This document shows positions 1 through 64,000 of a DNA stretch of 64,000 bases, piece after piece. Location of the stretch: the IMG/VR virus record IMGVR_UViG_2925908680_000001. The stretch is one strand, 5' to 3'. Origin of the DNA: a virus (taxonomy: Duplodnaviria > Heunggongvirae > Uroviricota > Caudoviricetes). The translations under genes were made by a program, and so were the position numbers. The notes under the pieces are model-generated. The model was not told where the DNA came from. It worked only from the letters and a program-made list of their open reading frames with translations, and ran no database searches. The first letter of the stretch is position 1; the number at the start of each line of letters is the position of its first letter.

Positions 1-96
1 GTTATGCATCCCCTGTTACCGAATTGCAGCCAGGGCGCGGTGCGCCGAAAAGCATACGGAGGTGGAAGCCCTCGCCGGAGACGTACCCGGCACAGT

Positions 97-173
97 GGTG
101 GTGTAGCTCAGTAGGATAGAGCAGCAGCCTTCTAAGCTGTCGGTCGGTGGTTCGAATCCACCCACCATCGCCA
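97..173 (+). tRNA. tRNA-Arg (anticodon TCT)
   Basis: Cloverleaf by eye: 7-bp acceptor (one GU), anticodon loop cttctaa, T-loop ttcgaat, encoded CCA; resembles E. coli argU. Confidence 0.85.
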
Positions 174-178
174 CTTTA

Positions 179-265
179 GGGGAGTTAGTCCGTAGGGGTA
201 GCGGGGTAGACTGTAAATCTACTGTCATTGCGACTCGGGTGGTTCGACTCCATCACTCCCCACCA
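179..265 (+). tRNA. tRNA-Tyr (anticodon GTA), class II with long variable arm
   Basis: Perfect 7-bp acceptor ggggagt/actcccc, perfect anticodon stem gtaga/tctac with loop ctgtaaa, long variable arm, T-loop ttcgact, CCA; D-arm less regular. Confidence 0.7.
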
Positions 266-269
266 AATT

Positions 270-345
270 GCCGGTTTAGCTCAGTTGGTAGAGCAGTCGC
301 TTTGTAAGCGAATGGTCAGCGGTTCGATCCCGTTAACCGGCACCA
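270..345 (+). tRNA. tRNA-Thr (anticodon TGT)
   Basis: Acceptor gccggtt/aaccggc, D-arm gctcagttggtagagc, anticodon loop tttgtaa, T-loop ttcgatc, CCA. Confidence 0.85.
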
Positions 346-353
346 ACACAACA

Positions 354-427
354 GGTAAGAGCATTTGTAGAGTTCGACTCTCTACCGTGGGCTTTTTCCC
401 GCGATGCGAGCCATAAATGCTCTTACC
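354..427. repeat. Inverted-repeat element 1 (13-bp arms ggtaagagcattt / aaatgctcttacc) enclosing a T-arm-like hairpin
   Basis: Arms at 354-366 and 415-427; inner hairpin gtagagttcgactctctac; followed by conserved motif gttgtgatgaagtgc. Confidence 0.6.
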
Positions 428-574
428 GTTGTGATGAAGTGCAGCTCTTTGAAGCAACCAGAAGATAAGCATCTGGCTTCACAACATAAACCGCAGGAAC
501 GACCAATAAACGGTAGTCCGTATGGAGAACACCCCGTTGAGGAAGAGGCCTGGCCGGAACCGTAACCGGCACTA

Positions 575-664
575 CAATGTTGAGAACACTGGCGTAACGG
601 GGTCATATCCCAATCTACGAATAAATGTTGCGTTGCAGCGTGACAACCAGTGTTCTCAACATTG
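575..664. repeat. Inverted-repeat element 2 (perfect 18-bp arms, 54-bp spacer)
   Basis: caatgttgagaacactgg at 575-592 and exact reverse complement at 647-664; followed by attgtggtgaatgcgc. Confidence 0.7.
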
Positions 665-799
665 TGGTGAATGCGCAGGCTGATGCGCGAAAGACATTGC
701 AGCTATTGCGGAAAAGAGCTGTTCGGCGGGGCAATTAAACGCCCGTGAGAGTCTGAAATAACCGCAAGCCGGAGATCAGCACCGGTCGCCACAATAACG

Positions 800-886
800 G
801 GAGAGTAGGGAGCATGGTGCTCAAGCGGTCTTGAAAACCGTCCCATTGCGCAAGCGATGATGGTTCGATTCCATTACTCTCCGCCA
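800..886 (+). tRNA. tRNA-Ser (anticodon TGA), class II, atypical A at position 8
   Basis: Acceptor ggagagt/actctcc, anticodon stem gcggt/accgt with loop cttgaaa, long variable arm, T-loop ttcgatt, CCA; D-arm irregular. Confidence 0.65.
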
Positions 887-893
887 GTGCAAC

Positions 894-1011
894 GTTAAGA
901 GTATTTGGCTAATTAAGCGAATGCCGGAAGCAGAACCGGATCACCAAATGCGTACAGGCGTCATCGCCGCCCAGCCAGCCAAGTGCTCTTACCATTGCGG
1001 TGAATGCGGCT
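894..1011. repeat. Inverted-repeat element 3 (imperfect arms) plus conserved right-end motif
   Basis: gttaagagtatttgg at 894-908 vs ccaagtgctcttacc at 979-993; followed by attgcggtgaatgcggc, the same motif family as elements 1 and 2. Confidence 0.5.
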
Positions 1012-1369
1012 AAGCGCACGCGGAACAGTTAAAACAATCCTCCTTAGTGGTTAAGTCAAACATCCCGGCGTTAATTGTTAACTGGTTAACGTCACCTGGA
1101 GGCACCAGGCACCGCAATCTAATAAAGTTTCAAGCAATGGAGTTTTTGTTGTCAGACTTCAGATATAGATGGTTGTGGAAGGAGAGCCTGTGCATAGTGC
1201 AGTTATTTCTTCCGCTATTTGTCTGCTTTGTCATGCTTCCTGAGCTGAAATACGCAATTTCAGACACTTTAAGCACTATCGTTACTTTTGTGTTTTATCT
1301 TTACTTTGATTACTTATTGAGCACTAAAATCAATGAATTATCCGAGGAAATGCAAGGTGGCTGTAAGTG

Positions 1370-1498
1370 ATGAATTTTTGGGCGTTTGCCGATAAGAACC
1401 CTGGTTGGACATTTTTATTTCTGCTGGTGGTTGCATATGGGGTCGAGCAAGCGGCAAAAGCCTTACGCGGTTCTGGCAAAAAGCGTAAGCGGAATTAA
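1370..1498 (+). CDS. Small hydrophobic peptide (42 aa), hypothetical
   Basis: Hand-translated ORF MNFWAFADKNPGWTFLFLLVVAYGVEQAAKALRGSGKKRKRN: one predicted TM segment and a basic tail; below the ORF-track size cutoff. Confidence 0.3.
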   Translation: MNFWAFADKNPGWTFLFLLVVAYGVEQAAKALRGSGKKRKRN

Positions 1499-1507
1499 CA
1501 GTAATCT

Positions 1508-1583
1508 GGCCCTTTAGCTCAGTGGTTAGAGCAGGCGACTCATAATCGCACGGTCACCGGTTCAAATCCGGTAGGGGCCACCA
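1508..1583 (+). tRNA. tRNA with CAT anticodon, most like tRNA-Ile2 (ileX type)
   Basis: Near-identical to E. coli ileX as recalled (ggcccnttagctcagtggttagagcaggcgactcataatcgc...), CCA encoded; Met cannot be excluded. Confidence 0.85.
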
Positions 1584-2037
1584 TATTTGGTTGTAACACG
1601 GCGTATGGCACATGCGTCGTTAGCGGTCTGGTGTAGCTGTTAGGTACCTTACTAACACTGCATGGGCACATCAGGTAGCCGGAATGTGCAAGTCACCGCT
1701 GGAGGGATAGCGGACTCAGGGACTCACCATCCTGGCGATTCGGTGTGACAGCCGGAATAGCACGGCGCACAACAGGAAAAGGCGTTTAATTAACGCGAGC
1801 GCCGTTTCCGTTGTGGTAATTGCGGCTATGCGCTCGTGACGAAGCCATTTTCATTCACTACGTTCTGATAAGTGACGTCGCCAGGAGTGGCTAACCTGGC
1901 AGGTGGAGGCACCACCGCCACAACTCCTTTCAATTCATCATATAGCCGCTCAGGCTGTACCCCTTAATTAATACGAAGTTACGACATCACTACCGGCACT
2001 TCCGGGGGATAGTCGCGCGTGTAAAAAAGGAGACGTT

Positions 2038-2613
2038 ATGTTAATGGCGAACGATAACGCATATGCAGAAGAAGATCTCATTTTGAGTGACTTCATAGGG
2101 AAGCGGGAACGCTGGACCAAAAAGCGAGAGGAACTTTACGCCTCATTAGTTCGCAAAGGCGTCAATATCGAAACCGCACAGAGCGGTGATATGACAGTGG
2201 TAAGCGTGGGATTGCACGGTGTAAGCGTGTCAGCAATCAATCATGAGCCATACGTTGCGTTATCCGAGTCAATGGTAAGGTTAGTTAAGTTCCTGAAATA
2301 CACAGAAGCGAATAATGTAATCATTGGCAAAAAGAATATCCCTTTTTCCTCGGCTTTTTACTGGATGATGAAAGGGCTTGATGCCCGGCGGACATCATGG
2401 CCCAAAGGGAGCTATATATCGATGTTCCGTGGCAGTATTGGCAGCAAAGAAAAGCTCTTCGAATTCTTGCCGGAAGAGGCATTCGATATTGTGGAAGGGT
2501 GCGATGTGATGGTGATGCCTCGCCTGGTAATGATGAATGGGGATTTACAGGCGCAGACAGACTGGTTTGCAACTGGTGTGGATATAATCGCGACTGACTG
2601 GGAGGCTTTCTGA
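2038..2613 (+). CDS. Hypothetical protein with DUF2829-like C-terminal domain
   Basis: ORF track; C-terminal pattern FSSAFYWMMKGLDARRTSWPKG ... DLQAQTDWFATGVDIIATDWEAF fits the DUF2829 family signature as recalled; RBS ggagacg before ATG. Confidence 0.55.
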   Translation: MLMANDNAYAEEDLILSDFIGKRERWTKKREELYASLVRKGVNIETAQSGDMTVVSVGLHGVSVSAINHEPYVALSESMVRLVKFLKYTEANNVIIGKKNIPFSSAFYWMMKGLDARRTSWPKGSYISMFRGSIGSKEKLFEFLPEEAFDIVEGCDVMVMPRLVMMNGDLQAQTDWFATGVDIIATDWEAF

Positions 2614-3005
2614 TGTACGGGACTACCAAATTAAGCACTCAACAGGCCACCAATATGGAGTGGTCTATCGCTAACTGTAAGATCGTGTCATGCAATGCCA
2701 CGCGTACTGATGTGGGCCATAAAAGTACTATAACAGGCTATCTAGTAATGACCACCAGGGGGATGAGGGTTAGATTTCGCTGGAAAGCAGAGCAAGTAAC
2801 GCCATTCAGAGAGCCATCAATGCCGCTGCAGGTTGAGCAGGATTATCTATGTTTACCAGAAATAGATGGAGGAATGCTGGTGGAGTCTGATGGTAGTAAG
2901 GCTGATTTTGAAGCCAATTTGAAGCTGGCACAGGCCGTAATCAATAGTTATCGCGGAAAGTGGATCGCAAAAGTGAAACATGTTGTTCGTTTGTCTCGCT
3001 GGTAG
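2613..3005 (+). CDS. Hypothetical protein
   Basis: ORF track; start overlaps upstream stop (ATGA coupling). Confidence 0.5.
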   Translation: MYGTTKLSTQQATNMEWSIANCKIVSCNATRTDVGHKSTITGYLVMTTRGMRVRFRWKAEQVTPFREPSMPLQVEQDYLCLPEIDGGMLVESDGSKADFEANLKLAQAVINSYRGKWIAKVKHVVRLSRW

Positions 3006-3023
3006 CGTTAGGTGTTTAATATT

Positions 3024-3040
3024 AATTTTCTAATATAATC
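3024..3040 (+). promoter_or_regulatory. Operator-like motif aattttctaatataatc (C1-operator-like family)
   Basis: Member of a recurring TTTCTAAYA motif; lies about 75 bp upstream of ORF 3114. Confidence 0.4.
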
Positions 3041-3113
3041 ATCTTTTTACCAGTCTATACAGTTTTAACATTCTCATTATCATCCCCTCGGTCATTTCCT
3101 GCCCGGGGGATTA

Positions 3114-3506
3114 ATGGAACAAATCAGCAGCGCAGAAATTGCGGATATCATGATCAGGGCTGACTGCTATCTGACAGTCACTGAAATTACCACTCTCGCC
3201 AAAGAAAAATACCCTCATCTCCATGTTTCACGAGTAAGTGTAACTAACATCATTCGTCATTTTGTTCGTTCAAGCAGGGCAATCTGTGAGCTGGATGATC
3301 GTGTGTATCCACGAAAATACTGGCTACATGGTCTGAACGGATATCAGTTCAAGGTGCGCGGGCGCACGCCTGAATACGGTAGCTTACTGGTTAAAAACTG
3401 TAGCAGGAAATCAGTCGAACAGGCGCGAAAAGAGCAACGAGAGCTGGTGGACATGGCGAATAAGCTGTGGAATGCCGCCGTTAAAAAGCGTGGTGTTGCT
3501 TTATGA
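3114..3506 (+). CDS. Hypothetical protein; positional analog of P1 late-promoter activator Lpa (unverified)
   Basis: ORF track; immediately upstream of pacA as lpa is in P1; operator-like motif upstream. Confidence 0.5.
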   Translation: MEQISSAEIADIMIRADCYLTVTEITTLAKEKYPHLHVSRVSVTNIIRHFVRSSRAICELDDRVYPRKYWLHGLNGYQFKVRGRTPEYGSLLVKNCSRKSVEQARKEQRELVDMANKLWNAAVKKRGVAL

Positions 3507-4867
3507 GTCTGGTTAATTGGGAGGAGCACCGCGCCCGCTTTATAGCGTTGCGTGAAGAAAAAGGGATCACTGTAAAGGAATACTGTGAGGAGCATGGCCT
3601 TAGCTTCAATACAGCCAGAAAGCATCTCAATATGAAAAAAAATGAGGTGCGGTCGCAGGTAAAGACAACAAAAAAAAGCACCAAATCACCTGAAAAAAAA
3701 CGGGCGGGAAGAGCAACAAAAAAGCTGGAAGAGGGTGCAGAAAAAACAAAATTTACAGAAATTGACAATTCTCAGGGCGCAGGTTCTTTCCGAAGTATGC
3801 CGAGAAAGAAAACTTCGGATCATGAAAATAATGCAAATAATAACAATGAGATAAAAGAATCTGTCAGGAGATCATTGCGCGAAAAAATGGCGAAAATGAT
3901 CCCCGAAGAAGATAAAAGCGCCCCAAAAATTGAGGGATCTTCTGCAATGATCCCTGACGGTGCTGTGCAGCGTGCCACATTGCCCACTACGAATGTGGCT
4001 CGCGATATGATGAAGAACGGCGCAGAAGAACACCTGCGGTTAGCAATTCAAATGGCGCAAGAGCGCGCACTTCAGTATCAAAGCATTGTTGATCAGGAGG
4101 CCGAACGTCTACAGGCGGAAATAGACGCCTTGGGCGATAAAGAGCCAGAAGGAATGCACCCTGGGCAGCGCCTTCTCGGTCTAATCAGTGACGCGGCCTA
4201 CTACATGAATGATTTTATCAGTAGGTTGGCAGCTATATATCAGTCCGAACAAAAGCTGCGACAGGGGGATGAAAAGCTTCGTCAGAGCGCTCGCCAGCAA
4301 GCATTCAAAGAGGCTGAGGCCAGAGAAAAACTCGAATTAGCACGCCTACAGGCCGAACAGCGTGGCAAAGAGATTGAATATCGCATTGGCGCTGACGCAC
4401 GCGCAGCCAGAGTTATCGCCGCCGCTATACGTATGCGTGAGCGCGAGGAACTGGATGATATCGGTGTTGCTGAATACATCGAGCGCCAGGGGGTCAGCGT
4501 CCCGGCTATCCTCGCGGCGCGCGCGGCGAAAGCTATCACTCTTCTCGAACCACCTGTTTCTGACGTCAATGATGTTGATGATGAACAGCTGGACAAAGAG
4601 GCAAGGGAGTTTGCAACGCTTCAGGCTAACCATCCGCAATGGCTGGCAGAGCGCCGGGCGGATGTGGCAACCATTGTTGAAGAATTGGGGTGCGGAGATT
4701 ACGATCGCAATGGCGAGCGTAAAGCTGGAGAATTCGAGGCCAACGACGAAGAGCTGGATATTGACCCTTCGGCAACGGCTGAAATTTACGGTGATTATGA
4801 TGTATCTGATGCAGGGTATGACGCCGGAGATGATGATATCGCGATAGAACCGCCGGAGGATGATTAA
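3503..4867 (+). CDS. pacA: Terminase small subunit, PacA-like
   Basis: ORF track; overlaps start of the large terminase; basic N-terminus and acidic C-terminal tail; synteny with P1 pacA-pacB. Confidence 0.55.
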   Translation: MSLVNWEEHRARFIALREEKGITVKEYCEEHGLSFNTARKHLNMKKNEVRSQVKTTKKSTKSPEKKRAGRATKKLEEGAEKTKFTEIDNSQGAGSFRSMPRKKTSDHENNANNNNEIKESVRRSLREKMAKMIPEEDKSAPKIEGSSAMIPDGAVQRATLPTTNVARDMMKNGAEEHLRLAIQMAQERALQYQSIVDQEAERLQAEIDALGDKEPEGMHPGQRLLGLISDAAYYMNDFISRLAAIYQSEQKLRQGDEKLRQSARQQAFKEAEAREKLELARLQAEQRGKEIEYRIGADARAARVIAAAIRMREREELDDIGVAEYIERQGVSVPAILAARAAKAITLLEPPVSDVNDVDDEQLDKEAREFATLQANHPQWLAERRADVATIVEELGCGDYDRNGERKAGEFEANDEELDIDPSATAEIYGDYDVSDAGYDAGDDDIAIEPPEDD

Positions 4868-6375
4868 TGGCTGGCGGGCGCAAGATTAAATGCGTCACCA
4901 GCGATCCACGCTGGCGCGATATGGTAATCAAATACCGCTACAACTTTACCCAGGCTGTTGTCGATATTTTTGGGATGTTCCCCTCCCACCAGCAGCAGCA
5001 GATCATTCAGTCAGTGCAGGAAACGGGGAGTAGGACGACCGTCACGTCCGGACACGGAACGGGGAAGTCGTCCCTTACCGCGATGTTGCTGTTGATTTTT
5101 ATGATCCTGTTCCCCGATGCCCGTGTCATCATTGTTGCTAACAAGATAGGCCAGGTAAAAACAGGCGTATTCAAATACGTTAAACAGTATTGGGCGAATG
5201 CAGTTAAGCGTCATGGGTGGTTGCAGACCTATTTTGTCCTCTCTGACACCATGTTTTATGAGCGCTCCCGTAAGGGGATTTGGGAAGTTCTCTGCAAAGG
5301 TTATCGACTCGGCAACGAAGAAGCGCTGGCGGGGGAACACGCGGCACATTTGCTTCTAATTCTGGATGAAGCATCTGGTATATCTGATAAGGCGATCGGC
5401 GTAATGACCGGTGCTCTTACTGAAGAAGATAACCGGATGTTGATGCTATCCCAGCCAACAAGGCCAAGTGGTTATTTCTACGATTCGCACCATTCTCAAG
5501 CAAAAACCCCAGACAACCCGAAAGGGATCTGGACAGCAATTGTTCTTAACTCGGAAGAATCACCGTTCGTCACACCACAATTCATCAAGCAGAAGCTTCT
5601 GGAATATGGTGGGCGCGATTCTATTGAGTATATGGTCAAGGTGCTTGGTCAGTTCCCACGAGAAATTAACGGCTATTTGCTTGGTCGTGATGAATGCGAT
5701 CGCGCTGCTCGCCGCAAGGTGTTGTTGGAGAAAAACTGGGGATGGGTGGCAACGGCTGACGTTGGTAATGGGCGAGATAAGTCGGTCCTCAACATCTGCA
5801 AGGTATCTGGTCACAGGGATAAGCGGCGCGTTGTTAACTTTAAGGTAATGGAGATGCCTGGCACTATGGACCCATTGGCCTTTGCTGACTTTATATATAA
5901 CGAATGTACGCCGGAAAAATACCCGAATATAACAATCGCGGTTGATGCCGATGGTTTTGGTTCTGATACGTGTGCGCAGTTGGTGCGTCGTGGTGCGAAC
6001 CCGGTACGTATTCGGTGGGGAAAACCCATGTTTGCGAACAAAGACAGGGAGCGATTTGTTAATCAGCGTGCCTACGCAAATATTATGGCGCGTGATGCCA
6101 TAAAGTCAGGGCGTATGCGGATAGACAGTGACCCAAAAACGGCAGAGCAAGCGTCAAAAATCCCCTTTTTACTGAATGAGGAAGGGAAAATGGCGATGAT
6201 GCGCAAAGAGCACATGCGGCAAAAGCTAAACATCAAATCGCCTGACCGATGGGATACCTACTGCTTCACTATGCTGGTGGACTATGTGCCTGCTAATGAA
6301 GATATTGGTGCCGAAATGGCAACTTTCCGAGATCAGGTTCTGGCGGATATCGAAATGCCAGATCTGGATATATAA
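4867..6375 (+). CDS. pacB: Terminase large subunit, PacB-like
   Basis: Walker A SGHGTGKSS and Walker B LLLILDEASG in the translation; 502 aa. Confidence 0.85.
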   Translation: MAGGRKIKCVTSDPRWRDMVIKYRYNFTQAVVDIFGMFPSHQQQQIIQSVQETGSRTTVTSGHGTGKSSLTAMLLLIFMILFPDARVIIVANKIGQVKTGVFKYVKQYWANAVKRHGWLQTYFVLSDTMFYERSRKGIWEVLCKGYRLGNEEALAGEHAAHLLLILDEASGISDKAIGVMTGALTEEDNRMLMLSQPTRPSGYFYDSHHSQAKTPDNPKGIWTAIVLNSEESPFVTPQFIKQKLLEYGGRDSIEYMVKVLGQFPREINGYLLGRDECDRAARRKVLLEKNWGWVATADVGNGRDKSVLNICKVSGHRDKRRVVNFKVMEMPGTMDPLAFADFIYNECTPEKYPNITIAVDADGFGSDTCAQLVRRGANPVRIRWGKPMFANKDRERFVNQRAYANIMARDAIKSGRMRIDSDPKTAEQASKIPFLLNEEGKMAMMRKEHMRQKLNIKSPDRWDTYCFTMLVDYVPANEDIGAEMATFRDQVLADIEMPDLDI

Positions 6376-6376
6376 A

Positions 6377-6393
6377 GCCCCGCTATGCGGGGC
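6377..6393. terminator. Hairpin between convergent pacB and ORF 6403-7440
   Basis: gccccgc-tat-gcggggc stem-loop; weak U-tract. Confidence 0.4.
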
Positions 6394-6402
6394 CGGTTGT
6401 GA

Positions 6403-7440
6403 TTACCAGAGCTTCGCGGCGTACTGCGTTTGGGGGAATGTGTATCCGTAACGTTCTTCGATTGCTTTGCCGTATTTTTTACGAGCTTCATTCAGTTTAA
6501 TGCCGGTCAGGTCGTCTCCAGAGGCCATCATTACGTCTAACAATTCCAGATCCATTTTATCTAGCCTTGCCATTGCTTCACGTGATGTACGTATCTTACG
6601 CTCAATGATATGGCGAATAGCCGGATCGGCATCCTCCAGCATCTTAGCGGATTTCTGCTTAAGGCTTTCATTGCGAATATCGATGTTCCTTAAGATGTAC
6701 GACTTCGCAACGTAGCTTGGCTGGTGTTTTTCTAGGTCACGAACACGATATAAGTTAAAATCGCCGAGAAGGCTGCAAGGTACCGATTCGACGCCAGAAT
6801 AAATTGTAATGCTCCGGCGTTCACCAACATTATTGACAACGGGGATCGTTGTCTTCGGTAGTCTTGCGAAAACCAATGCGCCATGTGCGCCAACTCTAAA
6901 GCGAGAAAGGGCATTGCTGCCTTCGATGTTTGTTGTCAGCACAACATCTGTATATGCCTCTTTACGCGCCCGGTAGATCTCGCCTTCAGGCTCAGCTTCA
7001 AAGAAGCGCTGTTCTTCTTCAAGAGCACCTACAATTTGAGAAAAAACCCTATTTTTCAGGCTTTTCTTTATGATTTTGTCGTATTTTTTGAGCAATTGTT
7101 CACGTGTAAATGTACGTGTTGTTGTAGCGCTTTGCACAACAACATGCGTGCTTTGATTGGTGTCCTCAATGATGAATGGGATCGGAGAATATACAGACTC
7201 AACAATGTTCGACGCTTTGCCGTCGGCATCGCGGCACATGTCAACGAAGGCTTTCCATTCAGCAAGACATTTTTCAGCTTCTTCTAATATGTTTTGGTCA
7301 TGCGTTAATGCAACATGGCGGAATTCCTCGCCAGCATAACTGGTATCATGGAAAACAGAGTTTGCGACCACCAGCTCTTTCCACCGTTCAGCGGTTTGCA
7401 GGAACCGTTTGTACTCTTTCTCGATCGACTTCTTACTCAT
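6403..7440 (-). CDS. Hypothetical 345-aa protein occupying the position of P1 c1/coi (candidate immunity repressor or accessory defence gene)
   Basis: ORF track; no motif recognised by eye; convergent with pacB, divergent from dre; operator-like motif 17-35 bp upstream of its start. Confidence 0.6.
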   Translation of the reverse strand: MSKKSIEKEYKRFLQTAERWKELVVANSVFHDTSYAGEEFRHVALTHDQNILEEAEKCLAEWKAFVDMCRDADGKASNIVESVYSPIPFIIEDTNQSTHVVVQSATTTRTFTREQLLKKYDKIIKKSLKNRVFSQIVGALEEEQRFFEAEPEGEIYRARKEAYTDVVLTTNIEGSNALSRFRVGAHGALVFARLPKTTIPVVNNVGERRSITIYSGVESVPCSLLGDFNLYRVRDLEKHQPSYVAKSYILRNIDIRNESLKQKSAKMLEDADPAIRHIIERKIRTSREAMARLDKMDLELLDVMMASGDDLTGIKLNEARKKYGKAIEERYGYTFPQTQYAAKLW

Positions 7441-7456
7441 TATTCCTACTCGATTT

Positions 7457-7475
7457 AGTTTTCTAACATAAAATT
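7457..7475 (+). promoter_or_regulatory. Operator-like motif agttttctaacataaaatt
   Basis: Recurring TTTCTAACA motif; immediately upstream of reverse-strand ORF 6403-7440. Confidence 0.45.
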
Positions 7476-7650
7476 ACTATGACAAATTTATGTCGAATAA
7501 CAGAGTGAGTAAAGGATCGAACTGTGATTTTTTGTCATCAATTTTAGAAAACCAACTGTATAAACCACACTTCGCAAATTAAAGACCATGAAGGCAACGT
7601 GTTACTGGTCAAAATCAATCTATGATGGATTAAAAAAAATCGCCATTTTG

Positions 7651-7682
7651 TAACTTTAAATAATTGGCATTATTTAAAGTTA
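7651..7682. other. rox site-specific recombination site (Dre target)
   Basis: taactttaaataat-tggc-attatttaaagtta: 14-bp perfect inverted arms around a 4-bp spacer; equals the reverse complement of rox as I recall it; 150 bp upstream of the recombinase gene. Confidence 0.9.
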
Positions 7683-7834
7683 GGCTATAATCATGTGTAG
7701 ATGAACAGTGTTGACATCACTGAAAATACGTGCCTCGAATCAAAGGTTTGTATTTTGAAAATTAACTTATAGCTACCCTGTCATTTTTATATTTTTCGCG
7801 TAGCGACATCTGTATATAGAGGTGAAATAGTTTC

Positions 7835-8863
7835 ATGAGTGAATTAATTATCTCTGGCAGTTCCGGTGGTTTTCTGCGCAACATTGGCAAAGAGTACCAG
7901 GAAGCCGCAGAAAACTTTATTCGGTTCATGAATGACCAGGGGGCTTATGCGCCGAATACACTGCGCGACCTCCGGTTAGTGTTTCATTCCTGGGCGCGCT
8001 GGTGTCACGCTCGCCAGCTTGCCTGGTTTCCGATCTCACCAGAAATGGCCCGCGAGTATTTTCTTCAGCTGCATGATGCCGATCTGGCTTCGACCACCAT
8101 TGATAAGCACTACGCCATGCTGAACATGCTGCTTTCGCATTGTGGCCTTCCGCCACTTTCGGATGATAAAAGTGTTTCTCTGGCTATGCGGCGCATCCGG
8201 CGCGAAGCGGCAACTGAAAAAGGCGAACGAACAGGCCAGGCTATTCCTTTGCGGTGGGATGATCTGAAACTGATCGACGTCCTGTTGTCCAGGTCAGAAC
8301 GGCTGGTGGACCTGCGCAACCGGGCTTTTCTCTTTGTTGCATACAATACGCTGATGCGTATGTCGGAAATCTCGCGTATTCGCATAAGAGATCTGGACCA
8401 AACAGGTGACACTGTCACGTTGCATATTTCACACACGAAGACAATAACGACCGCAGCCGGGCTTGATAAGGTGCTTTCCCGTCGCACTACTGCTGTGCTG
8501 AATGACTGGCTGGAGGCTTCCGGGCTTCGTGAACATCCTGACGCGGTGCTGTTCCCGCCGGTACACCGTAGCAATAAGGCCAGGATTACGGCAACGCCCC
8601 TTACTGCGCCTGCAATGGAGAAAATATTCAGCGACGCCTGGGTGTTGCTGAATAAAGGAGATGCTACGCCAAACAAAGGAAGATACCGGACGTGGACCGG
8701 GCATAGTGCACGCGTCGGGGCCGCTATCGATATGGCTGAAAAGCAGGTATCTATGGTGGAGATTATGCAGGAAGGAACCTGGAAGAAACCGGAAACACTT
8801 ATGCGGTATCTGCGCCGTGGCGGCGTGTCTGTGGGGGCTAATAGCCGCCTGATGGATTTGTGA
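7835..8863 (+). CDS. dre: Tyrosine site-specific recombinase, Cre family (Dre-like)
   Basis: 342 aa; Cre-like layout including C-terminal WTGHSARVGAA and MRYLRRG segments; adjacent rox site. Confidence 0.92.
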   Translation: MSELIISGSSGGFLRNIGKEYQEAAENFIRFMNDQGAYAPNTLRDLRLVFHSWARWCHARQLAWFPISPEMAREYFLQLHDADLASTTIDKHYAMLNMLLSHCGLPPLSDDKSVSLAMRRIRREAATEKGERTGQAIPLRWDDLKLIDVLLSRSERLVDLRNRAFLFVAYNTLMRMSEISRIRIRDLDQTGDTVTLHISHTKTITTAAGLDKVLSRRTTAVLNDWLEASGLREHPDAVLFPPVHRSNKARITATPLTAPAMEKIFSDAWVLLNKGDATPNKGRYRTWTGHSARVGAAIDMAEKQVSMVEIMQEGTWKKPETLMRYLRRGGVSVGANSRLMDL

Positions 8864-8867
8864 ATTA

Positions 8868-8883
8868 AATTTCTAACACATCT
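8868..8883 (+). promoter_or_regulatory. Operator-like motif aaatttctaacacatc
   Basis: Recurring motif downstream of dre stop, upstream of ORF 8937. Confidence 0.4.
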
Positions 8884-8936
8884 TTTTAGATTAACATCTT
8901 TGCTGTAAAGTACCCTCGCCTATTTAGGAGGGTGCT

Positions 8937-9281
8937 TTGCAGAGTCAAATCACGGAATCAAGACGCTTCAAGGTGGATGGTTACACCGTAACCTTCGCCG
9001 CTGGTGTTAAGAACAGTCATGCTGTCGTTGTGTTCGGCATCATGACCGGGCTTGAGGCCGTCCCTGTGTTTACCCTCGAAAAAAACTGGCGAAATCTGGA
9101 GGAAGCAGAAAGCTACGTCCGGAAAGTAACCATCATTGCCGCCGAAAAACTCCTGGCCCACTATCAGGAAAATTATCGCACTATGGTCGAGAAGATTAAT
9201 CTCGCTTTCACTCGCCCCACTACCGGCTTTATCGCACCAGATACTAATGCAGGTCGATATCCTGCAAGGGGGCGTCGGTGA
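8937..9281 (+). CDS. Hypothetical protein (non-ATG start implied by ORF track)
   Basis: ORF track; TTG start. Confidence 0.4.
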   Translation: MQSQITESRRFKVDGYTVTFAAGVKNSHAVVVFGIMTGLEAVPVFTLEKNWRNLEEAESYVRKVTIIAAEKLLAHYQENYRTMVEKINLAFTRPTTGFIAPDTNAGRYPARGRR

Positions 9282-9754
9282 AAACTTATTACCCATCTCT
9301 GAATTGTTACCCGTCTTCCTATCCAGAATTGTCCGGGAAGCTGTTAGCTCTATTAGCTAAAGCACCTACGGAATGGTTTAAGCCAGTCGTTATTAATCCG
9401 CACTTCCAGGATTACGGATCTGTTCGTACTCGTAACGAACTCAAAAACCTACTGGCGCATGGATTCATTCGACACCGTGCCGGGAAAGGCTATCAGTTAG
9501 CGATTGCGCCAGAAGAGGCCGTGCGGCTATTCGCATATCGTGACAGCCAGACAAAAGCTCGGGTAATAGCTCAAATACTTCATAACGGCAGCACCTATGC
9601 CCGCCAGTTTGGCGGCGACACGTCGCAGTTCTTGCGGGCGGTGCGATCGCTGGAGGAGCAAGGAGTTATTGAAAGTTCCTGTCTTCCTGTTCCTACCGTT
9701 CCACATATCAAACGTCGGGTTTACACCTTCACGCAGAGAGCTAAAAAACTATGA
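9278..9754 (+). CDS. Hypothetical protein
   Basis: ORF track; GTG start overlapping upstream stop. Confidence 0.45.
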   Translation: MKTYYPSLNCYPSSYPELSGKLLALLAKAPTEWFKPVVINPHFQDYGSVRTRNELKNLLAHGFIRHRAGKGYQLAIAPEEAVRLFAYRDSQTKARVIAQILHNGSTYARQFGGDTSQFLRAVRSLEEQGVIESSCLPVPTVPHIKRRVYTFTQRAKKL

Positions 9755-10245
9755 TTTACGTAAAAGTGAAACGCCTACATCCGGCAGCAAAACTTCCAGC
9801 TTATGCCACCTCCGGATCGGCGGCGATGGATTTTGAGGCTGTTGAAATAACACCATGCGTCGATAGCAATGGTGAAATTTCCTCAAGCTGGTGGGTGCAT
9901 ACCGGACTGGCTATGGAGATCCCGCCCGGCTGGTGTCTGAAACTCTATCCGCGCTCCGGGTTGGGTTGCAAAAAACATACCCGCCTGGCTAACTGCGTAG
10001 GAATTATCGACTCCGATTATCGCGGTGAAATCATGGCAAAACTGATTGCTGATCCCGGCGGGGAAGGCGTTTGCCTCAAGCCTGGAATGGCTGTTATGCA
10101 AGGCATTTTTGAGCGTGTTGAACAAGTCTCACTAGTCGAGGTTGAGGAACTCAACGAAACGGAACGTGGTGCTGGTGGCTTTGGTAGCACATCGGAAGGC
10201 CACTTTGAAATTAAGCGTTCACCGCTTCAGTACGAAAAGTTATAA
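9751..10245 (+). CDS. dut: dUTPase (deoxyuridine triphosphatase)
   Basis: Trimeric dUTPase motifs GIIDSDYRGEI and RGAGGFGSTS in the translation. Confidence 0.85.
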   Translation: MIYVKVKRLHPAAKLPAYATSGSAAMDFEAVEITPCVDSNGEISSSWWVHTGLAMEIPPGWCLKLYPRSGLGCKKHTRLANCVGIIDSDYRGEIMAKLIADPGGEGVCLKPGMAVMQGIFERVEQVSLVEVEELNETERGAGGFGSTSEGHFEIKRSPLQYEKL

Positions 10246-10259
10246 GCAGAGAAAAGACT

Positions 10260-10910
10260 ATGAATAACATGGCAACGAAAGAGCTTTTTAAGGTCCTTCC
10301 CAAATACAAAGCTCACAAAAACGTTAGTGCATCGAAAATCAAAAATGTTGTTATTTTCGGAGTAACTGATGACCCACTTTGGGGCTGCATCGAACTCGTT
10401 GAACCCAAAGGGGCAACAGTTTGTGTTGACGCAATTTTTTTACAAAAACACCGACCAAAAACTGGCGGGTATCTGATCGTTTATGAAAACGGTTATCTGT
10501 TCTATGCCCCGGAGAAACCATTTGAGCAATGCTATGGCCTGGTTAACGACGCCTCCGAAAATGGGGTATCGCTCAGCATTGAAGGTCACAATGGGGTGAC
10601 ATTCATTACAGCCAGGGACGTAACTATTGCTGTCGGTGGCATCATTACCACACAAGAAGAAATCGACCTTGAAGCAGCCGACTTTTCTGACGCGCTAATG
10701 TGGCTGAAAGAAGGAAAAAATGTAGCTCGACGCGAGTGGAAAGGCGAAAAGCAATTCTGCTGGTTAGTTCTCGCTGGGAGCGTCAATTTACATGACATTC
10801 AGGTTCCTTATGGTGACCATTTTGTGTTGAAAGATGCACAAAATATAAACAGCGTTTGGTTGCCGTCTGTTGATGATTTACTGGCTTGTGACTGGTTTGT
10901 AGTGGAGTGA
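10260..10910 (+). CDS. Hypothetical protein with C-terminal DUF2829-like domain
   Basis: C-terminal FSDALMWLKEGKNVARREWKG ... WLPSVDDLLACDWFVVE fits the DUF2829 signature as recalled; about 120-aa N-terminal extension. Confidence 0.55.
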   Translation: MNNMATKELFKVLPKYKAHKNVSASKIKNVVIFGVTDDPLWGCIELVEPKGATVCVDAIFLQKHRPKTGGYLIVYENGYLFYAPEKPFEQCYGLVNDASENGVSLSIEGHNGVTFITARDVTIAVGGIITTQEEIDLEAADFSDALMWLKEGKNVARREWKGEKQFCWLVLAGSVNLHDIQVPYGDHFVLKDAQNINSVWLPSVDDLLACDWFVVE

Positions 10911-10916
10911 TTTGAC

Positions 10917-11693
10917 ATGGAAAGCACCAAAACAATTCAATACCGCTTGCGTAATGGCCTGCTGGTGGCTGTTAACGCCGACATGTCACTGCCGTTTGAC
11001 ACGATTGAACGCACTATCATGACGTATCTCGGCTTTAATGAAGAGCTGAATGAAGAGCATGGCGTAGCTATATGGAGTGATGCAGACAGCGGCGTTCGTC
11101 GTTACATCACCGCCAGGGGCAAAGACTACTCTCTGGAAGAACTGTTTGCCCTTGCGCAGTCTTTCGAATGTGTAGCATTAGACCTGTTTAATGATCCTGC
11201 TATAGCGCAACGACTTATACGCGAGCTTGGGCTATCCGTTACACCAATTATCTTTAAAAATGGCAGCCTAACTGGCACATGGCGCGTAGAACGCATCTCA
11301 AACTACCTTCCATATAACCGACAGTTAAATGGAGTAATCTCCGGCGTTAATCAGCCCGTAGCGTGTGAAAATGTAAACCTGGTTGTCGCTGTTTTGGCAA
11401 CCGCATGTCGTGTTATCGGTTTGGCTAAACAGGCATTTATTCATTTCCCAAATGGTGCAGAAGGTAGCGCAGAGATTATCGCGTGTGATTTCGAATTTAC
11501 CTGGATGCTACGCGAATATCTGGACCAAACAGTATTCCGTGCCGAAGAACTGGATATGTATATCACGTCAACGATTCCAGACGATGTGCGAGCTGAAGCA
11601 ATCGCTACAGCCAGGGCGAAATGCCGTGCGGCGATTGCAGAACGGGCCAAAGAAGAACAGTCCAATGATACAGCGGCAGAAGAGGTGAAATAA
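10917..11693 (+). CDS. Hypothetical protein
   Basis: ORF track; followed by an intrinsic terminator. Confidence 0.55.
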   Translation: MESTKTIQYRLRNGLLVAVNADMSLPFDTIERTIMTYLGFNEELNEEHGVAIWSDADSGVRRYITARGKDYSLEELFALAQSFECVALDLFNDPAIAQRLIRELGLSVTPIIFKNGSLTGTWRVERISNYLPYNRQLNGVISGVNQPVACENVNLVVAVLATACRVIGLAKQAFIHFPNGAEGSAEIIACDFEFTWMLREYLDQTVFRAEELDMYITSTIPDDVRAEAIATARAKCRAAIAERAKEEQSNDTAAEEVK

Positions 11694-11697
11694 CAAA

Positions 11698-11727
11698 AAG
11701 CCCGCTTGGTATGGCGGGCTTCTTTTC
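11698..11727 (+). terminator. Rho-independent terminator
   Basis: gcccgc-ttggtatg-gcgggc stem-loop followed by ttcttttc. Confidence 0.7.
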
Positions 11728-11923
11728 AAATACTGGAAGCACTTTGTCTGCTACCAAGCATTCTCTGTTTAAGCACAACCATTTCCTGACGGCATAACAC
11801 AGCAATAGCGGTCCTGGCACCAATTTGCTTACCAATCAGGTATTGCTTTACCTCGCGGCGACTCACGCCATCAAGAAGCATCTTTAACGCTTCACGGGAC
11901 AATTTGTTGTATTTGCGTGCCAT
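11726..11923 (-). CDS. Small hypothetical protein, possible HTH
   Basis: ORF track frame with ATG at 11923 (MARKYNKLSREALK...). Confidence 0.35.
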   Translation of the reverse strand: MARKYNKLSREALKMLLDGVSRREVKQYLIGKQIGARTAIAVLCRQEMVVLKQRMLGSRQSASSI

Positions 11924-11927
11924 TAAT

Positions 11928-12203
11928 CTACTCCGCAGAACCATACAATCTACGTAGCGTGGTAGCAGTAGATGCAGATATCGCCCTTAAAACCTCCTCC
12001 TTACTTACATCACTGCGGGAGAGGATTTCAGAAGGCGATATTTCCTTTAACGACTTTTGCTTCTCTTTGCAGTTCTCGACCAGTTCCGCAGGAATAACAA
12101 ACCTGCTATCAATCGGCACAAGTTCATCAAGCGTTTGTTTGGGTACGTTAAACGTAGGATTCTTGAACACCGCAGATTCGGTTCTTAAGTTAATTTTCGA
12201 CAT
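11928..12203 (-). CDS. Hypothetical protein with Doc-like C-terminal tail
   Basis: C-terminus ...EEVLRAISASTATTLRRLYGSAE parallels the Doc C-terminus ...[19 protein letters not shown] encoded just upstream. Confidence 0.45.
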   Translation of the reverse strand: MSKINLRTESAVFKNPTFNVPKQTLDELVPIDSRFVIPAELVENCKEKQKSLKEISPSEILSRSDVSKEEVLRAISASTATTLRRLYGSAE

Positions 12204-12222
12204 TGTTTCGTAACTCCACTAC

Positions 12223-12603
12223 TCAAGTCTTGGAACCATATAGTTCACGTAGCTTTTCTGCGACTGAAGATACGGCGATTTCACCAGTCGCAGCCCCTAC
12301 AGTAAGGTCTGCCAGTTCAGGTGAATCAAATACCTGCACCCCGTTACGGCGTAGAAATAGCAGCGCACTGTTTAGCGCGGTACGCTTATTGGCATCATTG
12401 AATATATGCCCTCTCGCTGTAGCCACCAGGTAGGTGGCGGAGACTTCGAAAAGGTCGGTGATCTCTTCGTAGGCAACTCTGGCCTGAACTCTCCCGATAA
12501 TGGCCTCTGCCCTGCCCGGATCTGACATGCCAGGCAGGCCGCCGTAGCGGCTTATATTCGCATCATGAAGCGCAATAAGTTCTTCCGGTGATATATGCCT
12601 CAT
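12223..12603 (-). CDS. doc: Doc toxin (Fic/Doc family kinase)
   Basis: 126 aa; I recognise the P1 Doc sequence pattern; coupled to phd. Confidence 0.9.
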
Positions 12604-12824
12604 TATCGGTTAACCAGTTCCTTGTTGGTGGAGTCCAGGGTGTCAAACAGGGATGCAAATTCAGCATCCAGCGCCGCTTTTTTGTAGGCTTCGAAAGTAG
12701 ACTTGCTGACAATTACTGCTGGCTCACGGCCTCTGCGGGTGATTTCAACCTCTTCCCCGGCTTCAACATTGTTGAGCACTTCAGAAAGGTTGCCGCGCGC
12801 GGTACGGAAGTTAATGGATTGCAT
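12603..12824 (-). CDS. phd: Phd antitoxin
   Basis: 73 aa from [39 protein letters not shown]...; stop overlaps doc start. Confidence 0.9.
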
Positions 12825-12896
12825 AAACACCTCGTGTACTCGTTATGTGTACACAATTATAAACCTCACAGGCATAAAGCACCAGCCCTTTGCAGC

Positions 12897-13286
12897 TTAA
12901 ATAACCGGACAATCATCAAACTCCCCAATTCGGGCATCATTGATGACATGAGTGATCACACCAAAAACAGCATTACTGCCCGTGCATCCATCGTCATCTA
13001 CTGGTAACGCCTCTTTCTTCCCGGTGCTTAAATCCTCCAGGTGCTGGCGCGGATACTTCCTGTATCTCTTTATGCGATATTCACCCTCCATAGCGCAGAC
13101 AAGTAGCGAACCATCAACCGGAGTAAGTGAGGAATCGACCACCAGCAAAGCACCCTGCAATATTCCCTCACGGTGATGGCTATCAGCTGCCCGCATGAAG
13201 TAGGTTGCTGATGGATGCCTGATTAGTTGCTGATCAAGAGAAATTCGGCTTTCAACATAATCCGCCGCAGGAGAAGGGAAGCCCAT
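12897..13286 (-). CDS. humD: UmuD-like protein (HumD homolog, S24 peptidase family)
   Basis: 129 aa; UmuD-prime-like sequence; LexA box directly upstream; humD-phd-doc synteny as in P1. Confidence 0.75.
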   Translation of the reverse strand: MGFPSPAADYVESRISLDQQLIRHPSATYFMRAADSHHREGILQGALLVVDSSLTPVDGSLLVCAMEGEYRIKRYRKYPRQHLEDLSTGKKEALPVDDDGCTGSNAVFGVITHVINDARIGEFDDCPVI

Positions 13287-13305
13287 AGCGTTTTCACCTC
13301 AACAA

Positions 13306-13325
13306 TACTGTTCATTTATACAGTA
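13306..13325. promoter_or_regulatory. LexA (SOS) box
   Basis: tactgttcatttatacagta matches the CTG-N10-CAG consensus; 20-40 bp upstream of humD. Confidence 0.75.
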
Positions 13326-13460
13326 TACATTAAAGGGACACCTTTGGTGCAAACGCGTTACGTACATCAACCACCGCTGATGATTTTGTGCTCTTTGCTA
13401 CTATTCATCACCAACGGATCAGCGTAACCTCGTTGCCAATCAGTTAATAAGGAATTAGCT

Positions 13461-14042
13461 ATGCCTAATCGCATTCCTCTCGATCCTGTATTGCCCAAGA
13501 ATTTTGACTGCACTCCTAACGAGAAACGCTCTAAAGCTCAGCTGGACGCCTGGTGGGACCATCCCTATGGGGTTACAGAACATGACGGGAAAATTGTTGT
13601 TTATTGTCTGAATGGTGGCGCGTGGGACCGTCCATCCGTGCTTGGTTTGGCAAATAACTATGATGAAGCCTGTGAACTTGCCGAAAGACAGCAGGCTAGA
13701 TGGGTGAATACACGGTCTGAACCGACATTCATGTTTTCAAAAGAACCGCCATTTATACTGGCGAGGATGCCGCAGCGACCGGATCATCAACAAGAAATTG
13801 TTGCTGAATTTTCCTCAAGGGATGAGATGAATCTCTTCTCATTAAAGCAGGAAGAAAGGGATCGCGTCGAAGTGTCTCCAACTCTCGACCACAACCAGAT
13901 GAACCTGGCCCAACTCGCCTGGTACAGCAAAGAATTAGAGATGTCTATTGCCCGACTTGAAAACGAAAAAGCCGCTATCCAAGCCCAGCATGAAGTAGTT
14001 CTGAACCGGATTAGAGAAATGCAAAACGATAATAGAGGCTAA
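13461..14042 (+). CDS. Hypothetical protein with C-terminal coiled coil
   Basis: ORF track; RBS aggaat before ATG; divergent from humD. Confidence 0.5.
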   Translation: MPNRIPLDPVLPKNFDCTPNEKRSKAQLDAWWDHPYGVTEHDGKIVVYCLNGGAWDRPSVLGLANNYDEACELAERQQARWVNTRSEPTFMFSKEPPFILARMPQRPDHQQEIVAEFSSRDEMNLFSLKQEERDRVEVSPTLDHNQMNLAQLAWYSKELEMSIARLENEKAAIQAQHEVVLNRIREMQNDNRG

Positions 14043-14102
14043 ATCGAGGTAGAAAACACATTGTTTAAGGCCACTAATTGTGGCCTCAAAGGGGAGAGAT
14101 GC

Positions 14103-14654
14103 TTATTGGCTATGGCTAAAAATCAAATGAGACACTTCATGTGGTTGTAGCTCGTCAAGATCCGGGGCCACAAAACCTTTTCCGAAAAACTTCACAAGTA
14201 ATTCACCAGCCGAATCATTGTCACCTATTACACGAAAGTCATACGGCAGCATCGCAAGTTGACGGCGTAATCCTGCGGAGAAAGTCGAACCTAACAGCGC
14301 CCACGAATTGCCGCCCGCGTTGTGTACAGCTGCGCTCTTAAAAATAGACTCAGTTATCCATATTGGGCCATCTTTTAAAGGAAGATAGGTTCCCCAAAGT
14401 AACTGTCTGCCATGTGATCGCGTGAAATACCGGGCCATCTTCGGATTGCTATGCTGCTTAGGAGCACCTGGTCTATATGTCTGATACCCAGCCAACATCC
14501 CATCAAACCTGTATAGAGGGAATGTAACTACTCCTTCACTTTCATCGATCCACTGTCTATATGGGTGTATATCATGGCGGTAGTTACGAGTTAGCAAATG
14601 AGCTTCCAGCTTTCCAAATTTTGTCATATTCCGTTCTTCCTGCATACTGGGCAT
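14103..14654 (-). CDS. Hypothetical protein, possible Toprim-like fold
   Basis: Segments IWITESIFKSAAV and FRVIGDNDSAGEL resemble Toprim E and DxD motifs; weak. Confidence 0.4.
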   Translation of the reverse strand: MPSMQEERNMTKFGKLEAHLLTRNYRHDIHPYRQWIDESEGVVTFPLYRFDGMLAGYQTYRPGAPKQHSNPKMARYFTRSHGRQLLWGTYLPLKDGPIWITESIFKSAAVHNAGGNSWALLGSTFSAGLRRQLAMLPYDFRVIGDNDSAGELLVKFFGKGFVAPDLDELQPHEVSHLIFSHSQ

Positions 14655-14929
14655 GTGTTCTCTGTGAAATATGGGAAACTATTATCCAGCTCATCTACCC
14701 ACTGTTTATGGTCGAAGCAGAAAAATATCTCCCACGGCATTCCATATTCTTCCATCCATAGGCGGATCTGCATTTCTATTGGAATCGGCGGTATTGCAGA
14801 CACCATATCAACAGGATAACAGTTCAGACGACGTTCCAGTTTTTCTACTCTCTTCTGGAGATGAAATATCCGATCCAGATGCACACGCCGCTCCCGTGCC
14901 ATTTTAAAATAAAGCTCGCCGGTCATCAT
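14624..14929 (-). CDS. Small coiled-coil plus C-terminal Cys-motif protein (paralog A)
   Basis: C-terminus WEIFFCFDHKQWVDELDNSFPYFTENTCPVCRK; paralogous to the adjacent ORF. Confidence 0.5.
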   Translation of the reverse strand: MMTGELYFKMARERRVHLDRIFHLQKRVEKLERRLNCYPVDMVSAIPPIPIEMQIRLWMEEYGMPWEIFFCFDHKQWVDELDNSFPYFTENTCPVCRKNGI

Positions 14930-15213
14930 TAACTCCTACATTCAGGGCAAGAGTTCCCTTCCGCAAAATAGGGGAAACTGCTATCAAGCTCATCACACCA
15001 TCTGCGATGGTCGTAGCACCAAAACGCCTCCCACGGTGCACGGAAATACTTCATCCACCAGGACACTCGATCAGGTATATCTGCTGGTGGCAGCTCTTCT
15101 GGCAATAATTTGCCTGATAATTCCCTTTCCGCCCGCGCCAGCATTCCTTTTAGACTCGCATTCTCTTTTTCAAGAATATCTATGCGCGCCTGTAACTCAG
15201 CTTTCGTTGGCAT
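14929..15213 (-). CDS. Small coiled-coil plus C-terminal Cys-motif protein (paralog B)
   Basis: C-terminus WEAFWCYDHRRWCDELDSSFPYFAEGNSCPECRS; start chosen at MPTKAEL. Confidence 0.5.
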   Translation of the reverse strand: MPTKAELQARIDILEKENASLKGMLARAERELSGKLLPEELPPADIPDRVSWWMKYFRAPWEAFWCYDHRRWCDELDSSFPYFAEGNSCPECRS

Positions 15214-15877
15214 GGTCCGCCTCATGCTTTTCAGCCACCAGCGGCAATAAAGCCCTGGCCATCTTATGAACCAACAGAGCATCGATAATGCCAAGCGTAT
15301 GCCCCGGCTTAATGTTTAATGCCGCCTCAAGGTGACACCTTTCCAGGTCACTTTTCTCGGCTTGTTTATGATGATCTGGCGTAATAACGTCGCCCAAAAC
15401 ACGGCTAATTCTTTCTCGTAATTGCTGGGTGCCTGCACACTTGATCGCTGTATCGTGGAGACGGTTAACCAGTTCGCGATAAACATGCGGCTTAATGCGG
15501 ATACGTTCACCGGTGACGCCCTTTCCTGGCGCTGGCACCGAACTATCCGGAATATCCGGATAGTTGCCAGCCTCGTAAGCTACCCGCAGCCAGTGCATGA
15601 ATGTTTCAGTGGACACACAACCACAGTCCACATCGATTTTTCCGCGTTGCTGTTCCAGCCACTGCTCAAAATTCAATCTACACGTATTACTTTCATGTTG
15701 CTCTTTTTGTCTCAAGGCCAGCACCTGTTGGGCCAGTTCCAGAACGATACCGGGTGACGCTAACCTCTCAAATTCCAATAAATAGTTTGCGTCAGGATGA
15801 CAAGTAGCCTCGCCTGCAAAAAATACCAATTGCTGTAAGTATGCTGTCGTTAGAGTAGTCATTTCTTTTTGCGCCAT
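15197..15877 (-). CDS. Hypothetical early protein sharing a C-terminal module with ORF 24369-24989
   Basis: Shared segment YRELVNRLHDTAIKCAGTQQLRERIS vs YRELVDALRDVAIECHGTDQLRARLS. Confidence 0.5.
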   Translation of the reverse strand: MAQKEMTTLTTAYLQQLVFFAGEATCHPDANYLLEFERLASPGIVLELAQQVLALRQKEQHESNTCRLNFEQWLEQQRGKIDVDCGCVSTETFMHWLRVAYEAGNYPDIPDSSVPAPGKGVTGERIRIKPHVYRELVNRLHDTAIKCAGTQQLRERISRVLGDVITPDHHKQAEKSDLERCHLEAALNIKPGHTLGIIDALLVHKMARALLPLVAEKHEADHANES

Positions 15878-16233
15878 TTCTTTTCACATTCCTTAGTCCA
15901 TTTTTCAATGTTCATTTTGGCAATATCAGTCATTCCATCACCTAAGAAATACTTTTTCCGGTACGTCTTGCACTTAAACCACACTACAACAGCCACCAGC
16001 CAGAAAATAAAAGGCCATACGGCAATACCAACTCCAGCCGCGATAAAGCCCAATATCCATAAATGAAGCTCTCCAACTTCTGTTTCCGGCAATATTCTTA
16101 AAGAATTAAACAGCAGGCTGAACGAATGGTCGTATGCATTGGCAGTATAAGACATGCAATCCATATAATTAAAGTCATAGCCTGCGGCTGCCGCCCATAA
16201 TGGGCGGTCAAGAAAATGTTTTAGTGTCATCAT
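15859..16233 (-). CDS. Hypothetical membrane protein
   Basis: Hydrophobic stretch ILGFIAAGVGIAVWPFIFWLVAVVVWF; basic C-terminus. Confidence 0.45.
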   Translation of the reverse strand: MMTLKHFLDRPLWAAAAGYDFNYMDCMSYTANAYDHSFSLLFNSLRILPETEVGELHLWILGFIAAGVGIAVWPFIFWLVAVVVWFKCKTYRKKYFLGDGMTDIAKMNIEKWTKECEKKWRKKK

Positions 16234-16239
16234 ATTAAT

Positions 16240-16533
16240 TTAAGGTTCAGACCAGTTATCTTCAATAGCAATGCTTAATCTTTGTAGCCATTCTGCTAAT
16301 TTCAGCATTGCTTCTCTTTCGCTTAAACCACACGGAAAATCATCAAGCGATATTGTTGGCTTGAAGTTTCCCAAATTATCCATTTCAACGGTCAGATTTT
16401 GCTCCAGAACGGTATTTCTTACGCGGCTATTGTGCCGAAGCAAATATACTGAACGTGATTTATTGGTTTTGTGGTCGAACGTATATTCGGTAAGTATCAT
16501 CTGACTTCCGCCATGATTATTACCGCGCCACAT
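16240..16533 (-). CDS. Hypothetical protein
   Basis: ORF track. Confidence 0.4.
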   Translation of the reverse strand: MWRGNNHGGSQMILTEYTFDHKTNKSRSVYLLRHNSRVRNTVLEQNLTVEMDNLGNFKPTISLDDFPCGLSEREAMLKLAEWLQRLSIAIEDNWSEP

Positions 16534-16556
16534 AATTACTCCGTGTTAATTGAAAT

Positions 16557-16919
16557 TTAGCTATTAATCTTCACTTTTATCGCGAACACCTTTACCGGTT
16601 TATCACCGAAGTGTGGATGTGTGATTGTTTTTATTTCATATCCGTTATACGGGACGTCTATTCTGCGACTGGAATCGTCGCGCTTCGGATATCCCTTTGT
16701 GATAATCAGGCGGTCATATTCCCGGAACATGATTCGCTTATTCCAGTAGTCATTACACAAGCGATACTCTTCCGTTTTCTCTCCAGACTTCATCTGGTCG
16801 AAATATTCACCGTTAACTGCCAGTTGAAGGTTAGCCACGGTTAACCTCCTGCGGTGGTTCCGGTAGCGGCATCCAGTGAGTTGCCTGCTCAATACCATTA
16901 CCCGGTTTAATCGTTGCAT
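16557..16919 (-). CDS. Hypothetical protein (true start probably internal)
   Basis: ORF track; overlaps the upstream gene. Confidence 0.4.
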   Translation of the reverse strand: MQRLNRVMVLSRQLTGCRYRNHRRRLTVANLQLAVNGEYFDQMKSGEKTEEYRLCNDYWNKRIMFREYDRLIITKGYPKRDDSSRRIDVPYNGYEIKTITHPHFGDKPVKVFAIKVKINS

Positions 16920-18075
16920 CTCCGCGCCGAAAGGTGCTTCCGGTATAGCGTGCGGAGCATATTAGCGGTTCAACCAGAGAGCTATCGAAATTCACCGAAA
17001 TAAGCACGTTCTGGCCCTTTTCAGGCATTCGCTCACTACAGCTTATCCAACTATCCGAAATTACCGGAGAGTTTACGGCTAACGAGCGACCCAACTCAGC
17101 GCGGGCTTGCCAGGCTAACCAGGCAGCGTTTTTTGCGCCAACACCAGCTATGGGGAGGTTCTCGTCGTTATTCCAGGCATTGAAAGCTGCACGTTCATCA
17201 AGCCCAACAGGTACTACTGCCAACTGACTGGCATATTTGTTAATGGTAACGATAAGCTCTTGCTCAGCCTCATCCAGACAATCACCGATACCTCGCCTGT
17301 CACCGTCAAAATCATCGAAATCGGCACGAATCTTGGCAACCTTCAGGATTGCGGACAACACCTCACTAAGAATTACCGGATAGTTGGTTGACGTTTCCGC
17401 GATTTCCCGAAAATTATTGGTTGATGTTTCCGCGATTTCCCGAAAGTTTCCGGCATGAAGCATAGCCGCGCGGCAGGCGTTCCAGCCACCACGAAACCCA
17501 TTAGCCCATGCATCACTTTTCGGTAATTTCTCCATTAAATCATCAGCAATTTCCCCAGGTACTACCGGCACTGGCTTGGCGGTATAAAGCGGTGTTATAT
17601 CTGCCCGAAAATTACATGCTTTATGCAGCCGCACCCACCGTTCGACTTCTGCTTTGTCAAAATACATACCAGTGAACGTGTTATATTCACGGTCAATTTG
17701 CGTGAATGTTACCTTCCACGCCACCGGCTCTGCTTCCAGCGATGCCAGCGCAATTCGTGCCAGTTCTTCCGCTTCTTCTGCTGGCAGTACAACGTTGCTA
17801 CCCGGTCCGTATGTTTCGCGCCACTGCTTGATTGTCAGCAGTCGCTCTTTGGTTATAGTGGTCATGGGTTTTCCATCCGCCATCTCTTCATCGGTTTCCC
17901 ATAAAACTCGCGCCTGCCCCTCACAGACTTGAATGACTCCGCCACGACCGCAGGAGTTGCACTTAACGGCATCGTCATCCCACAAGGCGGTTTCATTTCC
18001 GCGAGCTGTTTTGACCGTGTGTGATTTATTCCCGCAGCGGCATTTGTTGAGCCAGTCAATAGTGAAAGTTTTCAT
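16831..18075 (-). CDS. Ea22-like early protein with DUF551-like C-terminus
   Basis: C-terminal ...ATHWMPLPEPP pattern; internal tandem duplication NFREIAETSTN x2. Confidence 0.5.
   Translation of the reverse strand: MKTFTIDWLNKCRCGNKSHTVKTARGNETALWDDDAVKCNSCGRGGVIQVCEGQARVLWETDEEMADGKPMTTITKERLLTIKQWRETYGPGSNVVLPAEEAEELARIALASLEAEPVAWKVTFTQIDREYNTFTGMYFDKAEVERWVRLHKACNFRADITPLYTAKPVPVVPGEIADDLMEKLPKSDAWANGFRGGWNACRAAMLHAGNFREIAETSTNNFREIAETSTNYPVILSEVLSAILKVAKIRADFDDFDGDRRGIGDCLDEAEQELIVTINKYASQLAVVPVGLDERAAFNAWNNDENLPIAGVGAKNAAWLAWQARAELGRSLAVNSPVISDSWISCSERMPEKGQNVLISVNFDSSLVEPLICSARYTGSTFRRGDATIKPGNGIEQATHWMPLPEPPQEVNRG
17385..17450. repeat. 33-bp in-frame tandem duplication inside ORF 16831-18075
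   Basis: ttggttgacgtttccgcgatttcccgaaaatta followed by ttggttgatgtttccgcgatttcccgaaagttt. Confidence 0.8.
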
Positions 18076-18341
18076 GATGCCTCTCCTTTACCCGCTGCTT
18101 TCGCCTGCTCTTTAGCAAGTCGCTCCGCTTCTCTGAAATCCCAATCCACTCGATGTGCTATATCAATTGCAGAGCGCACGGTTCGCTCAATTAGCGTATC
18201 CAGATTGTCAATTGTCATTGCCATATCTGGATTGCGAGATAAAATCTCCGCCCTCTGAATCTGCCAGTTGTTGCAGGTTTCAAGTAATGAGTTAGCCATA
18301 TCACTCTCCTTTGATGCGAATGCCAGCGGTGCGGGAATCAT
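18072..18341 (-). CDS. Hypothetical protein
   Basis: ORF track. Confidence 0.4.
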   Translation of the reverse strand: MIPAPLAFASKESDMANSLLETCNNWQIQRAEILSRNPDMAMTIDNLDTLIERTVRSAIDIAHRVDWDFREAERLAKEQAKAAGKGEAS

Positions 18342-19053
18342 TCCATCGCTTTACTTCTTCACGAATTACGTCAATGCATTCTTTCGAATCCATTAGGTAA
18401 TCTTCATCAAAAAGACGTTCCTGTTCGTTTTCTATCGCAACAATGATTGCTTCAACTAACTTTTGTGCCTGAGAATCACTTTCTAACTCTGCTATGCGCT
18501 TCTCTGCGGCTTCCAGCTTCTCGCGCATATCGTCAACGTACTCGACCAGAGATCCGCCAGCAGGAATTTCGCACTCCTCGACCAGTTGGAAGTAGATATC
18601 AGCTGCGGCCCGTGTGTTGCTATGCCTTGCGTCGCCCATCTCACCTTCACGAAGAGCATCGCGTTCGGCGGTAAGATTGGCTATTTTGCTGTCTTTGCCT
18701 TCCAGCTCAACGCGCAGCCTCCCAACCGTTAGCGCAATTTCCTCGTTCTCCTGGTCGCGGCGTTTGATGTATTGCTGTTTTCTTTCCAGCTCATCCAGCA
18801 GCGCCAAGACGGTAGCCGGATTGGCTGCGGCGATGAATTCAGCATTGGCCTGCTGTTCCATTTGGAAATCTTCATCGAAACCGCTTTCTGGATGCGCTCC
18901 TTCAATTCTGCAAATTGGAAGATATCCAACAACCTCACGATGAATTAGCGCATCATCACCATCAAATCGGCCATTTCCATATTCGAGCGACCACACACCA
19001 CACGTTGCTTTCTCTGCCTTTTCACGCAGTGCCTGATAGTCAATCTTGTTCAC
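18301..19053 (-). CDS. Ea22-like coiled-coil protein
   Basis: N-terminus MNKIDYQALREKAEKAT... shared with neighbouring paralogs. Confidence 0.5.
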   Translation of the reverse strand: MNKIDYQALREKAEKATCGVWSLEYGNGRFDGDDALIHREVVGYLPICRIEGAHPESGFDEDFQMEQQANAEFIAAANPATVLALLDELERKQQYIKRRDQENEEIALTVGRLRVELEGKDSKIANLTAERDALREGEMGDARHSNTRAAADIYFQLVEECEIPAGGSLVEYVDDMREKLEAAEKRIAELESDSQAQKLVEAIIVAIENEQERLFDEDYLMDSKECIDVIREEVKRWNDSRTAGIRIKGE

Positions 19054-19643
19054 TGGTTGCCTCCTTTGCGAAGCTGGGCGGCGAACTCGTTAAGTGATAT
19101 GTAGCAATCTCCAAATGTTAACGAACCGCTCGACCGCATATGCTCCATAGCCATCTCCACGCCCTGCGCCCGTACTTCAGCCAGGAAAGCGTCGGTAGCT
19201 GGCGTTTCGCTGTGGTGCAGGGCATCATTAATAATCATCGCAGCAACTCCGGCCTGCCCTGCATCCGTGACCGACACATGCTCAAGAGTTACGGCCATTG
19301 CGTGTTTCAGCCCAGCGTTCTCTGCCACCAGCGCAGCGAGATTAGTCTCAAGCTCTGAAATTCGGCACGTGGCATCAATATTTGTGTCCTCCAAGCACTT
19401 AATTTCACCAAGCAGCTCCAGTGCAACCTTTGGGTTGAACGCGGCAACATGACGAGCGTTGTTCTCTGCATTTTTCTGTCCATCAAAGCCGGTCCATTTG
19501 ATAACGTCTTCACATCGTTCATCACCGGGCGTGCGCACCGCATAAGTACCAGTATCCGTCGAAATAAATGCGACCCATTCGTCTGGTGTTGCCTTTTCTG
19601 CCGCCTCACGCAGTACCTGATAGTCAATTGTCATTCTCGCCAT
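19050..19643 (-). CDS. Ea22-like protein
   Basis: N-terminus MARMTIDYQVLREAAEKAT; C-terminal [16 protein letters not shown] module shared with ORF 23095-23706. Confidence 0.5.
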   Translation of the reverse strand: MARMTIDYQVLREAAEKATPDEWVAFISTDTGTYAVRTPGDERCEDVIKWTGFDGQKNAENNARHVAAFNPKVALELLGEIKCLEDTNIDATCRISELETNLAALVAENAGLKHAMAVTLEHVSVTDAGQAGVAAMIINDALHHSETPATDAFLAEVRAQGVEMAMEHMRSSGSLTFGDCYISLNEFAAQLRKGGNQ

Positions 19644-20275
19644 CCTTCACAGTTGTAATCACTACAGCCTTCAAAATCATATGGGCTGTACTGCCAGGTG
19701 ATTTTTCCGCAATGCGGACAATTCCAGCGCACCTTCCCGCTTCGTGACTTCTTTCTTCTGTTTTGCTTTTTCAACCAGTCAGGCATGATCAAACCTGCGC
19801 CCTGAACCATTGTTCTGCGGTTAAAATTATTGATATTGAACGTCCGCCGCTTTGCTGCATCGGCAATGGAAAATGGCAACCAAACTATTCCTGGTTCGTT
19901 TTTGTTGGCGACGCTAAAGATGGTTGCTTTACTGAAGTCATCGGTTGGCAATCCACCGTGTTGAAGCCAGTAAACATCGTTGCCATTCCAGCAACCTTTT
20001 TTGTAGGCCACATACGCAGTGCAATCTGACTCAATCAGGCTTTCTGTAGGGATGTACTGGCAATCAACGTGCCACACTGCCATTGCATCCACGCTATCAG
20101 CGCAAACAGGCTGATCGATATCTCGACCACAATTCCAGGCTTTTTGGGCTTCTTCCAGCGTGTAAACATGAGCGCGATCGATATCAGAGCTGTAACCATT
20201 GCCGTTATGGCAATGGAATGAGGCGTTATTACCCACAGTTTCACGCAAGCACATCATGTAAAAGCGGTTATTCAC
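19631..20275 (-). CDS. Cysteine-rich hypothetical protein
   Basis: ORF track; CxxC pairs including C-terminal NCPHCGK...GCSDYNCEGW. Confidence 0.45.
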   Translation of the reverse strand: MNNRFYMMCLRETVGNNASFHCHNGNGYSSDIDRAHVYTLEEAQKAWNCGRDIDQPVCADSVDAMAVWHVDCQYIPTESLIESDCTAYVAYKKGCWNGNDVYWLQHGGLPTDDFSKATIFSVANKNEPGIVWLPFSIADAAKRRTFNINNFNRRTMVQGAGLIMPDWLKKQNRRKKSRSGKVRWNCPHCGKITWQYSPYDFEGCSDYNCEGWRE

Positions 20276-20561
20276 TGGTTGCCTCCGCTTCCCACGTTTT
20301 CAGACTTTCACCACAGAACGGGCAAAATGAAACTCGAATCGGCGATTTAGAAAATTCACCAGACCGCAGCATGATCAGGTCCTGTGAATGAATTAATTCA
20401 TGGTTATAGATTTTGTATTTCAGCAGACCTTTCCGCGTCGTGTATTCAGCATCCTGCTCCAGGGATTGTGCCAACGCCGCGCACGGTTCTATTTTTTTGT
20501 CATTAATCAAACAAGTGGAGATTCTGCACTTTGCAGCTCCGTCACCATTACCTTGACTCAT
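20268..20561 (-). CDS. Small zinc-ribbon-like protein
   Basis: CxxC...CPFCG pattern. Confidence 0.4.
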   Translation of the reverse strand: MSQGNGDGAAKCRISTCLINDKKIEPCAALAQSLEQDAEYTTRKGLLKYKIYNHELIHSQDLIMLRSGEFSKSPIRVSFCPFCGESLKTWEAEATSE

Positions 20562-20574
20562 TGCATTGTTCCCA

Positions 20575-21570
20575 TCAGTTATTGAACGTGATCACTCCGC
20601 GCTCGATGGCGAAGTCGAAAAGCTGGTTGGCGGCTACGTAAAGGCGTATGCCATGTGCTTTTTCCCATGCCCGGACATCGTTTTCTGCGCTTCTGGCGCA
20701 TTCATCGCAAAGAGGAACGGCCCAGCGATCGTGTTCGTTTAACGAGCGGGCGCGGTACATGAACGGGTGGTTAACTTTGCCACCGCATCCGATGCACGGA
20801 CGAGAAACCACAAACCGGAGATAAGCCGGGCTTTTACCGAGGACCGCTTTTGGTCGGCGCATATACAGCAGGCCAGAATCCTCATCTACAGACAGGTTGA
20901 CGATCTGCTCTGCGGTTATGTCCACCAGCTCGCGCGTACTGCGCTCCCAGGTGATATCTGATTCTTTCAGCGTACCGGTAGGGATGTCAGTTTTTGGCTG
21001 ACAAAATGCAATGCGACCAGCTTCATCAGGCAGTTCGTCTTTAAGATTCCGGCGAATGGCCCAAAAGGTGAGTTCAACCATGCTCAGATCGCGATCTGGC
21101 GGAAGTTTTAACTCGCTGGCAGCCCAGTTCATAATCCAGTTGGCGCGATTCAGTGACAGTTGGTCTTCCAGCTTGCCGTATCCCTTCATCATGTATTCCG
21201 CATCATGCTTCCAGCACAGGCGAACGGCAGAACCGTTATAGAAGTGAGTGGTTAGCTGGTGGCTACAATCGCGCTTATCATGCGCCTGGCAATCGTGAAT
21301 GTTGGTGCTAACCCAGTGAACGATAGAATCCTCGCCACCTAACGCATTAAATACGCGCTCACTTTGAAAAAAGGGTGTCAGTGACTGGTTGGCAACCAGG
21401 GAATAATTCAGGTCCACGACGCCATCAGGGGTGTTTTCAGCCTGTTCGCGCGGCAATGGGGAGATAAGAAAACGGCGACCGGCGCCGATGTAATTGCTGG
21501 TGGGCTTATCTACAGGAAAGACAGCCACACCAGTTTCATTTACGACATATGGGGTGATTATTGCACTCAT
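20575..21570 (-). CDS. Hypothetical protein with C-terminal zinc-binding/HNH-like region
   Basis: C-terminal CIGCGG...H...CDEC pattern. Confidence 0.5.
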   Translation of the reverse strand: MSAIITPYVVNETGVAVFPVDKPTSNYIGAGRRFLISPLPREQAENTPDGVVDLNYSLVANQSLTPFFQSERVFNALGGEDSIVHWVSTNIHDCQAHDKRDCSHQLTTHFYNGSAVRLCWKHDAEYMMKGYGKLEDQLSLNRANWIMNWAASELKLPPDRDLSMVELTFWAIRRNLKDELPDEAGRIAFCQPKTDIPTGTLKESDITWERSTRELVDITAEQIVNLSVDEDSGLLYMRRPKAVLGKSPAYLRFVVSRPCIGCGGKVNHPFMYRARSLNEHDRWAVPLCDECARSAENDVRAWEKAHGIRLYVAANQLFDFAIERGVITFNN

Positions 21571-21610
21571 AATGCATACCGACTCTGTTTTGTTCCGAGC
21601 GGTAAAATAA

Positions 21611-21656
21611 TATGTTAGAAAATTAAAATCAACAATCTAACACGATTTTGAGCGCG
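21611..21656. promoter_or_regulatory. Pair of operator-like motifs (tatgttagaaaatt and aatctaacacg)
   Basis: Recurring TTTCTAACA motif in both orientations upstream of reverse-strand ORF 20575-21570. Confidence 0.4.
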
Positions 21657-21674
21657 TAAACGATGTAACCCGGC

Positions 21675-22358
21675 TTACGGTTGCCCTCCCTTCACCTGCA
21701 TTAGCGTCAGGTTTCCGCAAAATACAGCACCAGTATCGATATAATGCTGGTTCCAGAATGCTTTTGGGCTTTTAGCCGGGGTGTGTCCGAAGATAAAGCG
21801 ATCTGCACCTGTAATTTCTTCACCGATGCCATCTATCGAATCACTAACACGGTCGCGCGACCAGATGACATTGAAAAGCGGCACAGCCTTACCGAACTGA
21901 TACTCTCTATCCGGATAGTCAGCATGAGCAATGACAATAGTCTCCTGCCCGGTGTTCAGCTCAATGATATGAGGCAATTGCCTTACCAGCTCCACCAGCG
22001 CCCTGGCTAAAACTTCCTTATCACTATCCAGCATAAAGAACCACTGGCCGCCATTCATTAGCCAGTTATTCACGTTTCCAGCTGGGCTTAACGCATCGAT
22101 CATCAACCGCTCATGGTTACCCATGACAGCCCGGAACCAGGGCATCTGCAATAACTCCAGGCATTCGACATTTTCAGTACCGCGATCGATAAGGTCGCCG
22201 ACTGATATCAGTAAATCCTGCGCCGGGTCAAAATCCACACGATGGAGTTCATTCATAAGCAGGGTGTAGCAACCGTGCAAATCACCAACAACCCATATGT
22301 TTCTGTATCCTGAACCATCAATACGGCTATATAACGCCTGGTCGTTAACGGTGATCAT
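21675..22358 (-). CDS. Ser/Thr protein phosphatase (lambda PPase-like metallophosphoesterase)
   Basis: Motifs GDLHG, GDLIDRG and GNHE in the translation. Confidence 0.85.
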
Positions 22359-22582
22359 TCTGCAACATCCTCCAAATCAGCAACCGCGTCCATCACATCA
22401 GAACCTCGAATAACTTCAAAAGCGCGGCAGGCCATTTGAAATACCTGTTGTTCTTGCGGGTGCGGAGACTCCCAATATTTGAAGCCTGGGCGATGCGTGT
22501 ACCCCATCATGGAATAAAAATCGCCAGCAAGTTCAATCGCGGCATCAACAAGTTCGCGATTAGTCATTCGCTTTGCTGCCAT
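22355..22582 (-). CDS. Hypothetical protein
   Basis: ORF track; overlapping-stop coupling. Confidence 0.4.
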
Positions 22583-22853
22583 TTGCTTTCTCCTGTCGGA
22601 ACATCACGATCATCAGGTCACCTTTTGTCGCTATCCTGGCTGTTGTGCCAGGCTCAATGCGGCTAAGTTCAAATGCGTCATAGAACGCCTCTAACGCTTT
22701 CTGGCGTATCTCCTGTTTGCGGCGCTTTCCCCACTGCTTTAGAAAAACAGAGGCCGCCCACTTCCCCGCACTGAACATGATGTAAAACCAACCGAGCAGG
22801 GCCAAACCTGTGTTGAGGGCCGTATCGATCGTTATCGTGGTGTCGATATTCAC
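22560..22853 (-). CDS. Hypothetical small membrane protein
   Basis: N-terminal hydrophobic segment LALLGWFYIMFSAGKWAASVF. Confidence 0.4.
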   Translation of the reverse strand: MNIDTTITIDTALNTGLALLGWFYIMFSAGKWAASVFLKQWGKRRKQEIRQKALEAFYDAFELSRIEPGTTARIATKGDLMIVMFRQEKANGSKAND

Positions 22854-23098
22854 TGTGGTGGCTCCTGCTTTTCTGCCTTCAATACCATGCGCGAACCATC
22901 ATCCAGCTCCCAATTAATTTCACCGCCTTCTTCCATGACCAGATGCCAGACGAGTTGAGCGGCCTCGTTGGTTACATCACGACCGCGATCATTGCCAACA
23001 CGACGTTTTGTTCCATCCCCTAAGTCACGCATTTTTGCCAACACGATGGTTTTTGATAGCGGTGAAAAACCAAGCTGTAGTCGTGCTGAATTGCTCAC
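22850..23098 (-). CDS. Hypothetical protein
   Basis: ORF track. Confidence 0.4.
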   Translation of the reverse strand: MSNSARLQLGFSPLSKTIVLAKMRDLGDGTKRRVGNDRGRDVTNEAAQLVWHLVMEEGGEINWELDDGSRMVLKAEKQEPPQ

Positions 23099-23706
23099 TG
23101 TTTCCCTCCCTTGCGAAGCTCTGCGGCAAAGTCAGTGGCATGTTCACCGAGTAGCTTCCAGTTATCGCGTATATCAGATGCAAATGACTGTTCAGATTTT
23201 GAGTTACATTTCTGTGCAAACATCTCCAATCCCTGCGCCCGGACTTCAGCCAGGAAAGCGTCGGTGGTTGGAGTCCCTTCAACCTTCAGCCCTATAGGGG
23301 CCAGGTAATACTTCAGCCCCGCATTCTCCGCCGCCAGCGACGCGCAATTACCCTCCAGCTCTGCAATGCGCTGTTTTGCAGCATCAAGTTCAATCGATAA
23401 TTTTTCCAACTGCTCTTTATGCTTCTTGTATTCCTGATATGCGTGCCAGGACTGACCTTTGCGCACACTATCAGTAATATCAGTAATCTGTTCTGGTGTT
23501 AGCGTGGTTAGTGGCTGTGCTGGGAAAATCAGCACTTTCCCGGAATCCCAATCAAAACCAGCGTGAATTGACTGAACCTCAACTGAGGGTGTTGAACCAA
23601 TGCTGCCAGGCGAATGAACAACGATCGTTACATCCATATCGCGACGATGGCTGTGGTTGTTGGACAAAATACGATTCACCAACTCAGAAAATTTGGAAAA
23701 TTTCAT
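23095..23706 (-). CDS. Ea22-like protein
   Basis: Start chosen at MKFSKF; coiled coil; C-terminal module shared with ORF 19050-19643. Confidence 0.5.
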
Positions 23707-24065
23707 GCTGATTCCCTTTGCTCTTCCTGGATAATATTGTTGCAATCTTTCACGCACTCGTTGCAGATGAAAACGTTGTCCCCGGCAATTAACTTTTTAA
23801 CGGTGTGCTGGGATTTGTTGCAGAAGCTGCAATAAAGCGTTGGACTGGCTGATACGGATTGTGCGCCAGATGTCAGCCGCGCGATGTCGTTCTTGCGACG
23901 CAATATCACACGGCTGCACTCGACCAGCATCTCCGGGGATATCTTCTCCTCCGTAGCGAGCGTTTCTAATCGTTCGAGTATGTGGAAGGCTTTTTCCTGG
24001 GTAATCCTGGGTAATTCAGCGTTACGCTCTGCCAGTTGTGCGGGCGTTAAACCTTCAGACTTCAT
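23703..24065 (-). CDS. Small protein with C-terminal ClpX-type C4 zinc-binding domain
   Basis: [34 protein letters not shown] closely parallels the ClpX N-terminal zinc-binding domain [34 protein letters not shown]. Confidence 0.6.
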
Positions 24066-24372
24066 ACACTCTCCTTTCGAAATAAACGTACTGATTAATC
24101 ATGCCCAGGGGCATTTCGAGTTTTTCCGCGATCTCACGGCGGGGAACACCACACTGATGAAGCTGCCGTGCCAGTTCTATATCGCTCTGCCGGTATTTGG
24201 CTGACGGATGAAAGTCTCCTTTCAGAATCATGCTGATCCCCAGCTCCCGCGCTTTAGTCCTGACGGCATCACCGGTACGACCGATCAGCTTCCCAATACT
24301 CTCTACCGTCATAGTTCCGGCGCACTGGCGGAGTATCATGATTTCTGCCCTTCCCCATCCCCGCCAGCTCAC
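24055..24372 (-). CDS. Putative DNA-binding regulator (two HTH-like segments)
   Basis: ORF track; helix-turn-helix-like stretches. Confidence 0.45.
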
Positions 24373-24989
24373 GCCGACATCCTCTGAGACATAAACTCCA
24401 CAAAACGAACTGCATCTTCAGAAACAACGCCGCATGACTTCAGATAATTCATTGCGTCATCAGGTAGCGGATTAGTTGGTTCGGCATTTGCCAGGGATTG
24501 AGATAAACGCGTGATTAATTTGACCATTCTCCGCTGCCGGAGGTTGTATCCTTCAGCTAAAGACAGGTAACTGGAAAGGGTATTGCTTAAGCGGGCGCGA
24601 AGCTGATCCGTGCCGTGACATTCAATAGCAACATCACGTAACGCATCGACCAGTTCACGGTAAAGATGCGCTGCCATTCTGCAATCTGTGTCAGATGGTG
24701 CTTCATAAATTACCGTCAACCCCAGTTTTTCAGCCAGAGCGTGTTCTGCACGTGCTCCTGCGGACACATCCCATCCCTTAAGCAGATAGATCGCATCAGC
24801 AGAACGCACCATTGCCAGGCAAATATCCATGTATTCACTCTGACAAAGGCCACCAGGTAACACAGCTGGATTCAGAACGATATGCCCTTCAGCCATCAGC
24901 TCGCTCGCTTTCGCATTAAACGCCGCACGGTTGTAATCTGGATAACCAGTCATCGGCCCCGCGATGTAAATTTTCAAAACACGTTTCAC
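24369..24989 (-). CDS. DUF4406 (nucleoside 2-deoxyribosyltransferase-like) domain protein
   Basis: N-terminal KIYIAGPMTGYPDYN...VLNP pattern; start moved to the internal ATG with RBS gggga. Confidence 0.6.
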   Translation of the reverse strand: MKRVLKIYIAGPMTGYPDYNRAAFNAKASELMAEGHIVLNPAVLPGGLCQSEYMDICLAMVRSADAIYLLKGWDVSAGARAEHALAEKLGLTVIYEAPSDTDCRMAAHLYRELVDALRDVAIECHGTDQLRARLSNTLSSYLSLAEGYNLRQRRMVKLITRLSQSLANAEPTNPLPDDAMNYLKSCGVVSEDAVRFVEFMSQRMSA

Positions 24990-25147
24990 CATCAAAATTT
25001 CCCCAAAATCGTGACGCAAAACATAAGCACTGCGAAAAGCTCAATACCAAGCTCAAGTAGCGCCAACGCCCCGAAAAACAACACATAGAACAGGCCAATC
25101 TCATTCACAGATGGCTGGTGGATCGCACTTAAAGCTATAAGCATCAT
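24990..25147 (-). CDS. Small hydrophobic peptide (about 52 aa), first gene of the reverse-strand early operon
   Basis: Hand-translated MMLIALSAIHQPSVNEIGLFYVLFFGALALLELGIELFAVLMFCVTILGKF; strong RBS ggagga; stop overlaps downstream ATG. Confidence 0.35.
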
Positions 25148-25185
25148 GTCCTCCAAACAGTTATCAGGAATGATATTAATGTTTT

Positions 25186-25222
25186 GTGTTAGAAAATCAA
25201 TTTTGAATATCTAATCATTTTG
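25186..25222. promoter_or_regulatory. Operator-like motifs in the divergent promoter region between the early operon and ref
   Basis: tgtgttagaaaat (reverse orientation) and atatctaatcatt (forward). Confidence 0.4.
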
Positions 25223-25264
25223 ATCAATCATAGAAAAATCGCTGAAAAGTAAGAGGCAGCCATC

Positions 25265-25843
25265 ATGCAGAAACAGAGCTATTGGGAGAAACAGAGACAA
25301 AAAGCCATGCAAAAATTGGCTGACCCAGCCTGGCGAGAGGAACAAAGGGCAAAGCGCCTTCAACAAGCTCAACGCCAGCAGCAGCGAGCGAGAGAAAAAG
25401 CCGCATCGCCTGAATATCGGCAAAAGAAAATTGAAAAAGCAAAGCAATATGAACAGCGGAGAAAAGATAAAGCTGTATCCGCTCCGTCCAAAAAAACACG
25501 CACGTCACGCGGCCTGAAAGGCAGATCACTCACAGCCGATGAACGCCGGATACAGACCGCTATCGGTGCTCTCCCCTGCATTGCCTGCCATATTCACGGG
25601 CAACATAGCCCAGTGGTATCCCTGCACCATATCTTCGGGAGAACGGCAGAGAACGCACATAGATATGTCCTCCCTTTGTGTAAATGGCACCACCAGTACG
25701 CAGCGCCAGCCGAGGTCCGAGAACAATATCCCTGGCTGGTCCCTGTTCATGCTGACGGAAAAATAGGCGGAAAAGCAGATTTCATGCGGCACAATGCCGA
25801 TGAAATGACGTTGTATCAGATGGCGATTGAATTGATAAATTAG
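25265..25843 (+). CDS. ref: HNH-type endonuclease, Ref-like
   Basis: Basic low-complexity N-terminus then HNH-like core (CIACHIHG...HHIFGR...CKWHH). Confidence 0.6.
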   Translation: MQKQSYWEKQRQKAMQKLADPAWREEQRAKRLQQAQRQQQRAREKAASPEYRQKKIEKAKQYEQRRKDKAVSAPSKKTRTSRGLKGRSLTADERRIQTAIGALPCIACHIHGQHSPVVSLHHIFGRTAENAHRYVLPLCKWHHQYAAPAEVREQYPWLVPVHADGKIGGKADFMRHNADEMTLYQMAIELIN

Positions 25844-25857
25844 TTTTCTAACATTTT
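25842..25857 (+). promoter_or_regulatory. Operator-like motif agttttctaacatttt
   Basis: Recurring motif downstream of ref. Confidence 0.4.
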
Positions 25858-26174
25858 AAGTTGAATTGTAAATTTCTCCGATGTACATTCACTACCGATT
25901 GGCACACCGGTCAACTTTTTGAGACAAACTGTTTAGTTTTTCGTATTATTGCCGCCGCTATACCTATGGCGGTGCAATATAGGTGGCTGAAAAGCCCCCG
26001 TTGACTCACGGTGTTCCAGCCTTTATTGCGCCGCCACCAGACCGTGGAACAGTCGATGGCGGCTCCGAAAGCAAGGAGTCACCACACTATGAACAGCTAC
26101 TGTCTTTTCCCATCACTCGTTGTCCGCCACTCACGCGATAATCTGCATTCTTTACTCGCGCTGGGGGTGTCAAA

Positions 26175-26342
26175 ATGACCGTTCGCTACCTCAACTTTCA
26201 AATCCAGAACATCACTGGCGGTTGCTATGACTGGTTTGTCACTCTCGGAAAAGAAGTGATCACCGGGAAGCTGGATGAAGTGAAAGCTAAAGCAATGGCC
26301 TACGCCTGCAAGCAAGCCCGGAAGAAATCCGCCAAAGCATAA
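26175..26342 (+). CDS. Small hypothetical protein (55 aa)
   Basis: Hand-translated MTVRYLNFQIQNITGGCYDWFVTLGKEVITGKLDEVKAKAMAYACKQARKKSAKA; RBS ggggtg; coupled to a 29-codon upstream ORF (26089-26178). Confidence 0.3.
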   Translation: MTVRYLNFQIQNITGGCYDWFVTLGKEVITGKLDEVKAKAMAYACKQARKKSAKA

Positions 26343-26446
26343 AATACTGACTGTTGCGCCCTGGCATTATCGTGGGGTATATTTCTACGGCACCTTAGAA
26401 AAACGGGTGCCGGGATTGGAACCCCGGATAATGCAAAAGGCGACAC

Positions 26447-26470
26447 AGACGCCGAAAGCGTCTTTTTTTG
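26447..26470 (+). terminator. Rho-independent terminator
   Basis: gacgc-cgaaa-gcgtc followed by ttttttt. Confidence 0.65.
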
Positions 26471-26499
26471 TGTCATGCCATCGCACAGCCATACGTAGC

Positions 26500-26625
26500 G
26501 TTTAGCTCAGAGATCAATGGTAGTGCTGGCTGGGCTGCCGAAAGGCAGGCCGGTTCCCTTTTGCGCCGGTAGTTCCAACCCAGTCAGTGCTACCGCCATT
26601 GAGATTGGAACCTCACGCGGTAGCT
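26500..26625 (+). ncRNA. Putative c4-like antisense RNA / target region of immunity module 1
   Basis: Structured leader upstream of icd; ggttccaa segments complementary to ttggaacc near the icd RBS; by analogy to P1 immI. Confidence 0.3.
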
Positions 26626-26654
26626 CCTTAAATTAGCAAAAGGAGGCTGCCAAT

Positions 26655-26870
26655 ATGGCTACTATCCCTACCCCAACTCATTCTGAATTTATCTGGCGTT
26701 TCTATTCCTGCCAAAAACACCTGTATATCTGCGTCATGGCTGCTACCGAAGCAGAAGCTCGTTCATACCTTCCTGAAGAACCCTGCATTTTTGCCGCACG
26801 CTTCACTCTTGATGCGATGGAGATCCTAAATTACTGGAATCTGCCAATGAACTGCGTGGAGGTGCACTGA
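26655..26870 (+). CDS. icd: Icd-like host cell division inhibitor
   Basis: 71 aa; immediately precedes and is coupled to the antirepressor gene (TGATG overlap), as in P1 immI. Confidence 0.65.
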   Translation: MATIPTPTHSEFIWRFYSCQKHLYICVMAATEAEARSYLPEEPCIFAARFTLDAMEILNYWNLPMNCVEVH

Positions 26871-27811
26871 TGAATCTGTCCATCTCTCAAAAAGCGACAA
26901 TGACCAGTATTGAGATCGCGGAACTGGTAGGTAAGCGTCATGATAATGTGAAGCGTACCATTGAAGTATTAACTAAAGGTGGTGTCATTCAATTTCCTCA
27001 AATTGAGGAAATTGAAAATAAACAATCAGTTGGCCCTCGTCGATTTTCCAAGGCTTACATATTTGAAGGCGAACAAGGAAAACGAGACAGCATCATTGTC
27101 GTCGCGCAGCTCTCTCCGGAATTCACCGCCCGGCTGGTGGACCGCTGGCGCGAACTGGAGAATGCCCGGGTACAGTTAAAATCAAAAGCCGAAATTCTGG
27201 CTGAAATGGCGCAAATGCATCTTGAGCATGAACGCCGGATCAACGCCGTAAATGCCCAGGTAGCCGAGGTATCAGCACAAGTATCGATGGTCGCTGAAAC
27301 ACTCGAGCAAATCAAGAAAGGCAATATTCCGGAAGGCTACATTGGCTACCGCCAGCTGGCGGCGAAATGTGGCCTGACTGAAGCCAAATGTCGCAACCTG
27401 GTTAACGCTTTCCGGATTCCCACCGATACGCATGAGTTTTTAACTCCAGATGGTTTGCTTGCGCGACGCTCCATTGTGGCCCTGGTCCCCTTCCGGAAAG
27501 CCTTTAAGCAGGTGATGTCGGAGGCAGAACCACGCAATAAACGCTGGTATCATCCAAAGATGGGGATGTTTCAGGCAATCCACCATCCTGTGCCTGAAAG
27601 CCCAAAGGATAATCTGTCACTACATACCGTCAGAGAGAAGATCAGGACTGGATACGCAACAGTGTGTCGTCGTTCTTCCTGGCCTGAAGGTATATGGGTG
27701 TGGCCCGAAGGTGGATCACGAAAGCACTGGCGCACCATCCGTGACGGGAAAATCCATGCTATTGATTTAGCTCCAGAGGATGTTATTGCTATGGACTGGA
27801 TTGTTAGTTAA
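26870..27811 (+). CDS. ant: Antirepressor (Ant-like) with Rha-type N-terminal domain
   Basis: N-terminus MTSIEIAELVGKRHDNVKRTIE; 313 aa; paralog at 45623-46549. Confidence 0.7.
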   Translation: MNLSISQKATMTSIEIAELVGKRHDNVKRTIEVLTKGGVIQFPQIEEIENKQSVGPRRFSKAYIFEGEQGKRDSIIVVAQLSPEFTARLVDRWRELENARVQLKSKAEILAEMAQMHLEHERRINAVNAQVAEVSAQVSMVAETLEQIKKGNIPEGYIGYRQLAAKCGLTEAKCRNLVNAFRIPTDTHEFLTPDGLLARRSIVALVPFRKAFKQVMSEAEPRNKRWYHPKMGMFQAIHHPVPESPKDNLSLHTVREKIRTGYATVCRRSSWPEGIWVWPEGGSRKHWRTIRDGKIHAIDLAPEDVIAMDWIVS

Positions 27812-27828
27812 ATGCTGCATCCCCGGCG

Positions 27829-27849
27829 ACGCCGGGGATTTAACTGCCA
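27829..27849 (+). terminator. Hairpin terminator after ant
   Basis: atccccggc-gac-gccggggat. Confidence 0.5.
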
Positions 27850-27870
27850 AATAATCGGATTATCCGCACG

Positions 27871-28182
27871 ATGAAAAAAATAGATTTCACTTATTCTGCC
27901 GCCACACTTGAGCGGCGCTTCACCCTCATTAGAGAGTTGGAACTGTCAAAAGTCTGGTATCAAATCCTACTGGATGAAGAGTTTTCACTGATGGTTATAG
28001 CAGAAAAATTGGCTATGCCTAATGATCGGCACAAGGTCATAGCCAGCCTCGATCTGGTGACAAACAGATACTGGGAAACAGAGGAACTACATGAGGCGGG
28101 AGTAATTCGTGACCTGATGGAGAATTCCGTTCCCCGCCGCTATCGTGCAGGGAACGGCATCTCCGTGGTTAAAGGTGTTTAA
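27871..28182 (+). CDS. Hypothetical protein
   Basis: ORF track. Confidence 0.45.
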   Translation: MKKIDFTYSAATLERRFTLIRELELSKVWYQILLDEEFSLMVIAEKLAMPNDRHKVIASLDLVTNRYWETEELHEAGVIRDLMENSVPRRYRAGNGISVVKGV

Positions 28183-28571
28183 AGCTCACCTGCGCGCTGT
28201 TTTTCAAGCACAGATTTAACATTTGGCGCTTTCCCTTTAAAAGAATGGAAAGTGCCACATTTTTCTGTTTTAACCTCGCGCAGAGCTTCGCCATCGGCGT
28301 TCTGCCATTGATGGGATAATGTCATATCACCGCGAGAAGGAACATCCAGCGAGTACAGCGTGTAAGTTCCCCCCATCTCCGCATACTCCTGGAACACATA
28401 GCTCATTACGTCAGATTCAGTTTTTCGGTGTGCGTTATCAACCTTATTCCCATTCAGAAATATGGCATCTGGATAGATTTTTATATCAAACCTACCGCAC
28501 TTAACTTGTAAATTTCCGGCGCTCGCGATCAAAGGGAAAGACGCCAGTAAAGCAATAGCCAATCTTTTCAA
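28179..28571 (-). CDS. Secreted hypothetical protein (signal peptide)
   Basis: N-terminal MKRLAIALLASFPLIASA signal-like sequence. Confidence 0.55.
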   Translation of the reverse strand: MKRLAIALLASFPLIASAGNLQVKCGRFDIKIYPDAIFLNGNKVDNAHRKTESDVMSYVFQEYAEMGGTYTLYSLDVPSRGDMTLSHQWQNADGEALREVKTEKCGTFHSFKGKAPNVKSVLEKQRAGEL

Positions 28572-28591
28572 TTCTGCCTCCGCTGCGTAAC

Positions 28592-29215
28592 TTATTGCCC
28601 GTATTTTTTACACCATTGCTCTGCCATTTGTTTGGCTAAAGGCCCGGCTACTGCACTGTATTCTGCTGTTTTACTTTGCACACATGAAGCAGATGGTTTT
28701 TTATTTCGCTGCTCGGTTAGTTTGCGCTCATAAGCCATCATGCTATCGAACCCGGCAATATCACTTTGGCGAAGCATTCCCTTTTTAACCAAAAATTGCT
28801 GCCCCTCGGGCACCAGCGCAAGCATAAAAAGTGGTTGTAATAACTCACCTAATCCTTGCTGGCGATACACTTCGAATTGCTGCCATCCCTGACTTAATCT
28901 GGAAAGAGTATCTTTGGTTGAATAACCTGTTTTTGTTATAGCTTTGTCCGTCAGATATGCTGTATATGCAAAAACGCAAAAGTCAGTTTTACCAATAAAC
29001 TGAGTTCCAACAGGCCGTAATGGAATGCCCTCTCTCTTGCAAAAGTCCATAATTGCCGCTTGTGAATGATCCCCACCAGCGTTATTCATAACCTGCTGCC
29101 CTGCCCTGTATTGTGCAGGTAACGCAGTTGCATTGGCTGTATTAACAGATACGCATCCCAACATAGCCGCGAGCGCGGTCCCTAAAACCCTTAACTTCAC
29201 TACACCGTCCTTCAT
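28592..29215 (-). CDS. Secreted/periplasmic hypothetical protein
   Basis: N-terminal signal-like LRVLGTALAAMLGCVSVNTANA; several cysteines. Confidence 0.55.
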   Translation of the reverse strand: MKDGVVKLRVLGTALAAMLGCVSVNTANATALPAQYRAGQQVMNNAGGDHSQAAIMDFCKREGIPLRPVGTQFIGKTDFCVFAYTAYLTDKAITKTGYSTKDTLSRLSQGWQQFEVYRQQGLGELLQPLFMLALVPEGQQFLVKKGMLRQSDIAGFDSMMAYERKLTEQRNKKPSASCVQSKTAEYSAVAGPLAKQMAEQWCKKYGQ

Positions 29216-29326
29216 GTAAACAAAATGAAGTTTTATGTTACAAAAACAATCAACTACATCAACATGATTTAGGCCAAATTTCGGTCAAAAAATAAAATCC
29301 ACAAAAAGTGGTTGACACTATTTTGG

Positions 29327-29349
29327 AAATCACAAACTGCACATAATCC
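29327..29349 (+). promoter_or_regulatory. Late-promoter-like element aaatcacaaact + -10-like cataat
   Basis: Member of the recurring AAATCACAAAST motif upstream of structural genes. Confidence 0.4.
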
Positions 29350-29430
29350 ATCGCGCTAACGGCTCCCGTTGAAGGTTCTTTTGACGATTAACTTTCAGCC
29401 GAAGCGCGGTAGGGAGTCATAACGCCAAAG

Positions 29431-29456
29431 CAGGCCGCCATGTGCGGCCTTTTTTT
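29431..29456 (+). terminator. Intrinsic terminator inside the 5' leader of ORF 29484
   Basis: aggccgc-catgt-gcggcct followed by ttttttt, about 25 nt before the RBS ggaggaagg. Confidence 0.6.
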
Positions 29457-29483
29457 GTATCCGTCATCCGTGGAGGAAGGACA

Positions 29484-30137
29484 ATGGAAAAGATCGCAAT
29501 ATTCAGCCTGACCACCAGCAAGCCTCAAATGCTCACTGCAATACTGAAAGACGGTGCTCTCATTATTAACGAAGTAAAACCCCTTCCCGCGTCAGCATTG
29601 GAGCAAAAGCAAAAAATTCCTCCAGCCATAGCAGCCCTGCGGAAAAGCAAATTTAAGGTACTGGTAGACGAAATTACGCCAACGATCTCCGCTGGCACCG
29701 GAGCAAGCCAGGTGACTCTCAAGACCCGTCATGCCGATGGCAGAGCAGCAATCATCGTCGGGATGGAAAGATACAGAGAGTTAAAACTCCAGAAGCTATT
29801 ATCCCTGCCGCAAAATAACAAAGGTGCTTTCGAAATCCCCGACTCTATCGTTGATACCGAATACAACGGTAACGGAGAAGAAGTCTACAGGGTGAACTGG
29901 CAGGATATCAGGCCGGAGCATATTCTGATGATCCTGTGTTGCTACGCGACCGTATACCACAACGTTGCCAGTGCGGATTACGTAGAGCAGATGACCGGTA
30001 CAGTCGAGAAAGAGCAAAAAACAGGCATACTCGCTTCGTTCCTTTCCATTATTGGGCATGAAAAAGTTAAAGCAGGCACCTCCCAGCCAAAGTCACTGGC
30101 TGGGAAAGAAGTTGATGAAGATACCGTGATACTTTGA
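29484..30137 (+). CDS. Hypothetical protein
   Basis: ORF track frame; start moved to MEKIAIF with a strong RBS. Confidence 0.5.
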   Translation: MEKIAIFSLTTSKPQMLTAILKDGALIINEVKPLPASALEQKQKIPPAIAALRKSKFKVLVDEITPTISAGTGASQVTLKTRHADGRAAIIVGMERYRELKLQKLLSLPQNNKGAFEIPDSIVDTEYNGNGEEVYRVNWQDIRPEHILMILCCYATVYHNVASADYVEQMTGTVEKEQKTGILASFLSIIGHEKVKAGTSQPKSLAGKEVDEDTVIL

Positions 30138-30445
30138 TCACATTAGTAGCTTTGTTAACTCCCTCAACACCAGGTAGAAGAGTAACAAAAATATTGACGC
30201 GAGTATTTGAGTGGTCAATGAGGCGTTCATAAACAGATCAATTAGCTTTAATATTTCGAAGATAACATCCATGTCATTCACTCCGTTTAATTTTTAATCT
30301 AATGCCAGCAAATGAAGCTGGCCCCCGCATAAAGATTAATGAAAGTCACTTGTCACCAGTGAGGGGATTTATGGTGGCCTGTCTGTTTCTCGCATTTCAC
30401 ACCCTGCATACAGTTTCCCCCAGGTTATGACTGAGAGGCTTTGTT

Positions 30446-30775
30446 ATGGGCTATAGCAGACTCGACGATAGGTACATTGAAGACGATATTTTTCGTGCGC
30501 TGTTTCACCAGGAAATGATTAAGCGGGTATCGGAGTATCACTCTGATAATTTCCAGTACACGATAAAGATTGATGAAGTATATCGTTCAGACCTTGCAGC
30601 CTACCGGGCGTATGGCAATGCAGATTTGCGCTGGGTATTCCGGGTGCTGGTGGGCCATGAGTCAGAAATGGAAGAAATGCCCGCCGGGACCACGTTAACT
30701 CTTCCTGATGTGGCATGGCTGAGGAATAAGATCCGTGATTACGCGAGCGCGGAACCGGAGATAGAAAATGCCTGA
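30446..30775 (+). CDS. Hypothetical protein
   Basis: ORF track; coupled to the downstream gene. Confidence 0.45.
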   Translation: MGYSRLDDRYIEDDIFRALFHQEMIKRVSEYHSDNFQYTIKIDEVYRSDLAAYRAYGNADLRWVFRVLVGHESEMEEMPAGTTLTLPDVAWLRNKIRDYASAEPEIENA

Positions 30776-31964
30776 TTTCCTGAAAAACCAGGACGGGCGC
30801 TATATCACTGACGGCCTGTCCTCTAAGGACTTCACGCGTTTATTCGACCTTATCAGGAAAGAACAAACCCGTAAGCGCCGGCAAGCTCACCGGACGCTGA
30901 CGCCAGGTAGACTGAGGAACAAATCCGCCGAAGATATTCTCAAGTTAGGGAAGAAAAAAGGCGGCACGTTCTTCACGCGAGACGACCTGAAAGGTTTCGA
31001 AAAGCTACGGAGTAAAACGCGCGAAAAATATGACAGCAAGACGGCTGGCATCACATACGCCCAGCTGGTGGCATCCAGCCAGGCAATCGATATTAAGCGT
31101 GCAAATAACGCCGTGGATGACGGATCCGGTATCAAAAGAGCTACCCCCGTATCTCTTCGCCACAATGTGATTAATATCCGCGTAGAAGCATCGGATATAT
31201 CCGTCCACCAGCACCATATCGTCCGGATACGCTTTGAAGAATGGGATCAGATGGTTGATGACATCGCAGAAGACGATAAATCAGCTCTCAAAATCACTAA
31301 ATCACTGTGCGCCGGGCGAGTGTCTTTCGATTGTGACTGTGGTCGTCATCAATACTGGTATCGTTACATCGCCACTGCGGGTAACTTTGCCCTGGCACCG
31401 CCAAAAGAATACGCCTATCCAAAAGTTCGCAACCCGAAGCTGCAAGGCGTCGCCTGTAAACACGTGATCCACTCAATGACGCGGTTACAGTCCGCCAGTT
31501 GGCAAATGAGTATTGCTCGTGCGCTACAAAAGGCTGCAACGCAAATTGCATTTGGTGACGATCGCCGCCGTACAACTAAACACTTCTCAAAAGAAGACGA
31601 GAAGGAGTTTAATCGCAATCGTAGCAGTAAAACGAACGTTGAAGCCGCCAAACGCGAATGGAGGCTCTATCAGAAGCGCCAGGCAGCTTTAAGTACAAAA
31701 CTGGCAAAGGACAACGGCAAGATCGACAAGCTACGTGACCAATTGACCAGGGCCAGAAAGTTGTCAGACGCACAGAAAAAACGGGCGGCTGCAAAAGAAG
31801 CGGCCTTGCAACGTGAGAAACAGAAAAATAAGGAACTTCAGCAACGCCTTGCCGATCAGTTCGCACTGAAGAAGCAGGCGTTCATTGATGCACTGGTCAT
31901 GGCAGGAACGTCACCTGAGCAAGCTGAAAAAATGTTTATGGAGTACGTGAAGAAAGGTTCTTGA
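30768..31964 (+). CDS. SWIM zinc-finger-like protein with basic coiled-coil C-terminus
   Basis: CDCGRHQYWY...CKHVIH fits a CxCxnCxH SWIM pattern; C-terminal Lys/Arg-rich coiled coil. Confidence 0.5.
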   Translation: MPDFLKNQDGRYITDGLSSKDFTRLFDLIRKEQTRKRRQAHRTLTPGRLRNKSAEDILKLGKKKGGTFFTRDDLKGFEKLRSKTREKYDSKTAGITYAQLVASSQAIDIKRANNAVDDGSGIKRATPVSLRHNVINIRVEASDISVHQHHIVRIRFEEWDQMVDDIAEDDKSALKITKSLCAGRVSFDCDCGRHQYWYRYIATAGNFALAPPKEYAYPKVRNPKLQGVACKHVIHSMTRLQSASWQMSIARALQKAATQIAFGDDRRRTTKHFSKEDEKEFNRNRSSKTNVEAAKREWRLYQKRQAALSTKLAKDNGKIDKLRDQLTRARKLSDAQKKRAAAKEAALQREKQKNKELQQRLADQFALKKQAFIDALVMAGTSPEQAEKMFMEYVKKGS

Positions 31965-31998
31965 TTGACAACAAAGGCGGTCATACAGACCGCCAAAC

Positions 31999-32358
31999 TC
32001 ATACACCAACCAGGCTTTCAAGAGGAATGCCAAACTGGGAATGTAAACGACGAATCATAGGTAACGTTAAATTTCGTGTCCCATTTAGCACTTCGTAAAC
32101 ACGATTTGACTTACCAATCGCCGGTTCCAGATCCTTCACGGTCAGCCCTTGCTGTTCCATACGGAATTTAATGGCCTCAATAGGTGATGGTGGCTCAATT
32201 GGGTAATGTTTTTTCTCGTACTCCTCAATGAGAAGACACATAACCTCAAAGAAATCGCCTTCCGGTGTGTTCATTTCCGGTTCATTATCGAACATCGGTT
32301 CGACCGCACGCAGTGCGGCCTCATAATCTTGTTCTGTACGGATAGGTTTAATGTTCAT
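31999..32358 (-). CDS. higA: HigA antitoxin (XRE-family HTH)
   Basis: 119 aa HTH protein directly downstream of higB. Confidence 0.8.
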   Translation of the reverse strand: MNIKPIRTEQDYEAALRAVEPMFDNEPEMNTPEGDFFEVMCLLIEEYEKKHYPIEPPSPIEAIKFRMEQQGLTVKDLEPAIGKSNRVYEVLNGTRNLTLPMIRRLHSQFGIPLESLVGV

Positions 32359-32361
32359 GAT

Positions 32362-32664
32362 TTACTCCAGTTCTATTGTATCCGCTTCAATGGCATCGTA
32401 TTCCTTATGTGTTCCAATAAACTTAACGAACATCCATCCTCGCTGATAAGCAATTGCGACAATTAACCTGTAATCATTTCCCTTAATATTGAACACCACG
32501 CGCCTGTTTTTAAGGATGCTGGCTGTCCGGTACTGTTCTTTGATCTCAGCCGGATTTTTCCAGTCAGCCTTTGTTGCTTCATCAACCCATGCCTTTAATG
32601 GCTGTTCTGCATCGGGATTCTTCGCCCAGAAATCCCTTAGTGTTTTTACCGAAATTATTTTCAT
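32362..32664 (-). CDS. higB: HigB toxin (RelE/ParE superfamily mRNA interferase)
   Basis: 100 aa from MKIISVKTLRDFW...; THKEYD motif as in E. coli HigB; start placed at the internal ATG behind a -10-like tatact. Confidence 0.8.
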   Translation of the reverse strand: MKIISVKTLRDFWAKNPDAEQPLKAWVDEATKADWKNPAEIKEQYRTASILKNRRVVFNIKGNDYRLIVAIAYQRGWMFVKFIGTHKEYDAIEADTIELE

Positions 32665-32694
32665 CACAGATTCCTTCTCTCTGAAAGTATAGTA

Positions 32695-32740
32695 GTCCCA
32701 ATATGGGACAATGTAAAGCACTTTAGTCCCATGCTGGGAT
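32695..32740. promoter_or_regulatory. Palindromic operators in the higBA promoter
   Basis: gtcccaatatgggac (perfect palindrome) and gtcccatgctgggat, upstream of higB. Confidence 0.6.
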
Positions 32741-32748
32741 ATGAATTG

Positions 32749-32768
32749 AAATCACAATCTCCAGACAA
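32749..32768 (+). promoter_or_regulatory. Late-promoter-like element gaaatcacaatct
   Basis: Variant of AAATCACAAAST upstream of ORF 32809. Confidence 0.35.
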
Positions 32769-32808
32769 TGCACCCTCGATACCTGATAAATCGACCTTTG
32801 AGGATGCT

Positions 32809-33601
32809 TATGGGCCGTTTTGACGAATGGTTTTCTGACGATGCAAACCTGGCAAGTAAGGAGTCAGAACATGACAGCACGCAGAGAGAAACGCCAGCGC
32901 CGATTGAAGCGAATGCAGGAGGCGCGCCGGAACATGGCAATACCAGTTCGGATTCATTCAGCATTCTGGAAGAGCAACCCGCCGCCAAAGCTGATAGCCA
33001 TGATAATTTTGCTGATAGCAACGGTGGCCTTACTCCAGATGCTGGCGAATCAGATATAGCCATACTTCCACCTTCCCTGGCTGGCAGAGAACCAACTCCA
33101 CAGCTAAAAGCACGCTATAACGGGCATAAAGCCTTTAACGACCAAATCCGCACAGACTGGATGCTGATTATTGAATCCAGCCCAGACGCGTTTCAGGCTC
33201 TCTTATATCGACCAGATGTTGGCACATATGGGGTAGTCAGCGACGAAACAGGAGAAGAGTCATTCACTGAACTGGATAACAACCAACGCGAACTGACTTA
33301 CCAGGAACCTGAAATCGTTTATGTGCTGGATAACCCGGACGGGCGTGACTCTTTCCATGCGATTGACGCAGACGGTGAGCAGGATGGCTTAACCGATGAT
33401 GTTCTGATTCTGCGTATTGCAGCAAATAACGTCCCCGTCGGCTCAATTCTTGAATGGAATGAAGAGATGGTAAACGGCGTAGCCCGCCGCTGGTGGTACG
33501 TGCACCGTATTTTTAGCTACGGCACACAGCATGTTGGTTCGCTTTACTACTGCATACCAGCCAGGAATTTTGATACGACTCAAAACGGAGTGATCGAATG
33601 A
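32809..33601 (+). CDS. Acidic hypothetical protein (structural-module candidate)
   Basis: ORF track frame with start at MGRFDEW. Confidence 0.4.
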
Positions 33602-34365
33602 CTTCAAATAAAACCCTCCTGGCGCGAACAGGTGAATGGCAAACCTCACGCACAGGAAAATTCCAGACCACGGGCTTTGAAAACGTGGATAACGCGTTTG
33701 CGACGCTAATCAGCAACATTTTTTCTGATATCTTACTGGTGGCCCCCGCGCCGGAAGAAAAACGCTTTGCGTCATTCTTGAATCGTCCACCAGCAGAGCG
33801 TGTCTATGTGGCCCGTTTCGACAATGCGATCGAGTTTCTTAAAGCAGTTCGTCGCGCAAATGCCGGGCAAGGGAGAAAACCTGAAAACCAGAACATTAAC
33901 CGGGATGCTCTCCCCCTGGTCAATATCTCACGCACTATGGATATCAATTATATCAACGATGATCAGCAGATTGACCGCAAAAAAGTAGCCAGTTTTTGCG
34001 AACCGGATACCGGAATGCCTTTAGCAGAACTGGAATACACCCAGGCCATTCTGACGTATGACGTTACGTTAATGGCAACTGATAAAGCGACCATGAGTCT
34101 GATGTGTAATTCGCTGGGCGCACGGCTTCGCCTGATGACAGGTACACAATTTGAAGCAACCACTCACCTTGTTCGTGTTCCGGTCCCGCTGATTTGCTCG
34201 ATACAGGATGCCAAAGAAGTCGGCTTTACGGATGTTTCAGCACCAATTGGAGAAGAGCGTATTTATGCCACACAAGCGCCGATAAGTGTGATTGCAGACG
34301 TGATCACAGCATGGGAGTTGGACGCAAAACGTATTATTACCGAAACCTCGATATCTATGGGGTGA
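33598..34365 (+). CDS. Hypothetical protein (baseplate/tail module candidate)
   Basis: ORF track; ATGA start/stop overlap. Confidence 0.45.
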   Translation: MTSNKTLLARTGEWQTSRTGKFQTTGFENVDNAFATLISNIFSDILLVAPAPEEKRFASFLNRPPAERVYVARFDNAIEFLKAVRRANAGQGRKPENQNINRDALPLVNISRTMDINYINDDQQIDRKKVASFCEPDTGMPLAELEYTQAILTYDVTLMATDKATMSLMCNSLGARLRLMTGTQFEATTHLVRVPVPLICSIQDAKEVGFTDVSAPIGEERIYATQAPISVIADVITAWELDAKRIITETSISMG

Positions 34366-34368
34366 TAA

Positions 34369-35349
34369 GTGGCCCAGGAGTTACAACAATATTTTCTACA
34401 GTCAGTGCTCATTAACGATAACAAAGTGCCACGAGACTGGATTTTTACCGCAGTATATGTAGAAAAAACCAGCCTCAAAGCCCCTTTGCTAAAACTGGAA
34501 ATTCATGACGCTACCGGCACCGTAATTGATGACTGGAAAGCCAAATACGGTGCATCGCTGGTGGCTGAAATGGGCGAACCAAACGGTAATGCAGGCACTT
34601 TTAAAACAGATTTCTTTGTTACGTCTGCAATGCTGGCTGGTGATGTTGTTACCGTTATTGCTGTCAGTGAAGACGTGCGCAGGTTTAAGATCCCCTCCCC
34701 GCGCACAAATTTACATACCAACAAAACACCAGACGCTATATTCAAGGCATATTCCGGCAAGCTTAAAATTACCAGCAGCGTGCTAAAACGCGCAGTTACA
34801 TATCATCTGAATGCCGGTGACAAACCGTCAAAAATGCTTTCGGAGATAGCGCGAGACAAAGGTGCATTATGTTGGGTATGCCGGGGGGAATTTAACTTTT
34901 ACACCCTGGCTGATCTGATGAAGCAAACGCCATCATTTACCTACGAGGGGAATAACCCTAAAGCAGAATACACTTTGTCCAAAATGCGCCTACTCCAACA
35001 GGAACATGCGACAACAGCAAAGAATCAATATCGTTTTGTTGGGTATTCCATGACCGATGGCTACGTCGAATATGGCGATAGCTCACTCCCAGTGCGTTAT
35101 ATATCCGACTCTGATATGGAAACTCTTCGCAATATGCAGCTGTCTCTCGTCCCCAAAATGGATATAGAAGTCGCAGGCAATCCTGATATAAAACCGGGGA
35201 TGGTGATAGAGATTATCGTATACCGCTATGACCAGGAAAACCGCATTGATGAATCAATGCCCCGTAAGCTGATAGTAAAAAATGTTGCGCACTTTGAAGA
35301 CCGCGTAGGCTACACAACACGAATGATATTGGGAGTGCCGAACAAATGA
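34369..35349 (+). CDS. Hypothetical protein (baseplate hub candidate)
   Basis: ORF track; operon with the spike-like gene. Confidence 0.4.
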   Translation: MAQELQQYFLQSVLINDNKVPRDWIFTAVYVEKTSLKAPLLKLEIHDATGTVIDDWKAKYGASLVAEMGEPNGNAGTFKTDFFVTSAMLAGDVVTVIAVSEDVRRFKIPSPRTNLHTNKTPDAIFKAYSGKLKITSSVLKRAVTYHLNAGDKPSKMLSEIARDKGALCWVCRGEFNFYTLADLMKQTPSFTYEGNNPKAEYTLSKMRLLQQEHATTAKNQYRFVGYSMTDGYVEYGDSSLPVRYISDSDMETLRNMQLSLVPKMDIEVAGNPDIKPGMVIEIIVYRYDQENRIDESMPRKLIVKNVAHFEDRVGYTTRMILGVPNK

Positions 35350-35999
35350 AGCGTAGAGCGCAAATTGTTGGAACTGTGCACCCGGCAGGGCTTATGCGTG
35401 CTCAAGTCCGTGTTTTACCTGACTGGAATGGCGTTCCTGATGACGATCTACCCTGGGCGGAATACCTGTTACCCATCGGAAACGCTTTTGTACCCACAGT
35501 CAAAGGTGACCTGGTCTGGGTAGAGTTTCCTTATTTAGATGTTAACGGTCGAATAGACACCAGACGCCCAATGATAGTTGGTGCCGCTCAGGATGCACCG
35601 GGTGGAATTCCAAACGTTGCACCAGAAGCATCTGGCAAAGGCAACGGCTGGACGCCGCCGGAAGTAGATGGAGCACCTCCCCGCCCCCAAATCTCAGCAA
35701 CGAAAGACTTCGTTATTCACCGCAACAATATTCTTGAAGTACGAACTGCTGGTGGCGGCTATGAAATTGCCAATACGGCAGCAGGCTCAAGGATTGGCAT
35801 GAATGAGTCCGGGCAGATATATATCATTGGTCCGGCTGATGTAATCGTGAATGCAGGAGGGAGTGTTAACGTCAAATCAGCCAACAACATCAATGTTAAT
35901 GGGGAAAATATAGCTGTCACCGCTAACGGAGACATAGCTTTCAAGGCAGGAGGAACCTTTCAGGCCACTGCTGGCAACTTCGATTTCAAGAAAGGATAG
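35346..35999 (+). CDS. Baseplate central spike-like protein (OB-fold N-terminus, beta-helix C-terminus)
   Basis: N-terminal VKGDLVWVEFPYLDVNG and C-terminal short repeats VNAGGSVNVKSANNINVNGENIAVTANGDIAFKAGG. Confidence 0.5.
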   Translation: MKRRAQIVGTVHPAGLMRAQVRVLPDWNGVPDDDLPWAEYLLPIGNAFVPTVKGDLVWVEFPYLDVNGRIDTRRPMIVGAAQDAPGGIPNVAPEASGKGNGWTPPEVDGAPPRPQISATKDFVIHRNNILEVRTAGGGYEIANTAAGSRIGMNESGQIYIIGPADVIVNAGGSVNVKSANNINVNGENIAVTANGDIAFKAGGTFQATAGNFDFKKG

Positions 36000-36014
36000 A
36001 AAATGCACCCATTT

Positions 36015-36050
36015 GTGTTAGATAATTAACATGTATTTTCTAACACAAAT
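36015..36050. promoter_or_regulatory. Inverted pair of operator-like motifs upstream of rdgC
   Basis: ccatttgtgttaga ... tctaacacaaatgg: 14-bp perfect inverted repeat ending about 10 bp before the rdgC start. Confidence 0.5.
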
Positions 36051-36058
36051 GGTGAGAC

Positions 36059-36964
36059 ATGAGATCAGTCGCTTTCAAAAATATCTTCATCTATCGTCTT
36101 TCACGCGAAGTTAGCTGGGATACTGCAGCGGTAAACGCTGCTCTTGGCAAATTTGTGTTTACCCCATGCGGTTCTCAGGACATGGTTAAAGCTGGTTGGA
36201 CGCCTGTTCTTGGCAACAACCTCACACATGAATACCAGGGTTTTCTTCTGATACAGCATAAACGAGAGGAAAAAATCCTACCTTCTCAAGTGCTCAAAGA
36301 AGAGTTACAGAAAAAAATCCTGACACTTGAAGAAGAGCAAGACAGAAAGCTGAAGAAGACCGAAAAAGATTCGCTGAAGGATGAAGTGCTTCACTCTCTT
36401 CTTCCTCGTGCTTTCACGAGAAAATCACTCGCCAAAATCCTGATCGACCGCAGCAACCATCTGGTATTCGTTGAGGCAAGCAGCGCCAAAAAGGCAGAGG
36501 ACCAGCTGGCTTTATTGCGAAAATCGCTCGGCAGCCTGCCTGTCATTCCATTCACACCACGCGAACCGCTGGAAATTACAATGACCGAGTGGTTTAAAAA
36601 CGGCTTCCCTGCCGGATTTACAGCAGGTGAAGACGCCACATTAAAGGGTCTGCTCGATAATGGTGGTGCCGTTCGCTGCAACAAAGTTGATCTACAGTCC
36701 GACGAGATTATGTCTCACATTGAGGCGGGGAAAGTAGCTACGACCGTTGCAATTAACTGGATGGAACGCGCGTCGTTCAGAGTCAACGATGATATGAGTA
36801 TCAAAGCCCTGACATTCTGTGATGATCTCTATGACCAGAACGACGATATCGACCGGGAGGATGTAGCACAACGATTTGATGCTGATTTCGTGCTCTTTAC
36901 GGGCGAATTATCTGCACTGTTTAACGCGCTGGTGGAGGCCATTGGCGGTGAAGCAGAACGATAA
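36059..36964 (+). CDS. rdgC: Recombination-associated protein RdgC homolog
   Basis: Strong similarity to E. coli RdgC as recalled (FTPCGSQDM, KLKKTEKDSLKDEVLHSLLPRAF, SAKKAEDQLALLRKSLGSLPV). Confidence 0.85.
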   Translation: MRSVAFKNIFIYRLSREVSWDTAAVNAALGKFVFTPCGSQDMVKAGWTPVLGNNLTHEYQGFLLIQHKREEKILPSQVLKEELQKKILTLEEEQDRKLKKTEKDSLKDEVLHSLLPRAFTRKSLAKILIDRSNHLVFVEASSAKKAEDQLALLRKSLGSLPVIPFTPREPLEITMTEWFKNGFPAGFTAGEDATLKGLLDNGGAVRCNKVDLQSDEIMSHIEAGKVATTVAINWMERASFRVNDDMSIKALTFCDDLYDQNDDIDREDVAQRFDADFVLFTGELSALFNALVEAIGGEAER

Positions 36965-36980
36965 TAACCGACAGCTTGTT

Positions 36981-37628
36981 GTGAGTCTTTGTGATTTTAC
37001 GGGGGCAATGGTTGCCCCCTGGCTGGAATACGGTGTCGATGCCGCTATCGTCGATCCACAGCACTTATCGACCAGTGACGAGCGGATGCAATCAGGTGCC
37101 GTTCTGACGCGTATTAGTGCGATCATCGATAGCGATGAAGTATACGCTTTTCTCCGTAAGAATTTGCAGCGCATCGTGTTTCTGGCCGGGTTCCCACCGT
37201 GTACTGACCTGGCTGTTTCCGGCGCGCGCTGGTTTTCGGACAAGGCTAATAAAGATCCGGTTTTCCAGTTCAAAGCAATGCAGGTTGTCTGGCAGTGTTA
37301 TGACATTGCAAAGATGATCGGTTGTCCGTACATGATTGAAAATCCGGTCAGCAAAATATCGACATTCTGGCGTAAGCCAGATCACATCTTTCACCCTTAC
37401 TTCTTCACTGCATATTGTCAGGAAGATAACTACACCAAAAAAACATGCCTCTGGAGCGGCCAGGGCTTTGTCATGCCTGATGCCCTAATGGACGAATCAT
37501 TAGGCAAGCCAGATAACAGAATCCATGCCGCGCCACCAGGGCCTGACAGGGCTAATTTTCGAAGTGCTACTCCACATGGATTCGCAAAGGCAGTTTTCGA
37601 AGCGAATAAGGGGGTGCTCTATGAGTAA
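36981..37628 (+). CDS. Putative DNA (cytosine-5) methyltransferase-like protein, short form
   Basis: Motif I-like SLCDFTGAMV and motif IV-like GFPPCTD; GTG start assumed; stop overlaps dam start (ATGAGTAA). Confidence 0.45.
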   Translation: MSLCDFTGAMVAPWLEYGVDAAIVDPQHLSTSDERMQSGAVLTRISAIIDSDEVYAFLRKNLQRIVFLAGFPPCTDLAVSGARWFSDKANKDPVFQFKAMQVVWQCYDIAKMIGCPYMIENPVSKISTFWRKPDHIFHPYFFTAYCQEDNYTKKTCLWSGQGFVMPDALMDESLGKPDNRIHAAPPGPDRANFRSATPHGFAKAVFEANKGVLYE

Positions 37629-38526
37629 ATCTATAGCAAGCATAGCCATAGAAAAACAGGATACGATGGCTGAAATTAGCTATATGCGCACCATTCGGAC
37701 TCAGGATGAATATGAGCGTCCGATATTCAAATGGGTAGGTGGTAAATTCTCAGAATTGCCTACAGTGCTTGAGCATCTACCACACGGTAAGCGGTTAATA
37801 GAACCATTCGTTGGTGGCGGTTCCGTATTTACGAATGCAGGATTTCGCCACAACCTGCTTAATGATATTAACGGTGACCTGATTAACTTCTATCAGACAT
37901 TGCAGCGAGAAGGACATTCGCTTGTCACGCTGTCATATAGTTTTTTCCAAAATTACAACAACGCTGACGCTTACCTCGAAGTGCGTGAGGCATTTAACAG
38001 AGGAAAGTATGACCAGCTACATCATGCTGCCGCCTTTTTGTACCTTAATCGGCACTGTTTTAATGGCGTAACGCGGTACAACCAAAATGGCGAGTTCAAC
38101 GTGGGGTATGGCAAATACAAAGCGCCCTACTTCCCACATGCAGAGATGGAGGCATTTTTGGCTGATGACGTACTCAAAAACACGTCCTTTGTATCAGGTG
38201 ACTTTGCTGGCGTCATCGAGGCGGCTGGTGAAGGCGATGTGATTTTTTGCGATCCGCCGTATGAACCGCTGCCGGATACAGAAGGGTTTACCAGTTATTC
38301 AGGAAATAGCTTCCGTTTCGACGAACAGAAACGGCTGGTATCTCTATTGGTGGAAGCCCACCAGCGCGGCGCTAAGGTAGTGATAACAAATAGTGGTGCG
38401 CCAAACATCCGTGAACTATATGAAGGAAACGGGTTTAAAGTACATCATATGGCAGCCAGACGGTCGGTGTCCTGCAAGGCGTCAACACGTGTAGTTGCTA
38501 ACGATATAATTGCAATAATGAAGTAA
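37621..38526 (+). CDS. dam: DNA adenine methyltransferase (Dam family)
   Basis: FKWVGGK, EPFVGGGSVF and DPPY motifs. Confidence 0.85.
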   Translation: MSKSIASIAIEKQDTMAEISYMRTIRTQDEYERPIFKWVGGKFSELPTVLEHLPHGKRLIEPFVGGGSVFTNAGFRHNLLNDINGDLINFYQTLQREGHSLVTLSYSFFQNYNNADAYLEVREAFNRGKYDQLHHAAAFLYLNRHCFNGVTRYNQNGEFNVGYGKYKAPYFPHAEMEAFLADDVLKNTSFVSGDFAGVIEAAGEGDVIFCDPPYEPLPDTEGFTSYSGNSFRFDEQKRLVSLLVEAHQRGAKVVITNSGAPNIRELYEGNGFKVHHMAARRSVSCKASTRVVANDIIAIMK

Positions 38527-38529
38527 AAA

Positions 38530-38558
38530 ACGCCGCAGTAGCGGCGTTTACTTTTTTA
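38530..38558. terminator. Bidirectional intrinsic terminator shared by dam and glnS
   Basis: acgccgc-agta-gcggcgt flanked by an A-run and a T-run. Confidence 0.7.
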
Positions 38559-38574
38559 TGTGGCGAAATACCTA

Positions 38575-40236
38575 TTAACCTAACTTCGCCCAGGTATCAC
38601 GCAGCCCAACGGTGCGGTTAAATACCGGTTTTTCCGCCGTAGAATGGCGGCTGTCGAGGCAGAAATAACCTTCACGCTCAAACTGGAATGCTTTACCCGC
38701 TACCGCTTCTTTCAGCGACGGTTCAGCAAAACCCTGTTTGATCACCAGCGATTCCGGGTTAATCACCGACAGGAAATCATCCGCAGCACCTGGGTTCGGC
38801 ACGCTGAACAGACGATCGTACAGGCGGATTTCAACCGGCAGCGCATGTGCCGCGCTCACCCAGTGAATAACGCCTTTCACTTTACGACCATCTGCCGGAT
38901 CTTTGCTTAAGGTGTCGGCGTCATAAGTACAGAAGATGGTGGTGATATTGCCTTCGGCATCTTTCTCCACGCGTTCAGCCTTAATGACGTAAGCATTACG
39001 CAGACGCACTTCTTTACCCAGCACCAGACGTTTGTACTGCTTGTTAGCTTCTTCTCGGAAATCGGCGCGGTCGATCCAAATCTCACCGCTAAACGGCACC
39101 TGACGGTTACCCATTTCCGGTTTGTTTGGATGGTTCGGCATGGTGACCATTTCGCCTTCGCCCTGATAGTTTTCGATGACCAGTTTCACCGGATCGATAA
39201 CCGCCATTGCGCGCGGCGCATTTTCGTTGAGATCTTCACGGATGCAGGATTCCAGCGACGCCATCTCAATGGTGTTGTCCTGCTTGGTCACGCCGATGCG
39301 TTTGCAGAACTCACGAATAGAAGCCGCAGTGTAACCACGACGACGCAGACCGGAAATGGTCGGCATACGCGGGTCATCCCAGCCTTCAACGTGCTTGTCG
39401 GTCACCAGCAGGTTCAGCTTACGCTTGGACATCACAGTGTATTCCAGATTCAGGCGCGAGAATTCGTACTGGCGCGGGTGAACAGGAATGGTGATGTTGT
39501 CCAGCACCCAGTCGTAAAGGCGACGGTTGTCCTGGAACTCAAGCGTACACAGAGAGTGCGTAATACCTTCCAGCGCATCGCTGATGCAGTGGGTGAAGTC
39601 GTACATCGGGTAGATGCACCACTTGTTGCCAGTCTGGTGGTGTTCAGCAAACTTAATGCGATACAGCACCGGATCGCGCATCACGATAAACGGCGAAGCC
39701 ATGTCGATTTTCGCACGCAGGCAGGCTTTACCTTCTTCAAAACCACCGGCACGCATTTTTTCGAACAGCGCCAGGTTCTCTTCAACGCTGCGATCGCGGT
39801 ACGGGCTGTTTTTACCCGGCTGCGTCAGGGTGCCGCGGTATTCGCGGATCTGTTCCGGCGTCAGTTCGTCAACATACGCCAGGCCTTTGTTGATCAGTTC
39901 AACAGCATAGGCGTGGAGCTGATCAAAATAATCGGAGGAGTAACGGATGTTGCCAGACCAGTGAAAACCTAACCATTCAACGTCGTTTTTAATCGACTCG
40001 ACGTACTCGATATCTTCTTTTACCGGGTTAGTGTCGTCGAAACGCAGGTTGCACTGGCCTTTATAGTCCTGGGCGATCCCGAAGTTCAGGCAGATAGATT
40101 TCGCATGACCAATATGCAGATAGCCATTCGGTTCCGGCGGGAAACGGGTATGTACTGTGGTGTGCTTACCACTGGCCAGATCTTCATCGATGATCTGACG
40201 AATAAAGTTAGTCGGGCGGGCTTCTGCCTCACTCAT
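38575..40236 (-). CDS. glnS: Glutaminyl-tRNA synthetase (GlnRS), near-identical to host E. coli protein
   Basis: 553-aa translation matches E. coli GlnRS over essentially the full length from memory ([25 protein letters not shown]..., HIGH and VMSKR class I motifs); only the extreme C-terminus seems to differ. Confidence 0.95.
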
Positions 40237-40504
40237 TGTGGATTCCTCAAAGCGTAAACAACGTATAACAGCGTATGATCTTATAAGCCGAATAGGCTGA
40301 CAACCACTAGTTGATTAGAAATTGCTTTCTATCGTTATTTCAATAATGAGCTTTTTCATTAAGCCCACTTTTGCGCATAAGTAAATTAATGACAAATGGT
40401 ACACAATTGGAACCAAAAAGGATGTAAAGGTGCACCAAATTAGTGGTGTATTGGTGCACCTTTGGTTCAAGACTTTTTAAGTTCTAAAACCAACCTGAAA
40501 GACT

Positions 40505-40792
40505 TTATTTTGCTTCCTCAGACTCCGCTAACATGAGGATAGCATGGCGGATCATATTCAATTTGCTACGATTATGCTTTTTACTTAACGCATCAAGTAC
40601 CTGGTACTCGTATTCATTGAAACCAACACGAATAGATTTAAAATCACGTGGAGCGTCCTTATCGAGCACTTTGTTGTCTTCTGGTTGCTCACCCGGCACC
40701 AAATCAGCCTTACTTGCAAAATCCTCAATTCGGCGTTCAAGATCGGGGTCTTTTACTTCGGGGGCTTTTACCGATTTACGAGGCTTAATCAC
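40505..40792 (-). CDS. Ribbon-helix-helix partition/centromere-binding protein (ParG-like)
   Basis: 95 aa; C-terminal RHH-like FNEYEYQVLDALSKKHNRSKLNMIRHAILMLAE; coupled downstream of parA. Confidence 0.6.
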   Translation of the reverse strand: MIKPRKSVKAPEVKDPDLERRIEDFASKADLVPGEQPEDNKVLDKDAPRDFKSIRVGFNEYEYQVLDALSKKHNRSKLNMIRHAILMLAESEEAK

Positions 40793-41426
40793 TTAATAAC
40801 TCCTTAACCAACATCTGGATTTCACCTTTAGCTTTCCCGTTGTCCATCTCAACAACGCCCTTCCCTTCAGCCATGCAATCGCGGTAAACCTTACGATCAC
40901 GAATGATGGTTTTCAGCAACTTCAGTTGCGGATATTCAGCCAGGTACTCTTTGGCCTCATTGGTTTCATTCACAACCGGATTGGATGGGGCCATTGTTAA
41001 GACTGCGAACGCCTTAATGCTAGGATTAGGCATCAGGTCCAAAGCCTCTTCAAACACTTCAACAAAGTGTGCCAGCGTGTCTAAATCTGGTTGAGATGGT
41101 CTGAATGGGACCAACACAATATCTGCAGCGGTTATGCCTGTACGCATCTCTTTGCTATCGCGCCCGGCTGTATCAACAACTACAAATTCATAACGCTTAT
41201 CCAGATCGAGAAGTGTTTCTCGAATATTACCAAACTTCTGGACACAATGAATTACAGGAGAAACCTCTGCCGTGTTACGGTCAGCGGCCCAGCGGGCAGC
41301 TGTTCCTTGCTTGTCTGCATCTAGTAACACTACATCCTTATTTTCGCGGGCAAGCTCCGCACAGATGTTTACGCTTGTGGTTGATTTTCCACAGCCACCT
41401 TTTTGGCTGACTACCAATATAATCAT
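40785..41426 (-). CDS. parA: ParA-family partition ATPase (small type Ib)
   Basis: Deviant Walker A VVSQKGGCGKSTT; 213 aa. Confidence 0.8.
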   Translation of the reverse strand: MIILVVSQKGGCGKSTTSVNICAELARENKDVVLLDADKQGTAARWAADRNTAEVSPVIHCVQKFGNIRETLLDLDKRYEFVVVDTAGRDSKEMRTGITAADIVLVPFRPSQPDLDTLAHFVEVFEEALDLMPNPSIKAFAVLTMAPSNPVVNETNEAKEYLAEYPQLKLLKTIIRDRKVYRDCMAEGKGVVEMDNGKAKGEIQMLVKELLSD

Positions 41427-41711
41427 ATCCGTTCCTCGGTGTTATTTTGGTATCAAACTGGTTCCAAACAGAAGCCTTATTGATGCGGTTTTGGCTCTAT
41501 AGTGGAGTCATTATGCTTTGCAAAAGTATAACACTAATCATTCTAAATTTGCCCTCTGTTGCATCCTGTTTAACACGAAATCAGCACTAAATTGGAACCA
41601 GATACAAAGCAGCACCATAACAACACCGTTTTGGTACTAAAAGAGCACCAAACTAGAATCATAACGGTATAAAAAAGGCTGCAAATTGCAGCCTTTGAAG
41701 ATGTAGATTGG

Positions 41712-42083
41712 TTAATCAGGGAGTGAGTTTGCCAAATTCTGAGCAGAGCGGCTTTTCGGAACGCCTGGTTTTTTTACATCCTCTGAGACAGAGGTTTTTC
41801 CTTCAGTAGGTTCCCGAACTTCATGCGAAATTTCAAGAAACGAAACCAGCATTTTTCTGATCACTTCAGAGCTATTATCACCGGATAAAAGCGATGCCAA
41901 CATGGGAGGTAATCTGCTATCAACCTCGCCAAGAGCGATACCTGCAAGCATCGCAGTGCGCACCATATCATTGCGATCACTTAATGGATGGGCCTCAATT
42001 TTTGCCACAGCATATTGCTCACTGGCGTAAGCGTTAAGATCTGAACGAAGATAAAACATTATTTTTCGACGTTCTTTAGACAT
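41712..42083 (-). CDS. parR: ParR/StbB-like centromere-binding protein
   Basis: 123 aa directly downstream of parM; ParR-like N-terminal segment. Confidence 0.65.
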   Translation of the reverse strand: MSKERRKIMFYLRSDLNAYASEQYAVAKIEAHPLSDRNDMVRTAMLAGIALGEVDSRLPPMLASLLSGDNSSEVIRKMLVSFLEISHEVREPTEGKTSVSEDVKKPGVPKSRSAQNLANSLPD

Positions 42084-42093
42084 GGCAACCTCA

Positions 42094-43053
42094 TCAACCG
42101 ATAGATTTTAGACCATATACAAGAGCAAGTTGTGGATCATCAGCAACGAAAAACCTATCGTCACGAATGTTTACCTGCTCACGGATAGCATCAGCAACAA
42201 GCGGCGCGCCGCCACCAATTACCATAACATGTGTGTATCCTTTGAAATCACTGATCACATCCAGTACGCGTGTACGGAGTCGCTCTATGCTTGACGAAAT
42301 GGCTTTCTTAACATCATCAATAGCAGACGGATCGTTAATATTGTCGGTCAGATAATCCTCATCATCTCGATTAATGATTAATTGATCGACGTTATAATTA
42401 GAGGTTTCGGTATTAGCTTTTGCAAGTGCCTGTCTGACCTCTTTAGTTACCAGCGAAACGCCGAGATTAGAATCGCCAAATACGCGAGAAACGGCGGTCA
42501 TTTGCCCGGCAACCATCGACACATCCAGAGTAGTCCCGCCAAGATCAACAATAAGCACAGAATGCGCTGGCACAAGGCTGTCGCACAGACCGATCCCTGC
42601 GGGTATTGACTCCGGGCGCACAGTCACTTTTTTGATAGTAAAAACCTGACCTTTGTTAAGGGTGACTGGTCGCATCAGGCTGGCCTTTTTCCGCTCAATA
42701 TTTTTCATGTTGTATTGTGCGTCGTCGTCATAAAACTCTGCCAGTGGCAACGTGACTACTATTTCCACTTCTTGAGGCTCAATGCCACTTGTAAGCAGGG
42801 CATGATGAACAGCAAGCACATTAAGCGGGCTGTATTGCCATTCAACGTTATTCGTTGGCAGAACATCCGGCGAGATCAAGTCATATGAATATTTTTCGTC
42901 ATCAATGATGTAGTTAAACGTTTTTCCTGCGCCAAATGTGGCGGACCATCCACGTTTAAAACTGTTCGGGCAGATATGGGTTCGAGTTTCCCCGTCTTGT
43001 TCCCACAGCATTTTGATATTGGTAGAACCATCGTCGATAAAAATGCGCATCAT
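42094..43053 (-). CDS. parM: ParM/StbA actin-like segregation ATPase
   Basis: Start at MMRIFIDDGSTNIK; strong similarity to R1 ParM as recalled (SPNSFKR, NVLAVHHALLTSG, DLGGTTLD, THVMVIGGGA); 320 aa. Confidence 0.85.
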   Translation of the reverse strand: MMRIFIDDGSTNIKMLWEQDGETRTHICPNSFKRGWSATFGAGKTFNYIIDDEKYSYDLISPDVLPTNNVEWQYSPLNVLAVHHALLTSGIEPQEVEIVVTLPLAEFYDDDAQYNMKNIERKKASLMRPVTLNKGQVFTIKKVTVRPESIPAGIGLCDSLVPAHSVLIVDLGGTTLDVSMVAGQMTAVSRVFGDSNLGVSLVTKEVRQALAKANTETSNYNVDQLIINRDDEDYLTDNINDPSAIDDVKKAISSSIERLRTRVLDVISDFKGYTHVMVIGGGAPLVADAIREQVNIRDDRFFVADDPQLALVYGLKSIG

Positions 43054-43071
43054 ATTGCTCCACTTCTGAGA

Positions 43072-43205
43072 CACATTTGAGAAAGAATTGAATCTTATAT
43101 GAGAAAACAAAATAAAACCAGAAGTTGAGAGAGCAAAAAGCACCAGATTTGAGACAAACCAGAGACAAACTAGAGACACACTAGAGACAAGTATGAGAAA
43201 CAAGA
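43072..43205. repeat. parC-like centromere: about 8-10 direct repeats with 10-11 bp period
   Basis: tttgagaaag, tatgagaaaac, gttgagagagc, tttgagacaaa, ccagagacaaa, ctagagacaca, ctagagacaag, tatgagaaaca immediately upstream of parM. Confidence 0.6.
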
Positions 43206-43219
43206 AATCTTAAGAGTGA

Positions 43220-43240
43220 AAATCACAAAGTGGAGAAGAT
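43220..43240 (+). promoter_or_regulatory. Late-promoter-like element aaatcacaaagt
   Basis: Recurring motif 30 bp upstream of the PAAR gene. Confidence 0.4.
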
Positions 43241-43261
43241 TTAAGAAAAAGGAGGTGTTAG

Positions 43262-43546
43262 ATGAGTGCAATAGCGACCTGTGACACAGTTTGTTCCGGT
43301 CATGGAGGATTCCCTCCGCGACCTGTAGCAGAAACAGTTTCCTGGTTTACCGTAAATGGAAAGCCAGTTGTTGTAGATGGTGCCATGTTTCCCAGTCACA
43401 CTGACGGTAACAGTGCACATCCAGGGGCAGCTGTATCGACGCGAGTATGGTTTTCGATAGGTGGAAAGGGAGTTGTCTGTGTAGGCGATCCGCTTTCTTG
43501 TGGTTCTGTTATCGCCAACGGCGAGGATATTTTTCAGGTTGCATAA
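43262..43546 (+). CDS. PAAR-domain spike-tip protein
   Basis: 94 aa with PAAR-like pattern CSGHGGFPPRP ... GDPLSCGS. Confidence 0.7.
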   Translation: MSAIATCDTVCSGHGGFPPRPVAETVSWFTVNGKPVVVDGAMFPSHTDGNSAHPGAAVSTRVWFSIGGKGVVCVGDPLSCGSVIANGEDIFQVA

Positions 43547-44352
43547 TGCTTGATTCAATAGGTGAAGTTAAAGCCTTCAAAATTCTGTCAGATGCCGGTA
43601 TCTCTACACCAGAATCTATAACCATAAGCCGGGCAGCTTCTGTAAAAGCCTCATCGCTCGCCAGCGCCATACAGGGAATAGTTCACGCCGATAAAACCTA
43701 TCCTGATTCTGTTTCGGCCTGGACTACTCAATTGCTTGGCTTTTCTGAACAGCTCAATGAGGCCAGCAAAGCGTCTTCATCACTGGCTGATTCTCTTTCC
43801 CCATACACCAAGCCATCAGAGCTGTTACAGATGAAGATTGGCTGGGAATGCTACGCAAAAGGTAACGAGCTGACCCCCATACCTGCTTTCGCCCTTGTTG
43901 AGGGAATGGGGAATGTTTCCATTCCGCAATCTCTAACGGACGCATTGACGGCGCTAAAACTTGATGCTCTGAAAACCGCCATGAACGCCATTAACGCAAA
44001 AATTGAAGCTGCCGGAAGTGCTGGTGGTGGTGAAAGCAATGGTGGACAGGGTGGTGCTGGGGGCGCTCAGGCTCCAGTCATTACTCAGGATGAAATTGAT
44101 GCTTTACGGGAAGCAGTGACAGCCGCCGAAGTTTTACTCTCCGAAATTAACTCAGCAAGTGAGGGTGTCGTAGCCCTTACAGGTCGCATTAAAACGTCAA
44201 CCACTCAGGCAACCAAAGGTTTAGAGAACGCTGTCGCCATCACGTTAACTGGTTCTCTACTGGATGATGCAGTAATGAGTCCGGCAATCAGTTTAATCAT
44301 GCCACAAGGCGTTATCGATGCGCTCCAAAAGAACACCAAAAAGGAACCATAG
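43546..44352 (+). CDS. Hypothetical protein (Ala/Ser/Gly-rich)
   Basis: ORF track frame with ATG at 43546. Confidence 0.45.
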   Translation: MLDSIGEVKAFKILSDAGISTPESITISRAASVKASSLASAIQGIVHADKTYPDSVSAWTTQLLGFSEQLNEASKASSSLADSLSPYTKPSELLQMKIGWECYAKGNELTPIPAFALVEGMGNVSIPQSLTDALTALKLDALKTAMNAINAKIEAAGSAGGGESNGGQGGAGGAQAPVITQDEIDALREAVTAAEVLLSEINSASEGVVALTGRIKTSTTQATKGLENAVAITLTGSLLDDAVMSPAISLIMPQGVIDALQKNTKKEP

Positions 44353-44422
44353 AAACACCACTTAGGCACACAAAAGGATGTAAATTGGTACATGTTTAAC
44401 ACCAAAAATGAACCTGGAGAGG

Positions 44423-44881
44423 ATGGTTTTGAAAAAGATAATTTTGATTGTAAATGCGCTTTTAGCCATTTCTGGAATTTACCGAACAACGACGGCAGTT
44501 ATCGAACACATCAGGTATGTCCGATCGCTTGAAGACTCAAAATCACAACTGGAAAGCACGAACAACACGCTTTCTACCGCATTACAGTTAAGTGAGAACG
44601 CTCGCTCAGCCATGCTGACCGAAAACGAAAGAATTAAAGCACTGGAAAAGGAGTACCAGCGCAAAACAGCAGAACTGAATGCCAACCTAATCAAACAACG
44701 AGAGGAAAGCCAGAATGAAATCACTCGCCTTGAAAATACGTTGCGCCGTGCTGGGATTAACGATGTGCGTGTACCTGATGACGTTATCAGGATGCAGCGG
44801 GAACGGGCAAAAGCCATCAACCAGCGTGCCAGTGAAAATTACCGTAGAAGCCACCAGCAAGCCGCAGGCAAATCTGATTGA
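44423..44881 (+). CDS. Rz-like i-spanin
   Basis: N-terminal TM segment (KKIILIVNALLAISGIY) then coiled coil; RBS ggagagg; embedded lipoprotein ORF in +1 frame. Confidence 0.5.
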   Translation: MVLKKIILIVNALLAISGIYRTTTAVIEHIRYVRSLEDSKSQLESTNNTLSTALQLSENARSAMLTENERIKALEKEYQRKTAELNANLIKQREESQNEITRLENTLRRAGINDVRVPDDVIRMQRERAKAINQRASENYRRSHQQAAGKSD

Positions 44882-45041
44882 TTACTCCCCTTGTTTAGTG
44901 CCAGAGGACACGCCAGTGCTGTTAAACAAGTATCCGACATACGCTGAACAGTTATTCAGCACGATCGACGAATGCAACCAACGAAACGCACTGAATAACC
45001 AAAGAAACAGGGAGATTTGGGAAGGGGACAGGCGGCAGTGA
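44715..45041 (+). CDS. Rz1-like o-spanin lipoprotein (overlapped architecture)
   Basis: Signal peptide with lipobox LSGC; starts inside Rz in another frame and extends beyond it; RBS gaggaaag. Confidence 0.5.
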   Translation: MKSLALKIRCAVLGLTMCVYLMTLSGCSGNGQKPSTSVPVKITVEATSKPQANLIDYSPCLVPEDTPVLLNKYPTYAEQLFSTIDECNQRNALNNQRNREIWEGDRRQ

Positions 45042-45068
45042 GCTTCACAAAAGCTACATAATTATTTT

Positions 45069-45081
45069 GCGTTAGAAAAAT
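45069..45081 (-). promoter_or_regulatory. Operator-like motif (atttttctaacgc on the reverse strand)
   Basis: Recurring TTTCTAACA-like motif downstream of the spanins. Confidence 0.3.
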
Positions 45082-45289
45082 AATTTGAATTTTCGAACAT
45101 AAATAATAAAATAAATCATCAAAAATTTGATGTTGATCTTCCATGTTTTCAGGCTTATATTCACGCCGTCGTAGCAAATTCTGCGACCGGGTTTAGCAGC
45201 CTGAATGATTGTGCGGACAACCGCAGATTTCCGATATTGCGGTATTTTTGTGTCCGTAAACCGCGTTACGCCCGAATTATGGTGGGGCG

Positions 45290-45400
45290 TGATGGGGAGG
45301 CTTCGGCCTGCTGGTTTCACAATCGCCAGTCTGCTAACCCCGTCACGTCCTGCCACCCGTTTAGCAGCGGGTAGCAGGTTGTTAAACCTGATTGTGAGGC
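45290..45400 (+). ncRNA. Putative c4-like antisense RNA / target region of immunity module 2
   Basis: tcacaatc (45317-45324) complementary to gattgtga (45390-45397) at the icd RBS; ctgctaacc (45331-45339) complementary to gtttagcag (45359-45367). Confidence 0.35.
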
Positions 45401-45407
45401 CGTAACT

Positions 45408-45623
45408 ATGGTTAATGCCAATCCTTGCCCTCGCCCGGAATTTATCTGGCGCTTTTATTCCTGCACAAAACACACCTACATCAGCGTAATGGCAGCTACT
45501 GAGGCTGAAGCGCGTTCATTTCTTCCTACAGATCCGTGCATTTTTGCCGCTCGCTTTAAACCCGATGCTCTGGACGTTTTGACCTACTGGAACCGCCCAA
45601 TGAACTGCGTGGAGGTGCACTGA
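45408..45623 (+). CDS. icd: Icd-like host cell division inhibitor (second copy)
   Basis: 71 aa, about 75 percent identical by eye to ORF 26655-26870; coupled to ant. Confidence 0.65.
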   Translation: MVNANPCPRPEFIWRFYSCTKHTYISVMAATEAEARSFLPTDPCIFAARFKPDALDVLTYWNRPMNCVEVH

Positions 45624-46549
45624 TGAATCTGTCCATCTCTCAAAAAGTGACAATGACAAGTATTGAGATCGCGGAGCTGGTGGGAAGTCGTCATGACAAG
45701 GTGAAACAATCTATTGAACGACTGGCGGGACGAGGTGTAATAGCTTTTCCCCCAATGGGGGAGAAGCCCACCGCAGGCCGCCCGGCGAGCTATTACGTCT
45801 TTGAAGGCGAGCAAGGCAAGCGCGACAGCATTGTTGTCGTCGCACAGCTTTCTCCCGAATTTACCGCCCGACTGGTGGACCGCTGGCGCGAACTGGAGAG
45901 TGCCAAAGTACAGTTAAAATCAAAGGCCGAAATCCTGGCCGAAATGGCGCAAATGCATCTTGAGCATGAACGCCGGATCAACGCCGTAAATGCCCAGGTA
46001 GCCGAGGTATCAGCACAAGTGTCCAGGGTCACTGAAACACTTGAGCAGATCAAGAAAGGCAATATTCCGGAAGGCTACATTGGCTACCGCCAGCTGGCGG
46101 CGAAATGTGGCCTGACTGAAGCCAAATGTCGCAACCTGGTTAACGCTTTCCGGATTCCCACCGATACGCATGAGTTTTTAACTCCAGATGGTTTGCTTGC
46201 GCGACGCTCCATTGTGGCCCTGGCCCCCTTCCGGAAAGCCTTTAAGCAGGTGATGTCGGAGGCAGAACCACGCAATAAACGCTGGTATCATCCAAAGATG
46301 GGGATGTTTCAGGCAATCCACCATCCTGTGCCTGAAAGCCCAAAGGATAATCTGTCACTACATACCGTCAGAGAGAAGATCAGGACTGGATACGCAACAG
46401 TGTGTCGTCGTTCTTCCTGGCCTGAAGGTATATGGGTGTGGCCCGAAGGTGGATCACGAAAGCACTGGCGCACTATCCGAGATGGGAAAATCCATGCTAT
46501 TGATTTAGCTCCAGAGGATATTGTTGCTACGGACTGGATTGTTAGTTAA
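45623..46549 (+). CDS. ant: Antirepressor (Ant-like), second copy
   Basis: 308 aa; C-terminal two-thirds near-identical to ORF 26870-27811, N-terminal Rha-type region diverged. Confidence 0.7.
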   Translation: MNLSISQKVTMTSIEIAELVGSRHDKVKQSIERLAGRGVIAFPPMGEKPTAGRPASYYVFEGEQGKRDSIVVVAQLSPEFTARLVDRWRELESAKVQLKSKAEILAEMAQMHLEHERRINAVNAQVAEVSAQVSRVTETLEQIKKGNIPEGYIGYRQLAAKCGLTEAKCRNLVNAFRIPTDTHEFLTPDGLLARRSIVALAPFRKAFKQVMSEAEPRNKRWYHPKMGMFQAIHHPVPESPKDNLSLHTVREKIRTGYATVCRRSSWPEGIWVWPEGGSRKHWRTIRDGKIHAIDLAPEDIVATDWIVS

Positions 46550-46557
46550 TTACTGTT

Positions 46558-46580
46558 GCCCCGGCCAGGCCGGGGCTTTC
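46558..46580. terminator. GC-rich hairpin between convergent ant and ORF 46585-46989
   Basis: gccccggcc / ggccggggc followed by tttc. Confidence 0.5.
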
Positions 46581-46584
46581 GTGA

Positions 46585-46989
46585 CTAAAAATCTGTTCGC
46601 TGTCGCCATGCGTTTTTTAACTCAGGAATATCCGCCATTTCAATTAACTTGCGAAGTCCAGCACTGACTTTCCCATTGCCAACCATAGCAAGCCAATCTC
46701 TTACTGCTTTCGGCATGTAGAGCGTTGCAGTTACCGGCTCTTCAACCCTGGCAGGACATCCGCATACAGGCCATTTAATTGATTCCATAACTTCGGATGC
46801 CGGGGTGAGGGCGGGGACATTGAGTATATCTCTACCAGAAAACTGGATAACGATCCGTTCAGCGAGCGAGAGTATCTCACTTTCGGCAAGAATTGATGCC
46901 AACTGCGCCTCAACAAGAAAGCGACTTGTTGTGTTCAGAGAGTGGCTCTTAGCGCCATTTTTATACGAAACAAAGATTCGATACGCCAT
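46585..46989 (-). CDS. Hypothetical protein
   Basis: ORF track; operator-like motif directly upstream. Confidence 0.45.
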   Translation of the reverse strand: MAYRIFVSYKNGAKSHSLNTTSRFLVEAQLASILAESEILSLAERIVIQFSGRDILNVPALTPASEVMESIKWPVCGCPARVEEPVTATLYMPKAVRDWLAMVGNGKVSAGLRKLIEMADIPELKNAWRQRTDF

Positions 46990-47017
46990 AACTCTAATGA
47001 TTTGTGTTAGAAAACTA
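46990..47017 (-). promoter_or_regulatory. Operator-like motif (agttttctaacacaaatcatt on the reverse strand)
   Basis: Recurring motif immediately upstream of ORF 46585-46989. Confidence 0.45.
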
Positions 47018-47077
47018 AAATTAAATCACATAACAACATGCGTGTTAATATATTTTATTTTACTAAACCTATTGACT

Positions 47078-47098
47078 AAATCACAAAGTAGGTATTGT
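47078..47098 (+). promoter_or_regulatory. Late-promoter-like element aaatcacaaagt + tattgt
   Basis: Recurring motif 50-70 bp upstream of ORF 47148. Confidence 0.4.
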
Positions 47099-47147
47099 TA
47101 GCCCGTCAAAAGAACCTTCACGCCGCGCCCGAATTTAGGGCTTAACC

Positions 47148-48845
47148 GTGAATAAAAACATTCAGCCAGCTCGTGATCGCGAGCGCGAGATTATGAATCG
47201 GGCGGCAAGCGTCATGGCTATGACCGTCGATCCGACCACCGATGCAGCAGGCAACATGATTGCTGACCAGGCAGTAATGATGGAAAACCTGGATAAAGCA
47301 ATCCAGAAAGTGCCTATGTTTGAAGGCGTAAATCCAGAGGTTGCACGTCAGATCGCTGGTGGGTGGGCTATGTCTCTGCATGAGTACAAGCGCCAGCATG
47401 GTCACTACCCGGCAAGCGATATCCTGGCAAACGCACACATGGCACTTGAACGCCTGATGACTGAATGTGCCAGCGATACACACGTAGGCACTGGCAAGGC
47501 AATGTTTGAGTCTGTCGCGCAATCAATGCGTAGCTCTGACGGCGTAATGAAAGTTGCTCAATATGCTGCACTAATTCTGCCTGCCTCTCTGGGTGCTGCT
47601 ACCAGTGATGCCTGTACTTTTGTTCCTTGTGATCGTGATGAGTCAAATATTTATGAACTGGTCAACGTAGCAGGCACAAAATTCGGCACCTTCGAGCAAG
47701 GTGACGAACTGAATATGCAATCCGCTGGTGTTTATTCTCAAATGAAGCGCCTGTATACCCTTTCCACGAAAGGGGACGGCAGCACCAAAACTTTCCAGTT
47801 CGACATCCAAAATTTTGAGGGGCAGTCCTGCCCGCTGCGTGCTGGTTATAACAAGCTGCTTATCAACCGCAAACCGTCCAAGGTTGACGACGGCGATGGC
47901 AACCTTTATTTCAATGATAAAGACTGCAAAGGCAATGCATTCTCAGCTACCGCAAAAGTCGCTTATGACACTGGTGTCATCGACATTACCTTCACTCAAG
48001 CGCCAGCAGAAGGGACTGAAATTGCGGTTCAGGTCGAAATTAACATCGAGCGCAATCCAAGCCTGATTCCGGTAATCAACCAGGCTATGCGTAAGTATGA
48101 AGTTCGACCGTCTCAGTACGTAATTGCTTCCGAACACACCGTAATGTCCGCTTCCGATTTAAGCCGTGAACACGGCCTTGAATTGGCGGCACTTCAGTTC
48201 TCCGCAATGCGGAACTGGATCTCCCATGAAACCGACATCATGCGTCTGCGCACCCTGGTATTCCATACCGTTTATGGTCGTGAATTTGATGTGGCTCTGC
48301 CTGAAGCTCAAAACTATGAGTCCTGGGTCGGCCTCCTGCGCCACGCAGTAAACGCCCTGTCTCAGGAAATGGCAAACCGCACCCTGACCACAGGTATTCG
48401 CGGTGGCTTCGCAGGTGGTGACGCAGCTAACTTCCTGCGTTCTCTGCCTCCACAGCACTTCCAAATCGCGCCGGGCTACGTTCAGTCACCGTATGTGCAG
48501 TACATCGGCACCCTGTTTGGCACGATTCGTATTTACGAAGTGCCGCAGCCTGTGTGTGAGCAATTCAAGGCTCAGGGATATGACTTAGGTCTGGATGACA
48601 TTTATTTCTATGGTCGCGGTGAAGGCATCGGTAAAGCCGGGCTGATCGCTGGTGATGCGGTCCCAGCAATCCCGTATGTGCACGAAACCAATCCATCTCT
48701 CGTTAACCGCACCACTCTCTGGGGTAGTGCTATCAACGAAGTCCACCCGCGCAACGGTGAGAATTATTTCGCCCGCCTGCGTCTGACTCGTGCCAAAGAA
48801 GGTGCTATCGACATGCTGACAGGCAAGGTTAACGAAAAAAAGTGA
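47148..48845 (+). CDS. Major structural protein (major capsid candidate)
   Basis: 565 aa; first gene of the structural block; GTG start per ORF track, alternative ATG at 47193. Confidence 0.4.
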   Translation: MNKNIQPARDREREIMNRAASVMAMTVDPTTDAAGNMIADQAVMMENLDKAIQKVPMFEGVNPEVARQIAGGWAMSLHEYKRQHGHYPASDILANAHMALERLMTECASDTHVGTGKAMFESVAQSMRSSDGVMKVAQYAALILPASLGAATSDACTFVPCDRDESNIYELVNVAGTKFGTFEQGDELNMQSAGVYSQMKRLYTLSTKGDGSTKTFQFDIQNFEGQSCPLRAGYNKLLINRKPSKVDDGDGNLYFNDKDCKGNAFSATAKVAYDTGVIDITFTQAPAEGTEIAVQVEINIERNPSLIPVINQAMRKYEVRPSQYVIASEHTVMSASDLSREHGLELAALQFSAMRNWISHETDIMRLRTLVFHTVYGREFDVALPEAQNYESWVGLLRHAVNALSQEMANRTLTTGIRGGFAGGDAANFLRSLPPQHFQIAPGYVQSPYVQYIGTLFGTIRIYEVPQPVCEQFKAQGYDLGLDDIYFYGRGEGIGKAGLIAGDAVPAIPYVHETNPSLVNRTTLWGSAINEVHPRNGENYFARLRLTRAKEGAIDMLTGKVNEKK

Positions 48846-48991
48846 TGGTGGCGAACGTGTCGGTATCACCAACGTCACTTGACGTAGATGAAGGTGAAAC
48901 TATCGCCGCGAACACTTCAAAGGCACAGAAAAAAACAAAGCAGAAGTAAGGCAAAAACACGCCCCTGATTAAGGGGCGTTCAGGAGAAAAA

Positions 48992-49270
48992 ATGGCAAAC
49001 ATTCAAGTAACTATCACGCCATCTGACGCAACAGACAAATCTTTCACTGTTGAGTCAGATCACCCTGAAATTGTCCGGGTTGATGGCACTACATGTACCG
49101 CTCTTAAGGCCGAGCAGGCAGTGCTGACAATCAAAACAAATGACGGCAATAAAACCGCACAGTGCACAGTCACTGTTAGGGAGGCACCTAAAAGCGTAAG
49201 CGCCGTCAGTGTTGAACCAACTACGAAAGAAGTAACCGTAGGCGACAACTTCACGGTAAGCGAATCCTGA
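48992..49270 (+). CDS. Bacterial Ig-like domain protein (possible decoration protein)
   Basis: 92 aa with Big_2-like pattern (TVESDHPEIVRVDG...LTIKTNDGNKTAQCTVTV). Confidence 0.5.
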   Translation: MANIQVTITPSDATDKSFTVESDHPEIVRVDGTTCTALKAEQAVLTIKTNDGNKTAQCTVTVREAPKSVSAVSVEPTTKEVTVGDNFTVSES

Positions 49271-49337
49271 TCAGAGACTGCCCATTAACCGTGGGTAGCC
49301 TTGCCTCGTTCTCTCGCTTTAGAGGATAAGAACCAGC

Positions 49338-50996
49338 ATGAATAAGATTAGTTTTTCGGTAGGGCAGGCAGCTGGCGTTGCTGTAATGTCAGTAAATGCT
49401 GACGCTACCCTCACCAATACCAGCGGTGGCGCATCCGTCTTTGCTGGGCTTGTAATATCGCGTCGTGGCGCACCGGGTAAGGTACTGAAAGTTGACGATA
49501 CGACTTATCAAAGCGTATTAGGTTCACCGATTCACCCTCGCCAGGGCGCGGCATTTGAACCATATCGCCACGTGGAGCGTGCAGTAAAAGGCGGCTCTGG
49601 ATATGTCGTTCGAGTTTGCGCTAAAGACATGAAGGTGCCGGGTATTTCTGTTTCCGTTGTGGGCAGAGCAAAAGCGGCAAAGGCGAGTAAAGAACTTTCC
49701 GTTGAACCAACTGAAACCACAGTAAATCCAGGTGACACATTAAGCGTTGGTGTTGCTTCAACTGCAACGACTCAATCAGTGTCCTTCACACCCAAAGAGA
49801 CGCCCCAGATTAAAGGTGAAGAGAAGGCATTATTCTTCATCAAAGATGGTGATGCATCTCAAAATCGCACGTTATCACTAACTCGCGATGATGAAGAAAG
49901 CGAACTCTTTACGCTGACGCTGAAAGAAAAACAAACCGATGGGTCCATTGAGGTGCTGGAAAGCCACCAGGTGTCTTTCAATCCAGAAGGCACTAACGAC
50001 ATGGGCCAACCAGCATGGATTCCGACACTGCTTGAAAGCCAGTCCACTCGAATTGGTGCCGTACTGGCAGATAATGCAGAAGCATCCGCTGCTCAACTCA
50101 TTTTTGAGGATGTAGCTTTTGAAGGTGGTACTGATGGAGATCTGTCCGAAATTGACACTGAAGACTATCTGGAAGCATTAAAGGTTCTCGAAGCTTCAGA
50201 GGTTAATTACACCGCATTGCTGTCACTGGGTTGTTATGACGCATCCGCCTTAGCCGCAATCAAAAAGCTGGCTGAAGATGTTCGCGTAGACATGTTCTAT
50301 GACCTGAAGGGCAACCAGACACCTGAAAACGCTATTTCAGAAGCGAAAAGCCATAGTTTTGGCGGCTCACATCAACCAAGCCGTTACTACTTCCCGCTCT
50401 CCTGCCGAGATACTTTCACTGGAATGAATGTCGTCTATGGCATTAGCTGCGACGCATTCGTAGCGAAAGCAAAAGGAGTGGCGCTGGTACCGGATGTTGG
50501 TGGTTGGCATTACGCACCGGCAGGTATATCACGCGCGATTATTGATCGACAGAACATTGCCCGAATTCCAAATATCGGTGCAGTTGATCGTGAAGCGTTC
50601 GTTCTTGCGCGCATTAATCCAGTTTCAGTTGCTGCTGACGGGTCCGTTTACATTGACGACTCTTTAACAACTTACAGCAAAAACAACTATCTGCGATTCC
50701 AGCATGTGTCTTCCTTGATGAACGCCATCGCCAGAGATTTCTATGAAGTAGCTCAGGCGATTAAGCACGAACCGGATGGCATTACCAAAGAAACGCTAAT
50801 GAAAGCAATGACTGAATTGCTTGACCGTTACGTTGCAGCCGGTGCGCTGGTTACTCCACGTGACAAGTCCCAGGGCGAAGATCCATATGTTGTTCAGGTT
50901 GTCCAAAAGGACATCGATCTGTGGGAAGTGTCCTGGTCTGTTTGTCCGACCGGTACAGCTCGCCGAATCGTCGGTAAGCCAATTCTGATGCGCTGA
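49338..50996 (+). CDS. Tail sheath protein candidate
   Basis: 552 aa with Ig-like insertion; size and position upstream of a tube-sized ORF; followed by a hairpin. Confidence 0.45.
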   Translation: MNKISFSVGQAAGVAVMSVNADATLTNTSGGASVFAGLVISRRGAPGKVLKVDDTTYQSVLGSPIHPRQGAAFEPYRHVERAVKGGSGYVVRVCAKDMKVPGISVSVVGRAKAAKASKELSVEPTETTVNPGDTLSVGVASTATTQSVSFTPKETPQIKGEEKALFFIKDGDASQNRTLSLTRDDEESELFTLTLKEKQTDGSIEVLESHQVSFNPEGTNDMGQPAWIPTLLESQSTRIGAVLADNAEASAAQLIFEDVAFEGGTDGDLSEIDTEDYLEALKVLEASEVNYTALLSLGCYDASALAAIKKLAEDVRVDMFYDLKGNQTPENAISEAKSHSFGGSHQPSRYYFPLSCRDTFTGMNVVYGISCDAFVAKAKGVALVPDVGGWHYAPAGISRAIIDRQNIARIPNIGAVDREAFVLARINPVSVAADGSVYIDDSLTTYSKNNYLRFQHVSSLMNAIARDFYEVAQAIKHEPDGITKETLMKAMTELLDRYVAAGALVTPRDKSQGEDPYVVQVVQKDIDLWEVSWSVCPTGTARRIVGKPILMR

Positions 50997-51040
50997 TTTA
51001 TAACCCCCCGCTAAATGATGCGGGGGAGAGAGGTTTGAAT

Positions 51041-51775
51041 ATGAAAAATTATACTGCTGATCCTTTTATGCGTGCGATTTTCGGTTCTGGCTGCTTTGAA
51101 AGCGGTGATAAATCCACGCAGGACAATAATGATAACGCCATGCTGGAAAGCGCAGGACAGAAAGGAAAGGACACTCAACCAAAGCCCAAAGACGACATTG
51201 AAACCGCGATGATGGAAGCGGTTGAATCCCGTGCACAAGGTGATATGCGCAGCCTGGCAGCTTCCATGCTTGCTGGTTGGGTTGAAGATGGTGATCCGGA
51301 GGCTGACTCATTTGATGCATTAGCAATCACTATGGCTGGCCTGGCTGATATCGATGAAGACACCGATTTCACCGATGAGCAAATCGATGCTTATAACGAT
51401 GCTCTCGCAGCTCTTGCTGATGCAGCTGTTGCGCTTGGCGCTGATCAGGACGATGTAACCGAAATGATCGACGATGAAGATGACTCAGCTGCCGAACGTG
51501 TTTATGACGCTCTTTCCGAAAGCGACACCGACATGATGGAAACAGCTATTGCCATTTACACCGTTGCTGGTGGTGATAGCGCAATGCTGGAAGCGGTACG
51601 TAAAAAAGTGGTTCGTGATGGCAAGGTTACCATCATCCGTAAACGCCCGCGTCCTCGCCGCATGACGTCATTGCAAAAACAGGCGCTGAAAAAAGCACGC
51701 CGCAAAGCACATACATCCGTAGCGAATATCAACCGCAAAAAATCAATGCGCATTCGCAAAAAACGCGGTTTGTAA
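51041..51775 (+). CDS. Acidic protein with basic C-terminal tail
   Basis: ATG at 51041 behind RBS gagagg; Asp/Glu-rich body, Arg/Lys-rich C-terminus. Confidence 0.45.
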   Translation: MKNYTADPFMRAIFGSGCFESGDKSTQDNNDNAMLESAGQKGKDTQPKPKDDIETAMMEAVESRAQGDMRSLAASMLAGWVEDGDPEADSFDALAITMAGLADIDEDTDFTDEQIDAYNDALAALADAAVALGADQDDVTEMIDDEDDSAAERVYDALSESDTDMMETAIAIYTVAGGDSAMLEAVRKKVVRDGKVTIIRKRPRPRRMTSLQKQALKKARRKAHTSVANINRKKSMRIRKKRGL

Positions 51776-51824
51776 GTGACATAGGCCGCCTGCAAAGGTG
51801 GCCTCTACCTGGGAGAAATAGCGT

Positions 51825-52415
51825 TTGATTTGCGGCGCGATAATGCCTGACGGAATAAGTCCGTTAATGAAGGTTTATATCCTCTCTTCAGAGGATATGG
51901 TCGTCGGTTATATCGGTGAAGGATCTACCGCAGAACTGTCATCAATGTGGCAATCACCATTTGAAAACCAGTCAGTAGGAGGTTTGCTTGGCGGTATTAG
52001 CGCTGCGGCTGGCTCTCTTGCAGATACGCTTCAGACCGCAACCGGCGTAACAACAAAAACCCTCTTCAACTCAATGCTTGTTTGGGAAGGTCAGCAACCG
52101 CCTGAATTTAATCTGGTAATTGATTTCATGGCGACAACGAACGCGCAACTTGAAGTGAACGCAGCCATTACAGCATTGCTGAAGATGGAATCGCCGGAAC
52201 TGAACAATGTAGCGCCATTCGGTCGTCGCCCGGAGACAGTAACGTTAAACATAGGTAGGAACATAGCCCTTACCGACGTTGTTATCAAAAGCGTGAGTTA
52301 CCAACTGGACGCCCCGCGCACACCGGAAGGCTATTTCACTCATAACACGGTAACCCTGCAATGCAGCGGTAACACATCGATCAACCGTAGCAATATCTCA
52401 TCTGTTTTTGTGTAG
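51825..52415 (+). CDS. Hypothetical structural protein
   Basis: ORF track. Confidence 0.4.
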   Translation: MICGAIMPDGISPLMKVYILSSEDMVVGYIGEGSTAELSSMWQSPFENQSVGGLLGGISAAAGSLADTLQTATGVTTKTLFNSMLVWEGQQPPEFNLVIDFMATTNAQLEVNAAITALLKMESPELNNVAPFGRRPETVTLNIGRNIALTDVVIKSVSYQLDAPRTPEGYFTHNTVTLQCSGNTSINRSNISSVFV

Positions 52416-52423
52416 GAGTATTT

Positions 52424-52915
52424 ATGTCCGGTTTTGCAAATACAAAAGCCGATATGGCCTTTCTAAAATCCCGGTTTAATAAAAACCTGGCTGCAGGCGA
52501 AAAACTTATTGGTTCTGAATATTGGATGACCATTAAGGGTTACGAACATCTGTCTGTACTAGTTCGTACAGCTCAGTTACCAGAAATGACACGTGAAGAT
52601 GTGGAGGATTACGCCCCTGGTGGCATGAAATTCAACCAGCACGGACCATTACGCAACTCTGGTGAATTTCAGGTCACATGCGCGGAAACTATCGAAGGCG
52701 CAGTTCTCGCCGCTGTAAAACAGATGGTATACGGAAAAGAATATCTGGAAATTACCTTACAGGCGGCGGCTGAATCGAATAGCGGTAACCATAAAGGTCT
52801 GATCCGCACATATTCTCATTGCAAAGTGTATTCCGACGCCGTGGACTTCTCATCCGAAGACGTAACGGCGGTCGTTAAACCTTCCCTGCGCATTGTTTAC
52901 AACTGGGCGGAATAA
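52424..52915 (+). CDS. Tail tube protein candidate
   Basis: 163 aa; RBS aggagt; size typical for a contractile-tail tube protein. Confidence 0.4.
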   Translation: MSGFANTKADMAFLKSRFNKNLAAGEKLIGSEYWMTIKGYEHLSVLVRTAQLPEMTREDVEDYAPGGMKFNQHGPLRNSGEFQVTCAETIEGAVLAAVKQMVYGKEYLEITLQAAAESNSGNHKGLIRTYSHCKVYSDAVDFSSEDVTAVVKPSLRIVYNWAE

Positions 52916-52969
52916 TCCCTATCCCGCCCTTGTGGCGGGAACATCCTTGTTATTGAGTTGTAGGCAACA

Positions 52970-53521
52970 ATGACACCAATTGAATTATTAGAAAGCGTTA
53001 AAGAGCGATTTAATCCGCTGCTTGTGCGTGAAGAAGAAACGTTGAAAGCATTCCTGATCAAAGCTCTGACCACGTATCAGGACAGGGCAGGGGTAGTGAA
53101 AACGTTAAAACTTGAAAAAGCTGGTGGTACTGCAATCCCGTTGCCAGAAGATTATCTCTCTCTGGTTCATGTTACCGACAACAACGGCTTATTGGTCTAT
53201 TCGGATGAATTATCCGGATTTATTGAATTAGAGCTAACAGGTTCAGAACGCTGGCCTTTTCGAATGCTGTATCTGGTTAATCTACGCGACAGAGAGCTGG
53301 ATGAATGGCAAGTGCCTCCTGCAATCATTGGAATGCTGGAGGAATATCTGGAGGCGCTTATCAATGTAAGAAATGTCGCCCGGCAGCGTAGAGCGTCCAT
53401 CGACGGGAAATTTGACTACTCAGATCTGCCCGATGAAGCCACGCTATATGCCCGCGTGCAGGAGATTGAGGAAAAAATGTCCTCAAACCGGGCCATTATT
53501 CCGGGGGCTACCATTTTTTAA
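52970..53521 (+). CDS. Hypothetical structural protein
   Basis: ORF track. Confidence 0.4.
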   Translation: MTPIELLESVKERFNPLLVREEETLKAFLIKALTTYQDRAGVVKTLKLEKAGGTAIPLPEDYLSLVHVTDNNGLLVYSDELSGFIELELTGSERWPFRMLYLVNLRDRELDEWQVPPAIIGMLEEYLEALINVRNVARQRRASIDGKFDYSDLPDEATLYARVQEIEEKMSSNRAIIPGATIF

Positions 53522-53536
53522 CGCTGGAGGCGCAGA

Positions 53537-54244
53537 GTGAGTATTTTCAGCAGCGTTGGTAGAACGTTGACCACCGCATTGTCATTTAACACGAAATCAT
53601 TCACCAGCAACCTCATTAGCGACATTCTTGATAAAGCCATATCAGGCGGCGGGGTAAGCGGGAATTACAGTAGCGATATTGCCTACGGGAAAAATATTGT
53701 TGCTGCCGCTATGCGTATCCGTTACGCCCAGGGGTGGCAGTGGACCGTTGAAGTGGATGGCCTGAACGGCTTCGATATGTTCGTGAAGGATATCACCTAC
53801 AGCAGTGGAAACATTGAGACAGAAAGCAAGGTGATCGGCAGCGTAGAATTCAGCAAGCCAACCTATGTTAGCGCCGGACCGGTCACTATGACCGTGAGGG
53901 ATACCGAAGATGGCAAGATCATGGACTGGTTCAAAGAGCGTCGTTCTCGTGTAACAAATCCTGATGGAACAATAAACCTTCCTCCTGAATATCTGATGAA
54001 AATCCGTGTCTACCGGGTGACTCAGGACGGCGGAAAAGAACTGGAAGAAGAAATGCGCGTATTTCCTACGCAACTTGGGGAAATCACACGCTCACGTGAT
54101 CAGGTGTCAGAGTTCTTGTCATACCCAATCACTTTCCAGAAATACACATCCGCAGGCTCAGGTGTTTCTGCTTTGGTCAACGGTGCCGCTGGCATGGCTA
54201 CAAGTGCGTTAAAGGGGGCTGTGAGTGGAGTGATCAAATTCTGA
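53537..54244 (+). CDS. Hypothetical structural protein
   Basis: ORF track; GTG start behind RBS ggagg. Confidence 0.4.
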   Translation: MSIFSSVGRTLTTALSFNTKSFTSNLISDILDKAISGGGVSGNYSSDIAYGKNIVAAAMRIRYAQGWQWTVEVDGLNGFDMFVKDITYSSGNIETESKVIGSVEFSKPTYVSAGPVTMTVRDTEDGKIMDWFKERRSRVTNPDGTINLPPEYLMKIRVYRVTQDGGKELEEEMRVFPTQLGEITRSRDQVSEFLSYPITFQKYTSAGSGVSALVNGAAGMATSALKGAVSGVIKF

Positions 54245-54334
54245 ATAGCTTTAATTATGTGTGCTGGAGGGTTGCTCATTTCCCGTCAGCACCCACGCCC
54301 TCAACGATAGCGGGTAGGGAAGGTAGCGCAATTT

Positions 54335-54625
54335 TGAGGGCATTTTTTACATCATCAATTCATCTGTAATGAAGGCATTCTTTACACATTTCATATCAAT
54401 CAGTTAACACAGTGAATGATAATAAAAAAGCGCAATAAGAATGCACGATACGCACGATATTGGTTGAGGGCGATTTTTACATAGTCCTTACATATCAATA
54501 CGTTATATAAAAACACAACTTGCTAATAACAAGATACATGCAATTAAGATGTAAAAATTGCCCTCAATTGCCGATCGTTAAGGGCAAATTCTACACCTTG
54601 AGAGGGGTGTAAAAATTGCCCTTAA
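54335..54625. repeat. Iteron array downstream of repA (incA-like)
   Basis: About five 19-20 bp iterons of family tgagggcaatttttacatca in both orientations at 54335, 54466, 54551, 54579 and 54606. Confidence 0.75.
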
Positions 54626-55410
54626 GACTGCTGATAGGTAAATTTTATCCTGGTAACTTTGCCGCCTTCCGTCACCTCTGAGAAGACTATTTTCATTTTT
54701 GTATTTTTTTCAATCTCTGCTACAGCCTTCGTTAAAAAACTTCTCTTAAATTCGGCATACCGCTGATAGCTTTTTGGTAACCCATAACGCTCCCGCATCC
54801 ATTCGACGCCAAGTATGGCAAAGCCGCTTCCATCATCCTTCCTGTACTGGCATAAGGACTCATAAAGCCGCATAGAATAAGGATTTGTAAGGCGAGATAC
54901 TTCGGTAAAATTCAGCCTTGTGAATCTCTTATCAAGCAGAGTAAAAAACGGCATGAGATATGGATTAAGATGAATAATGTAAGTCCCGCGCCGTGGTGAA
55001 TAGGCATCCTTAATCATCCAAGGATAAGACTCATAACTGTCTTCTGATTCGGTCGATTCATCAGGGTTATATATCGTAACTTTCTTCTCGCTAAGCCCTG
55101 AAATGGCCTTACGAATATCCTTGCTGGCTTCAGCAGAGGGCAAATTATACATCTCTGCATATTCGTTGACCGTCAACTCACAGGCACCTGAACCAAGAAC
55201 GCCATCCTTAGAAGCATAGCGAAGTCTTCCCACCACAATAAACAACAGTCGCTTTTGGTCGCGAGTCAGGTGATAAGCAGCCTCCGTGATCTCATTGGCT
55301 TGTGCCAAACTACGACTAATAGGTGTCGCTGACTCAATCAGGCTGACGGCTTTTGCTGTTAATTCCGCTCTGTTCATAACCCTGTGTGATCCTTCAAATG
55401 GTGAGGGCAA
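54622..55410 (-). CDS. repA: Replication initiator RepA (iteron-binding Rep family)
   Basis: 262 aa flanked on both sides by iterons; Rep_3-like winged-helix segments. Confidence 0.8.
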   Translation of the reverse strand: MPSPFEGSHRVMNRAELTAKAVSLIESATPISRSLAQANEITEAAYHLTRDQKRLLFIVVGRLRYASKDGVLGSGACELTVNEYAEMYNLPSAEASKDIRKAISGLSEKKVTIYNPDESTESEDSYESYPWMIKDAYSPRRGTYIIHLNPYLMPFFTLLDKRFTRLNFTEVSRLTNPYSMRLYESLCQYRKDDGSGFAILGVEWMRERYGLPKSYQRYAEFKRSFLTKAVAEIEKNTKMKIVFSEVTEGGKVTRIKFTYQQS

Positions 55411-55660
55411 TTTTTACATCACTTTGAGGGCAATTACTACACCTTTTAAGGGCAAATCTTACACCTTTTGAGGGCAAATCTTACACCGATCGTATTTAAT
55501 TGAGGGCAAATCTTACACCAGCCTCCTCTACAGCCCGCGCCACTACTGGCTCCAGCGACGCCTAAAAAGGATCTAAAAAGAATTAAAAATGGAAAAAGGT
55601 TTATAAAAATACTCTGTGGATATGTGAGTAGCGTCACTTAAGGTGTAAAAATCACCCTCA
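55402..55660. repeat. Origin-proximal iteron array with AT-rich region, GATC sites and DnaA-box-like site
   Basis: Iterons at 55402, 55425, 55447, 55469 and 55501 (about 22-bp spacing) plus inverted copy at 55641; tgtggatat at 55615-55623; AT-rich 55560-55610. Confidence 0.75.
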
Positions 55661-55765
55661 ATAATCGCTTCTCGACCGGCAAAGATCTTCATTCAATCCC
55701 CATCGCAAATCACACACTCCCTATCCTCTGGAAAATGAACAGATACCTGCTTTTCGGAGGAATAA

Positions 55766-56587
55766 TTGAACATTCCAAAATTCCCATTGCCTTCCCGTCC
55801 TGAGACAGAAATTCAGTTCCACGCCCCTACCGTGAAGGATGCGCTGAAATATTCTGACCTGAACCCGGCAGAAGATGAGGCAACTACTACAGAGTACCTT
55901 AACTCTATGCAGGATGGTGAAATTAACGACAGTGCTAACTGGACAGTTCAGGATCGCAGAACTGCTCTTTGGTGGATATTTGTTAATTCGCGCCCCGATG
56001 CAGTAATGACCTACTCCTATGAGTGCAGTCACTGCGGTAATACGCATCATGCAGATATTAACCTGAGCGACCTGGCCCAAACAGTAGAAATACTCACTGT
56101 ACCTCCTTACGTGAAAACCAACGTACCAGTAAATGGAGTACCAACTGACTGGATACTTAAACCATTAACCGGGAAAGGCGCGGAACTCCTTGAACGAATG
56201 CGAGCGTCACTTCCTGATATGAAAAGCCCCGAATACAGTGCTGGCGTGGCACGGATGCGAATTGCTGAACTCGCTTTATGCACGGCGCTTGAAGACGATC
56301 CGGAGGACTTCACGCAGGCCGCTAACCGACGCTTTGACATCATTGAAAGCATGGCGCTTGAAACCGAATTTACTCCGCTTGTGGCTCGCATACAGCTTAT
56401 GCAAAAAGACCTACGCCACGGCCTGAAAATGTCTATTGAGAGAGGCTCAAGCCGACTGATCCTGCCTCCGCAACATTGCAAAAACGCTAAGGAGGGTGCA
56501 GATGTGACAACCACACTGTACGTCCCCTTTCTCAATAGAGAGTTTATCCCATCAATTAGATCTGAATGGATGGCTAACCATTATTAA
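55766..56587 (+). CDS. Hypothetical protein
   Basis: ORF track. Confidence 0.45.
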   Translation: MNIPKFPLPSRPETEIQFHAPTVKDALKYSDLNPAEDEATTTEYLNSMQDGEINDSANWTVQDRRTALWWIFVNSRPDAVMTYSYECSHCGNTHHADINLSDLAQTVEILTVPPYVKTNVPVNGVPTDWILKPLTGKGAELLERMRASLPDMKSPEYSAGVARMRIAELALCTALEDDPEDFTQAANRRFDIIESMALETEFTPLVARIQLMQKDLRHGLKMSIERGSSRLILPPQHCKNAKEGADVTTTLYVPFLNREFIPSIRSEWMANHY

Positions 56588-56601
56588 CAACCTGACTCTA
56601 T

Positions 56602-59600
56602 ATGGATATCAGCCCGTTAGCGACGTTGAACAATTACCGCAATGGCGAGCACTCCATATGTCAAAAGCCCTGGAAGAAAAATACAAAGCTCAAGCCGGGA
56701 AACGTTGATCGCGCTGGTAAAAGAGAGGTTATTTTGAAAGAGAATAAAGACCGTATCGCAATAATTGACGCTATTCAGGAAGCGAGCACAAACGAACTTA
56801 AAGCTCTTGCTGAGGTAAAAGACGCCATTCTTTCTGGGGCAAGCACCATAACTCAACAGGACGAAAGGCAAGGCAGAGTTAGCAACAGACTATCACGCAG
56901 GCATAAAGAGTACGAGCAAAGTACATCTGATAGCGTTAGAGATGTCCAAACTAACCCATATAAAAAACGTCTCCCTGCTAAAAAGGAAAGGGCACCGATA
57001 AACCAAACCGTGGACCGCGCTATCGTTGCAACGAACACACCAGAAAGTGTTCGCTCCGTGCAATCACGTCAGACCATCCGAAAATCGGAAGGTTTTATAC
57101 CGGTAGCTGCTAATTCAGCCCCTCTTGAACCACAACCCCCCCAAAGTCTAAAAGGCCCGCTGCGGGATAGTAATGGACGTTTTGTATCCCAGAAAAGTAA
57201 TGAGGATGTAGCCAGAAAAAAAGAATTGCAGAACGCACGTAAAGCCGACGCAAAATTACAAGCTGGCTTTCTCAGAAAGCTAGGTTCCATTATGGGGGTA
57301 GATGGCAATCAGTCTTCCAGTGAAGAGTCTTTAACAAATGCAGCTGGTGTCGGTGCTGGTGGGCCGTTATGGATGGCGGCTCGTGGCATGTACGACATAA
57401 CTAAAGAGATCACAGGTAAAGCAGAATCTCTTAAAGAATTGGTAGAAAAGGGGAAAAAAGAAACATCAACCTCGAAAGCGATATCACCAGTAATTACTTA
57501 TCCGGCGGCGGTGAATTCTCAAAAAGCAACATCTGCAAAAGCGTTCAATAACGCTGTTGAGACAAAATCCGCACAAGCAGTAGAAGAGCAAACCAAAATC
57601 CTTCAGACCAATGACAACAAAATAATTGATGGTCTGGAAAATGTTTCTGACGAGATAGTTAAGCTTCGGAAATCAGTGTCTTCTGGAAATAAGTTCGGCT
57701 TAAGTGATCTCTGGAAAAATCGAGCAAGCAGAAGAAATAAAATCAATATTGGTGATCAGACGGGAAAAAATAAACGGAACAAATCGAAAAGGAAAGGACG
57801 CAATCTTGGGAAAAAAGCACTCTCCGCTGGCGAAAAAGTTGCTGCCGGTAGCGCTGCGGCTGGCACTGGTGTCGGAGCAGCAAAAGTAGTTAAAAATAAG
57901 ATCAGCAAACCCAAAGATGTAAGCACTATCAGCGATACATCAAAGGGGATTGCAAAGGAAACAAAAAATACTGCTAAGGCCGTGAAGTCAGCTGGTGTTG
58001 TGGCTGAAGATGCCACCATTAAAACCGGCGAAGCCATTGCAAAGAAAAAAACTGAATCTGTAGCCCTCAAAAGTGCTGCAAAAATAGGTGTTAAATCAGC
58101 AGCATCCACAGCGGCAAGAGCGGTCCCTATCATCGGTTCGCTGGCAATGGCTGGATATGACGCCATAGATGGTTACACAGATACAGAGGCGCAAAAGGCA
58201 GCCTTTGGTTTAAGTGACGATGATGCTGTATCCGAACAGCAAAAAACGGCTTACGCAACAGCTAATGTGCTCGATATGGGGGGCTTGGTGTCGGGCGCAA
58301 CGAACTTGATAGGGAAAGGAATTTCTGCGCTAGGATTTGAAAGAGCAGGTGAAAAACTTCAGAATTTTGATACCGGAGATATTGCTCGTGGTGTTAACGG
58401 CGCGGTAGATATCACCAAATCTGTTTTTGGTAGCCTTAAGGATACATTTTTATCCACTGACGAAAACACGAAACAAGTAAAAAAAGCTGTTGAAGACGGC
58501 ACCAAAAAAACTGTCGATGCGATTCATTCTCTAGGTGAACAATTACAAGGTGGGCGTAATGGCGAGGATGGAGTTGGTGAGCACGGGTATACTTCTCCAA
58601 CTGAATTTAGTGCACCTGCCAACAACACCATTGCAGCGGATCTGAATATTGGCGGCAGCAACGCTAAAAACCGCAATTACCGAAATAATAATCTCGGTAA
58701 TCTTGTTTTTGCCAACCAGGAAGGGGCGACGCTGGAATCGCCAAATGCAAAGGGTGAACAACGTTTTGCGCGATTTAACACACCTGAAGAAGGGATCAGG
58801 GCACTGGCAAACCAGGTTTCCAGCTATTACAACGGCACCAGTGCTGCAGCGGGATATCAGAAGTTACAGACGGTATCCAGCATCATTTCAAAATGGGCAC
58901 CGCCAAATGAGAACAATACTAACCAATATATTGATAACGTCAGTAAATATCTTGGTGTATCGCCTAATGAAAAAATAGATGTCAGCAACCCAGAGGTTAT
59001 GACGCAATTAGTTCGTGCAATTGCGACGAAAGAAGGCGGAAATCCGGCAGTTAATAATGAGTTCATTAAGAATGCACTTGGAGCATTTAACACTAACACT
59101 GGTCGATGGGAGGGACAATTCTCTGACGAAACATTGGCGCGGATTAATAAAATTCAGAAAGAAAATGGTGGTCAGCTAATTGCCCGCGATTCGCAATATA
59201 GTGTTGGTCGCAAGGTAAAATATGCTAATGGAAAATCTCCAGCTCAACCAGTTTTGAATGCCGTTCCGACAGCAACACAACAGCCAATTGAGGTTGCACA
59301 ACATGCCCAGGCAGTCAAAAAGCCACAAAAAACAGGCAATCAATCGCAACCGATTAATCCAGAGATTGTTGATGTTAATACTGGCTCGCCATCAAGTCTG
59401 CTTGAGAGATTAATCGCTATAAATGACAGCGGGGTAGGTAATTTATTTGGAGGTGCGGCTACCAGCCTTGCTGGTACAAGCCTTGGCCTGATTAAGGATT
59501 TTGCGTCGGCGACTTCGTTTGGTTCTATATCTTCGCTTTCCGAAAAAGCGAAAGGAATGGATCAGGCTCTTACTGAAAAGATATCCGGCTTAACCGGTAA

Positions 59601-60537
59601 ATCTTTTGGATTTAAAAAAGCTTCTCAAGTGGCTGATATCGCAACAGCCATACAACAAAAACGCACTGTTAATCACGATACAGAAATCATTGATCTACTT
59701 CCGGGAGATCAAGTATCCCCTTCTACTCCGAAAACTCCACAGCAGGAGCAGGCTCTAGCAATCAGCCAGGCTATGGAGGGCTTTTCGTCTGCAGCGCCAG
59801 CACCGAAAACTCCACAGCAGGAGCAGGCTCTAGCAATCAACCAGGCTATGGCGGGAGCTGCGCCAGTAGTTACCTCTGGAAAACGAACTATCACGGCACC
59901 AAGTGATGTGCAGATTTATGACAACGGCTACAAGGTGGTTACAGGTGAGGATAAGAGCTTCTTTGGTTCGCTATTTGATTCCACGGTGTCAGGGCTTAAA
60001 CAGACAGGAACCGCAGTAATTCCTGCCGTTGGCGATAACCTTTCACGACTTGTTGGGGGGATTGATAGTACAGGGATATTGAACGATCTTGTAATGCAGT
60101 CTACTGGACAGAATAGTGCGATTGCGCGAGCTATTAGCCCATTAACAAGAAATGTTGGAGACTGGCTGAATGGGGGGATTCAACAAACCGCTAATAGCAT
60201 TAGGGGAATAGCAACTGGTGCCAATAACGCCATATTTGGCTCTGCTTCAGCTGTGCAAGAACCTTTTCTTGCTATGCCACCACAGCTTCCTACTGTAACA
60301 GATCTCGCACGAAGCGGAATAAGACAACCATTAACTACTGACACTATAAATAACGATCCTGCTATGTTGAAGGCGCTGGATAACATCTGCTCTATCCTGA
60401 ACGATCTTCTGAATGTGAACAAGAACAATACAAAAGGCGATCCGGATAAGGTTGTCAAAACATCGCAGCCGCAACCGCGACCACGTGCTAGCACAACTAT
60501 TAATGACCCGTCGCTGGATGCTCTGCTTGAGGATTAA
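56602..60537 (+). CDS. Tape-measure / injection protein candidate (Sit-like, 1311 aa)
   Basis: Very large protein preceding baseplate-like genes; low-complexity Ala/Lys-rich regions; internal tandem repeat; true start uncertain. Confidence 0.55.
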   Translation: MDISPLATLNNYRNGEHSICQKPWKKNTKLKPGNVDRAGKREVILKENKDRIAIIDAIQEASTNELKALAEVKDAILSGASTITQQDERQGRVSNRLSRRHKEYEQSTSDSVRDVQTNPYKKRLPAKKERAPINQTVDRAIVATNTPESVRSVQSRQTIRKSEGFIPVAANSAPLEPQPPQSLKGPLRDSNGRFVSQKSNEDVARKKELQNARKADAKLQAGFLRKLGSIMGVDGNQSSSEESLTNAAGVGAGGPLWMAARGMYDITKEITGKAESLKELVEKGKKETSTSKAISPVITYPAAVNSQKATSAKAFNNAVETKSAQAVEEQTKILQTNDNKIIDGLENVSDEIVKLRKSVSSGNKFGLSDLWKNRASRRNKINIGDQTGKNKRNKSKRKGRNLGKKALSAGEKVAAGSAAAGTGVGAAKVVKNKISKPKDVSTISDTSKGIAKETKNTAKAVKSAGVVAEDATIKTGEAIAKKKTESVALKSAAKIGVKSAASTAARAVPIIGSLAMAGYDAIDGYTDTEAQKAAFGLSDDDAVSEQQKTAYATANVLDMGGLVSGATNLIGKGISALGFERAGEKLQNFDTGDIARGVNGAVDITKSVFGSLKDTFLSTDENTKQVKKAVEDGTKKTVDAIHSLGEQLQGGRNGEDGVGEHGYTSPTEFSAPANNTIAADLNIGGSNAKNRNYRNNNLGNLVFANQEGATLESPNAKGEQRFARFNTPEEGIRALANQVSSYYNGTSAAAGYQKLQTVSSIISKWAPPNENNTNQYIDNVSKYLGVSPNEKIDVSNPEVMTQLVRAIATKEGGNPAVNNEFIKNALGAFNTNTGRWEGQFSDETLARINKIQKENGGQLIARDSQYSVGRKVKYANGKSPAQPVLNAVPTATQQPIEVAQHAQAVKKPQKTGNQSQPINPEIVDVNTGSPSSLLERLIAINDSGVGNLFGGAATSLAGTSLGLIKDFASATSFGSISSLSEKAKGMDQALTEKISGLTGKSFGFKKASQVADIATAIQQKRTVNHDTEIIDLLPGDQVSPSTPKTPQQEQALAISQAMEGFSSAAPAPKTPQQEQALAINQAMAGAAPVVTSGKRTITAPSDVQIYDNGYKVVTGEDKSFFGSLFDSTVSGLKQTGTAVIPAVGDNLSRLVGGIDSTGILNDLVMQSTGQNSAIARAISPLTRNVGDWLNGGIQQTANSIRGIATGANNAIFGSASAVQEPFLAMPPQLPTVTDLARSGIRQPLTTDTINNDPAMLKALDNICSILNDLLNVNKNNTKGDPDKVVKTSQPQPRPRASTTINDPSLDALLED
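59728..59877. repeat. 75-bp in-frame tandem duplication inside the tape-measure gene
   Basis: ccgaaaactccacagcaggagcaggctctagcaatca(g/a)ccaggctatgg... repeated; encodes PKTPQQEQALAI(S/N)QAM twice. Confidence 0.8.
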
Positions 60538-60542
60538 TACAG

Positions 60543-60917
60543 ATGCTTTATGAAATAGACGCAAGACTTCAAACGAATGAGAGCGGTGTCATTATTGCAG
60601 AAGGAAGTACCGCAGCATGGATGGCCCGACTTGACGAGTGGTTACGAACCCCTGAAGGGAGTGTTTATGGTTTACCCTCTTGGGGGAATCCAATGGAAGA
60701 ATTTAAGCATGAACCATTCGGCTCTGAAACTTCGCACATAGTTGAAGTGGCTATTGAAGGGAGAATGATGAAAAAACTACGGCAAGACTTGCCAGGTTTG
60801 GATGTGCAGGGGATTCGTTGCACATCAATTTCTGAAGATTCTTTATTAATTAGTTTTTATGCGAAAGGTGGGAGCATGGATATTGTTATGCAGAAATCAA
60901 GTGGGGTGGGCGCGTGA
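60543..60917 (+). CDS. Hypothetical baseplate-module protein
   Basis: ORF track; coupled to the next gene. Confidence 0.45.
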   Translation: MLYEIDARLQTNESGVIIAEGSTAAWMARLDEWLRTPEGSVYGLPSWGNPMEEFKHEPFGSETSHIVEVAIEGRMMKKLRQDLPGLDVQGIRCTSISEDSLLISFYAKGGSMDIVMQKSSGVGA

Positions 60918-62344
60918 CGATTACAGAATTACTGGACAAATTTAACGCTAAGTTAAATGAAAACACATGGTGGTCACGATTTGTAAATAGTCAGTTTGTG
61001 CAGATGCACGCTATATTCGGATCACAGCTTATTTATATTGCCCGTACATTTGCAAGCCGCGGCCTCACTGAGGGACTTATTTCAACGGCTACGCGCCGCT
61101 CAAGTATTTTAGCGGTTGCTGAAGATCGTAGCTACGTAGGGCGATTTGTTAGTGCTTCATACGGAACAACGTCTATAACCAATAAAACTGATCGGGATAT
61201 TACATTACCAGCCGGGGCTGAATTGCTTGCCAATGACCAAACACCTTTGGCAATTATTAACAGTGTTGTAATTCCTGCTGGAGGAACTGTTTCTGGCGTA
61301 GAAACTAAACAGCATGAAGCTGTTAGCGTTACATTTGATATTGAGAAGGAAACTTTATTTCTGACATTGTTGCTTTCCAGAGAGTTAACAAAAGAAGTCT
61401 CTAGCCTGGATGTTTATGTTATTACAGATGGCGTAGAAGAAAAATGGACATATAACCCATTATTTAGAATGTCCAGAGACAAGAGTAAGCACTATTCATT
61501 GGCATATAAACCTACAGAACAACTTGGAGTCAAGTTTGGTGATGGTTCTATGGGTATGATGCCTCCAGCAGGCTGTCAGGTTCGAATCGATGTTATGGCT
61601 AGCCTTGGCGACTATACTTTGGCTGAAGGACAAAAGTTAGAACCGGCTGGAAATATCGCTCAATATGTGGAGTCACTTGAGTTTAAAACTGATTCGATCA
61701 TTACCGGTGGTAGTGGTATGGAAACTACAGAAGAAACTCGAAATCGTGCTCAGTATTATGTTGCATACGATGAACAAGTGGTATGGGGCGGTGATTATCG
61801 CCAATTCATTCAGAATGTTGTTCATGGAACTTCATGGTTGAACGTTTGGGGCGAAGCGTTACAAGAGAAAATAACTGGGTTTGACGTTCGAAACATCAAC
61901 AAAATTTTCTTTTGCGGACATAAGCCGGGTGTAAGCCAGGCTCAGCTAAAATCAGAAATACTGAAAGCTCTAGAGAATGTTCCAAATGAGTTGAACAAGC
62001 GGTTCGAGTATGTAGATACAAATGAACAGCCATTTACTATAAATTTTATAGGTATTGCACGTAAAAATGTTCTGATAGACGATGCTCAAAATGCTATTAA
62101 AGCAGCGTTGGAAGATAATTTTGGCCGTGATTCGTCATCATTCAGTTTATTACTACAGAGTGATGATGATTCCCAGCAATGTTATGCACAGGTAAAAGTT
62201 AAAGATATTTGGCGAGTAATAGAGTCTCTGGATATGTTTCTGTCTTACGACATAACAATACAAAATATGAAAGATGCTGTTTACTTTAATGACTTCATTT
62301 ATCTTGACGTGAAATCTTCAACGTTCAGCATTTCTTACCCGTAA
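60914..62344 (+). CDS. Baseplate protein candidate
   Basis: ORF track; 476 aa; GTG start overlapping upstream stop. Confidence 0.45.
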   Translation: MTITELLDKFNAKLNENTWWSRFVNSQFVQMHAIFGSQLIYIARTFASRGLTEGLISTATRRSSILAVAEDRSYVGRFVSASYGTTSITNKTDRDITLPAGAELLANDQTPLAIINSVVIPAGGTVSGVETKQHEAVSVTFDIEKETLFLTLLLSRELTKEVSSLDVYVITDGVEEKWTYNPLFRMSRDKSKHYSLAYKPTEQLGVKFGDGSMGMMPPAGCQVRIDVMASLGDYTLAEGQKLEPAGNIAQYVESLEFKTDSIITGGSGMETTEETRNRAQYYVAYDEQVVWGGDYRQFIQNVVHGTSWLNVWGEALQEKITGFDVRNINKIFFCGHKPGVSQAQLKSEILKALENVPNELNKRFEYVDTNEQPFTINFIGIARKNVLIDDAQNAIKAALEDNFGRDSSSFSLLLQSDDDSQQCYAQVKVKDIWRVIESLDMFLSYDITIQNMKDAVYFNDFIYLDVKSSTFSISYP

Positions 62345-62354
62345 TGAGGTTAGC

Positions 62355-63200
62355 ATGAAAGATAATTGGCTTAAGGAACGATTAACTAAAGTAAAACAGG
62401 ATTCCCATCTCTGGAGTGCCTTTATAGACGCTTTGCAAGATGTCTGGAATGAGGCAGTAGAACCAATATTAACAAGAATAAGTAACAGAAAATCCTTCTT
62501 CACTATGGACAGTGAGGATATGGATGCCCGCATTGCTGAATACGGGCGTTTTTTCGTTATCACTGAAAAAGATAAGACCCGTAGGCCAATGCTGCTGGCG
62601 CAACGATTAGATGAAGTGCACTTTAAAGGCACTATCTTGCCTATTGAGCAGACATTCTGGCGTGAATTCGGTTGTATTCCTGTTAGTTGGGAACCGCTAT
62701 ATGCACCTGTAAATATAGAAAAACACCCCTATGGTTCATATTTTGCGACAGAAATAGAAATACCTACGGCACAGGCTCAATTCGGTGAGTTCTTCCTGAC
62801 ATCAAGGGGGCTGGTCGTTGTTGATCAGAACAAGCTATATCGCTCATATGGAGAGCAGGATAAAGAAGCCGCTGTGCAGAAATTGTTATCTGACTTCGAA
62901 ACAGTAATAGCCCCTTTGTTGCCATTGCATATTGTTTTTGATGGCGTCTCGTTTCGGCTTAGTGCTGTATTCCCTGAAGTGGCAGAAATACTAAATTGCC
63001 TGTCTACGGATGTTTCGGTAATTGAAGGTGTTTATGTTACTGAGAGTATGGCTGATATGCTATCCCGTAGTGATACCTCCTGCCAGGTAAACAATATTTC
63101 TCTTAACGCCATACCGAACAGAACGGCAGAAAAGCAATTACATCTTGATGTAACCCCACTCGATGCGTGGCCTTTGGATTACCACCTTCAACCTGTTTAA
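62355..63200 (+). CDS. Hypothetical baseplate/tail protein
   Basis: ORF track; followed by hairpin cttccccc-aaatg-cgggggaag. Confidence 0.45.
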   Translation: MKDNWLKERLTKVKQDSHLWSAFIDALQDVWNEAVEPILTRISNRKSFFTMDSEDMDARIAEYGRFFVITEKDKTRRPMLLAQRLDEVHFKGTILPIEQTFWREFGCIPVSWEPLYAPVNIEKHPYGSYFATEIEIPTAQAQFGEFFLTSRGLVVVDQNKLYRSYGEQDKEAAVQKLLSDFETVIAPLLPLHIVFDGVSFRLSAVFPEVAEILNCLSTDVSVIEGVYVTESMADMLSRSDTSCQVNNISLNAIPNRTAEKQLHLDVTPLDAWPLDYHLQPV

Positions 63201-63235
63201 TAATTCTTCCCCCAAATGCGGGGGAAGAACAACGG

Positions 63236-63256
63236 AAATCACAAACTGAGCATACT
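63236..63256 (+). promoter_or_regulatory. Late-promoter-like element aaatcacaaact + tactct
   Basis: Recurring motif upstream of ORF 63295. Confidence 0.4.
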
Positions 63257-63294
63257 CTCCTTTGGTTCATTGCTTATGAAGGGGCTATGTTCGT

Positions 63295-63741
63295 ATGGCT
63301 GAAAATTTAAAGGCAAGAGATGGTAACCGCCTGTATAAGGCGCAATTGCTTTCCTACTATTATTCACGCCGCGCTGAGTCGGCGATCGGCAAAGGTGCGC
63401 GTTTTGTTATCTCTAAGGCGTATTGGTGCAAATCTAGTCTGGTAACTGCTAATGGTGCAGGAGGCTGGAATATAGCGGACATTCCACTCGATTTTAAATT
63501 GAGTAACGCTCAACAGTTTGCTGTGTCCGATCTGATATTGTCCAGTGTGGATGGGATTATCACTATCAATGCAGCCTTCCCTCAAGAAAGAATGCCGGAT
63601 AACACGCCTTACGACTTTAACACGCTTGTGCTTGTTGATGCTGAGGAACAGGCTTTTGCTGTGCTTTGCACCCAGCAAGACACCCTCTATAAAGGTAAAC
63701 GTTACAGTATTCTCATGACAATCGAGCAAGTTGAGGGATGA
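63295..63741 (+). CDS. Hypothetical tail protein
   Basis: ORF track. Confidence 0.45.
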   Translation: MAENLKARDGNRLYKAQLLSYYYSRRAESAIGKGARFVISKAYWCKSSLVTANGAGGWNIADIPLDFKLSNAQQFAVSDLILSSVDGIITINAAFPQERMPDNTPYDFNTLVLVDAEEQAFAVLCTQQDTLYKGKRYSILMTIEQVEG

Positions 63742-63743
63742 TT

Positions 63744-64000
63744 ATGGGTGCTGATAAAACGAACAACATAATGACACTATCCTCTGGTGTCTCACAGCCG
63801 TTGCTTGCTGATGTTCAATATTTCGAACTCTATAGTAGTTCGGCTCTTAACAGAAAACTTAAAAATATTGTTTTGCCGGGCTTTTACTGTGGATTTGAAC
63901 CAGTTCCCGGCACAGGGTTGAGCGTCCGTATAACTTCTGAAAACTCAGAAGGTAAAGGGGCTGCTTCAGTAGATGTAAATAATGTTCAGATATCCGTTCA
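63744..64000 (+). CDS. Structural protein, 5' part only (runs off the window)
   Basis: ATG at 63744 just after the upstream stop; open to the window edge. Confidence 0.4.
   Translation, partial: MGADKTNNIMTLSSGVSQPLLADVQYFELYSSSALNRKLKNIVLPGFYCGFEPVPGTGLSVRITSENSEGKGAASVDVNNVQISV

Follow-up and report, generated by a model that had tools for sequence, protein, structure and literature searches.

What is the extra N-terminal part of a Tad2-like phage protein, and what is it for? The question is raised by a 216-aa protein encoded in the stretch of 64,000 nucleotides analysed here (the window, virus record IMGVR_UViG_2925908680_000001). Sponge proteins are among the main means that phages and phage-plasmids have of silencing nucleotide-signalling immunity (Thoeris, CBASS, Pycsar), and new sponge families have recently been found through the fusion partners of known ones. 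Calling the C-terminal part of this protein Tad2 is not new, since the RefSeq name is already "DUF2829 domain-containing protein" and a 2025 preprint that ran DefenseFinder on 2,304 phage-plasmid contigs gives "Tad2 AcrIIA7 (anti-Thoeris)" in 93% of the D6-group and 56% of the P1-group. What is new is the identity of the N-terminal extension. It is an OB-fold homologous to Dec, the decoration protein of phage L, and the same domain pairs with other immune-signal sponges elsewhere. On balance we lean towards the view that the 216-aa protein, encoded by a phage-plasmid of the P1 family that resembles D6, serves counter-defence with two modules.

The locus and its neighbours

As a phage-plasmid the window belongs to the P1 family and is D6-like; its 3-kb region here shares 96.6% identity with phage D6 across 87% of the length. 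The initial annotation had placed a single gene at 10260-10910, beside a dUTPase gene, and had described it as a DUF2829-like domain fused to an N-terminal extension that is not typical of short Tad2 proteins. Each of these points stands. An ATG-started reading frame runs exactly there (Table 1), and its start, MNNMATKELF..., is kept in the homologues, with M1 invariant in their alignment. The gene directly upstream is a dUTPase by both Pfam (PF00692, E=1.7e-14) and the NCBIfam dut equivalog (E=1e-35). Stand-alone Tad2 proteins have about 90 residues, and residues 1 to about 134 are indeed extra. An identical copy of the protein is found on the E. coli record CP031767.1 (101,638 bp), where the Tad2-like Pfam match is precomputed.

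Table 1. Features of the locus, in positions of the window
Feature	Position	Strand	Remarks
Cre-like gene	7835-8863		co-directional with target gene
orf	8937-9281		co-directional with target gene
orf	9278-9754		co-directional with target gene
Near-consensus sigma-70 promoter-like site	7664..7691	+	TTGGCA-16-TATAAT, 11/12, consensus scan
dUTPase gene	9751..10245	+	15-nt gap to target ORF; Pfam, PHROG, NCBIfam
Target ORF: OB-like domain, linker, Tad2-like domain	10260..10910	+	ATG start, 216 aa plus stop (ORF list)
OB-fold domain, residues ~12-97, homologous to phage L Dec	10293..10550	+	large Pfam-less phage family
Beta-rich linker ENGVSLSIEGHNGVTFITARDVTIAVGGIITTQEE, residues ~98-134	10551..10661	+	possibly Dec stalk equivalent; disordered in monomer prediction
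Tad2-like domain, residues ~135-216	10662..10907	+	Pfam PF11195, PDB sequence and fold matches
Parts of the Tad2-like domain			helix alpha1 IDLEAADFSDALMWLKEGK, beta-sheet, pocket W160 K161 L190 D192 Q194 S198 W200 S203 D205 D206
IsaA-like gene, 258 aa	10917..11693	+	phrog_2326 E 2e-135; D6 note 'similar to P1 gene isaA'
GC-rich hairpin with T-runs on both strands, bidirectional terminator-like	11695..11724	.	directly 3' of the isaA-like gene; terminator scan

The six genes from the cre-like gene to the isaA-like gene are all co-directional and closely spaced or overlapping, with the promoter-like site upstream. From the promoter scan and this spacing it is plausible that they form a single operon. 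PADLOC and NCBIfam scans of the target gene and its neighbours matched only dut, and the IsaA-like protein had neither a Pfam match nor a PDB sequence match. Besides the Cre-like recombinase, the neighbours in the window include Phd/Doc and HumD.

This setting could suggest that the protein has nothing to do with defence and is instead a nucleotide-binding protein that works with the dUTPase in nucleotide metabolism or its regulation. The gene directly adjoins dut and is probably co-transcribed with it, a dUTPase-Tad2 fusion exists among the homologues (P0065), and some structural neighbours of the OB domain are phage proteins annotated as MazG or nicotinate ribosyltransferase. The adjacency is not conserved, however. 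In the P1-type element SJ46 the orthologue lies between ssb and isaA rather than beside a dUTPase, and Klebsiella phage SopranoGao carries a full-length homologue in third place in an early operon. The dUTPase adjacency is specific to the D6 lineage and, we believe, probably incidental; SJ46/P1-type genomes have the gene between ssb and isaA. The constant partner in P1/D6 elements is the isaA-like gene, which lies downstream of the Tad2-like gene, in the same order in SJ46. The fusion P0065 is a deletion that joins ...RGAGG of the dUTPase to ITTQQEEIDLE, and the rest of the dUTPase C-terminus (FGSTSEGH...) is gone; since that C-terminus was removed, it looks like an accident and not a design. 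Both P0065 and P0040, a fusion to a tail-fibre N-terminus, are accidental derivatives. The PF11195 members characterised so far are all immune-signal sponges, and we consider a role in nucleotide metabolism very improbable.

The Tad2-like domain and its pocket

The assignment of the C-terminal 80-90 residues to DUF2829 holds both in sequence and in fold. Residues 141-215 match PF11195 'Tad2-like' (formerly DUF2829) over positions 2-73 of its 73, with E=4.2e-18 and 66.1 bits against a cutoff of 25 bits. A PDB sequence search returns MoTad2 (9eib at 1.3e-9, 8v3e at 1.7e-9) and SPO1 Tad2 (8sme at 2.2e-5), as well as SptTad2 and HgmTad2/AcrIIA7. The AlphaFold2 model of the whole protein has a mean pLDDT of 70.7, with 57-84 in the Tad2 domain, and Foldseek matches its C-terminal domain to the solved structures 9eib, 8v3e, 8wje, 8smf and 8kbj (E 2e-6 to 4e-4, target TM 0.6-0.83). 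Chance does not account for matches of this strength. That DUF2829 includes the Thoeris sponge Tad2, as the initial annotation stated, agrees with the published Tad2 work. The full-length Pfam domain and the fold are the same as in SPO1 Tad2 (Gp34.65), MoTad2 and HgmTad2. The differences are in the size of the protein, with its N-terminal OB domain, and in the details of the pocket.

In the SPO1 Tad2 homotetramer, helix alpha1 is where the dimers interlock. SPO1 Tad2 holds gcADPR by van der Waals contacts from W25 and W73 and polar contacts from N26 and D79, with further contributions from T78, S76, H71, D67, I63 and T65. The equivalent residues in HgmTad2 are W21/N22 and S90/T92/D93. In the window protein the core of this pocket is conserved: W160, W200, S203 and D206, which correspond to SPO1 W25, W73, S76 and D79, do not vary among 27 homologues. 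Helix alpha1 (IDLEAADFSDALMWLKEGK), the helix of tetramerisation, is nearly invariant in the homologue alignment. Four other contact positions are changed. K161 stands where SPO1 has N26, and the equivalents of T65, H71 and T78 are D, S and D. Compared with the commoner P1/D6 allele, whose pocket reads W-N...N-Q-V...G-D, that of the window reads W-K...D-Q-S...D-D; the four coordinated differences, N161K, N192D, V198S and G205D, all fall at ligand-contact positions.

The residue equivalent to N26 contacts phosphates in both SPO1 Tad2 and HgmTad2, and in the HgmTad2 double mutant W21A/N22A binding was markedly lower (Li et al.). With a lysine in place of the phosphate-contacting asparagine, binding of the canonical ligand is not assured. 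In favour of a working site, Li et al. predict the gcADPR site to be functional in about 99% of Tad2 proteins. HgmTad2 also binds cyclic dinucleotides, via a long beta2-beta5 insertion, and MoTad2, which binds His-ADPR, takes cUMP/cCMP in a second site. Compared with SPO1 Tad2 or MoTad2, the window protein has a beta2-beta3 insertion that is shorter by 8 residues; compared with P0014, which has the same N-domain and linker alleles as the window, it is shorter by 17. A cyclic-dinucleotide or cUMP pocket of the HgmTad2 or MoTad2 kind is unlikely here. The four changed contact positions and the short insertion lead us to expect that ligand preference has shifted and that a second pocket, for cyclic dinucleotides, is missing. 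From sequence comparison, then, we infer that the pocket is functional and altered in its preference, and that it lacks the cyclic-dinucleotide site.

By analogy with its characterised relatives, the module formed by residues ~135-216 would be a Tad2-family sponge, a homotetramer assembled through helix alpha1. It would capture a TIR-made, ADP-ribose-based alarm molecule of the Thoeris type at the protomer interfaces, for which 3'cADPR/gcADPR, His-ADPR and N7-cADPR are the candidates. With the signal sequestered, the host effector would never be switched on. Between them, the known Tad2 homologues inhibit Thoeris I/II/IV, CBASS and Pycsar. Our search of the Tad2 literature, including supplements, found no binding or plaque assay on a P1/D6-type homologue. 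Motifs of the 216-aa protein were also absent from the searched portions of the Tad2 papers' supplementary tables, which is weak evidence.

Membership of PF11195 also brings in anti-CRISPR activity of the AcrIIA7 type, as AcrIIA7 belongs to the same Pfam family and AcrIIA7/HgmTad2 is a weak match in sequence and fold. We find this scarcely credible for the window protein. Neither E. coli nor Salmonella is known for type II CRISPR-Cas. Attempts by Li et al. to reproduce Cas9 inhibition, with HgmTad2 and with other Tad2 homologues, failed, and they showed HgmTad2 to be a sponge.

An N-terminal OB-fold related to Dec

The sponge reading of the C-terminal module leaves the first 134 or so residues to be explained. 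They have no Pfam match even at E<=10. Residues 1-96 are nonetheless modelled well, with pLDDT 83-92 in the whole-protein model, and when the domain was remodelled with a 95-sequence alignment it reached pLDDT 90.4 and pTM 0.82. The segment that follows (residues 97-140) has pLDDT of only about 30. In the Foldseek search with the whole-protein model, the match that follows the Tad2 structures is Dec (6e3c, E 1.6e-3, prob 1.0), whose sequence we verified against the annotated dec gene of phage L at 100% identity. BLASTP aligns residues 65-139 to Dec 59-124 (E 3e-5), an alignment that runs through the linker. A tblastn search with the linker against the tail-fibre and other proteins of the window gave nothing significant. 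Profile comparison with hhalign gives a probability of 91.9% with the P1-group alignment and 97.1% (E 6.5e-11) with the deep family alignment. Residues ~12-97 are an OB-fold homologous to Dec. The two share 30% identity over 81 structurally aligned residues and have the motif P..GGYL....G.L.Y....FE..Y in common.

Other candidates for this domain did not hold up. Lockin was tried, being beta-rich and having a vaguely similar C-terminus as deduced from cloning primers, and hhalign returned a probability of 0.5%. TadIV-1, which is helical, and Acb5 were ruled out from their published descriptions. More broadly, residues 1-100 showed no sequence or structure similarity to Tad1, Acb2, Acb4, Sequestin, Lockin, TadIV-1 or the Acb5 nuclease (for TadIV-1 and Acb5, as judged from those descriptions).

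The domain belongs to a very large family. An exhaustive phmmer search with it finds 1,710 cluster representatives, so the family has about 1,700 clusters counted at 50% identity, and a profile search collects 923 proteins that are overwhelmingly stand-alone hypotheticals of 82-100 aa with no Pfam domains. A single-sequence, word-indexed search with the N-domain returned close relatives only. The family signature is polar and aromatic, LPxYKCHKxVxAxKI...KHxPxxGGYxVxYxDGYxSxSPxxAFExGY, and it is largely missing from Dec, which lacks most of the polar residues that the large family conserves (CHK, KH, Y75, Y79, P84). The window allele keeps 11/11 of the family-invariant residues, including K20, Y71, Y75, Y79 and E89. 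Stand-alone members are found where small early or accessory genes are arrayed together, and one such array also holds an Acb2/Tad1-hairpin gene.

Given a homologue that decorates capsids, one has to ask whether the window protein does the same, with its OB-fold docked on the head as in Dec, the linker forming a trimeric beta-helix stalk and the Tad2 domain at its tip. The homology is genuine, and weak BLASTP similarity carries on from the linker into the spike region of Dec. The layout is alike as well, since in both the OB-fold leads into a stretch without order in the monomer. Two family members point the same way: the Dolphis homologue gp96 is annotated 'capsid decoration protein', and the Ralstonia phage GP4 copy (gp05) is found between the portal and major head genes. 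But none of the five coat-contact residues of Dec is kept, since K30, Y31, Y49, Y71 and E73 align to V31, I32, C55, N77 and Y79. The gene lies in the cre-dut-isaA accessory block, a non-structural location, and not in a head module. Its product ends in a Tad2 domain where Dec ends in its spike, a C-terminal three-stranded beta-helix. Other OB-Tad2 fusions vary in the stalk-like segment or lack it. A trimeric stalk would also be a mismatch for a tetrameric Tad2, and it is not obvious what use a nucleotide sponge would be outside the cell. The GP4 capsid at 3.7 A shows only the MCP gp2 and the Ig-like cement protein gp1, and the P1 virion proteome reports no decoration protein, although reference P1 lacks the target gene. 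Most members of the family lie in early or accessory arrays and are fused to cytoplasmic sponges or regulators. Because the coat-contact residues of Dec are absent and the members lie in such arrays, the Dec-like OB family does not behave as a capsid protein, and we think that capsid decoration by the window protein is improbable.

Fusion partners and recombining alleles

Among 50 multi-domain members of the OB family scanned with Pfam, known immune-signal sponges of four different families (Tad2, Acb4, Sequestin, Acb2/Tad1) are fused in 12. The partner is Tad2 in P0116, P0124 and P0127, PF13876 in P0109, P0146, P0195 and P0213, PF21825 in P0223, P0243 and P0244, and, by Pfam, the Acb2/Tad1 hairpin in P0145; P0168 is a triple fusion, OB-Tad2-Sequestin, that has both Tad2 and PF21825. 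Five more of the 50 have other Pfam partners (DUF4406, DUF5662, RyR, AlpA, DUF551) and in 33 the partner has no Pfam domain. The Acb2-hairpin fusion was also sought with a concatenated pseudo-protein against the PDB, and no match was found.

These partners have been worked on recently (bioRxiv 10.1101/2025.07.12.664507). That work identifies PF13876 as Acb4, a sponge against CBASS, and PF21825 as Sequestin, a sponge for 3'cADPR that came to light through its fusions to Tad2 and Acb4. Thoeris as well as CBASS is blocked by a fusion of Acb4 with Tad2. The natural multi-sponge fusions in that work (Acb4-Tad2 of Pasteurella phage Pm86, Tad2-Sequestin, Sequestin-Acb4) have the same plan as the window protein, in which Tad2 is likewise tethered by a flexible linker to another small phage domain, and the OB domain itself pairs with Acb4, Sequestin and the Acb2/Tad1 hairpin. 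The window protein differs in that the OB partner is not a recognised sponge, has no Pfam model and matches no solved sponge structure. The fusion search of that study was Pfam-based, so the Pfam-less OB domain was invisible to it; one of the published Sequestin homologues does bear a related N-terminal domain, which is not discussed there. The target gene points to an abundant fusion partner, present in the phages of many hosts, that such a search does not see.

We see the N-domain as a candidate additional sponge or accessory module. As a first module, residues ~12-97 would add a second anti-defence activity, for example by binding another immune signal or an immune protein, and capsid attachment would be less likely than such an addition. 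If the N-domain is active, capsid decoration and immune evasion would turn out to be connected in evolution, which is unexpected. The idea can be taken further, and we do so only tentatively: the whole Dec-linked family may be a new, very large and unannotated set of phage counter-defence modules, either a further kind of immune-signal sponge or a binder of immune or trigger proteins. If so, a structural protein of the capsid (Dec) and an anti-immunity module came from one ancestor, and the fusion search that found Sequestin missed the OB family for want of a Pfam model. The structure-guided screen of about 65,000 short phage protein clusters from the Sorek lab does not report the family, which is mild evidence against an obvious oligomer with charged pockets.

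The opposite position is that only the C-terminal sponge is active and that the N-domain and linker are inert or decaying, serving at most solubility, stability or expression context. This deserves to be taken seriously, though we think it rather unlikely. The P1/D6 elements supply the case for it. Orthologues in D6 (orf114), SJ46 (J46_0048), Ro157c2YLVW and RCS47 (where an IS breaks the gene) show 58-69% protein identity, occupy the same locus upstream of isaA and are annotated as DUF2829 proteins. The D6 copy has lost the OB domain by an in-frame deletion while keeping linker and Tad2. Versions that are truncated or replaced at the N-terminus also occur (P0051, P0056 and the dUTPase-Tad2 fusion P0065), and in several other N-domain alleles of P1/D6 elements some of the residues that never vary in the wider family are gone. 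Because of the D6 deletion and this residue loss, the N-domain may be dispensable or decaying in the P1/D6 lineage. Against this, the pairing of OB and Tad2 is old and recurs in unrelated phages with different linkers or none (SopranoGao, P0059/60, P0066-P0071, P0078, P0116, P0124, P0127, P0168). The window's own allele retains every invariant residue, and its N-domain folds confidently (pLDDT 90).

In P1/D6 elements the protein is a mosaic. Its alpha1-beta2 hinge stays constant, and around it the N-domain (alleles A-H), the linker (A-D) and the Tad2 loop/C-terminus (A-E) are combined in many ways; the linker, exchangeable here, is absent or different in other OB-Tad2 fusions. This free recombination of N-domain, linker and Tad2-pocket alleles is an arms-race signature. 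Several recombining pocket alleles circulate in P1/D6 phage-plasmids, which are common in pathogenic E. coli and Salmonella, and this suggests that ligand specificity is being diversified at the level of the population. A DNA-level homologue is found in 213 of 5,426 complete E. coli genomes, with 212 of the 219 matching places on plasmids. Most of these matches end at nucleotide 511, where the pocket alleles diverge. The short-loop W-K allele of the window is rarer, reaching at least 80% DNA coverage in 26 of the 5,426 genomes.

The IsaA-like neighbour and the edges of a probable accessory operon

The gene directly after the Tad2-like gene encodes an IsaA-like protein, and it is always found on the 3' side of the Tad2-like gene, both in D6-type genomes (dut-X-isaA, where X is the Tad2-like gene) and in P1/SJ46-type genomes (ssb-X-isaA). 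The IsaA-like protein has no match in Pfam or by PDB sequence search. We believe it may be a functional partner of the Tad2-like gene, or it may be another accessory or anti-defence gene. A promoter-like site and a terminator-like hairpin probably enclose a six-gene accessory operon.

Features around the Tad2-like gene, in window coordinates
Feature	Position	Strand	Description
Sigma-70 promoter-like site	7664-7691	+	Near-consensus, TTGGCA-16-TATAAT; upstream of cre-like gene
IsaA-like gene	10917-11693	+	258 aa; directly after Tad2-like gene
Terminator-like site	11695-11724		Bidirectional GC-rich hairpin; after IsaA-like gene
91-aa ORF	11928-12203	-	Between pdcA-like gene and doc

The 91-aa ORF is annotated as a gene on CP031767.1, the E. 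coli record that encodes the identical Tad2-like protein, but phage D6 has no counterpart and its pdcA-like gene and doc are adjacent. This absence is part of the reason that D6 leaves 13% of the 3-kb query uncovered.

Deleted and rearranged forms of the protein

The OB-fold has been deleted in-frame in orf114 of the reference phage D6 (NC_050154.1, L001:2594-3034). In the resulting protein of 146 aa the Tad2 domain is retained, as are a linker allele and the first ~20 residues, and at the deletion junction MNNMATKELFKFLPKYKAHK is followed directly by KNGTTVIITDDNG...

Two other derivatives come from E. coli. P0065, a dUTPase-Tad2 fusion of 241 aa whose cluster has 15 member sequences, joins the upstream dUTPase (...ETERGAGG) straight to ITTQQEEIDLE, so the OB domain is missing, along with the greater part of the linker and the remaining dUTPase C-terminus (FGSTSEGH...). 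It looks like the product of a deletion between short GAGG/AGG repeats. In P0040 (306 aa) the first ~24 residues are swapped for a tail-fibre-type N-terminus (Pfam Phage_fiber_2). A rearrangement could account for this, as could an error in assembly or annotation.

OB-like proteins in other settings

The OB-like domain occurs in two tandem copies in some members of its family (P0102, P0106, P0109 and P0114), one of which, P0109, also carries an Acb4 domain. The tandem-copy members hint that the domain may work as a dimer or pseudo-dimer.

On the JGI metagenome contig Ga0373636_0000465 (L006), the stand-alone OB-like protein P0315 is encoded ~4 kb upstream of an Acb2/Tad1-hairpin gene (L006:7459-7821), and the two belong to one array of small co-directional genes that may be an anti-defence cluster. 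Ralstonia phage GP4 has a stand-alone OB-like gene, gp05 (L004:4992-5267), with the portal/scaffold genes on one side and the major head genes on the other; its product is absent from the published GP4 capsid structure. A CsrA-like regulator gene adjoins gp05.

Follow-up and report, generated by a model that had tools for sequence, protein, structure and literature searches.

A chimeric reading frame between doc and pdcA in a P1/D6-like phage-plasmid and the insertion that probably produced it

The window, that is the whole stretch of 64,000 nucleotides analysed here, is a P1/D6-like phage-plasmid. Its list of open reading frames gives the minus-strand gene order humD–phd–doc–ORF91–pdcA, in which phd (73 residues), doc (126 residues) and the 91-residue reading frame that follows them (ORF91) are present as the first-pass annotation had described them. 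The features of the locus are listed below.

12897–13286, minus strand: humD, with a Peptidase_S24 match
12831–12896, minus strand: phd promoter/operator region (Pphd), between humD and phd, recognized by its resemblance to P1 Pphd
12603–12824, minus strand: phd antitoxin gene, 73 residues from the ATG at 12824 (PF02604)
12223–12603, minus strand: doc toxin gene, 126 residues, whose body is of P1 type and whose 3' end is not (PF02661, TIGR01550)
12223–12295, minus strand: replacement doc 3' end (doc nucleotides 309–381), delimited by allele comparison
12204–12222, minus strand: doc–ORF91 spacer of 19 nucleotides with GGAG at 12214–12217, from sequence inspection
11928–12203, minus strand: ORF91 as a whole, 91 residues, from the open reading frame list
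11988–12203, minus strand: ORF91 codons 1–72, orphan coding sequence, from database searches and codon usage
11961–11987, minus strand: ORF91 codons 73–81 (RAISASTAT), diverged part of a displaced P1-type doc 3' end
11928–11960, minus strand: ORF91 codons 82–91 and stop codon (TLRRLYGSAE), original P1 doc 3' end
11726–11944, minus strand: pdcA homologue, 72 or 65 residues depending on the start chosen (phrog_3345)
11695–11724, minus strand: intrinsic terminator after pdcA, an 11-bp stem (six GC pairs) followed by a T run

Elsewhere in the window, five tRNA genes lie at its start (97–1583, plus strand; Arg-tct, Tyr-gta, Thr-tgt, Ser-tga and Met-cat). Two separate matches to the C4 antisense RNA occur at 26390–26600 and 45155–45360 on the plus strand (76.7 and 70.5 bits), one just preceded by isrK and the other by a c4 a1/b1 target element, so that one P1/D6-like element has two immunity-I-like loci. 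Downstream of pdcA (9751–11724), the window resembles phage D6 and not P1, with convergent dUTPase, DUF2829-like and isaA-like genes and a bidirectional terminator in place of pdcB-lpa-pacA. The doc–ORF91–pdcA cassette therefore stands here in a backbone unlike that of most other carriers.

A Pfam profile search assigns the phd product to the Phd/YefM family (PF02604, E = 9.9e-14). The open reading frame list starts the gene at a GTG at 12830, two codons before the ATG, and residue 42 is a serine where other alleles have an alanine. The phd stop codon overlaps the doc start at 12603 (ATGA). The interval 12815–12905 is identical to the annotated P1 Pphd at 88 of 91 positions, and both the TATAAT box (−10) and the GTGTACAC-type palindromes are unchanged. 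The doc product matches PF02661 (E = 3e-9) and TIGR01550 DOC_P1 (E = 6e-38; 129.7 bits against a cut-off of 38.65), with the HIFNDANKR motif at residues 66–74. The locus thus has the hallmarks of a type II Phd/Doc module: a Phd/YefM antitoxin gene directly upstream of, and overlapping, the toxin gene; a Fic/Doc-family toxin with the motif H-x-F-x-[DN]-[AG]-N-K-R; and a promoter with Phd operator palindromes, through which autoregulation is predicted. These family matches agree with the earlier description of phd and doc as canonical, but doc is not canonical throughout, since its last 73 nucleotides (309–381) are identical to P1 and D6 at only 50 positions (68%).

Megablast comparison with phage records returned P1, P7, SJ46, RCS47 and D6 at about 95–96% identity, always in two or three separate pieces that together covered 82% of the query; this pattern first pointed to additional DNA in the window. 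Alignment with P1 (L001) and D6 (L002) reduced this to one 295-column gap in the doc 3' end: near-identity extends through phd and most of doc and resumes from the last P1 doc codons into pdcA, and the 295 extra bases fall inside the last ~20 codons of doc relative to both phages. As doc is directly followed by pdcA in P1 and D6, the two genes overlapping in P1, ORF91 sits on DNA that is absent from those phages. A repeat finder detected a 21-nucleotide direct repeat (D1) that pairs the end of ORF91 with the end of the resident doc at a spacing of 295 nucleotides.

The resident doc is a mosaic gene, and comparison of alleles indicates that its end was taken from a different natural doc allele or lineage. 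Nucleotides 1–308 are identical to P1 at 304 of 308 positions, whereas nucleotides 309–381 agree with the doc gene of Salmonella plasmid pGMI14-002_2 at 66 of 73 positions and with that of pKFu022_2 at 71 of 73; at the protein level, six of the last 18 residues differ between the window Doc and P1 Doc. The pGMI14-002_2 allele has a ten-residue stretch in common with the window Doc in this region, but it is followed by neither ORF91 nor pdcA and its divergence from P1 begins earlier, at about doc nucleotide 270. Because the variant C-terminus is also found in a related natural allele, we argue that it is presumably tolerated in a Doc that is predicted to be toxic through EF-Tu phosphorylation and to be neutralised by Phd. 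The addiction function of phd-doc should likewise be unaltered by the insertion. Within PLSDB, the variant doc tail was found only together with the insert, and a protein search with this tail returned eight fragments only and no new context.

Two other arrangements in this part of doc came to light. The pGMI14-002_2 gene (L005, 2001–2381) represents a third natural doc allele, identical to P1 at 75 of 113 positions after nucleotide ~270; it is the last gene before a terminator that occupies the place of pdcA, and doc genes of this type, seen as an 86% match, are common to about 18 plasmids. In Doc fragments from Salmonella Typhi (P0009, P0010), an internal deletion joins ...VFDSPE directly to ISVSSVADTLRRLYGSAE, which is another rearrangement in the same part of the gene.

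The last codons of ORF91 derive from doc. Its final 33 nucleotides are identical to the P1 doc end at 32 positions, and the preceding 27 match P1 doc nucleotides 319–348 at 19 positions with a 3-nucleotide gap (one codon lost), a similarity with a probability of about 3e-5 after correction for gap placement; the next 30 nucleotides upstream agree with P1 doc at the chance level (9/30). The same two stretches match the end of the window's own doc at 20/33 and 13/27. BLASTP aligned ORF91 with P1 Doc over 15 residues, 12 of them identical (E = 1e-5), at a score reached by none of 2000 shuffles, whereas the window's own Doc gave no BLASTP match and a weak Smith–Waterman score of 37 (shuffle fraction 0.0135). 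The tail of ORF91 being closer to P1 doc than to the adjacent doc end, we identify it as the original end of the gene and the end of the resident doc as a substitute. ORF91 accordingly reads as 72 orphan codons followed by 19 doc-derived codons in the doc frame, and the duplicated doc segment is limited to about 60 nucleotides in these alignments.

These results confirm the Doc-like C-terminus that the first-pass annotation had noticed in ORF91, but not the longer parallel that it drew upstream. The VIPAELVENC stretch resembles Doc at the chance level (DNA score 18, with shuffles averaging 17.6; fraction 0.43–0.46), and once the last 19 residues are taken away the best protein alignment left between ORF91 and Doc lies elsewhere and is not collinear (shuffle fraction about 0.02), so that extended Doc homology was rejected. 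An 11/14-nucleotide match (D2) between 'SPSEI' of ORF91 and 'ATGEI' of doc was judged to be at the chance level and is not collinear. The proposal of a second doc remnant fused to new sequence is therefore borne out for the fusion and not for a second whole copy, given the short length of the duplication.

The two halves of the displaced tail have diverged unevenly from P1. The first carries about eight changes in 27 nucleotides, and the changes in codons 73–81 are almost all non-synonymous; the second carries one in 33, and LRRLYGSAE is retained exactly. Because of this unevenness, a single recent event or crossover is not a sufficient explanation. The tail may come from an unsampled third doc allele; the event may be older, with the pdcA-proximal part held P1-like by selection or by repeated homologous exchange; or mutation may have occurred at the junction. 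In the doc-derived helix of ORF91, one residue is lost relative to Doc and V110 and V113 are replaced by alanine, which would shift the helical register between the two halves.

The first 72 residues of ORF91 are without relatives in the collections searched. An exhaustive phmmer search of 1.8e9 protein representatives found only the query itself, and a word-indexed search of 5.8e9 proteins retrieved only near-identical copies in the same context, as did low-stringency blastn against phages and plasmids, megablast against E. coli genomes and back-translated scans of GTDB genomes and IMG/VR. The novel part has no homologue in Pfam, NCBIfam, PADLOC or PDB sequences, and no PADLOC defence family matched ORF91 at E ≤ 1. 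The entire protein matches phrog_31462 (E = 6.6e-62, residues 1–91 on profile positions 1–91); this family and RefSeq WP_000036093.1, a hypothetical protein, are the same as ORF91 over the full length, and P1-like plasmids of E. albertii and E. coli carry the annotated protein.

Several identities were considered for ORF91 and discarded. An alignment with PdcA, a comparison that the first-pass annotation had proposed, reveals no homology (BLASTP E = 1.2 over 10 residues), and PdcA is encoded by the next reading frame. A Phd/YefM antitoxin was rejected on the grounds that BLASTP gave no alignment at E ≤ 100 and that PF02604 was not matched. ORF91 has no Fic/Doc match in Pfam or NCBIfam and no catalytic motif, its similarity to Doc being confined to the last 15–19 residues. 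We also rejected the insert as an RNA element, as no Rfam family matched it and its folding z-scores (+1.2 and +0.1) were no better than those of shuffles on either strand.

The insert nevertheless has several properties of coding DNA. ORF91 fills it exactly, starting at an ATG with GGAG 10 nucleotides upstream, a long spacing. We trained a log-odds model of codon usage on 48 long reading frames of the window. With it the novel part scores 0.167 bits per codon, the best of its six frames; this value lies above 100% of off-frame windows and at the 21st percentile of 73-codon windows taken in the true frame. The GC content of the insert segment 11983–12222 (240 nucleotides) is 43%, compared with 50–52% in phd and doc (52% in doc). 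The dN/dS ratio of about 0.3–0.4 is derived from six or seven substitutions and is not significantly below 1 (P = 0.14–0.20). An antisense frame is open for 98 codons over ORF91; we rejected it as a real gene in view of its lower codon score and lack of homologues. An AlphaFold model computed with no alignment has low confidence (pLDDT 62, pTM 0.25) and depicts residues 1–38 as coil, followed by three helices.

The gene downstream of ORF91 is homologous to P1 pdcA and D6 orf112, and its product matches phrog_3345 at residues 8–66 (E = 3e-42). The start annotated in P1 corresponds to the ATG at 11944 (72 residues), within the doc end, and the start preferred by gene callers and by the PHROG profile is the ATG at 11923 (65 residues), seven codons later. 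The last two codons of the displaced doc end, GCG GAG, provide a GGAG (11931–11934) 7 nucleotides before the ATG at 11923. With either start, the doc 3' end is the predicted translation initiation region of pdcA, and an insertion that left pdcA expressed therefore had to retain it. A terminator search detected nothing comparable to the terminator at 11695–11724 at the doc–ORF91 or ORF91–pdcA junctions, the other minus-strand candidate being one weaker 6-pair stem inside doc, and a sequence scan found no promoter consensus or terminator within the insert. The simplest reading is that phd, doc, ORF91 and pdcA would form one transcript under Phd/Doc autoregulation.

The locus closely follows the phd-doc-pdcA-pdcB operon of P1 in gene order, in its promoter/operator and in the phd–doc overlap; in both, a doc-type reading frame ends where pdcA begins, and the window Doc has kept HIFNDANKR. 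It differs from that operon by the 295 bp inside the doc 3' end, by the additional chimeric gene of 91 codons between doc and pdcA, and by what comes after pdcA: as in phage D6, a terminator and an isaA-like gene in convergent orientation are found where P1 has pdcB.

The ORF91 allele is rare and confined to one position. In PLSDB, it was present in 10 of about 980 plasmids matching the query, always at the same place; three of 5,426 complete E. coli genomes carried it, all on plasmids, and none of 24 P1-like phage records did. The exact ORF91 protein is indexed in 816 blocks of an assembly collection and was present in 24 of the 24 contigs read. Among the loci read, 16 carry the frame whole, and it is intact in every one of them; they are 11 aligned full-length loci, which represent five nucleotide haplotypes, and L003, L008, L015, L017 and L018; one copy, in a 1,956-bp contig (P0002), is frameshifted. 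The 5' part of doc is variable among ORF91-bearing loci (10 doc haplotypes), and the variant doc tail and ORF91 move among loci as a unit. The backbones comprise P1-like ones with pdcB-lpa, the D6-like window and E. albertii plasmids. In the last of these (L003, p2RM9976, 3305–5000; L015, 1–2981), an insertion sequence with HTH and DDE_3 transposase reading frames, adjoining a large inverse autotransporter/invasin gene, stands in place of phd and the 5' half of doc; an 88-residue doc remnant is left, and ORF91, pdcA and pdcB are intact.

We propose that ORF91 is a chimera made by insertion and a translated passenger gene whose Doc-like tail is baggage, an explanation to which, taken as a whole, we assign a probability of about 70%. 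The comparisons show the course of the insertion. In the P1-type arrangement, pdcA overlaps the doc end. Recombination placed 295 bp within the final ~20 doc codons, and this DNA brought in a substitute doc 3' end, the 19-nucleotide spacer with its GGAG and about 216 nucleotides of foreign coding sequence. As the substitute end comes from another natural allele, Doc remains full length. The old P1-type doc 3' end was displaced downstream, where it continues to supply the pdcA ribosome-binding site and start context, and the foreign sequence, open in a frame running into the old doc frame, yielded the chimeric gene of 91 codons. ORF91 would share a transcript with phd, doc and pdcA, driven in the plasmid-prophage state by the promoter that Phd/Doc autoregulates and running to the terminator at 11695–11724. 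Its product may be an accessory, 'moron-like' small protein with a modelled disordered N-terminal third and helical C-terminal part, and its tail, most likely a recombination leftover, would be historical baggage kept for pdcA expression and not a functional Doc mimic. Moron-type genes of temperate phages resemble ORF91 in being small inserts of lower GC content in a lysogen-expressed operon, present in a minority of near-identical genomes; ORF91 departs from them in that the searches revealed neither a promoter nor a terminator belonging to it and in being fused in frame to a fragment of a neighbouring gene.

The insert could instead be a recombination scar with no function, open by accident between the ATG and the old doc stop, ORF91 then being no gene at all. 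Its orphan status in every database searched, a dN/dS ratio not significantly below 1, the open antisense frame, the weak structure prediction with 38 N-terminal residues as coil and the existence of the frameshifted copy P0002 are all compatible with such a scar. We nonetheless find it rather unlikely, since codon usage is gene-like in the ORF91 frame and scores lower in the antisense frames, the frame fills the insert exactly from an ATG with GGAG, it is intact in all five nucleotide haplotypes of the 11 full-length loci, and it survives where phd-doc has been destroyed. The segment might also be the remnant of a site-specific mobile element that targeted the doc 3' end with a copy of its own and was mostly lost later. 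Where integrating elements insert into a tRNA or protein gene, they do so at its 3' end and bring a copy of that end with them. The two doc ends do begin at about doc nucleotide ~310–320 and flank the insert as imperfect ~60-nucleotide direct repeats, and the incoming copy keeps the target gene intact. Against this, repeat and family searches found no inverted repeats or transposase at the insert, no integrase or att-like core was found, and no collection searched contained a longer version of the insert. A single crossover moreover predicts reciprocal hybrid repeats, whereas here the left and right copies already diverge, both mutually and from P1, ahead of the putative crossover. Other P1-like plasmids carry the replacement tail as a natural doc allele, which fits ordinary homologous exchange. 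We accordingly consider an origin from a mobile element very unlikely.

ORF91 might otherwise belong to the addiction module as a third component and, through its Doc-derived helix, bind Phd, Doc or a Doc partner and tune toxicity or autoregulation. The tail follows the doc reading frame with LRRLYGSAE unaltered, ORF91 comes directly after doc in the operon, and the almost wholly non-synonymous changes in codons 73–81 could reflect adaptation. The similarity to Doc nevertheless extends over only 19 residues, with no Fic/Doc motif and no similarity to Phd, and the lost residue, the two valine-to-alanine replacements and the shifted helical register predicted from them argue against such a role. 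Exact conservation of the last 33 nucleotides is more simply explained by the ribosome-binding site and start of pdcA. ORF91 also persists on an E. albertii plasmid that lacks phd and the catalytic half of doc, and about 99% of the matching PLSDB plasmids do without it. We regard such a modulator as highly improbable, and a role of ORF91 as a Doc-tail mimic is unlikely on these sequence comparisons. Equally far-fetched is the idea that ORF91 arose recently as a chimeric gene and was drafted into P1 addiction as a third player, its helix engaging Phd or Doc and altering toxin release, conditional cooperativity or plasmid stabilisation. Were ORF91 to modulate Phd–Doc, it would be a natural toxin-fragment regulator, a piece of toxin exapted as modulator; nothing here points that way.

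The ORF91 region is a minor variant of the well-known phd-doc module. It offers a clean, datable case of mosaic recombination in phage-plasmids by which one gene comes to lie in the end of another that nevertheless stays unbroken. It also exemplifies a chimeric orphan gene built from foreign sequence and a displaced fragment of a neighbouring gene, the fragment being retained because it carries the ribosome-binding site of the gene downstream. For annotation, about 1% of matching plasmids encode a 'hypothetical protein' between doc and pdcA; this protein is not PdcA, nor is it a paralogue of Doc.

Follow-up and report, generated by a model that had tools for sequence, protein, structure and literature searches.

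A swappable, probably early accessory block of 23 small genes in a D6/P1-type phage-plasmid of E. coli

Between ref and humD, the window analysed here (64,000 nucleotides of a D6-like, P1-related phage-plasmid) carries about 11 kb of small minus-strand genes that are mostly uncharacterised and seem to be silenced by the phage repressor. What kind of region is this, and what might its products do? A first-pass annotation had counted about 25 genes; the array is where it had been placed, but we found 23 genes, tightly packed (Table 1). Its ends are exact, from the ATG of g1 (25147) to the final base of the g23 stop codon (14103). All open reading frames are intact. Neighbouring genes overlap at 17 of 22 junctions, and the single gap longer than 25 nt, between g9 and g10, measures 104 nt. 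All 23 genes match PHROG phage families (E ≤ 1e-29). The array is real, very variable between relatives and of a known kind, a swappable, probably early accessory block in an E. coli phage-plasmid of the D6/P1 type.

Table 1. Features of the array and its predicted control regions (window coordinates; occurrence among 23 complete D6-like arrays)
Feature	Coordinates	Strand	Description
ref/g1 control region	25173..25231	.	Back-to-back promoter-like and operator-like sites; predicted function
ref/g1 leftward promoter-like site	-35 25200-25195; -10 25178-25173		TTGATT; TAATAT
ref/g1 rightward ref promoter-like site	25203-25208; 25226-25231		TTGAAT; AATCAT
ref/g1 operator-like sites	25183-25195; 25208-25220	+; -	Perfect TTTGTGTTAGAAA; weak; offset 25 bp
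g1	24992..25147	-	51-aa hydrophobic peptide; phrog_8890 1e-33; 23/23
g2	24369..24992	-	DUF4406/nucleoside-2-deoxyribosyltransferase-like domain, then helical tail; 22/23
g3	24055..24372	-	Probable HTH protein; phrog_323; 22/23
g4	23703..24065	-	Helical hairpin and ClpX-type zinc-binding domain; 8/23
g5	23095..23706	-	C-terminal module of Ea22 type; phrog_6026 and phrog_368
g6	22850..23098	-	DUF7446; Pfam 3e-17
g7	22560..22853	-	DUF4752; Pfam 3e-39; 23/23
g8	22355..22582	-	75-aa protein; phrog_4132 2e-40; 22/23
g9	21675..22358	-	Lambda-type Ser/Thr protein phosphatase (P1 Ppp/NinI-like); 23/23
g9/g10 control region	21604..21646	.	Inverted operator-like sites bracketing promoter-like site; predicted function
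g9/g10 operator-like sites	21609-21621; 21634-21646	+; -	Offset 25 bp
g9/g10 promoter-like site	21632-21627; 21609-21604	-	TTGATT; TATTTT
g10	20575..21570	-	DUF968/HNH-type protein (P1 PdcB-like); 23/23
g11	20268..20561	-	Cys-containing, 97 aa; phrog_4030 2e-40
g12	19631..20275	-	214 aa, 11 Cys; C-terminal CPHC...C..C motif; phrog_2457 3e-118; 2/23, with 96-99% identical copies in P1/SJ46-like loci
g13	19050..19643	-	Ead/Ea22-like; Pfam 9e-24
g14	18301..19053	-	Ead/Ea22-like; Pfam 4e-29
g15	18072..18299	-	75-aa protein; phrog_10585 2e-41
g16	16831..18075	-	Mosaic, 414 aa; N-terminal Cys cluster, C-terminal DUF551
g16 tandem duplication	17384-17448		33-nt repeat
g17	16557..16838	-	ASCH-like, 93 aa; phrog_625 5e-48
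g18	16240..16533	-	97-aa protein; phrog_1258 9e-48
g19	15859..16233	-	Membrane protein, 124 aa; phrog_2638 2e-61; Kyte-Doolittle maximum 2.4
g20	15197..15877	-	PmgT-C-terminus/PmgU-like; 40-aa module common to g2
g21	14929..15225	-	Coiled coil, then C-terminal Cys/His module; phrog_3797 1e-56
g22	14624..14929	-	g21 paralogue; 53% identity across 53 aa
g23	14103..14627	-	Stand-alone primase-type Toprim domain; phrog_849; 2/23
Hairpin terminator	14064..14090	-	11-bp stem, 5 GC pairs; strong; after g23

The domains that had been named from the sequence were verified. The small hydrophobic peptide is g1 (Kyte-Doolittle maximum 2.3) and the DUF4406 protein is g2 (Pfam E 1e-33), whose model, with pLDDT >90 over residues 1-100, resembles nucleoside 2-deoxyribosyltransferase and CMP N-glycosidase folds (Foldseek matches to NDT, MilB and DNPH1) and in which S77, G79 and E83 are invariant. 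The ClpX zinc-binding domain of g4 is recognised by Pfam (3e-17) and PDB 1OVX (1e-13), modelled at 0.8 Å rmsd to 2DS6, and 68% identical to the N-domain of host ClpX. The Ser/Thr phosphatase, g9, matches lambda PPase (PDB 1G5B, 2e-93). Pfam identifies g13 and g14 as the Ea22-like paralogues, and protein and DNA modules are common to g5/g13 and g13/g14, with g5 42% identical to g13 over 115 aa and sharing 81-89% DNA identity with the g13 3' end. The Cys-rich proteins are g11, g12, g21, g22 and the N terminus of g16, the C terminus of which is the DUF551 domain (Pfam 1e-21). The Toprim protein is g23 (PHROG DNA primase, 5e-52; RefSeq lists a 99% identical protein as 'toprim domain-containing'), with E and DxD motifs. 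The probable HTH regulator, g3, is recognised only by PHROG ('transcriptional regulator, D5-like', 6e-29), the Pfam search giving no match. Pfam likewise found no match for g17, of which a RefSeq protein with 91% identity bears the ASCH name. The g10 protein is recognised by both Pfam (3e-44) and phrog_96 'HNH endonuclease' (9e-103).

How the array is controlled is suggested by a repeated motif, TTTRYGTTAGAAA, that also stands just 5' of the C1 repressor gene. Searched for as TTTGTGTTAGAAA, it has 9 sites, where shuffled sequence gives 2.3 ± 1.5 and none of 100 shuffles as many as 9. None of the sites falls inside a gene; the c1 homologue has one 20 bp upstream, the lpa homologue is also preceded by the motif, and inverted pairs stand before an exonuclease-like gene (36012/36037) and before an Ant-like gene (45066/45091). 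Beside ref, the second half-site is weak in the window (AAATGATTAGATA). A PWM from the 9 sites picked out an independent 20.6-bit site in the g9/g10 gap, with a partner at the same offset as the pair beside ref. Both control regions are conserved among the related loci examined, while adjacent bases vary: the ref/g1 core block is invariant across 23 D6-like loci, and GTTAGAA-N13-TTCTAAC in the g9/g10 gap is invariant save in one locus, whose left half-site has A in place of G. The promoter hexamers agree with consensus at only 8 of 12 positions and were missed by a generic scan, and a fold check of the g9/g10 gap gave none that was strongly stable. The hairpin after g23 separates the array from a convergent gene (13461-14042).

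Because the motif overlaps promoter-like sites both beside ref and in the sole large gap, the array probably comprises two repressor-controlled early units and not, as had been proposed, one operon. The predicted back-to-back hexamers and the conserved motif favour a divergent promoter common with ref, but not as the sole driver. From the position of the motif and by analogy with P1, C1 is most likely the protein that binds it; early expression is likewise what we infer from the motif at the c1 and lpa homologues and from the C1 operators of homologous P1 genes.

The region in D6 itself (NC_050154, orf88-orf105), between ref and hot/humD, agrees with the array in position, strand and flanks. 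It too begins with a 51-aa peptide, a DUF4406 protein and an HTH protein, contains DUF4752, phosphatase and DUF968 genes, and has the g9/g10-type gap and the intergenic sequence beside ref; D6 also has the motif next to ref and ahead of both c1 and lpa. However, D6 aligns to no more than 44% of the array (91% identity). By the coverage test used, D6 is without g5, g6, g12, g13, g15-g20, g22 and g23; it carries other cassettes (DUF4014 and a longer PmgU-like orf104), and its ref-to-humD span is 8.9 kb as against 12.0 kb.

The pmgN-pmgV and upfM-O operons of P1 form another counterpart, a small-gene block that ends at hot/humD, contains ppp and consists of individually dispensable genes. P1 and the window share only ppp (g9, 86% identical), the PmgT C terminus and PmgU (g20, 92-96%) and PdcB (g10, 39%), and the P1 block adjoins tail genes and a late promoter, with ref elsewhere. 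P1-type C1 operators (Oppp, OpmgRa/b and OpmgT) accompany the P1 homologues, but their sequence is another one: a search of the window gave no match to the P1 consensus, and the P1 region has no D6-type motif. The old name pmg (putative morphogenetic), the identity of g20 to PmgT and PmgU, and the reach of the late promoter LPpmgL into the P1 region might suggest late or morphogenetic roles. We find this scarcely credible, given that a search of the array for P1-type late-promoter boxes gave none with a proper -10, that the one essential gene of the P1 region, pmgR, lacks a homologue in the array, and that P1 deletions of pmgT, pmgU and pmgS give normal plaques (PMC9024508); the main text of that study names no virion-associated protein from the region.

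Variation at the locus is strong. The 23 complete D6-like arrays, 6.4-12.6 kb long, hold 78 gene families, 30 of them singletons, and just one gene order recurs; these data support an accessory, highly variable, one-strand array adjoining ref. Ten families are present in at least 22 of the 23 arrays and keep identical order. Of the 23 window genes, some ten occur in nearly all D6-like arrays and 13 vary, and a conserved core without variation, which the first-pass annotation had set against its own proposal, describes about half of the array. No record among 50,697 phage records, 72,556 plasmids and 5,426 E. coli genomes covers at least 80% of the array, yet pieces of it occur in 3,769 of those E. 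coli genomes, mostly on the chromosome.

Such mosaicism, and the dispensability of the P1 homologues, would also be expected of near-neutral or functionless cargo, re-supplied by recombination with resident prophages and tolerated by a large P1-type capsid. We consider this improbable. The genes are intact and densely packed, the backbone keeps its order, and g2, g4, g9 and g23 have conserved catalytic or metal-binding residues. Moreover, 56% of homology-block ends fall within 30 nt of a gene boundary (14% expected), and this avoidance of gene interiors suggests selection for intact genes.

Segments of the array have about 90-95% DNA identity to the early-left 'ea'/exo-xis regions of lambdoid and P22-like phages, and the P22-like phage IME10 has the matching DNA between int and kil. 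The array had been likened to lambdoid nin/b-region genes; the DNA homology is real for the early-left region, but the resemblance to nin is confined to the phosphatase. Early-left regions (lambda ea22, ea8.5 and orf60a-73; P22 eaA-eaI; Stx phages) are likewise one-strand runs of small non-essential genes with Ead/Ea22, DUF551 and DUF4752 families and repressor-controlled early transcription, as we infer for the array. The array differs in having neither int/xis or exo/bet flanks nor an N-antitermination context, in its far greater length (11 kb) and two predicted promoters, and in adding a nin-type phosphatase and DUF968/HNH, DUF4406 and Toprim proteins. The exo-xis genes are the earliest expressed and shift the lysis-lysogeny decision (PMC7093339, PMC3824215, PMC8614690, PMC9239242). 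The parallel covers only part of the window gene set; a developmental role would be extrapolated from Ea22/orf genes of lambda and Phi24B, which belong to the same Pfam family as g13 and g14 and share little sequence with them.

We favour, with a probability of roughly 55%, the reading that the array is the early accessory region of the D6 lineage, a counterpart of the lambdoid/P22-like early-left region that exchanges genes with it. In the plasmid prophage, a C1-type repressor would most likely occupy the operator pairs (core GTTAGAA, 25-bp offset) overlapping two sigma-70 promoters, one back-to-back with the ref promoter and serving g1-g9, the other in the g9/g10 gap and serving g10-g23. Loss of C1, on induction or entry into a naive cell, would fire both, and the genes would be transcribed and translated jointly as far as the hairpin after g23, with the overlap of stop and start codons helping. 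About ten families make up the backbone, namely a small membrane peptide, an NDT/DNPH1-like N-glycosidase-type enzyme, HTH and DUF4752 proteins, a 75-aa protein, a lambda-type phosphatase, a DUF968/HNH protein, Ea22-type proteins and a PmgT/U-like protein, with slots between them filled by cassettes exchanged at gene boundaries through recombination with other temperate phages. The products may be dispensable factors that modulate host physiology and the development of the phage itself, likely targets being phospho-signalling, nucleotide pools, ClpXP recognition, membranes and the lysis-lysogeny balance; a role against host defences is possible for some.

The first-pass annotation had gone further, seeing mainly an anti-defence and host-takeover reservoir in which each small protein neutralises an immune system or host function. 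This is plausible but unsupported, and on balance we doubt it. PADLOC matched no array gene to a defence model, and none of the 23 array genes, nor any of 55 other pan-array families, bears an anti-defence name, a weak negative because no dedicated anti-defence profiles were among those searched. P1 with in-frame deletions of ppp, pmgT, pmgU, pdcB and 20 other pmg/upf genes keeps normal plaques and anti-restriction (PMC9024508), characterised lambdoid relatives act on the lysis-lysogeny decision and not on defence (PMC7093339, PMC3824215), and the ten or so backbone genes are stable, unlike fast-turnover cargo. The blank PADLOC search also speaks against lysogen-expressed 'morons', a word that the first-pass annotation had used, or prophage genes for defence and exclusion from which the host cell would profit. 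Defence genes are frequent in phage-plasmids, g1, g7 and g19 resemble the membrane proteins used for exclusion, and g10 (HNH) and g23 (Toprim) have nuclease-type domains. We nevertheless give this very little credence: the genes have no individual promoters and terminators, the terminator-like count is not above chance, and the genes lie behind predicted operator-bearing promoters and appear repressed in the lysogen.

What speaks for an anti-defence role is the combination of high turnover between conserved flanks with probable early expression, the published signature of phage 'accessory regions' rich in counter-defence genes (bioRxiv 10.1101/2023.04.06.535777). The array resembles those regions in its variable content between conserved flanks in related genomes; it differs in its ten-family backbone interleaved with variable slots, and P1-like phages are not mentioned in that work by Silas et al. 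Plausible anti-host tools are g4, a copy of the ClpX N-domain, the g9 phosphatase and g2, with its N-glycosidase-type fold and conserved Glu. The sole recognised anti-defence domain nearby is a Tad2-like protein outside the array, encoded in a neighbouring operon that carries the same operator motif.

The array comprises 23 genes (g1-g23) on the minus strand, running from window position 25147, beside ref, to 14103 at its distal end; the first-pass annotation had counted about 25 in an otherwise accurate description. All 23 match a PHROG phage family (E ≤ 1e-29). Seventeen of the 22 gene junctions overlap, by 1-29 nt, the sole gap longer than 25 nt (104 nt) separates g9 from g10, and a strong hairpin lies 3' of g23. 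Pfam confirmed the domains that had been named, DUF4406 (g2), the ClpX zinc finger (g4), Ead_Ea22 (g13 and g14) and DUF551 (g16), and added matches to DUF7446 (g6), DUF4752 (g7), Metallophos (g9) and DUF968 (g10). The anticipated Ser/Thr phosphatase is g9, which is close to lambda protein phosphatase (1G5B, 2e-93), and the Toprim-like protein is g23, which matches primase Toprim families and has a 99% identical RefSeq counterpart named 'toprim domain-containing'. NCBIfam gave nothing beyond the ClpX and phosphatase matches for array genes, a PDB sequence search of the array proteins returned matches for g4 and g9 only, and a search for literature tying DUF4406, DUF551, DUF968 or DUF4752 to any function found nothing relevant.

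The modules thought to be shared among the encoded proteins are real, with protein segments common to g5/g13, g13/g14, g21/g22 and g2/g20; the first two pairs also share DNA that is 81-89% identical. The tandem paralogues g21 and g22 (window 14624-15225) have a common C-terminal Cys/His module (53% identity over 53 aa), while g2 (24369-24992) and g20 (15197-15877) have in common a 40-aa helical module (50% identity) that is the part of g20 homologous to P1 PmgU. Within the mosaic DUF551 protein g16, a 33-nt tandem duplication at window 17384-17448 (94% identical) results in the peptide NFREIAETSTN being present twice.

The 11.3 kb around the array have matches in Escherichia phage D6 and in numerous non-mobilisable plasmids of about 90 kb from E. 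coli and Salmonella, and matches to P1, P7, SJ46 and RCS47 are patchier. In D6 and in the best-matching plasmid, pKOr024_2, the region is annotated as bordered by ref and, at its other end, by humD-phd-doc, and the window also carries homologues of D6 c1, pacA/pacB and lpa. Judged by these flanks and homologues, the window represents a D6-lineage, P1-related phage-plasmid. Its array lies between divergent ref and hot/humD-phd-doc and keeps the backbone order of the D6 lineage: a 51-aa peptide, DUF4406 and HTH proteins, and further on DUF4752, a 75-aa protein, the phosphatase and DUF968. The array is a lineage-typical early accessory region, already annotated as a region in D6, and on its own an expected feature of the D6/P1 phage lineage.

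Elsewhere in the window, four tRNA genes (97-342 and 1508-1580) lie upstream of the lpa-pacA-pacB-c1 block, and the D6 tRNA cluster is equivalently placed. Two C4 antisense-RNA immunity modules were located at 26390-26600 and 45155-45360 (Rfam C4 at 26513-26600 and 45275-45360), the first with an isrK-like sRNA (26390-26468) and the second with a c4-a1b1 target element (45155-45207); an Ant/Rha-type anti-repressor gene comes after each of them (26870-27811 and 45623-46549, respectively). Reference P1 has a single immI region. Rfam identified no RNA family within the array. A search of genome contigs with Ref gave a single spurious match of 19 residues: the end of a 3.2-kb contig (JAFAFN010000164.1, locus L003) from an 'Actinomycetes bacterium' metagenome-assembled genome encodes Ref residues 1-19 at 95% identity. 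This contig is most likely enterobacterial phage-plasmid DNA that was mis-binned.

Loci from IMG/VR anchored on Ref or on the Toprim protein nearly always contain g1-g3 and g7-g10, and the other genes are patchy and partly common to P1/SJ46-like elements. Because Ref-anchored loci with 10-kb flanks fell short of humD, we re-anchored the search on g10, which gave 23 complete ref-to-humD arrays, including this window, pKOr024_2 and D6. These arrays span 6.4-12.6 kb, with 17-29 ORFs each, and the presence/absence variation suspected at this locus is extensive, with 78 families altogether, of which 30 are singletons and ten occur in at least 22 of the 23 arrays. Families 1, 5, 6, 2, 8, 3 and 4 appear in that order in 22 of the 23 arrays, and the full gene order is common to only one pair. 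Content thus varies among close relatives and the flanks are kept (ref 91-99%, humD conserved), as in a phage accessory region. Of the ends of homology blocks, 56% lie no more than 30 nt from a gene boundary (14% expected). Coverage of the array stays below 80% in every phage, plasmid and complete E. coli genome record searched, and pieces of it are present in 3,769 of 5,426 E. coli genomes, mostly on the chromosome. The array's gene combination has not been seen in another record, and the array is ordinary in kind, with a few testable leads. At its distal end, P1/SJ46-like IMG/VR contigs (loci L053-L077) have only the last 66 residues of the g23 Toprim protein (85-88% identity), apparently as the end of a different gene, which looks like a within-gene mosaic junction.

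The proposed resemblance to lambdoid gene arrays is borne out as DNA homology. Array segments are 90-96% identical to Stx, P22-like and lambdoid phages (megablast), g13 and g14 are Ead/Ea22 proteins (Pfam PF13935), and in IME10, a P22-like phage, the corresponding DNA sits between int and kil, in the early-left 'ea' region. The match in POCJ13 lies at the end of the record and is uninformative on context. However, the lambdoid position, between int/xis and exo/bet or erf/abc in the pL operon, is not that of the array; since it is flanked by ref and humD, with no int/xis nearby, it is not a positional member of the ea/exo-xis region, and by analogy would work like one. The abundance of array pieces in E. 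coli genomes and the context in IME10 indicate that the array and the ea/exo-xis region draw on a common gene pool. Published work describes genes of the exo-xis region as non-essential, expressed earliest, and shifting host physiology and the balance between lysis and lysogeny (PMC7093339, PMC3824215, PMC10789677, PMC9239242); the effects on lysogenisation and induction in this literature concern lambda and Phi24B only.

We analysed how the array might be controlled. The P1 C1 operator consensus ATTGCTCTAATAAATTT gave no match with up to three mismatches allowed, and shorter cores of it gave scattered chance matches only. Counting of k-mers instead yielded the motif TTTGTGTTAGAAA, with nine sites (≤2 mismatches) against 2.3 ± 1.5 in shuffled sequences, all nine intergenic. 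One site lies 20 bp upstream of the c1 homologue, ORF 6403-7440, a perfect copy lies between ref and g1, and two genes, one exonuclease-like and one Ant-like, are preceded by inverted pairs with a 25-bp offset. On the ref side a leftward promoter-like site, TTGATT-16-TAATAT, has its spacer filled by the motif, and the rightward ref promoter-like site is overlapped by a weaker inverted partner at a distance of 25 bp; this block is invariant in 23 D6-like loci save for one G/A position of the motif, and the flanking bases vary. When the nine sites were turned into a weight matrix, it picked out an independent 20.6-bit site between g9 and g10, in the gap, again with a partner at a 25-bp offset, the pair bracketing TTGATT-17-TATTTT. 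Neither hexamer varies among the related loci examined, nor does the inverted GTTAGAA-N13-TTCTAAC, save for one locus with A for G in the left half-site. In D6 the motif is found before c1, before lpa and beside ref, and the homologous pmgN-pmgV genes of P1 are annotated with P1-type C1 operators. The candidate D6-type operator is distinct from that of P1 and precedes c1, lpa, Ant-like and exonuclease-like genes.

Candidate D6-type C1 operators, TTTRYGTTAGAAA(A), some of them in inverted pairs offset by 25 bp
Feature	Window position	Remark
Candidate operator	7460	
Candidate operator	8870	
Candidate operator	25183	
Candidate operator	29232	
Candidate operator	36012/36037	
Candidate operator	45066/45091	
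Candidate operator	47001	
Further candidate operator	21609/21634	
Further candidate operator	3023-3042	weaker
Further candidate operator	25841-25860	weaker

As operator-like motifs overlap the promoter-like sites at both ref-g1 and g9-g10, we infer that the array forms two early units under C1 control, g1-g9 and g10-g23, with read-through likely. The inferred control supports the early timing and the divergent promoter with ref that had been proposed, and the single operon becomes two probable units. A generic promoter scan detected no site in either control region, and its overall yield was below that of shuffled sequences. The RNA fold of the g9-g10 gap is not significantly stable (z -1.9), and therefore no internal terminator is proposed. 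Late control was rejected because the two minus-strand matches to P1-type late-promoter boxes within the array both lack a usable -10.

The first-pass annotation had also viewed the array as a moron-like reservoir of anti-defence and host-takeover genes. Such a hypothesis is reasonable, because the richness of variable 'accessory regions' in counter-defence genes is a published general idea, and for this array it derives solely from genomic style. The searches lent it no support: PADLOC gave no hits at E ≤ 0.01 for any of the 23 array proteins, Pfam, PHROG, NCBIfam and PDB named no anti-defence family among the 23 genes (14103-25147), and by Pfam the pan-array's 55 further families had none either; these add PAPS-reductase-like, PerC, DUF1382, DUF4014 and DUF7739 proteins and additional DUF551 and Ea22 variants. 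By these searches the array holds no gene of a recognised anti-defence family. Only ppp, the PmgT C-terminus/PmgU and PdcB are common to the array and reference P1. In P1, plaques and anti-restriction were unaffected by in-frame deletions of ppp, pmgT, pmgU, pdcB and a further 20 pmg/upf genes (PMC9024508), and P1 pdcB::kan is viable; non-essentiality is known for these four P1 homologues only. Of recent reports on phage phosphatases in anti-defence, one concerns a Macro-domain enzyme and another a mycobacteriophage metallophosphoesterase-like protein said to damage host DNA; neither bears directly on a lambda-type protein phosphatase such as g9. Nor do the genes look like morons, with their own promoter and terminator and expression from the prophage, given the predominance of overlapping junctions, the single internal gap and the operator-like sites at the promoters. 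Outside the array, a 216-aa ORF (10260-10910, plus strand) has a C-terminal Tad2-like domain (Thoeris anti-defence 2, PF11195, 4e-18), the only recognised anti-defence family nearby; it adjoins a dUTPase gene (9751-10245) in a separate plus-strand operon that begins just past the operator-like site at 8870.

E. coli and Salmonella commonly carry phage-plasmids of the P1/D6 type, which move resistance genes and whose largest block annotated without function is the variable early region. Our analysis tells a stable backbone of ten families apart from slots that can be swapped, shows that the array has a gene pool in common with the early-left regions of lambdoid prophages on chromosomes, and places a likely repressor operator at two predicted promoters. 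It also singles out three tractable proteins: the stand-alone ClpX N-domain g4, the DNPH1-like enzyme g2 and the lambda-type phosphatase g9. We consider it rather unlikely that one or more array members are unrecognised host-manipulation or counter-defence factors; g4 would be the clearest candidate and g2 the second.

The C-terminus of g4 matches Pfam PF06689 (3e-17) and the E. coli ClpX zinc-binding domain in the PDB, with 30 of 44 C-terminal residues identical to ClpX residues 13-56, a match that the PDB hits corroborate. Residues C79, C82, C101 and C104 are invariant, as in a C4 zinc ribbon, and the model, a helical hairpin followed by the zinc-binding domain, superposes on 2DS6 at 0.8 Å. 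Given that the 120-aa protein has only the helical hairpin N-terminal to this domain and no AAA+ unfoldase module, g4 is a stand-alone copy of the zinc-binding domain and not a ClpX. Full-length relatives occur only in phage-plasmids and prophages of Escherichia and Salmonella, where many bear the wrong name 'carboxylate-amine ligase'; no relevant functional literature on phage-encoded ClpX zinc-binding domains was found. Adaptors and substrates that dock on the ClpX N-domain include SspB, lambda O, MuA and UmuD. We speculate that g4 is a decoy that pairs with ClpX N-domains or soaks up these docking partners. Early in lytic growth such a decoy would redirect ClpXP proteolysis, and ClpXP-sensitive proteins of the element itself, possibly the Phd antitoxin or the UmuD'-like HumD, might be affected.

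Residues 1-100 of g2 were modelled with pLDDT >90, and the model matches nucleoside 2-deoxyribosyltransferases (NDT; Foldseek 2A0K, 3.5e-4), the CMP N-glycosidases MilB and BcmB, and DNPH1. S77, G79 and E83 are invariant in 32 sequences, giving an S-x-G-x-x-x-E-type motif within the superfamily fold, and the corresponding Glu is catalytic in the NDT/DNPH1/MilB family, a role that E83 may have in g2. As a candidate N-glycosidase, g2 could destroy modified nucleotides or nucleotide-derived immune signals. The NDT/DNPH1-type domain is present in 22 of the 23 arrays, and many prophages encode it by itself or joined to different tails.

Follow-up and report, generated by a model that had tools for sequence, protein, structure and literature searches.

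The textbook example of phage immunity specificity set by an antisense RNA is the heteroimmunity of phages P1 and P7, which is known as a story of two alleles. Citron and Schuster reportedly described this antisense heteroimmunity for the P1/P7 immI operon, with the gene order c4-icd-ant1/2. C4-based heteroimmunity of P1 and P7 is established (PMC12197685; P1 annotation), and genomes with more than one c4/icd region are already in the literature; P1, as an initial annotation of the present DNA correctly noted, has a single immI. Two further systems bear comparison: firstly, the isrK-orf45-anrP locus of the Salmonella prophage Gifsy-1 (IsrK sRNA/mRNA; STnc1160), for which both the IsrK mechanism and the link to prophage induction are experimental (PMC4825925); secondly, the P1-like plasmids RCS47, JL22 and pTZ20_1P, in which an extra ant is inserted between pacB and c1 (PMC6906374).

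We analysed a stretch of 64,000 nucleotides (the window), which covers part of a replicon with 91.8-97.9% identity to phage D6 in sequence comparison. To judge from this homology, the replicon is a D6-like phage-plasmid, a P1-related plasmid prophage; with D6 and D6-like plasmids such as pYU39_89 it shares a backbone that is 92-98% identical. The initial annotation had proposed two paralogous immI-like modules of the same architecture, and a leader, a C4 RNA, icd and ant were found in each. Its module starts, at 26476 and 45200, left out the a1/b1 leaders and the promoters; the real starts lie at ~26354 and ~45133. That both cassettes are real cases of the already known immI-type system is well supported. 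The whole model that we propose, in which two autonomous immI-type cassettes carry separate RNA codes, module 2 was inserted and ant2 was overwritten by recombination, is probably correct.

Module 1 lies on the plus strand and opens with a promoter-like site (26354-26383; TTGCGC, an 18-nt spacer, TATATT) read from the sequence, 7 nt upstream of where the isrK match begins; weak by consensus, this site fell under the threshold of the consensus scan and is thus a candidate promoter only. The isrK-type leader that follows (26390-26468; Rfam RF01394, 62.5 bits, gathering score 50) contains decoy/target sites a1 (TTGGAAC, 26416-26422) and b1 (GCAAAAGG, 26433-26440), both complementary to C4 loops, and ends in an intrinsic terminator detected by a terminator scan (stem-loop 26447-26463, then a T run, T7). 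The C4 antisense RNA (26513-26600; RF01695, 76.7 bits, gathering score 45; fold -46.4 kcal/mol) carries one recognition element, b' (CCTTTTGC), in the loop of hairpin 2 and the other, a' (GTTCCAA), at its 3' junction. Exact complements of both follow within 26605-26643 as a2 (26605-26611) and b2 (26636-26643), the latter covering part of the icd Shine-Dalgarno sequence AAGGAGG. Downstream are icd1 (26655-26870), an Icd-like small ORF of 71 aa (NCBIfam NF033153, E 3.3e-13; phrog_1426), and ant1 (26870-27811), which encodes a putative anti-repressor of the Rha family of 313 aa (Pfam PF09669; phrog_63 'anti-repressor Ant', E 2e-61). The D6 counterpart of this module is orf83/orf82, and the exact Ant1 protein was found in at least 90 index blocks.

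In its layout module 1 resembles Gifsy-1, where a region of stable RNA, a small ORF and, coupled to it, an anti-repressor-like gene likewise come after an isrK leader with an intrinsic terminator. In module 1, however, the leader is followed by an RNA that clearly belongs to the C4 family and shows explicit a/b complementarity, the place of orf45 is taken by an Icd-like small ORF of 71 aa, and the element is a plasmid prophage. The insertions of RCS47, JL22 and pTZ20_1P are also composed of an isrK-type leader (88-95% identical), C4, a small ORF and ant, but they occupy another locus, encode a 371-aa Ant of the Roi/Ant type and have the a codes TTGAGAC.

Module 2, also on the plus strand, begins with a promoter that is homologous to P1c4 (P51b) of P1 (45133-45161; TTGATC, a 17-nt spacer, TATATT). 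Its c4-a1b1 leader (45155-45213; RF03163, 54.4 bits, above the gathering score, with the match at 45155-45207) holds a1 (TTAGCAG, 45193-45199) and b1 (GATTGTG, 45207-45213) and lacks the terminator that is present in the module 1 leader. The C4 RNA (45275-45360; RF01695, 70.5 bits; fold -45.3 kcal/mol), with the recognition elements b' TCACAATC and a' CTGCTAA, is identical to P7 C4 at 77 of 77 positions (45281-45357), and the target sites are identical too. Targets a2 (45361-45367) and b2 (45390-45397) span 45361-45397, and b2 overlaps the ribosome site GTGAGG of icd2 (45408-45623; 71 aa; NF033153, E 4e-12). The stop codon of icd2, which is 98-99% identical to the module-2 icd of other plasmids, overlaps the start of ant2 (45623-46549; 308 aa), a mosaic of a distinct N-domain allele, a core identical to that of ant1 and a module-2-type tail; the nearest N-domain alleles are those of module 2 of pSa1423 and module 1 of pYU39_89. 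A GC-rich hairpin after ant2 (46558-46576), read from the sequence and kept at the end of the cassette of ETEC1732, marks the cassette end and is faced by a 134-aa gene on the minus strand (46585-46989) that converges on ant2.

Both modules share with P1/P7 immI the order of parts, the Rfam family of C4, the complementarity of a1/b1 and a2/b2 to a'/b', the position of b2 on the icd ribosome site, an icd product that scores as Icd-like above the NF033153 cutoff and an icd stop that runs over the ant start. The likeness is closest for module 2, whose promoter, leader and C4 are 90-99% identical and whose code is that of P7. The differences from P1/P7 are that the effector belongs to the Rha family, has two winged-helix-like units and is without BLASTP similarity to Ant1/2, that no P1-type C1 operator is present, that several cassettes per genome stand at separate loci, and that modules 1 and 2 are not followed by kilA-repL. 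In RefSeq the C4 genes appear under the label of 'ash family protein' ORFs, and ant is called only 'Rha family transcriptional regulator'; the main yield at this locus is a clean annotation. Beyond the earlier one, it adds the unrelated C4 codes, the identity with P7, the accessory nature of module 2, the direction of exchange, a likely third cassette and a combinatorial a x b code.

The recognition codes of the two modules are TTGGAAC/GCAAAAGG for module 1 and TTAGCAG/GATTGTGA, the exact P7 code, for module 2. In both modules, exact 7-8-nt complements of a'/b' occur at all four of the module's own sites and at none across modules. The module 1 target is predicted to form a duplex of -20.9 kcal/mol with its own C4 and of -12.8 with that of module 2; for the module 2 target the values are -20.5 with its own C4 and -11.7 with that of module 1, and overall duplex energies were about -21 kcal/mol with the own C4 and -9 to -13 with the other. 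By these predictions the two C4 RNAs have unrelated recognition codes and are orthogonal locks, so that neither would be able to lock the other cassette. The initial annotation had suggested that two copies could confer dual anti-immunity specificity. This holds for the antisense RNA locks, one of which has the P7 code; for Ant, since the C-terminal two-thirds of the two proteins are the same, distinct repressor targets of Ant1 and Ant2 are not indicated.

In every element examined, the C4 loops covary with their targets. A census of viral contigs revealed a match of loop and target in 59/59 P1-type contexts and a full match in 29 of 31 isrK-type contexts, with the P7 code the most frequent. 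At least two distinct codes were present on 13/33 large viral contigs; genomes had up to three codes, all distinct, and the same code never occurred twice. The P1-type family includes at least 2 variants of a and at least 12 of b, the isrK-type family 2 x 2, and C4 codes are common to the P1-like and D6-like families of phage-plasmids.

Homology to D6 stops at 45026 and restarts at 46601, and in the interval (45027-46600) module 2 stands in place of D6 orf53. This gene is still found at the site in D6, pYU39_89 and CP066033, all three of which are without module 2. The cassette of ETEC1732, at another site, has the unit 45071-46579 in common with module 2, and similar cassettes occupy other sites in other plasmids. 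From these comparisons, module 2 is a mosaic accessory cassette of ~1.5 kb, reaching from promoter to terminator, that replaced orf53. In its exact form, with the P7 code and the present Rha N-domain, it is rare: a search of 5426 complete E. coli genomes found no exact module, and 17 contigs of independent assemblies, 12 of them 50-200 kb long, carry the exact Ant2 protein in the same context.

Repeats of ~0.6 kb at 97% identity may mislead short-read assemblers, and one module could in principle be an assembly duplication or a chimera. We give this reading virtually no chance, given that the leaders of the two modules are only 40-55% identical, each flank is unique and agrees with D6 backbone sequence, Ant2 recurs in the same context on the 17 independently assembled contigs and CP031767.1, a complete record, is identical to the window at 2527 of 2527 positions. 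The initial annotation had also suggested that the direct repeats could mediate deletion of the intervening segment, a loss that would include partition and tail genes. Such deletion is possible in principle, but a synthetic query for the recombinant junction, running from module 1 through ant into the downstream flank of module 2, had no full-length match among 72,556 plasmids.

Along the two modules, divergence is uneven. icd1 and icd2 share 74.5% identity at the DNA level, as against the ~75% first reported, and 79% at the protein level. Identity between the two ant genes is 96% in the first 50 nt, 40-56% at nt ~100-190, which bears out the diverged 5' regions described before, 84-92% up to position 27214 and 98-100% from there on. 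The near-identity that had been placed in the last ~550 bp does include a long identical tract, but this tract is internal (27311-27771 in ant1, paired with 46049-46509 in ant2, both on the plus strand; 1 mismatch in 461 nt), and the final ~40 nt differ again. Between the icd start and the ant stop, 152 of 1157 columns differ, and identical runs of 249 and 175 nt flank one mismatch (425 nt); none of 100,000 random placements matched such runs (P<1e-5), which argues against uniform divergence across the paralogs.

It is very improbable that this pattern goes back to an old duplication and to strong purifying selection acting on the C-terminal domain, without gene conversion. The domain is indeed constrained: among the Ant alleles of D6-like plasmids the C-terminal two-thirds have a mean column identity of 87% and are mostly invariant past aa 143, and the corresponding DNA is at least 93% identical among all copies. 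Synonymous sites, however, are homogenised as well, with dS between ant1 and ant2 of ~2.2 in aa 22-62 (saturated), 0.65 in aa 63-102 and 0.07 in aa 103-313, a 10- to 30-fold drop along the gene. Furthermore, the two C-domains within CP020051 differ at 34 sites as compared to 16 in the window, so that homogenisation, absent from this ant pair, is not universal; in ETEC1732, where the icd genes have 73% identity, the ant pair differs at only 4/942 nt; and private variants are confined to a lineage. These data support recombination or gene conversion, and neither uniform divergence nor constraint at the protein level, as the origin of the near-identical 3' two-thirds of ant, which would result from the overwriting of ant2 by module-1-type sequence. 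Homogenisation of ant recurs independently in other plasmids, namely ETEC1732 and CP042620; in the latter, the module-2 ant has the N-domain of module 1.

In a sample of ~25 copies, with module 1 of the sister contigs carrying Ant2 left out, the exchange appears to have run mainly from module 1 to module 2. The tract holds variants private to the W_1/L007 type (236T and 273A in the C-domain), which are present in all copies of the module-2 lineage. An extra short patch at ~45941-46020 (sites 45985, 45988 and 46012) is restricted to the present replicon and CP031767. The conversion that had been called recent is thus upheld as conversion but not as a single recent event: the tract is older and lineage-wide, and the replicon-specific short patch came later. 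A test for positive selection in the variable N-domain gave a dN/dS of 0.2-0.75 with saturated synonymous sites, and its alleles look old more than fast-evolving.

The structure model of Ant1 has a variable N-terminal winged helix (aa 22-62) followed by the conserved C-terminal two-thirds; the AlphaFold model as a whole is moderate (pLDDT 69, pTM 0.30) and contains two winged-helix-like units. A search of the PDB for sequence relatives found none, and Foldseek returned no significant match (best E 0.06). Homology of Ant to P1 Ant1 was rejected at the BLASTP level (E 0.2), and the sole link between Ant and P1 Ant is the multi-domain phrog_63. The presumed target is a homolog of c1, the prophage repressor gene, at 6403-7440 on the minus strand (ORF of 345 aa), which maps to D6 orf1, annotated as 'similar to P1 gene C1'. 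A P1-type C1 operator (Op51-type, ATTGCTCTAATAAATTT) had no match anywhere in the window with up to 3 mismatches allowed, so C1 regulation here differs from that of P1. Tandem Repeats Finder found nothing at the repeat at 59728-59855.

Ant may instead be a Rha-type DNA-binding regulator or a host-toxic protein with targets other than C1, in which case the cassettes would control a function other than immunity. Phage_pRha is the only Pfam match, with no further Pfam or NCBIfam domain, all database names read 'Rha family transcriptional regulator', the structure model shows two winged-helix-like units, and the best, non-significant, fold matches are DNA binders of the MarR type; the missing similarity to P1 Ant1 points the same way, as does Gifsy-1, where the output of AnrP is antiterminator expression (PMC4825925). 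We regard this as unlikely, given that ant stands behind c4-icd, and is coupled to it, exactly as in P1/P7, that several more 'anti-repressor' PHROGs besides phrog_63 match Ant, and that expression of AnrP induces the Gifsy-1 prophage (PMC4825925). On balance we infer that Ant antagonises a C1 repressor of the D6 type.

In the mechanism that we propose, each cassette would be one transcription unit, with a constitutive promoter, an a1/b1 leader, C4, a2/b2, icd and a coupled ant, and C4 would be cut out of the same transcript as icd-ant. In the prophage state, each C4 would pair with its own a2/b2 and block translation of icd; where b2 overlaps the ribosome site, GCAAAAGGAGG and GATTGTGAGG lie 7-9 nt upstream of the icd ATG in the two modules. 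The block would turn ant off through coupling and polarity, and the icd stop and ant start indeed overlap in TGATG at 26870 and at 45623. Because the IsrK-type leader of module 1 ends in a terminator, a short a1/b1 RNA could form and, by titrating C4 or opening the mRNA, would switch the cassette on as in Gifsy-1, the only system for which activation in trans of downstream ORF translation by the short RNA has been demonstrated (PMC4825925). Exchange between ant genes would be anchored in the conserved region of icd end and ant start and in the conserved C-terminal domain, and in this way the effector part of Ant may be held uniform while the RNA locks diversify.

It is also conceivable, though quite unlikely, that module 2 is kept mainly for its RNA: a C4 with the P7 code would silence in trans the ant of P7-type P1-like phage-plasmids found in the same hosts, as cross-family interference or defence, and Ant2 would be a dispensable passenger. 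The C4 and all targets of module 2 are those of P7, yet the backbone is D6-like and without P1-type C1 operators; the code is the one that prevails in the census; and in CP042620, the module-2 ant is frameshifted beside an intact C4 and icd. Nevertheless, Ant2 is intact and identical on all 17 contigs, its match to a functional ant is maintained by repeated conversion, and silencing of ant alone does not halt infection where the cell lacks the C1 of that phage.

To compare the number of cassettes, D6 has two icd-ant modules, one of which adjoins repL and has a C4 RNA; three occur in a complete relative with module 2; and the P1-like phages RCS47 and JL22 carry a pair each. Two cassettes per genome are accordingly not unusual in the present lineage. 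Since D6 relatives normally have a cassette adjacent to repL, a third is likely beside repL outside the window, as far as relatives can tell, which would make three here.

In ecological terms, a prophage of this kind could silence the ant of incoming relatives with two or three codes, and for an infecting phage one cassette beyond the locks of the resident prophage would suffice for Ant. We tentatively suggest, while holding it somewhat more probably wrong than right, that C4 codes serve as an RNA 'immunity barcode', combinatorial and exchanged horizontally, in which stacked orthogonal cassettes act as an OR-gated trigger of superinfection or induction and Ant is kept uniform by conversion. 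If so, this trigger would set who superinfects or induces whom among phage-plasmids with common enterobacterial hosts, and the exact code of P7 on a D6 backbone would create direct regulatory cross-talk between the P1-like and D6-like families. The lock-and-key device is a mobile cassette, found in many code combinations and stacked several to a genome, and recombination shuffles its locks and homogenises its effector. Phage-plasmids commonly carry resistance genes in E. coli and Salmonella; should the inferred function be right, the codes would make it predictable which of them can coexist with, exclude or induce each other.

Megablast of region 26000–28095 returned phage D6, a plasmid prophage related to P1, at 91.8% identity, and D6 coordinates 7800 → 1 → 91159 → 37371 aligned with the whole window at 86–98% identity. 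At least 80% of positions 25000–48000 was covered by 86 PLSDB plasmids (Escherichia, Salmonella, Shigella). The window encodes a C1 homolog at 6403–7440, yet a search for the consensus of the P1 C1 operator that tolerated up to three mismatches found no site anywhere in it; the D6-type repressor presumably recognizes a different operator. The window also carries four tRNA genes (97–1580), the glutaminyl-tRNA synthetase (glnS) of D6-like phage-plasmids as a 553-aa ORF (38575–40236, minus strand), and, immediately upstream of module 1, a gene for a Ref-family RecA-dependent nuclease (25265–25843; PF16786, E 1e-34); Ref enhances RecA-dependent recombination in P1. A 54-nt direct repeat (19152–19205 and 23221–23274; 89% identity, 4 kb apart) in an ead/Ea22-like gene region may mark another paralog pair. 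Two 53-nt direct repeats (59728–59780 and 59803–59855; 96% identity, 75-nt spacing) lie inside a sit-like (tail injection transglycosylase) gene, in a stretch without D6 alignment; Tandem Repeats Finder reported nothing at 59728–59855.

ORF listing and repeat finding revealed two icd-ant pairs 18.7 kb apart, and their initial annotation as modules of the same architecture was borne out: each holds a C4 antisense RNA, an upstream leader, icd and ant, with the icd stop overlapping the ant start (TGATG). Rfam placed, all above gathering score, the C4 RNAs at 26513–26600 (module 1) and 45275–45360 (module 2), and upstream of them an isrK-type leader (26390–26468) and a c4-a1b1-type leader (45155–45207), respectively. 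Guided by the annotated P1 record and a leader alignment, we found all four immI target sites in each module. In module 1, the C4 loop CCTTTTGC is the exact complement of b1 (26433) and of b2 (26636), which overlaps the icd Shine-Dalgarno sequence, while the junction GTTCCAA is that of a1 (26416) and a2 (26605); in module 2, TCACAATC exactly complements b1 (45207) and b2 (45390), and CTGCTAA complements a1 (45193) and a2 (45361). No cross-complementarity was found between the C4 of either module and the targets of the other, and duplex energies were approximately −21 kcal/mol with a module's own C4 as compared to −9 to −13 kcal/mol with the other's. Module 2 keeps a homolog of the P1 promoter P51b, its C4 is identical to that of P7 at 77/77 positions (45281–45357), and all four of its targets equal those of P7. 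Dual specificity, as first proposed, holds for the RNA locks, of which module 2 has that of P7; for the conserved two-thirds of the proteins there is no indication of it. The leader of module 1 ends in an intrinsic terminator (26447–26463) and in this resembles the IsrK RNA of Gifsy-1; the short form of IsrK turns on translation of the small ORF downstream and of the anti-repressor-like gene coupled to it, and promotes induction of the prophage (PMC4825925). In the RefSeq annotation, the module 1 C4 gene is covered exactly (26517–26636) by a 39-aa 'ash family protein' (PF10554, Phage_ASH), as in comparison sequences L007 (2018–2137) and L025 (1148–1267); an RNA gene has probably been mistaken here for a protein.

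The sole Pfam match of Ant is Phage_pRha, and its more than 5000 homologs are all named 'Rha family transcriptional regulator'. PHROGs assigns it to 'anti-repressor Ant' (phrog_63), a group that also holds P1 Ant1; pairwise BLASTP against P1 Ant1 gave no significant similarity, and the shorter D6 repL-side Ant is 67% identical over aa 1–237. Ant proteins are modular: firstly, aa 22–62 are variable, with at least six allelic types; secondly, there are two linker types; thirdly, the C-terminal domain comes in A and B alleles and with different tails. Many combinations of these parts occur. A structure model of moderate confidence (pLDDT 69) has a winged helix at aa 10–66, of which the variable segment forms the second helix and wing, then a long helix (106–149), a second winged-helix-like unit (157–204) and a beta-rich end; a fold search with it gave MarR-like matches only, none significant. 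Gene position and coupling, the PHROG assignment and the precedent of Gifsy-1 suggest an anti-repressor role for Ant.

Between the two icd genes, identity is 74.5% in DNA, close to the 75 percent first estimated, and 79% in protein. Along ant, divergence is far from uniform: identity is 96% over the first 50 nt, 40–56% at about nt 100–190, and 98–100% from about 27214. The stretch from icd start to ant stop differs at 152 of 1157 columns; even so, it contains identical runs of 249 and 175 nt with a single mismatch between them, a pattern reached by none of 100,000 random placements. Synonymous divergence falls from ~2.2 (aa 22–62) and 0.65 (aa 63–102) to 0.07 (aa 103–313), so constraint at the protein level cannot explain the identity. 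The initial annotation of a diverged ant 5' region and a near-identical stretch was correct, but the final ~40 nt diverge again; the tract is therefore internal (27311–27771 paired with 46049–46509) and does not reach the 3' end. Assembly duplication is contradicted by the exact Ant2 protein, which 17 independently assembled contigs carry, in each case together with the P7 code and located between upfB and the capsid gene, and by CP031767.1, identical to the window across 2527 nt. There is good support for homogenization by recombination between the two paralogs. For the suggested deletion between the repeats, the predicted junction was absent from 72,556 plasmids; the 18.7 kb that it would remove contains genes for tail and partition functions and glnS.

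Module 2 of the window is a mosaic. Its left flank matches other module-2 plasmids; 45150–45400 is closest to P7 (95–99%), 45400–45550 to CP021537-type module 2 (98–99%), and the ant2 N-domain to pSa1423 (94–98%), followed by pYU39_89 module 1 (76–88%); 46050–46400 shows no difference from module 1 of the window itself, nor 46400–46600 from CP043746 module 2. Variable-site tables revealed module-1-type bases in ant2 over C-domain positions 136–596, including 236T and 273A, seen in no copies other than module 1 of the W_1 type and the window's module-2 lineage, while the 3' tail is still of module-2 type. This suggests that module 2 was converted by module 1 in the ancestor of the lineage. At 45985, 45988 and 46012, where ant2 and ant1 of the window are the same, sister contigs have other bases than the window and CP031767, which marks a later, shorter patch. 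Homogenization recurs independently: in ETEC1732 (NZ_CP122828.1), the two ant genes differ at 4/942 nt, against 73% identity between the icd genes, and the CP042620 module-2 ant carries the window's module-1 N-domain. It is not universal, as the two CP020051 C-domains differ at 34 sites. The CP042620.1 module-2 ant (L016, 1386–1815) is frameshifted and stops at 142 aa with C4 and icd intact, reflecting either sequencing error or ant decay in a cassette keeping its RNA.

D6 itself has two icd-ant modules, orf83/82 (module 1) and orf19/18 beside repL, the latter with its own C4 and c4-a1b1 leader in a region outside the window. In D6, pYU39_89 and CP066033, the unrelated gene orf53 occupies the module-2 site, which makes module 2 (45027–46600) an accessory insertion; in other plasmids the site is taken by a cassette whose b code differs and whose ant has an N-domain of ORF6N type. 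ETEC1732 carries a like C4-icd-ant cassette (L015, 31200–32760) at a third site, between the plasmid replication initiator and tail-tube genes, with yet another b code (ACGAATGA), and retains D6-type genes at its upfB-gene 23 site; cassette loci thus differ among plasmids. The unit common to it and module 2 begins shortly before the promoter and ends at a hairpin after ant (45071–46579). Between pacB and c1, the P1-like phages RCS47 and JL22 each carry an additional cassette of isrK type; this ant insertion is on record for RCS47 and other P1-like plasmids (PMC6906374).

Scanning viral contigs by conserved C4 stems, with recognition positions left free, we found among the matches listed at least two a-variants and at least 12 b-variants of the P1-type family in at least 18 combinations, with a1, b1 and a2 matching the loops in 59/59 distinct contexts; the isrK-type family, among the matches listed, had 2 × 2 variants in all four combinations and was fully matched in 29/31 contexts. 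Among the listed contigs of at least 80 kb, at least 13/33 hold two or more distinct codes and at least 3/33 hold three, and none of the 33 has the same code twice.

Earlier papers mention further c4/icd/ant regions in plasmids of the D6-like and P1-like groups (PMC6799933; PMC6906374); in the literature searched we found no description of cassette mobility between loci, a combinatorial C4 code, stacking of orthogonal codes in one genome or recurrent ant homogenization. The system belongs to the known P1/P7 immI and IsrK kind. The complete D6-like plasmid NZ_CP020051.1 has three cassettes with three different codes, and its repL-side cassette (L226 ~975, minus strand; L009) bears the exact P1 code TTGACAG/GTTAGTGA; P1 and P7 codes therefore both circulate on D6 backbones.
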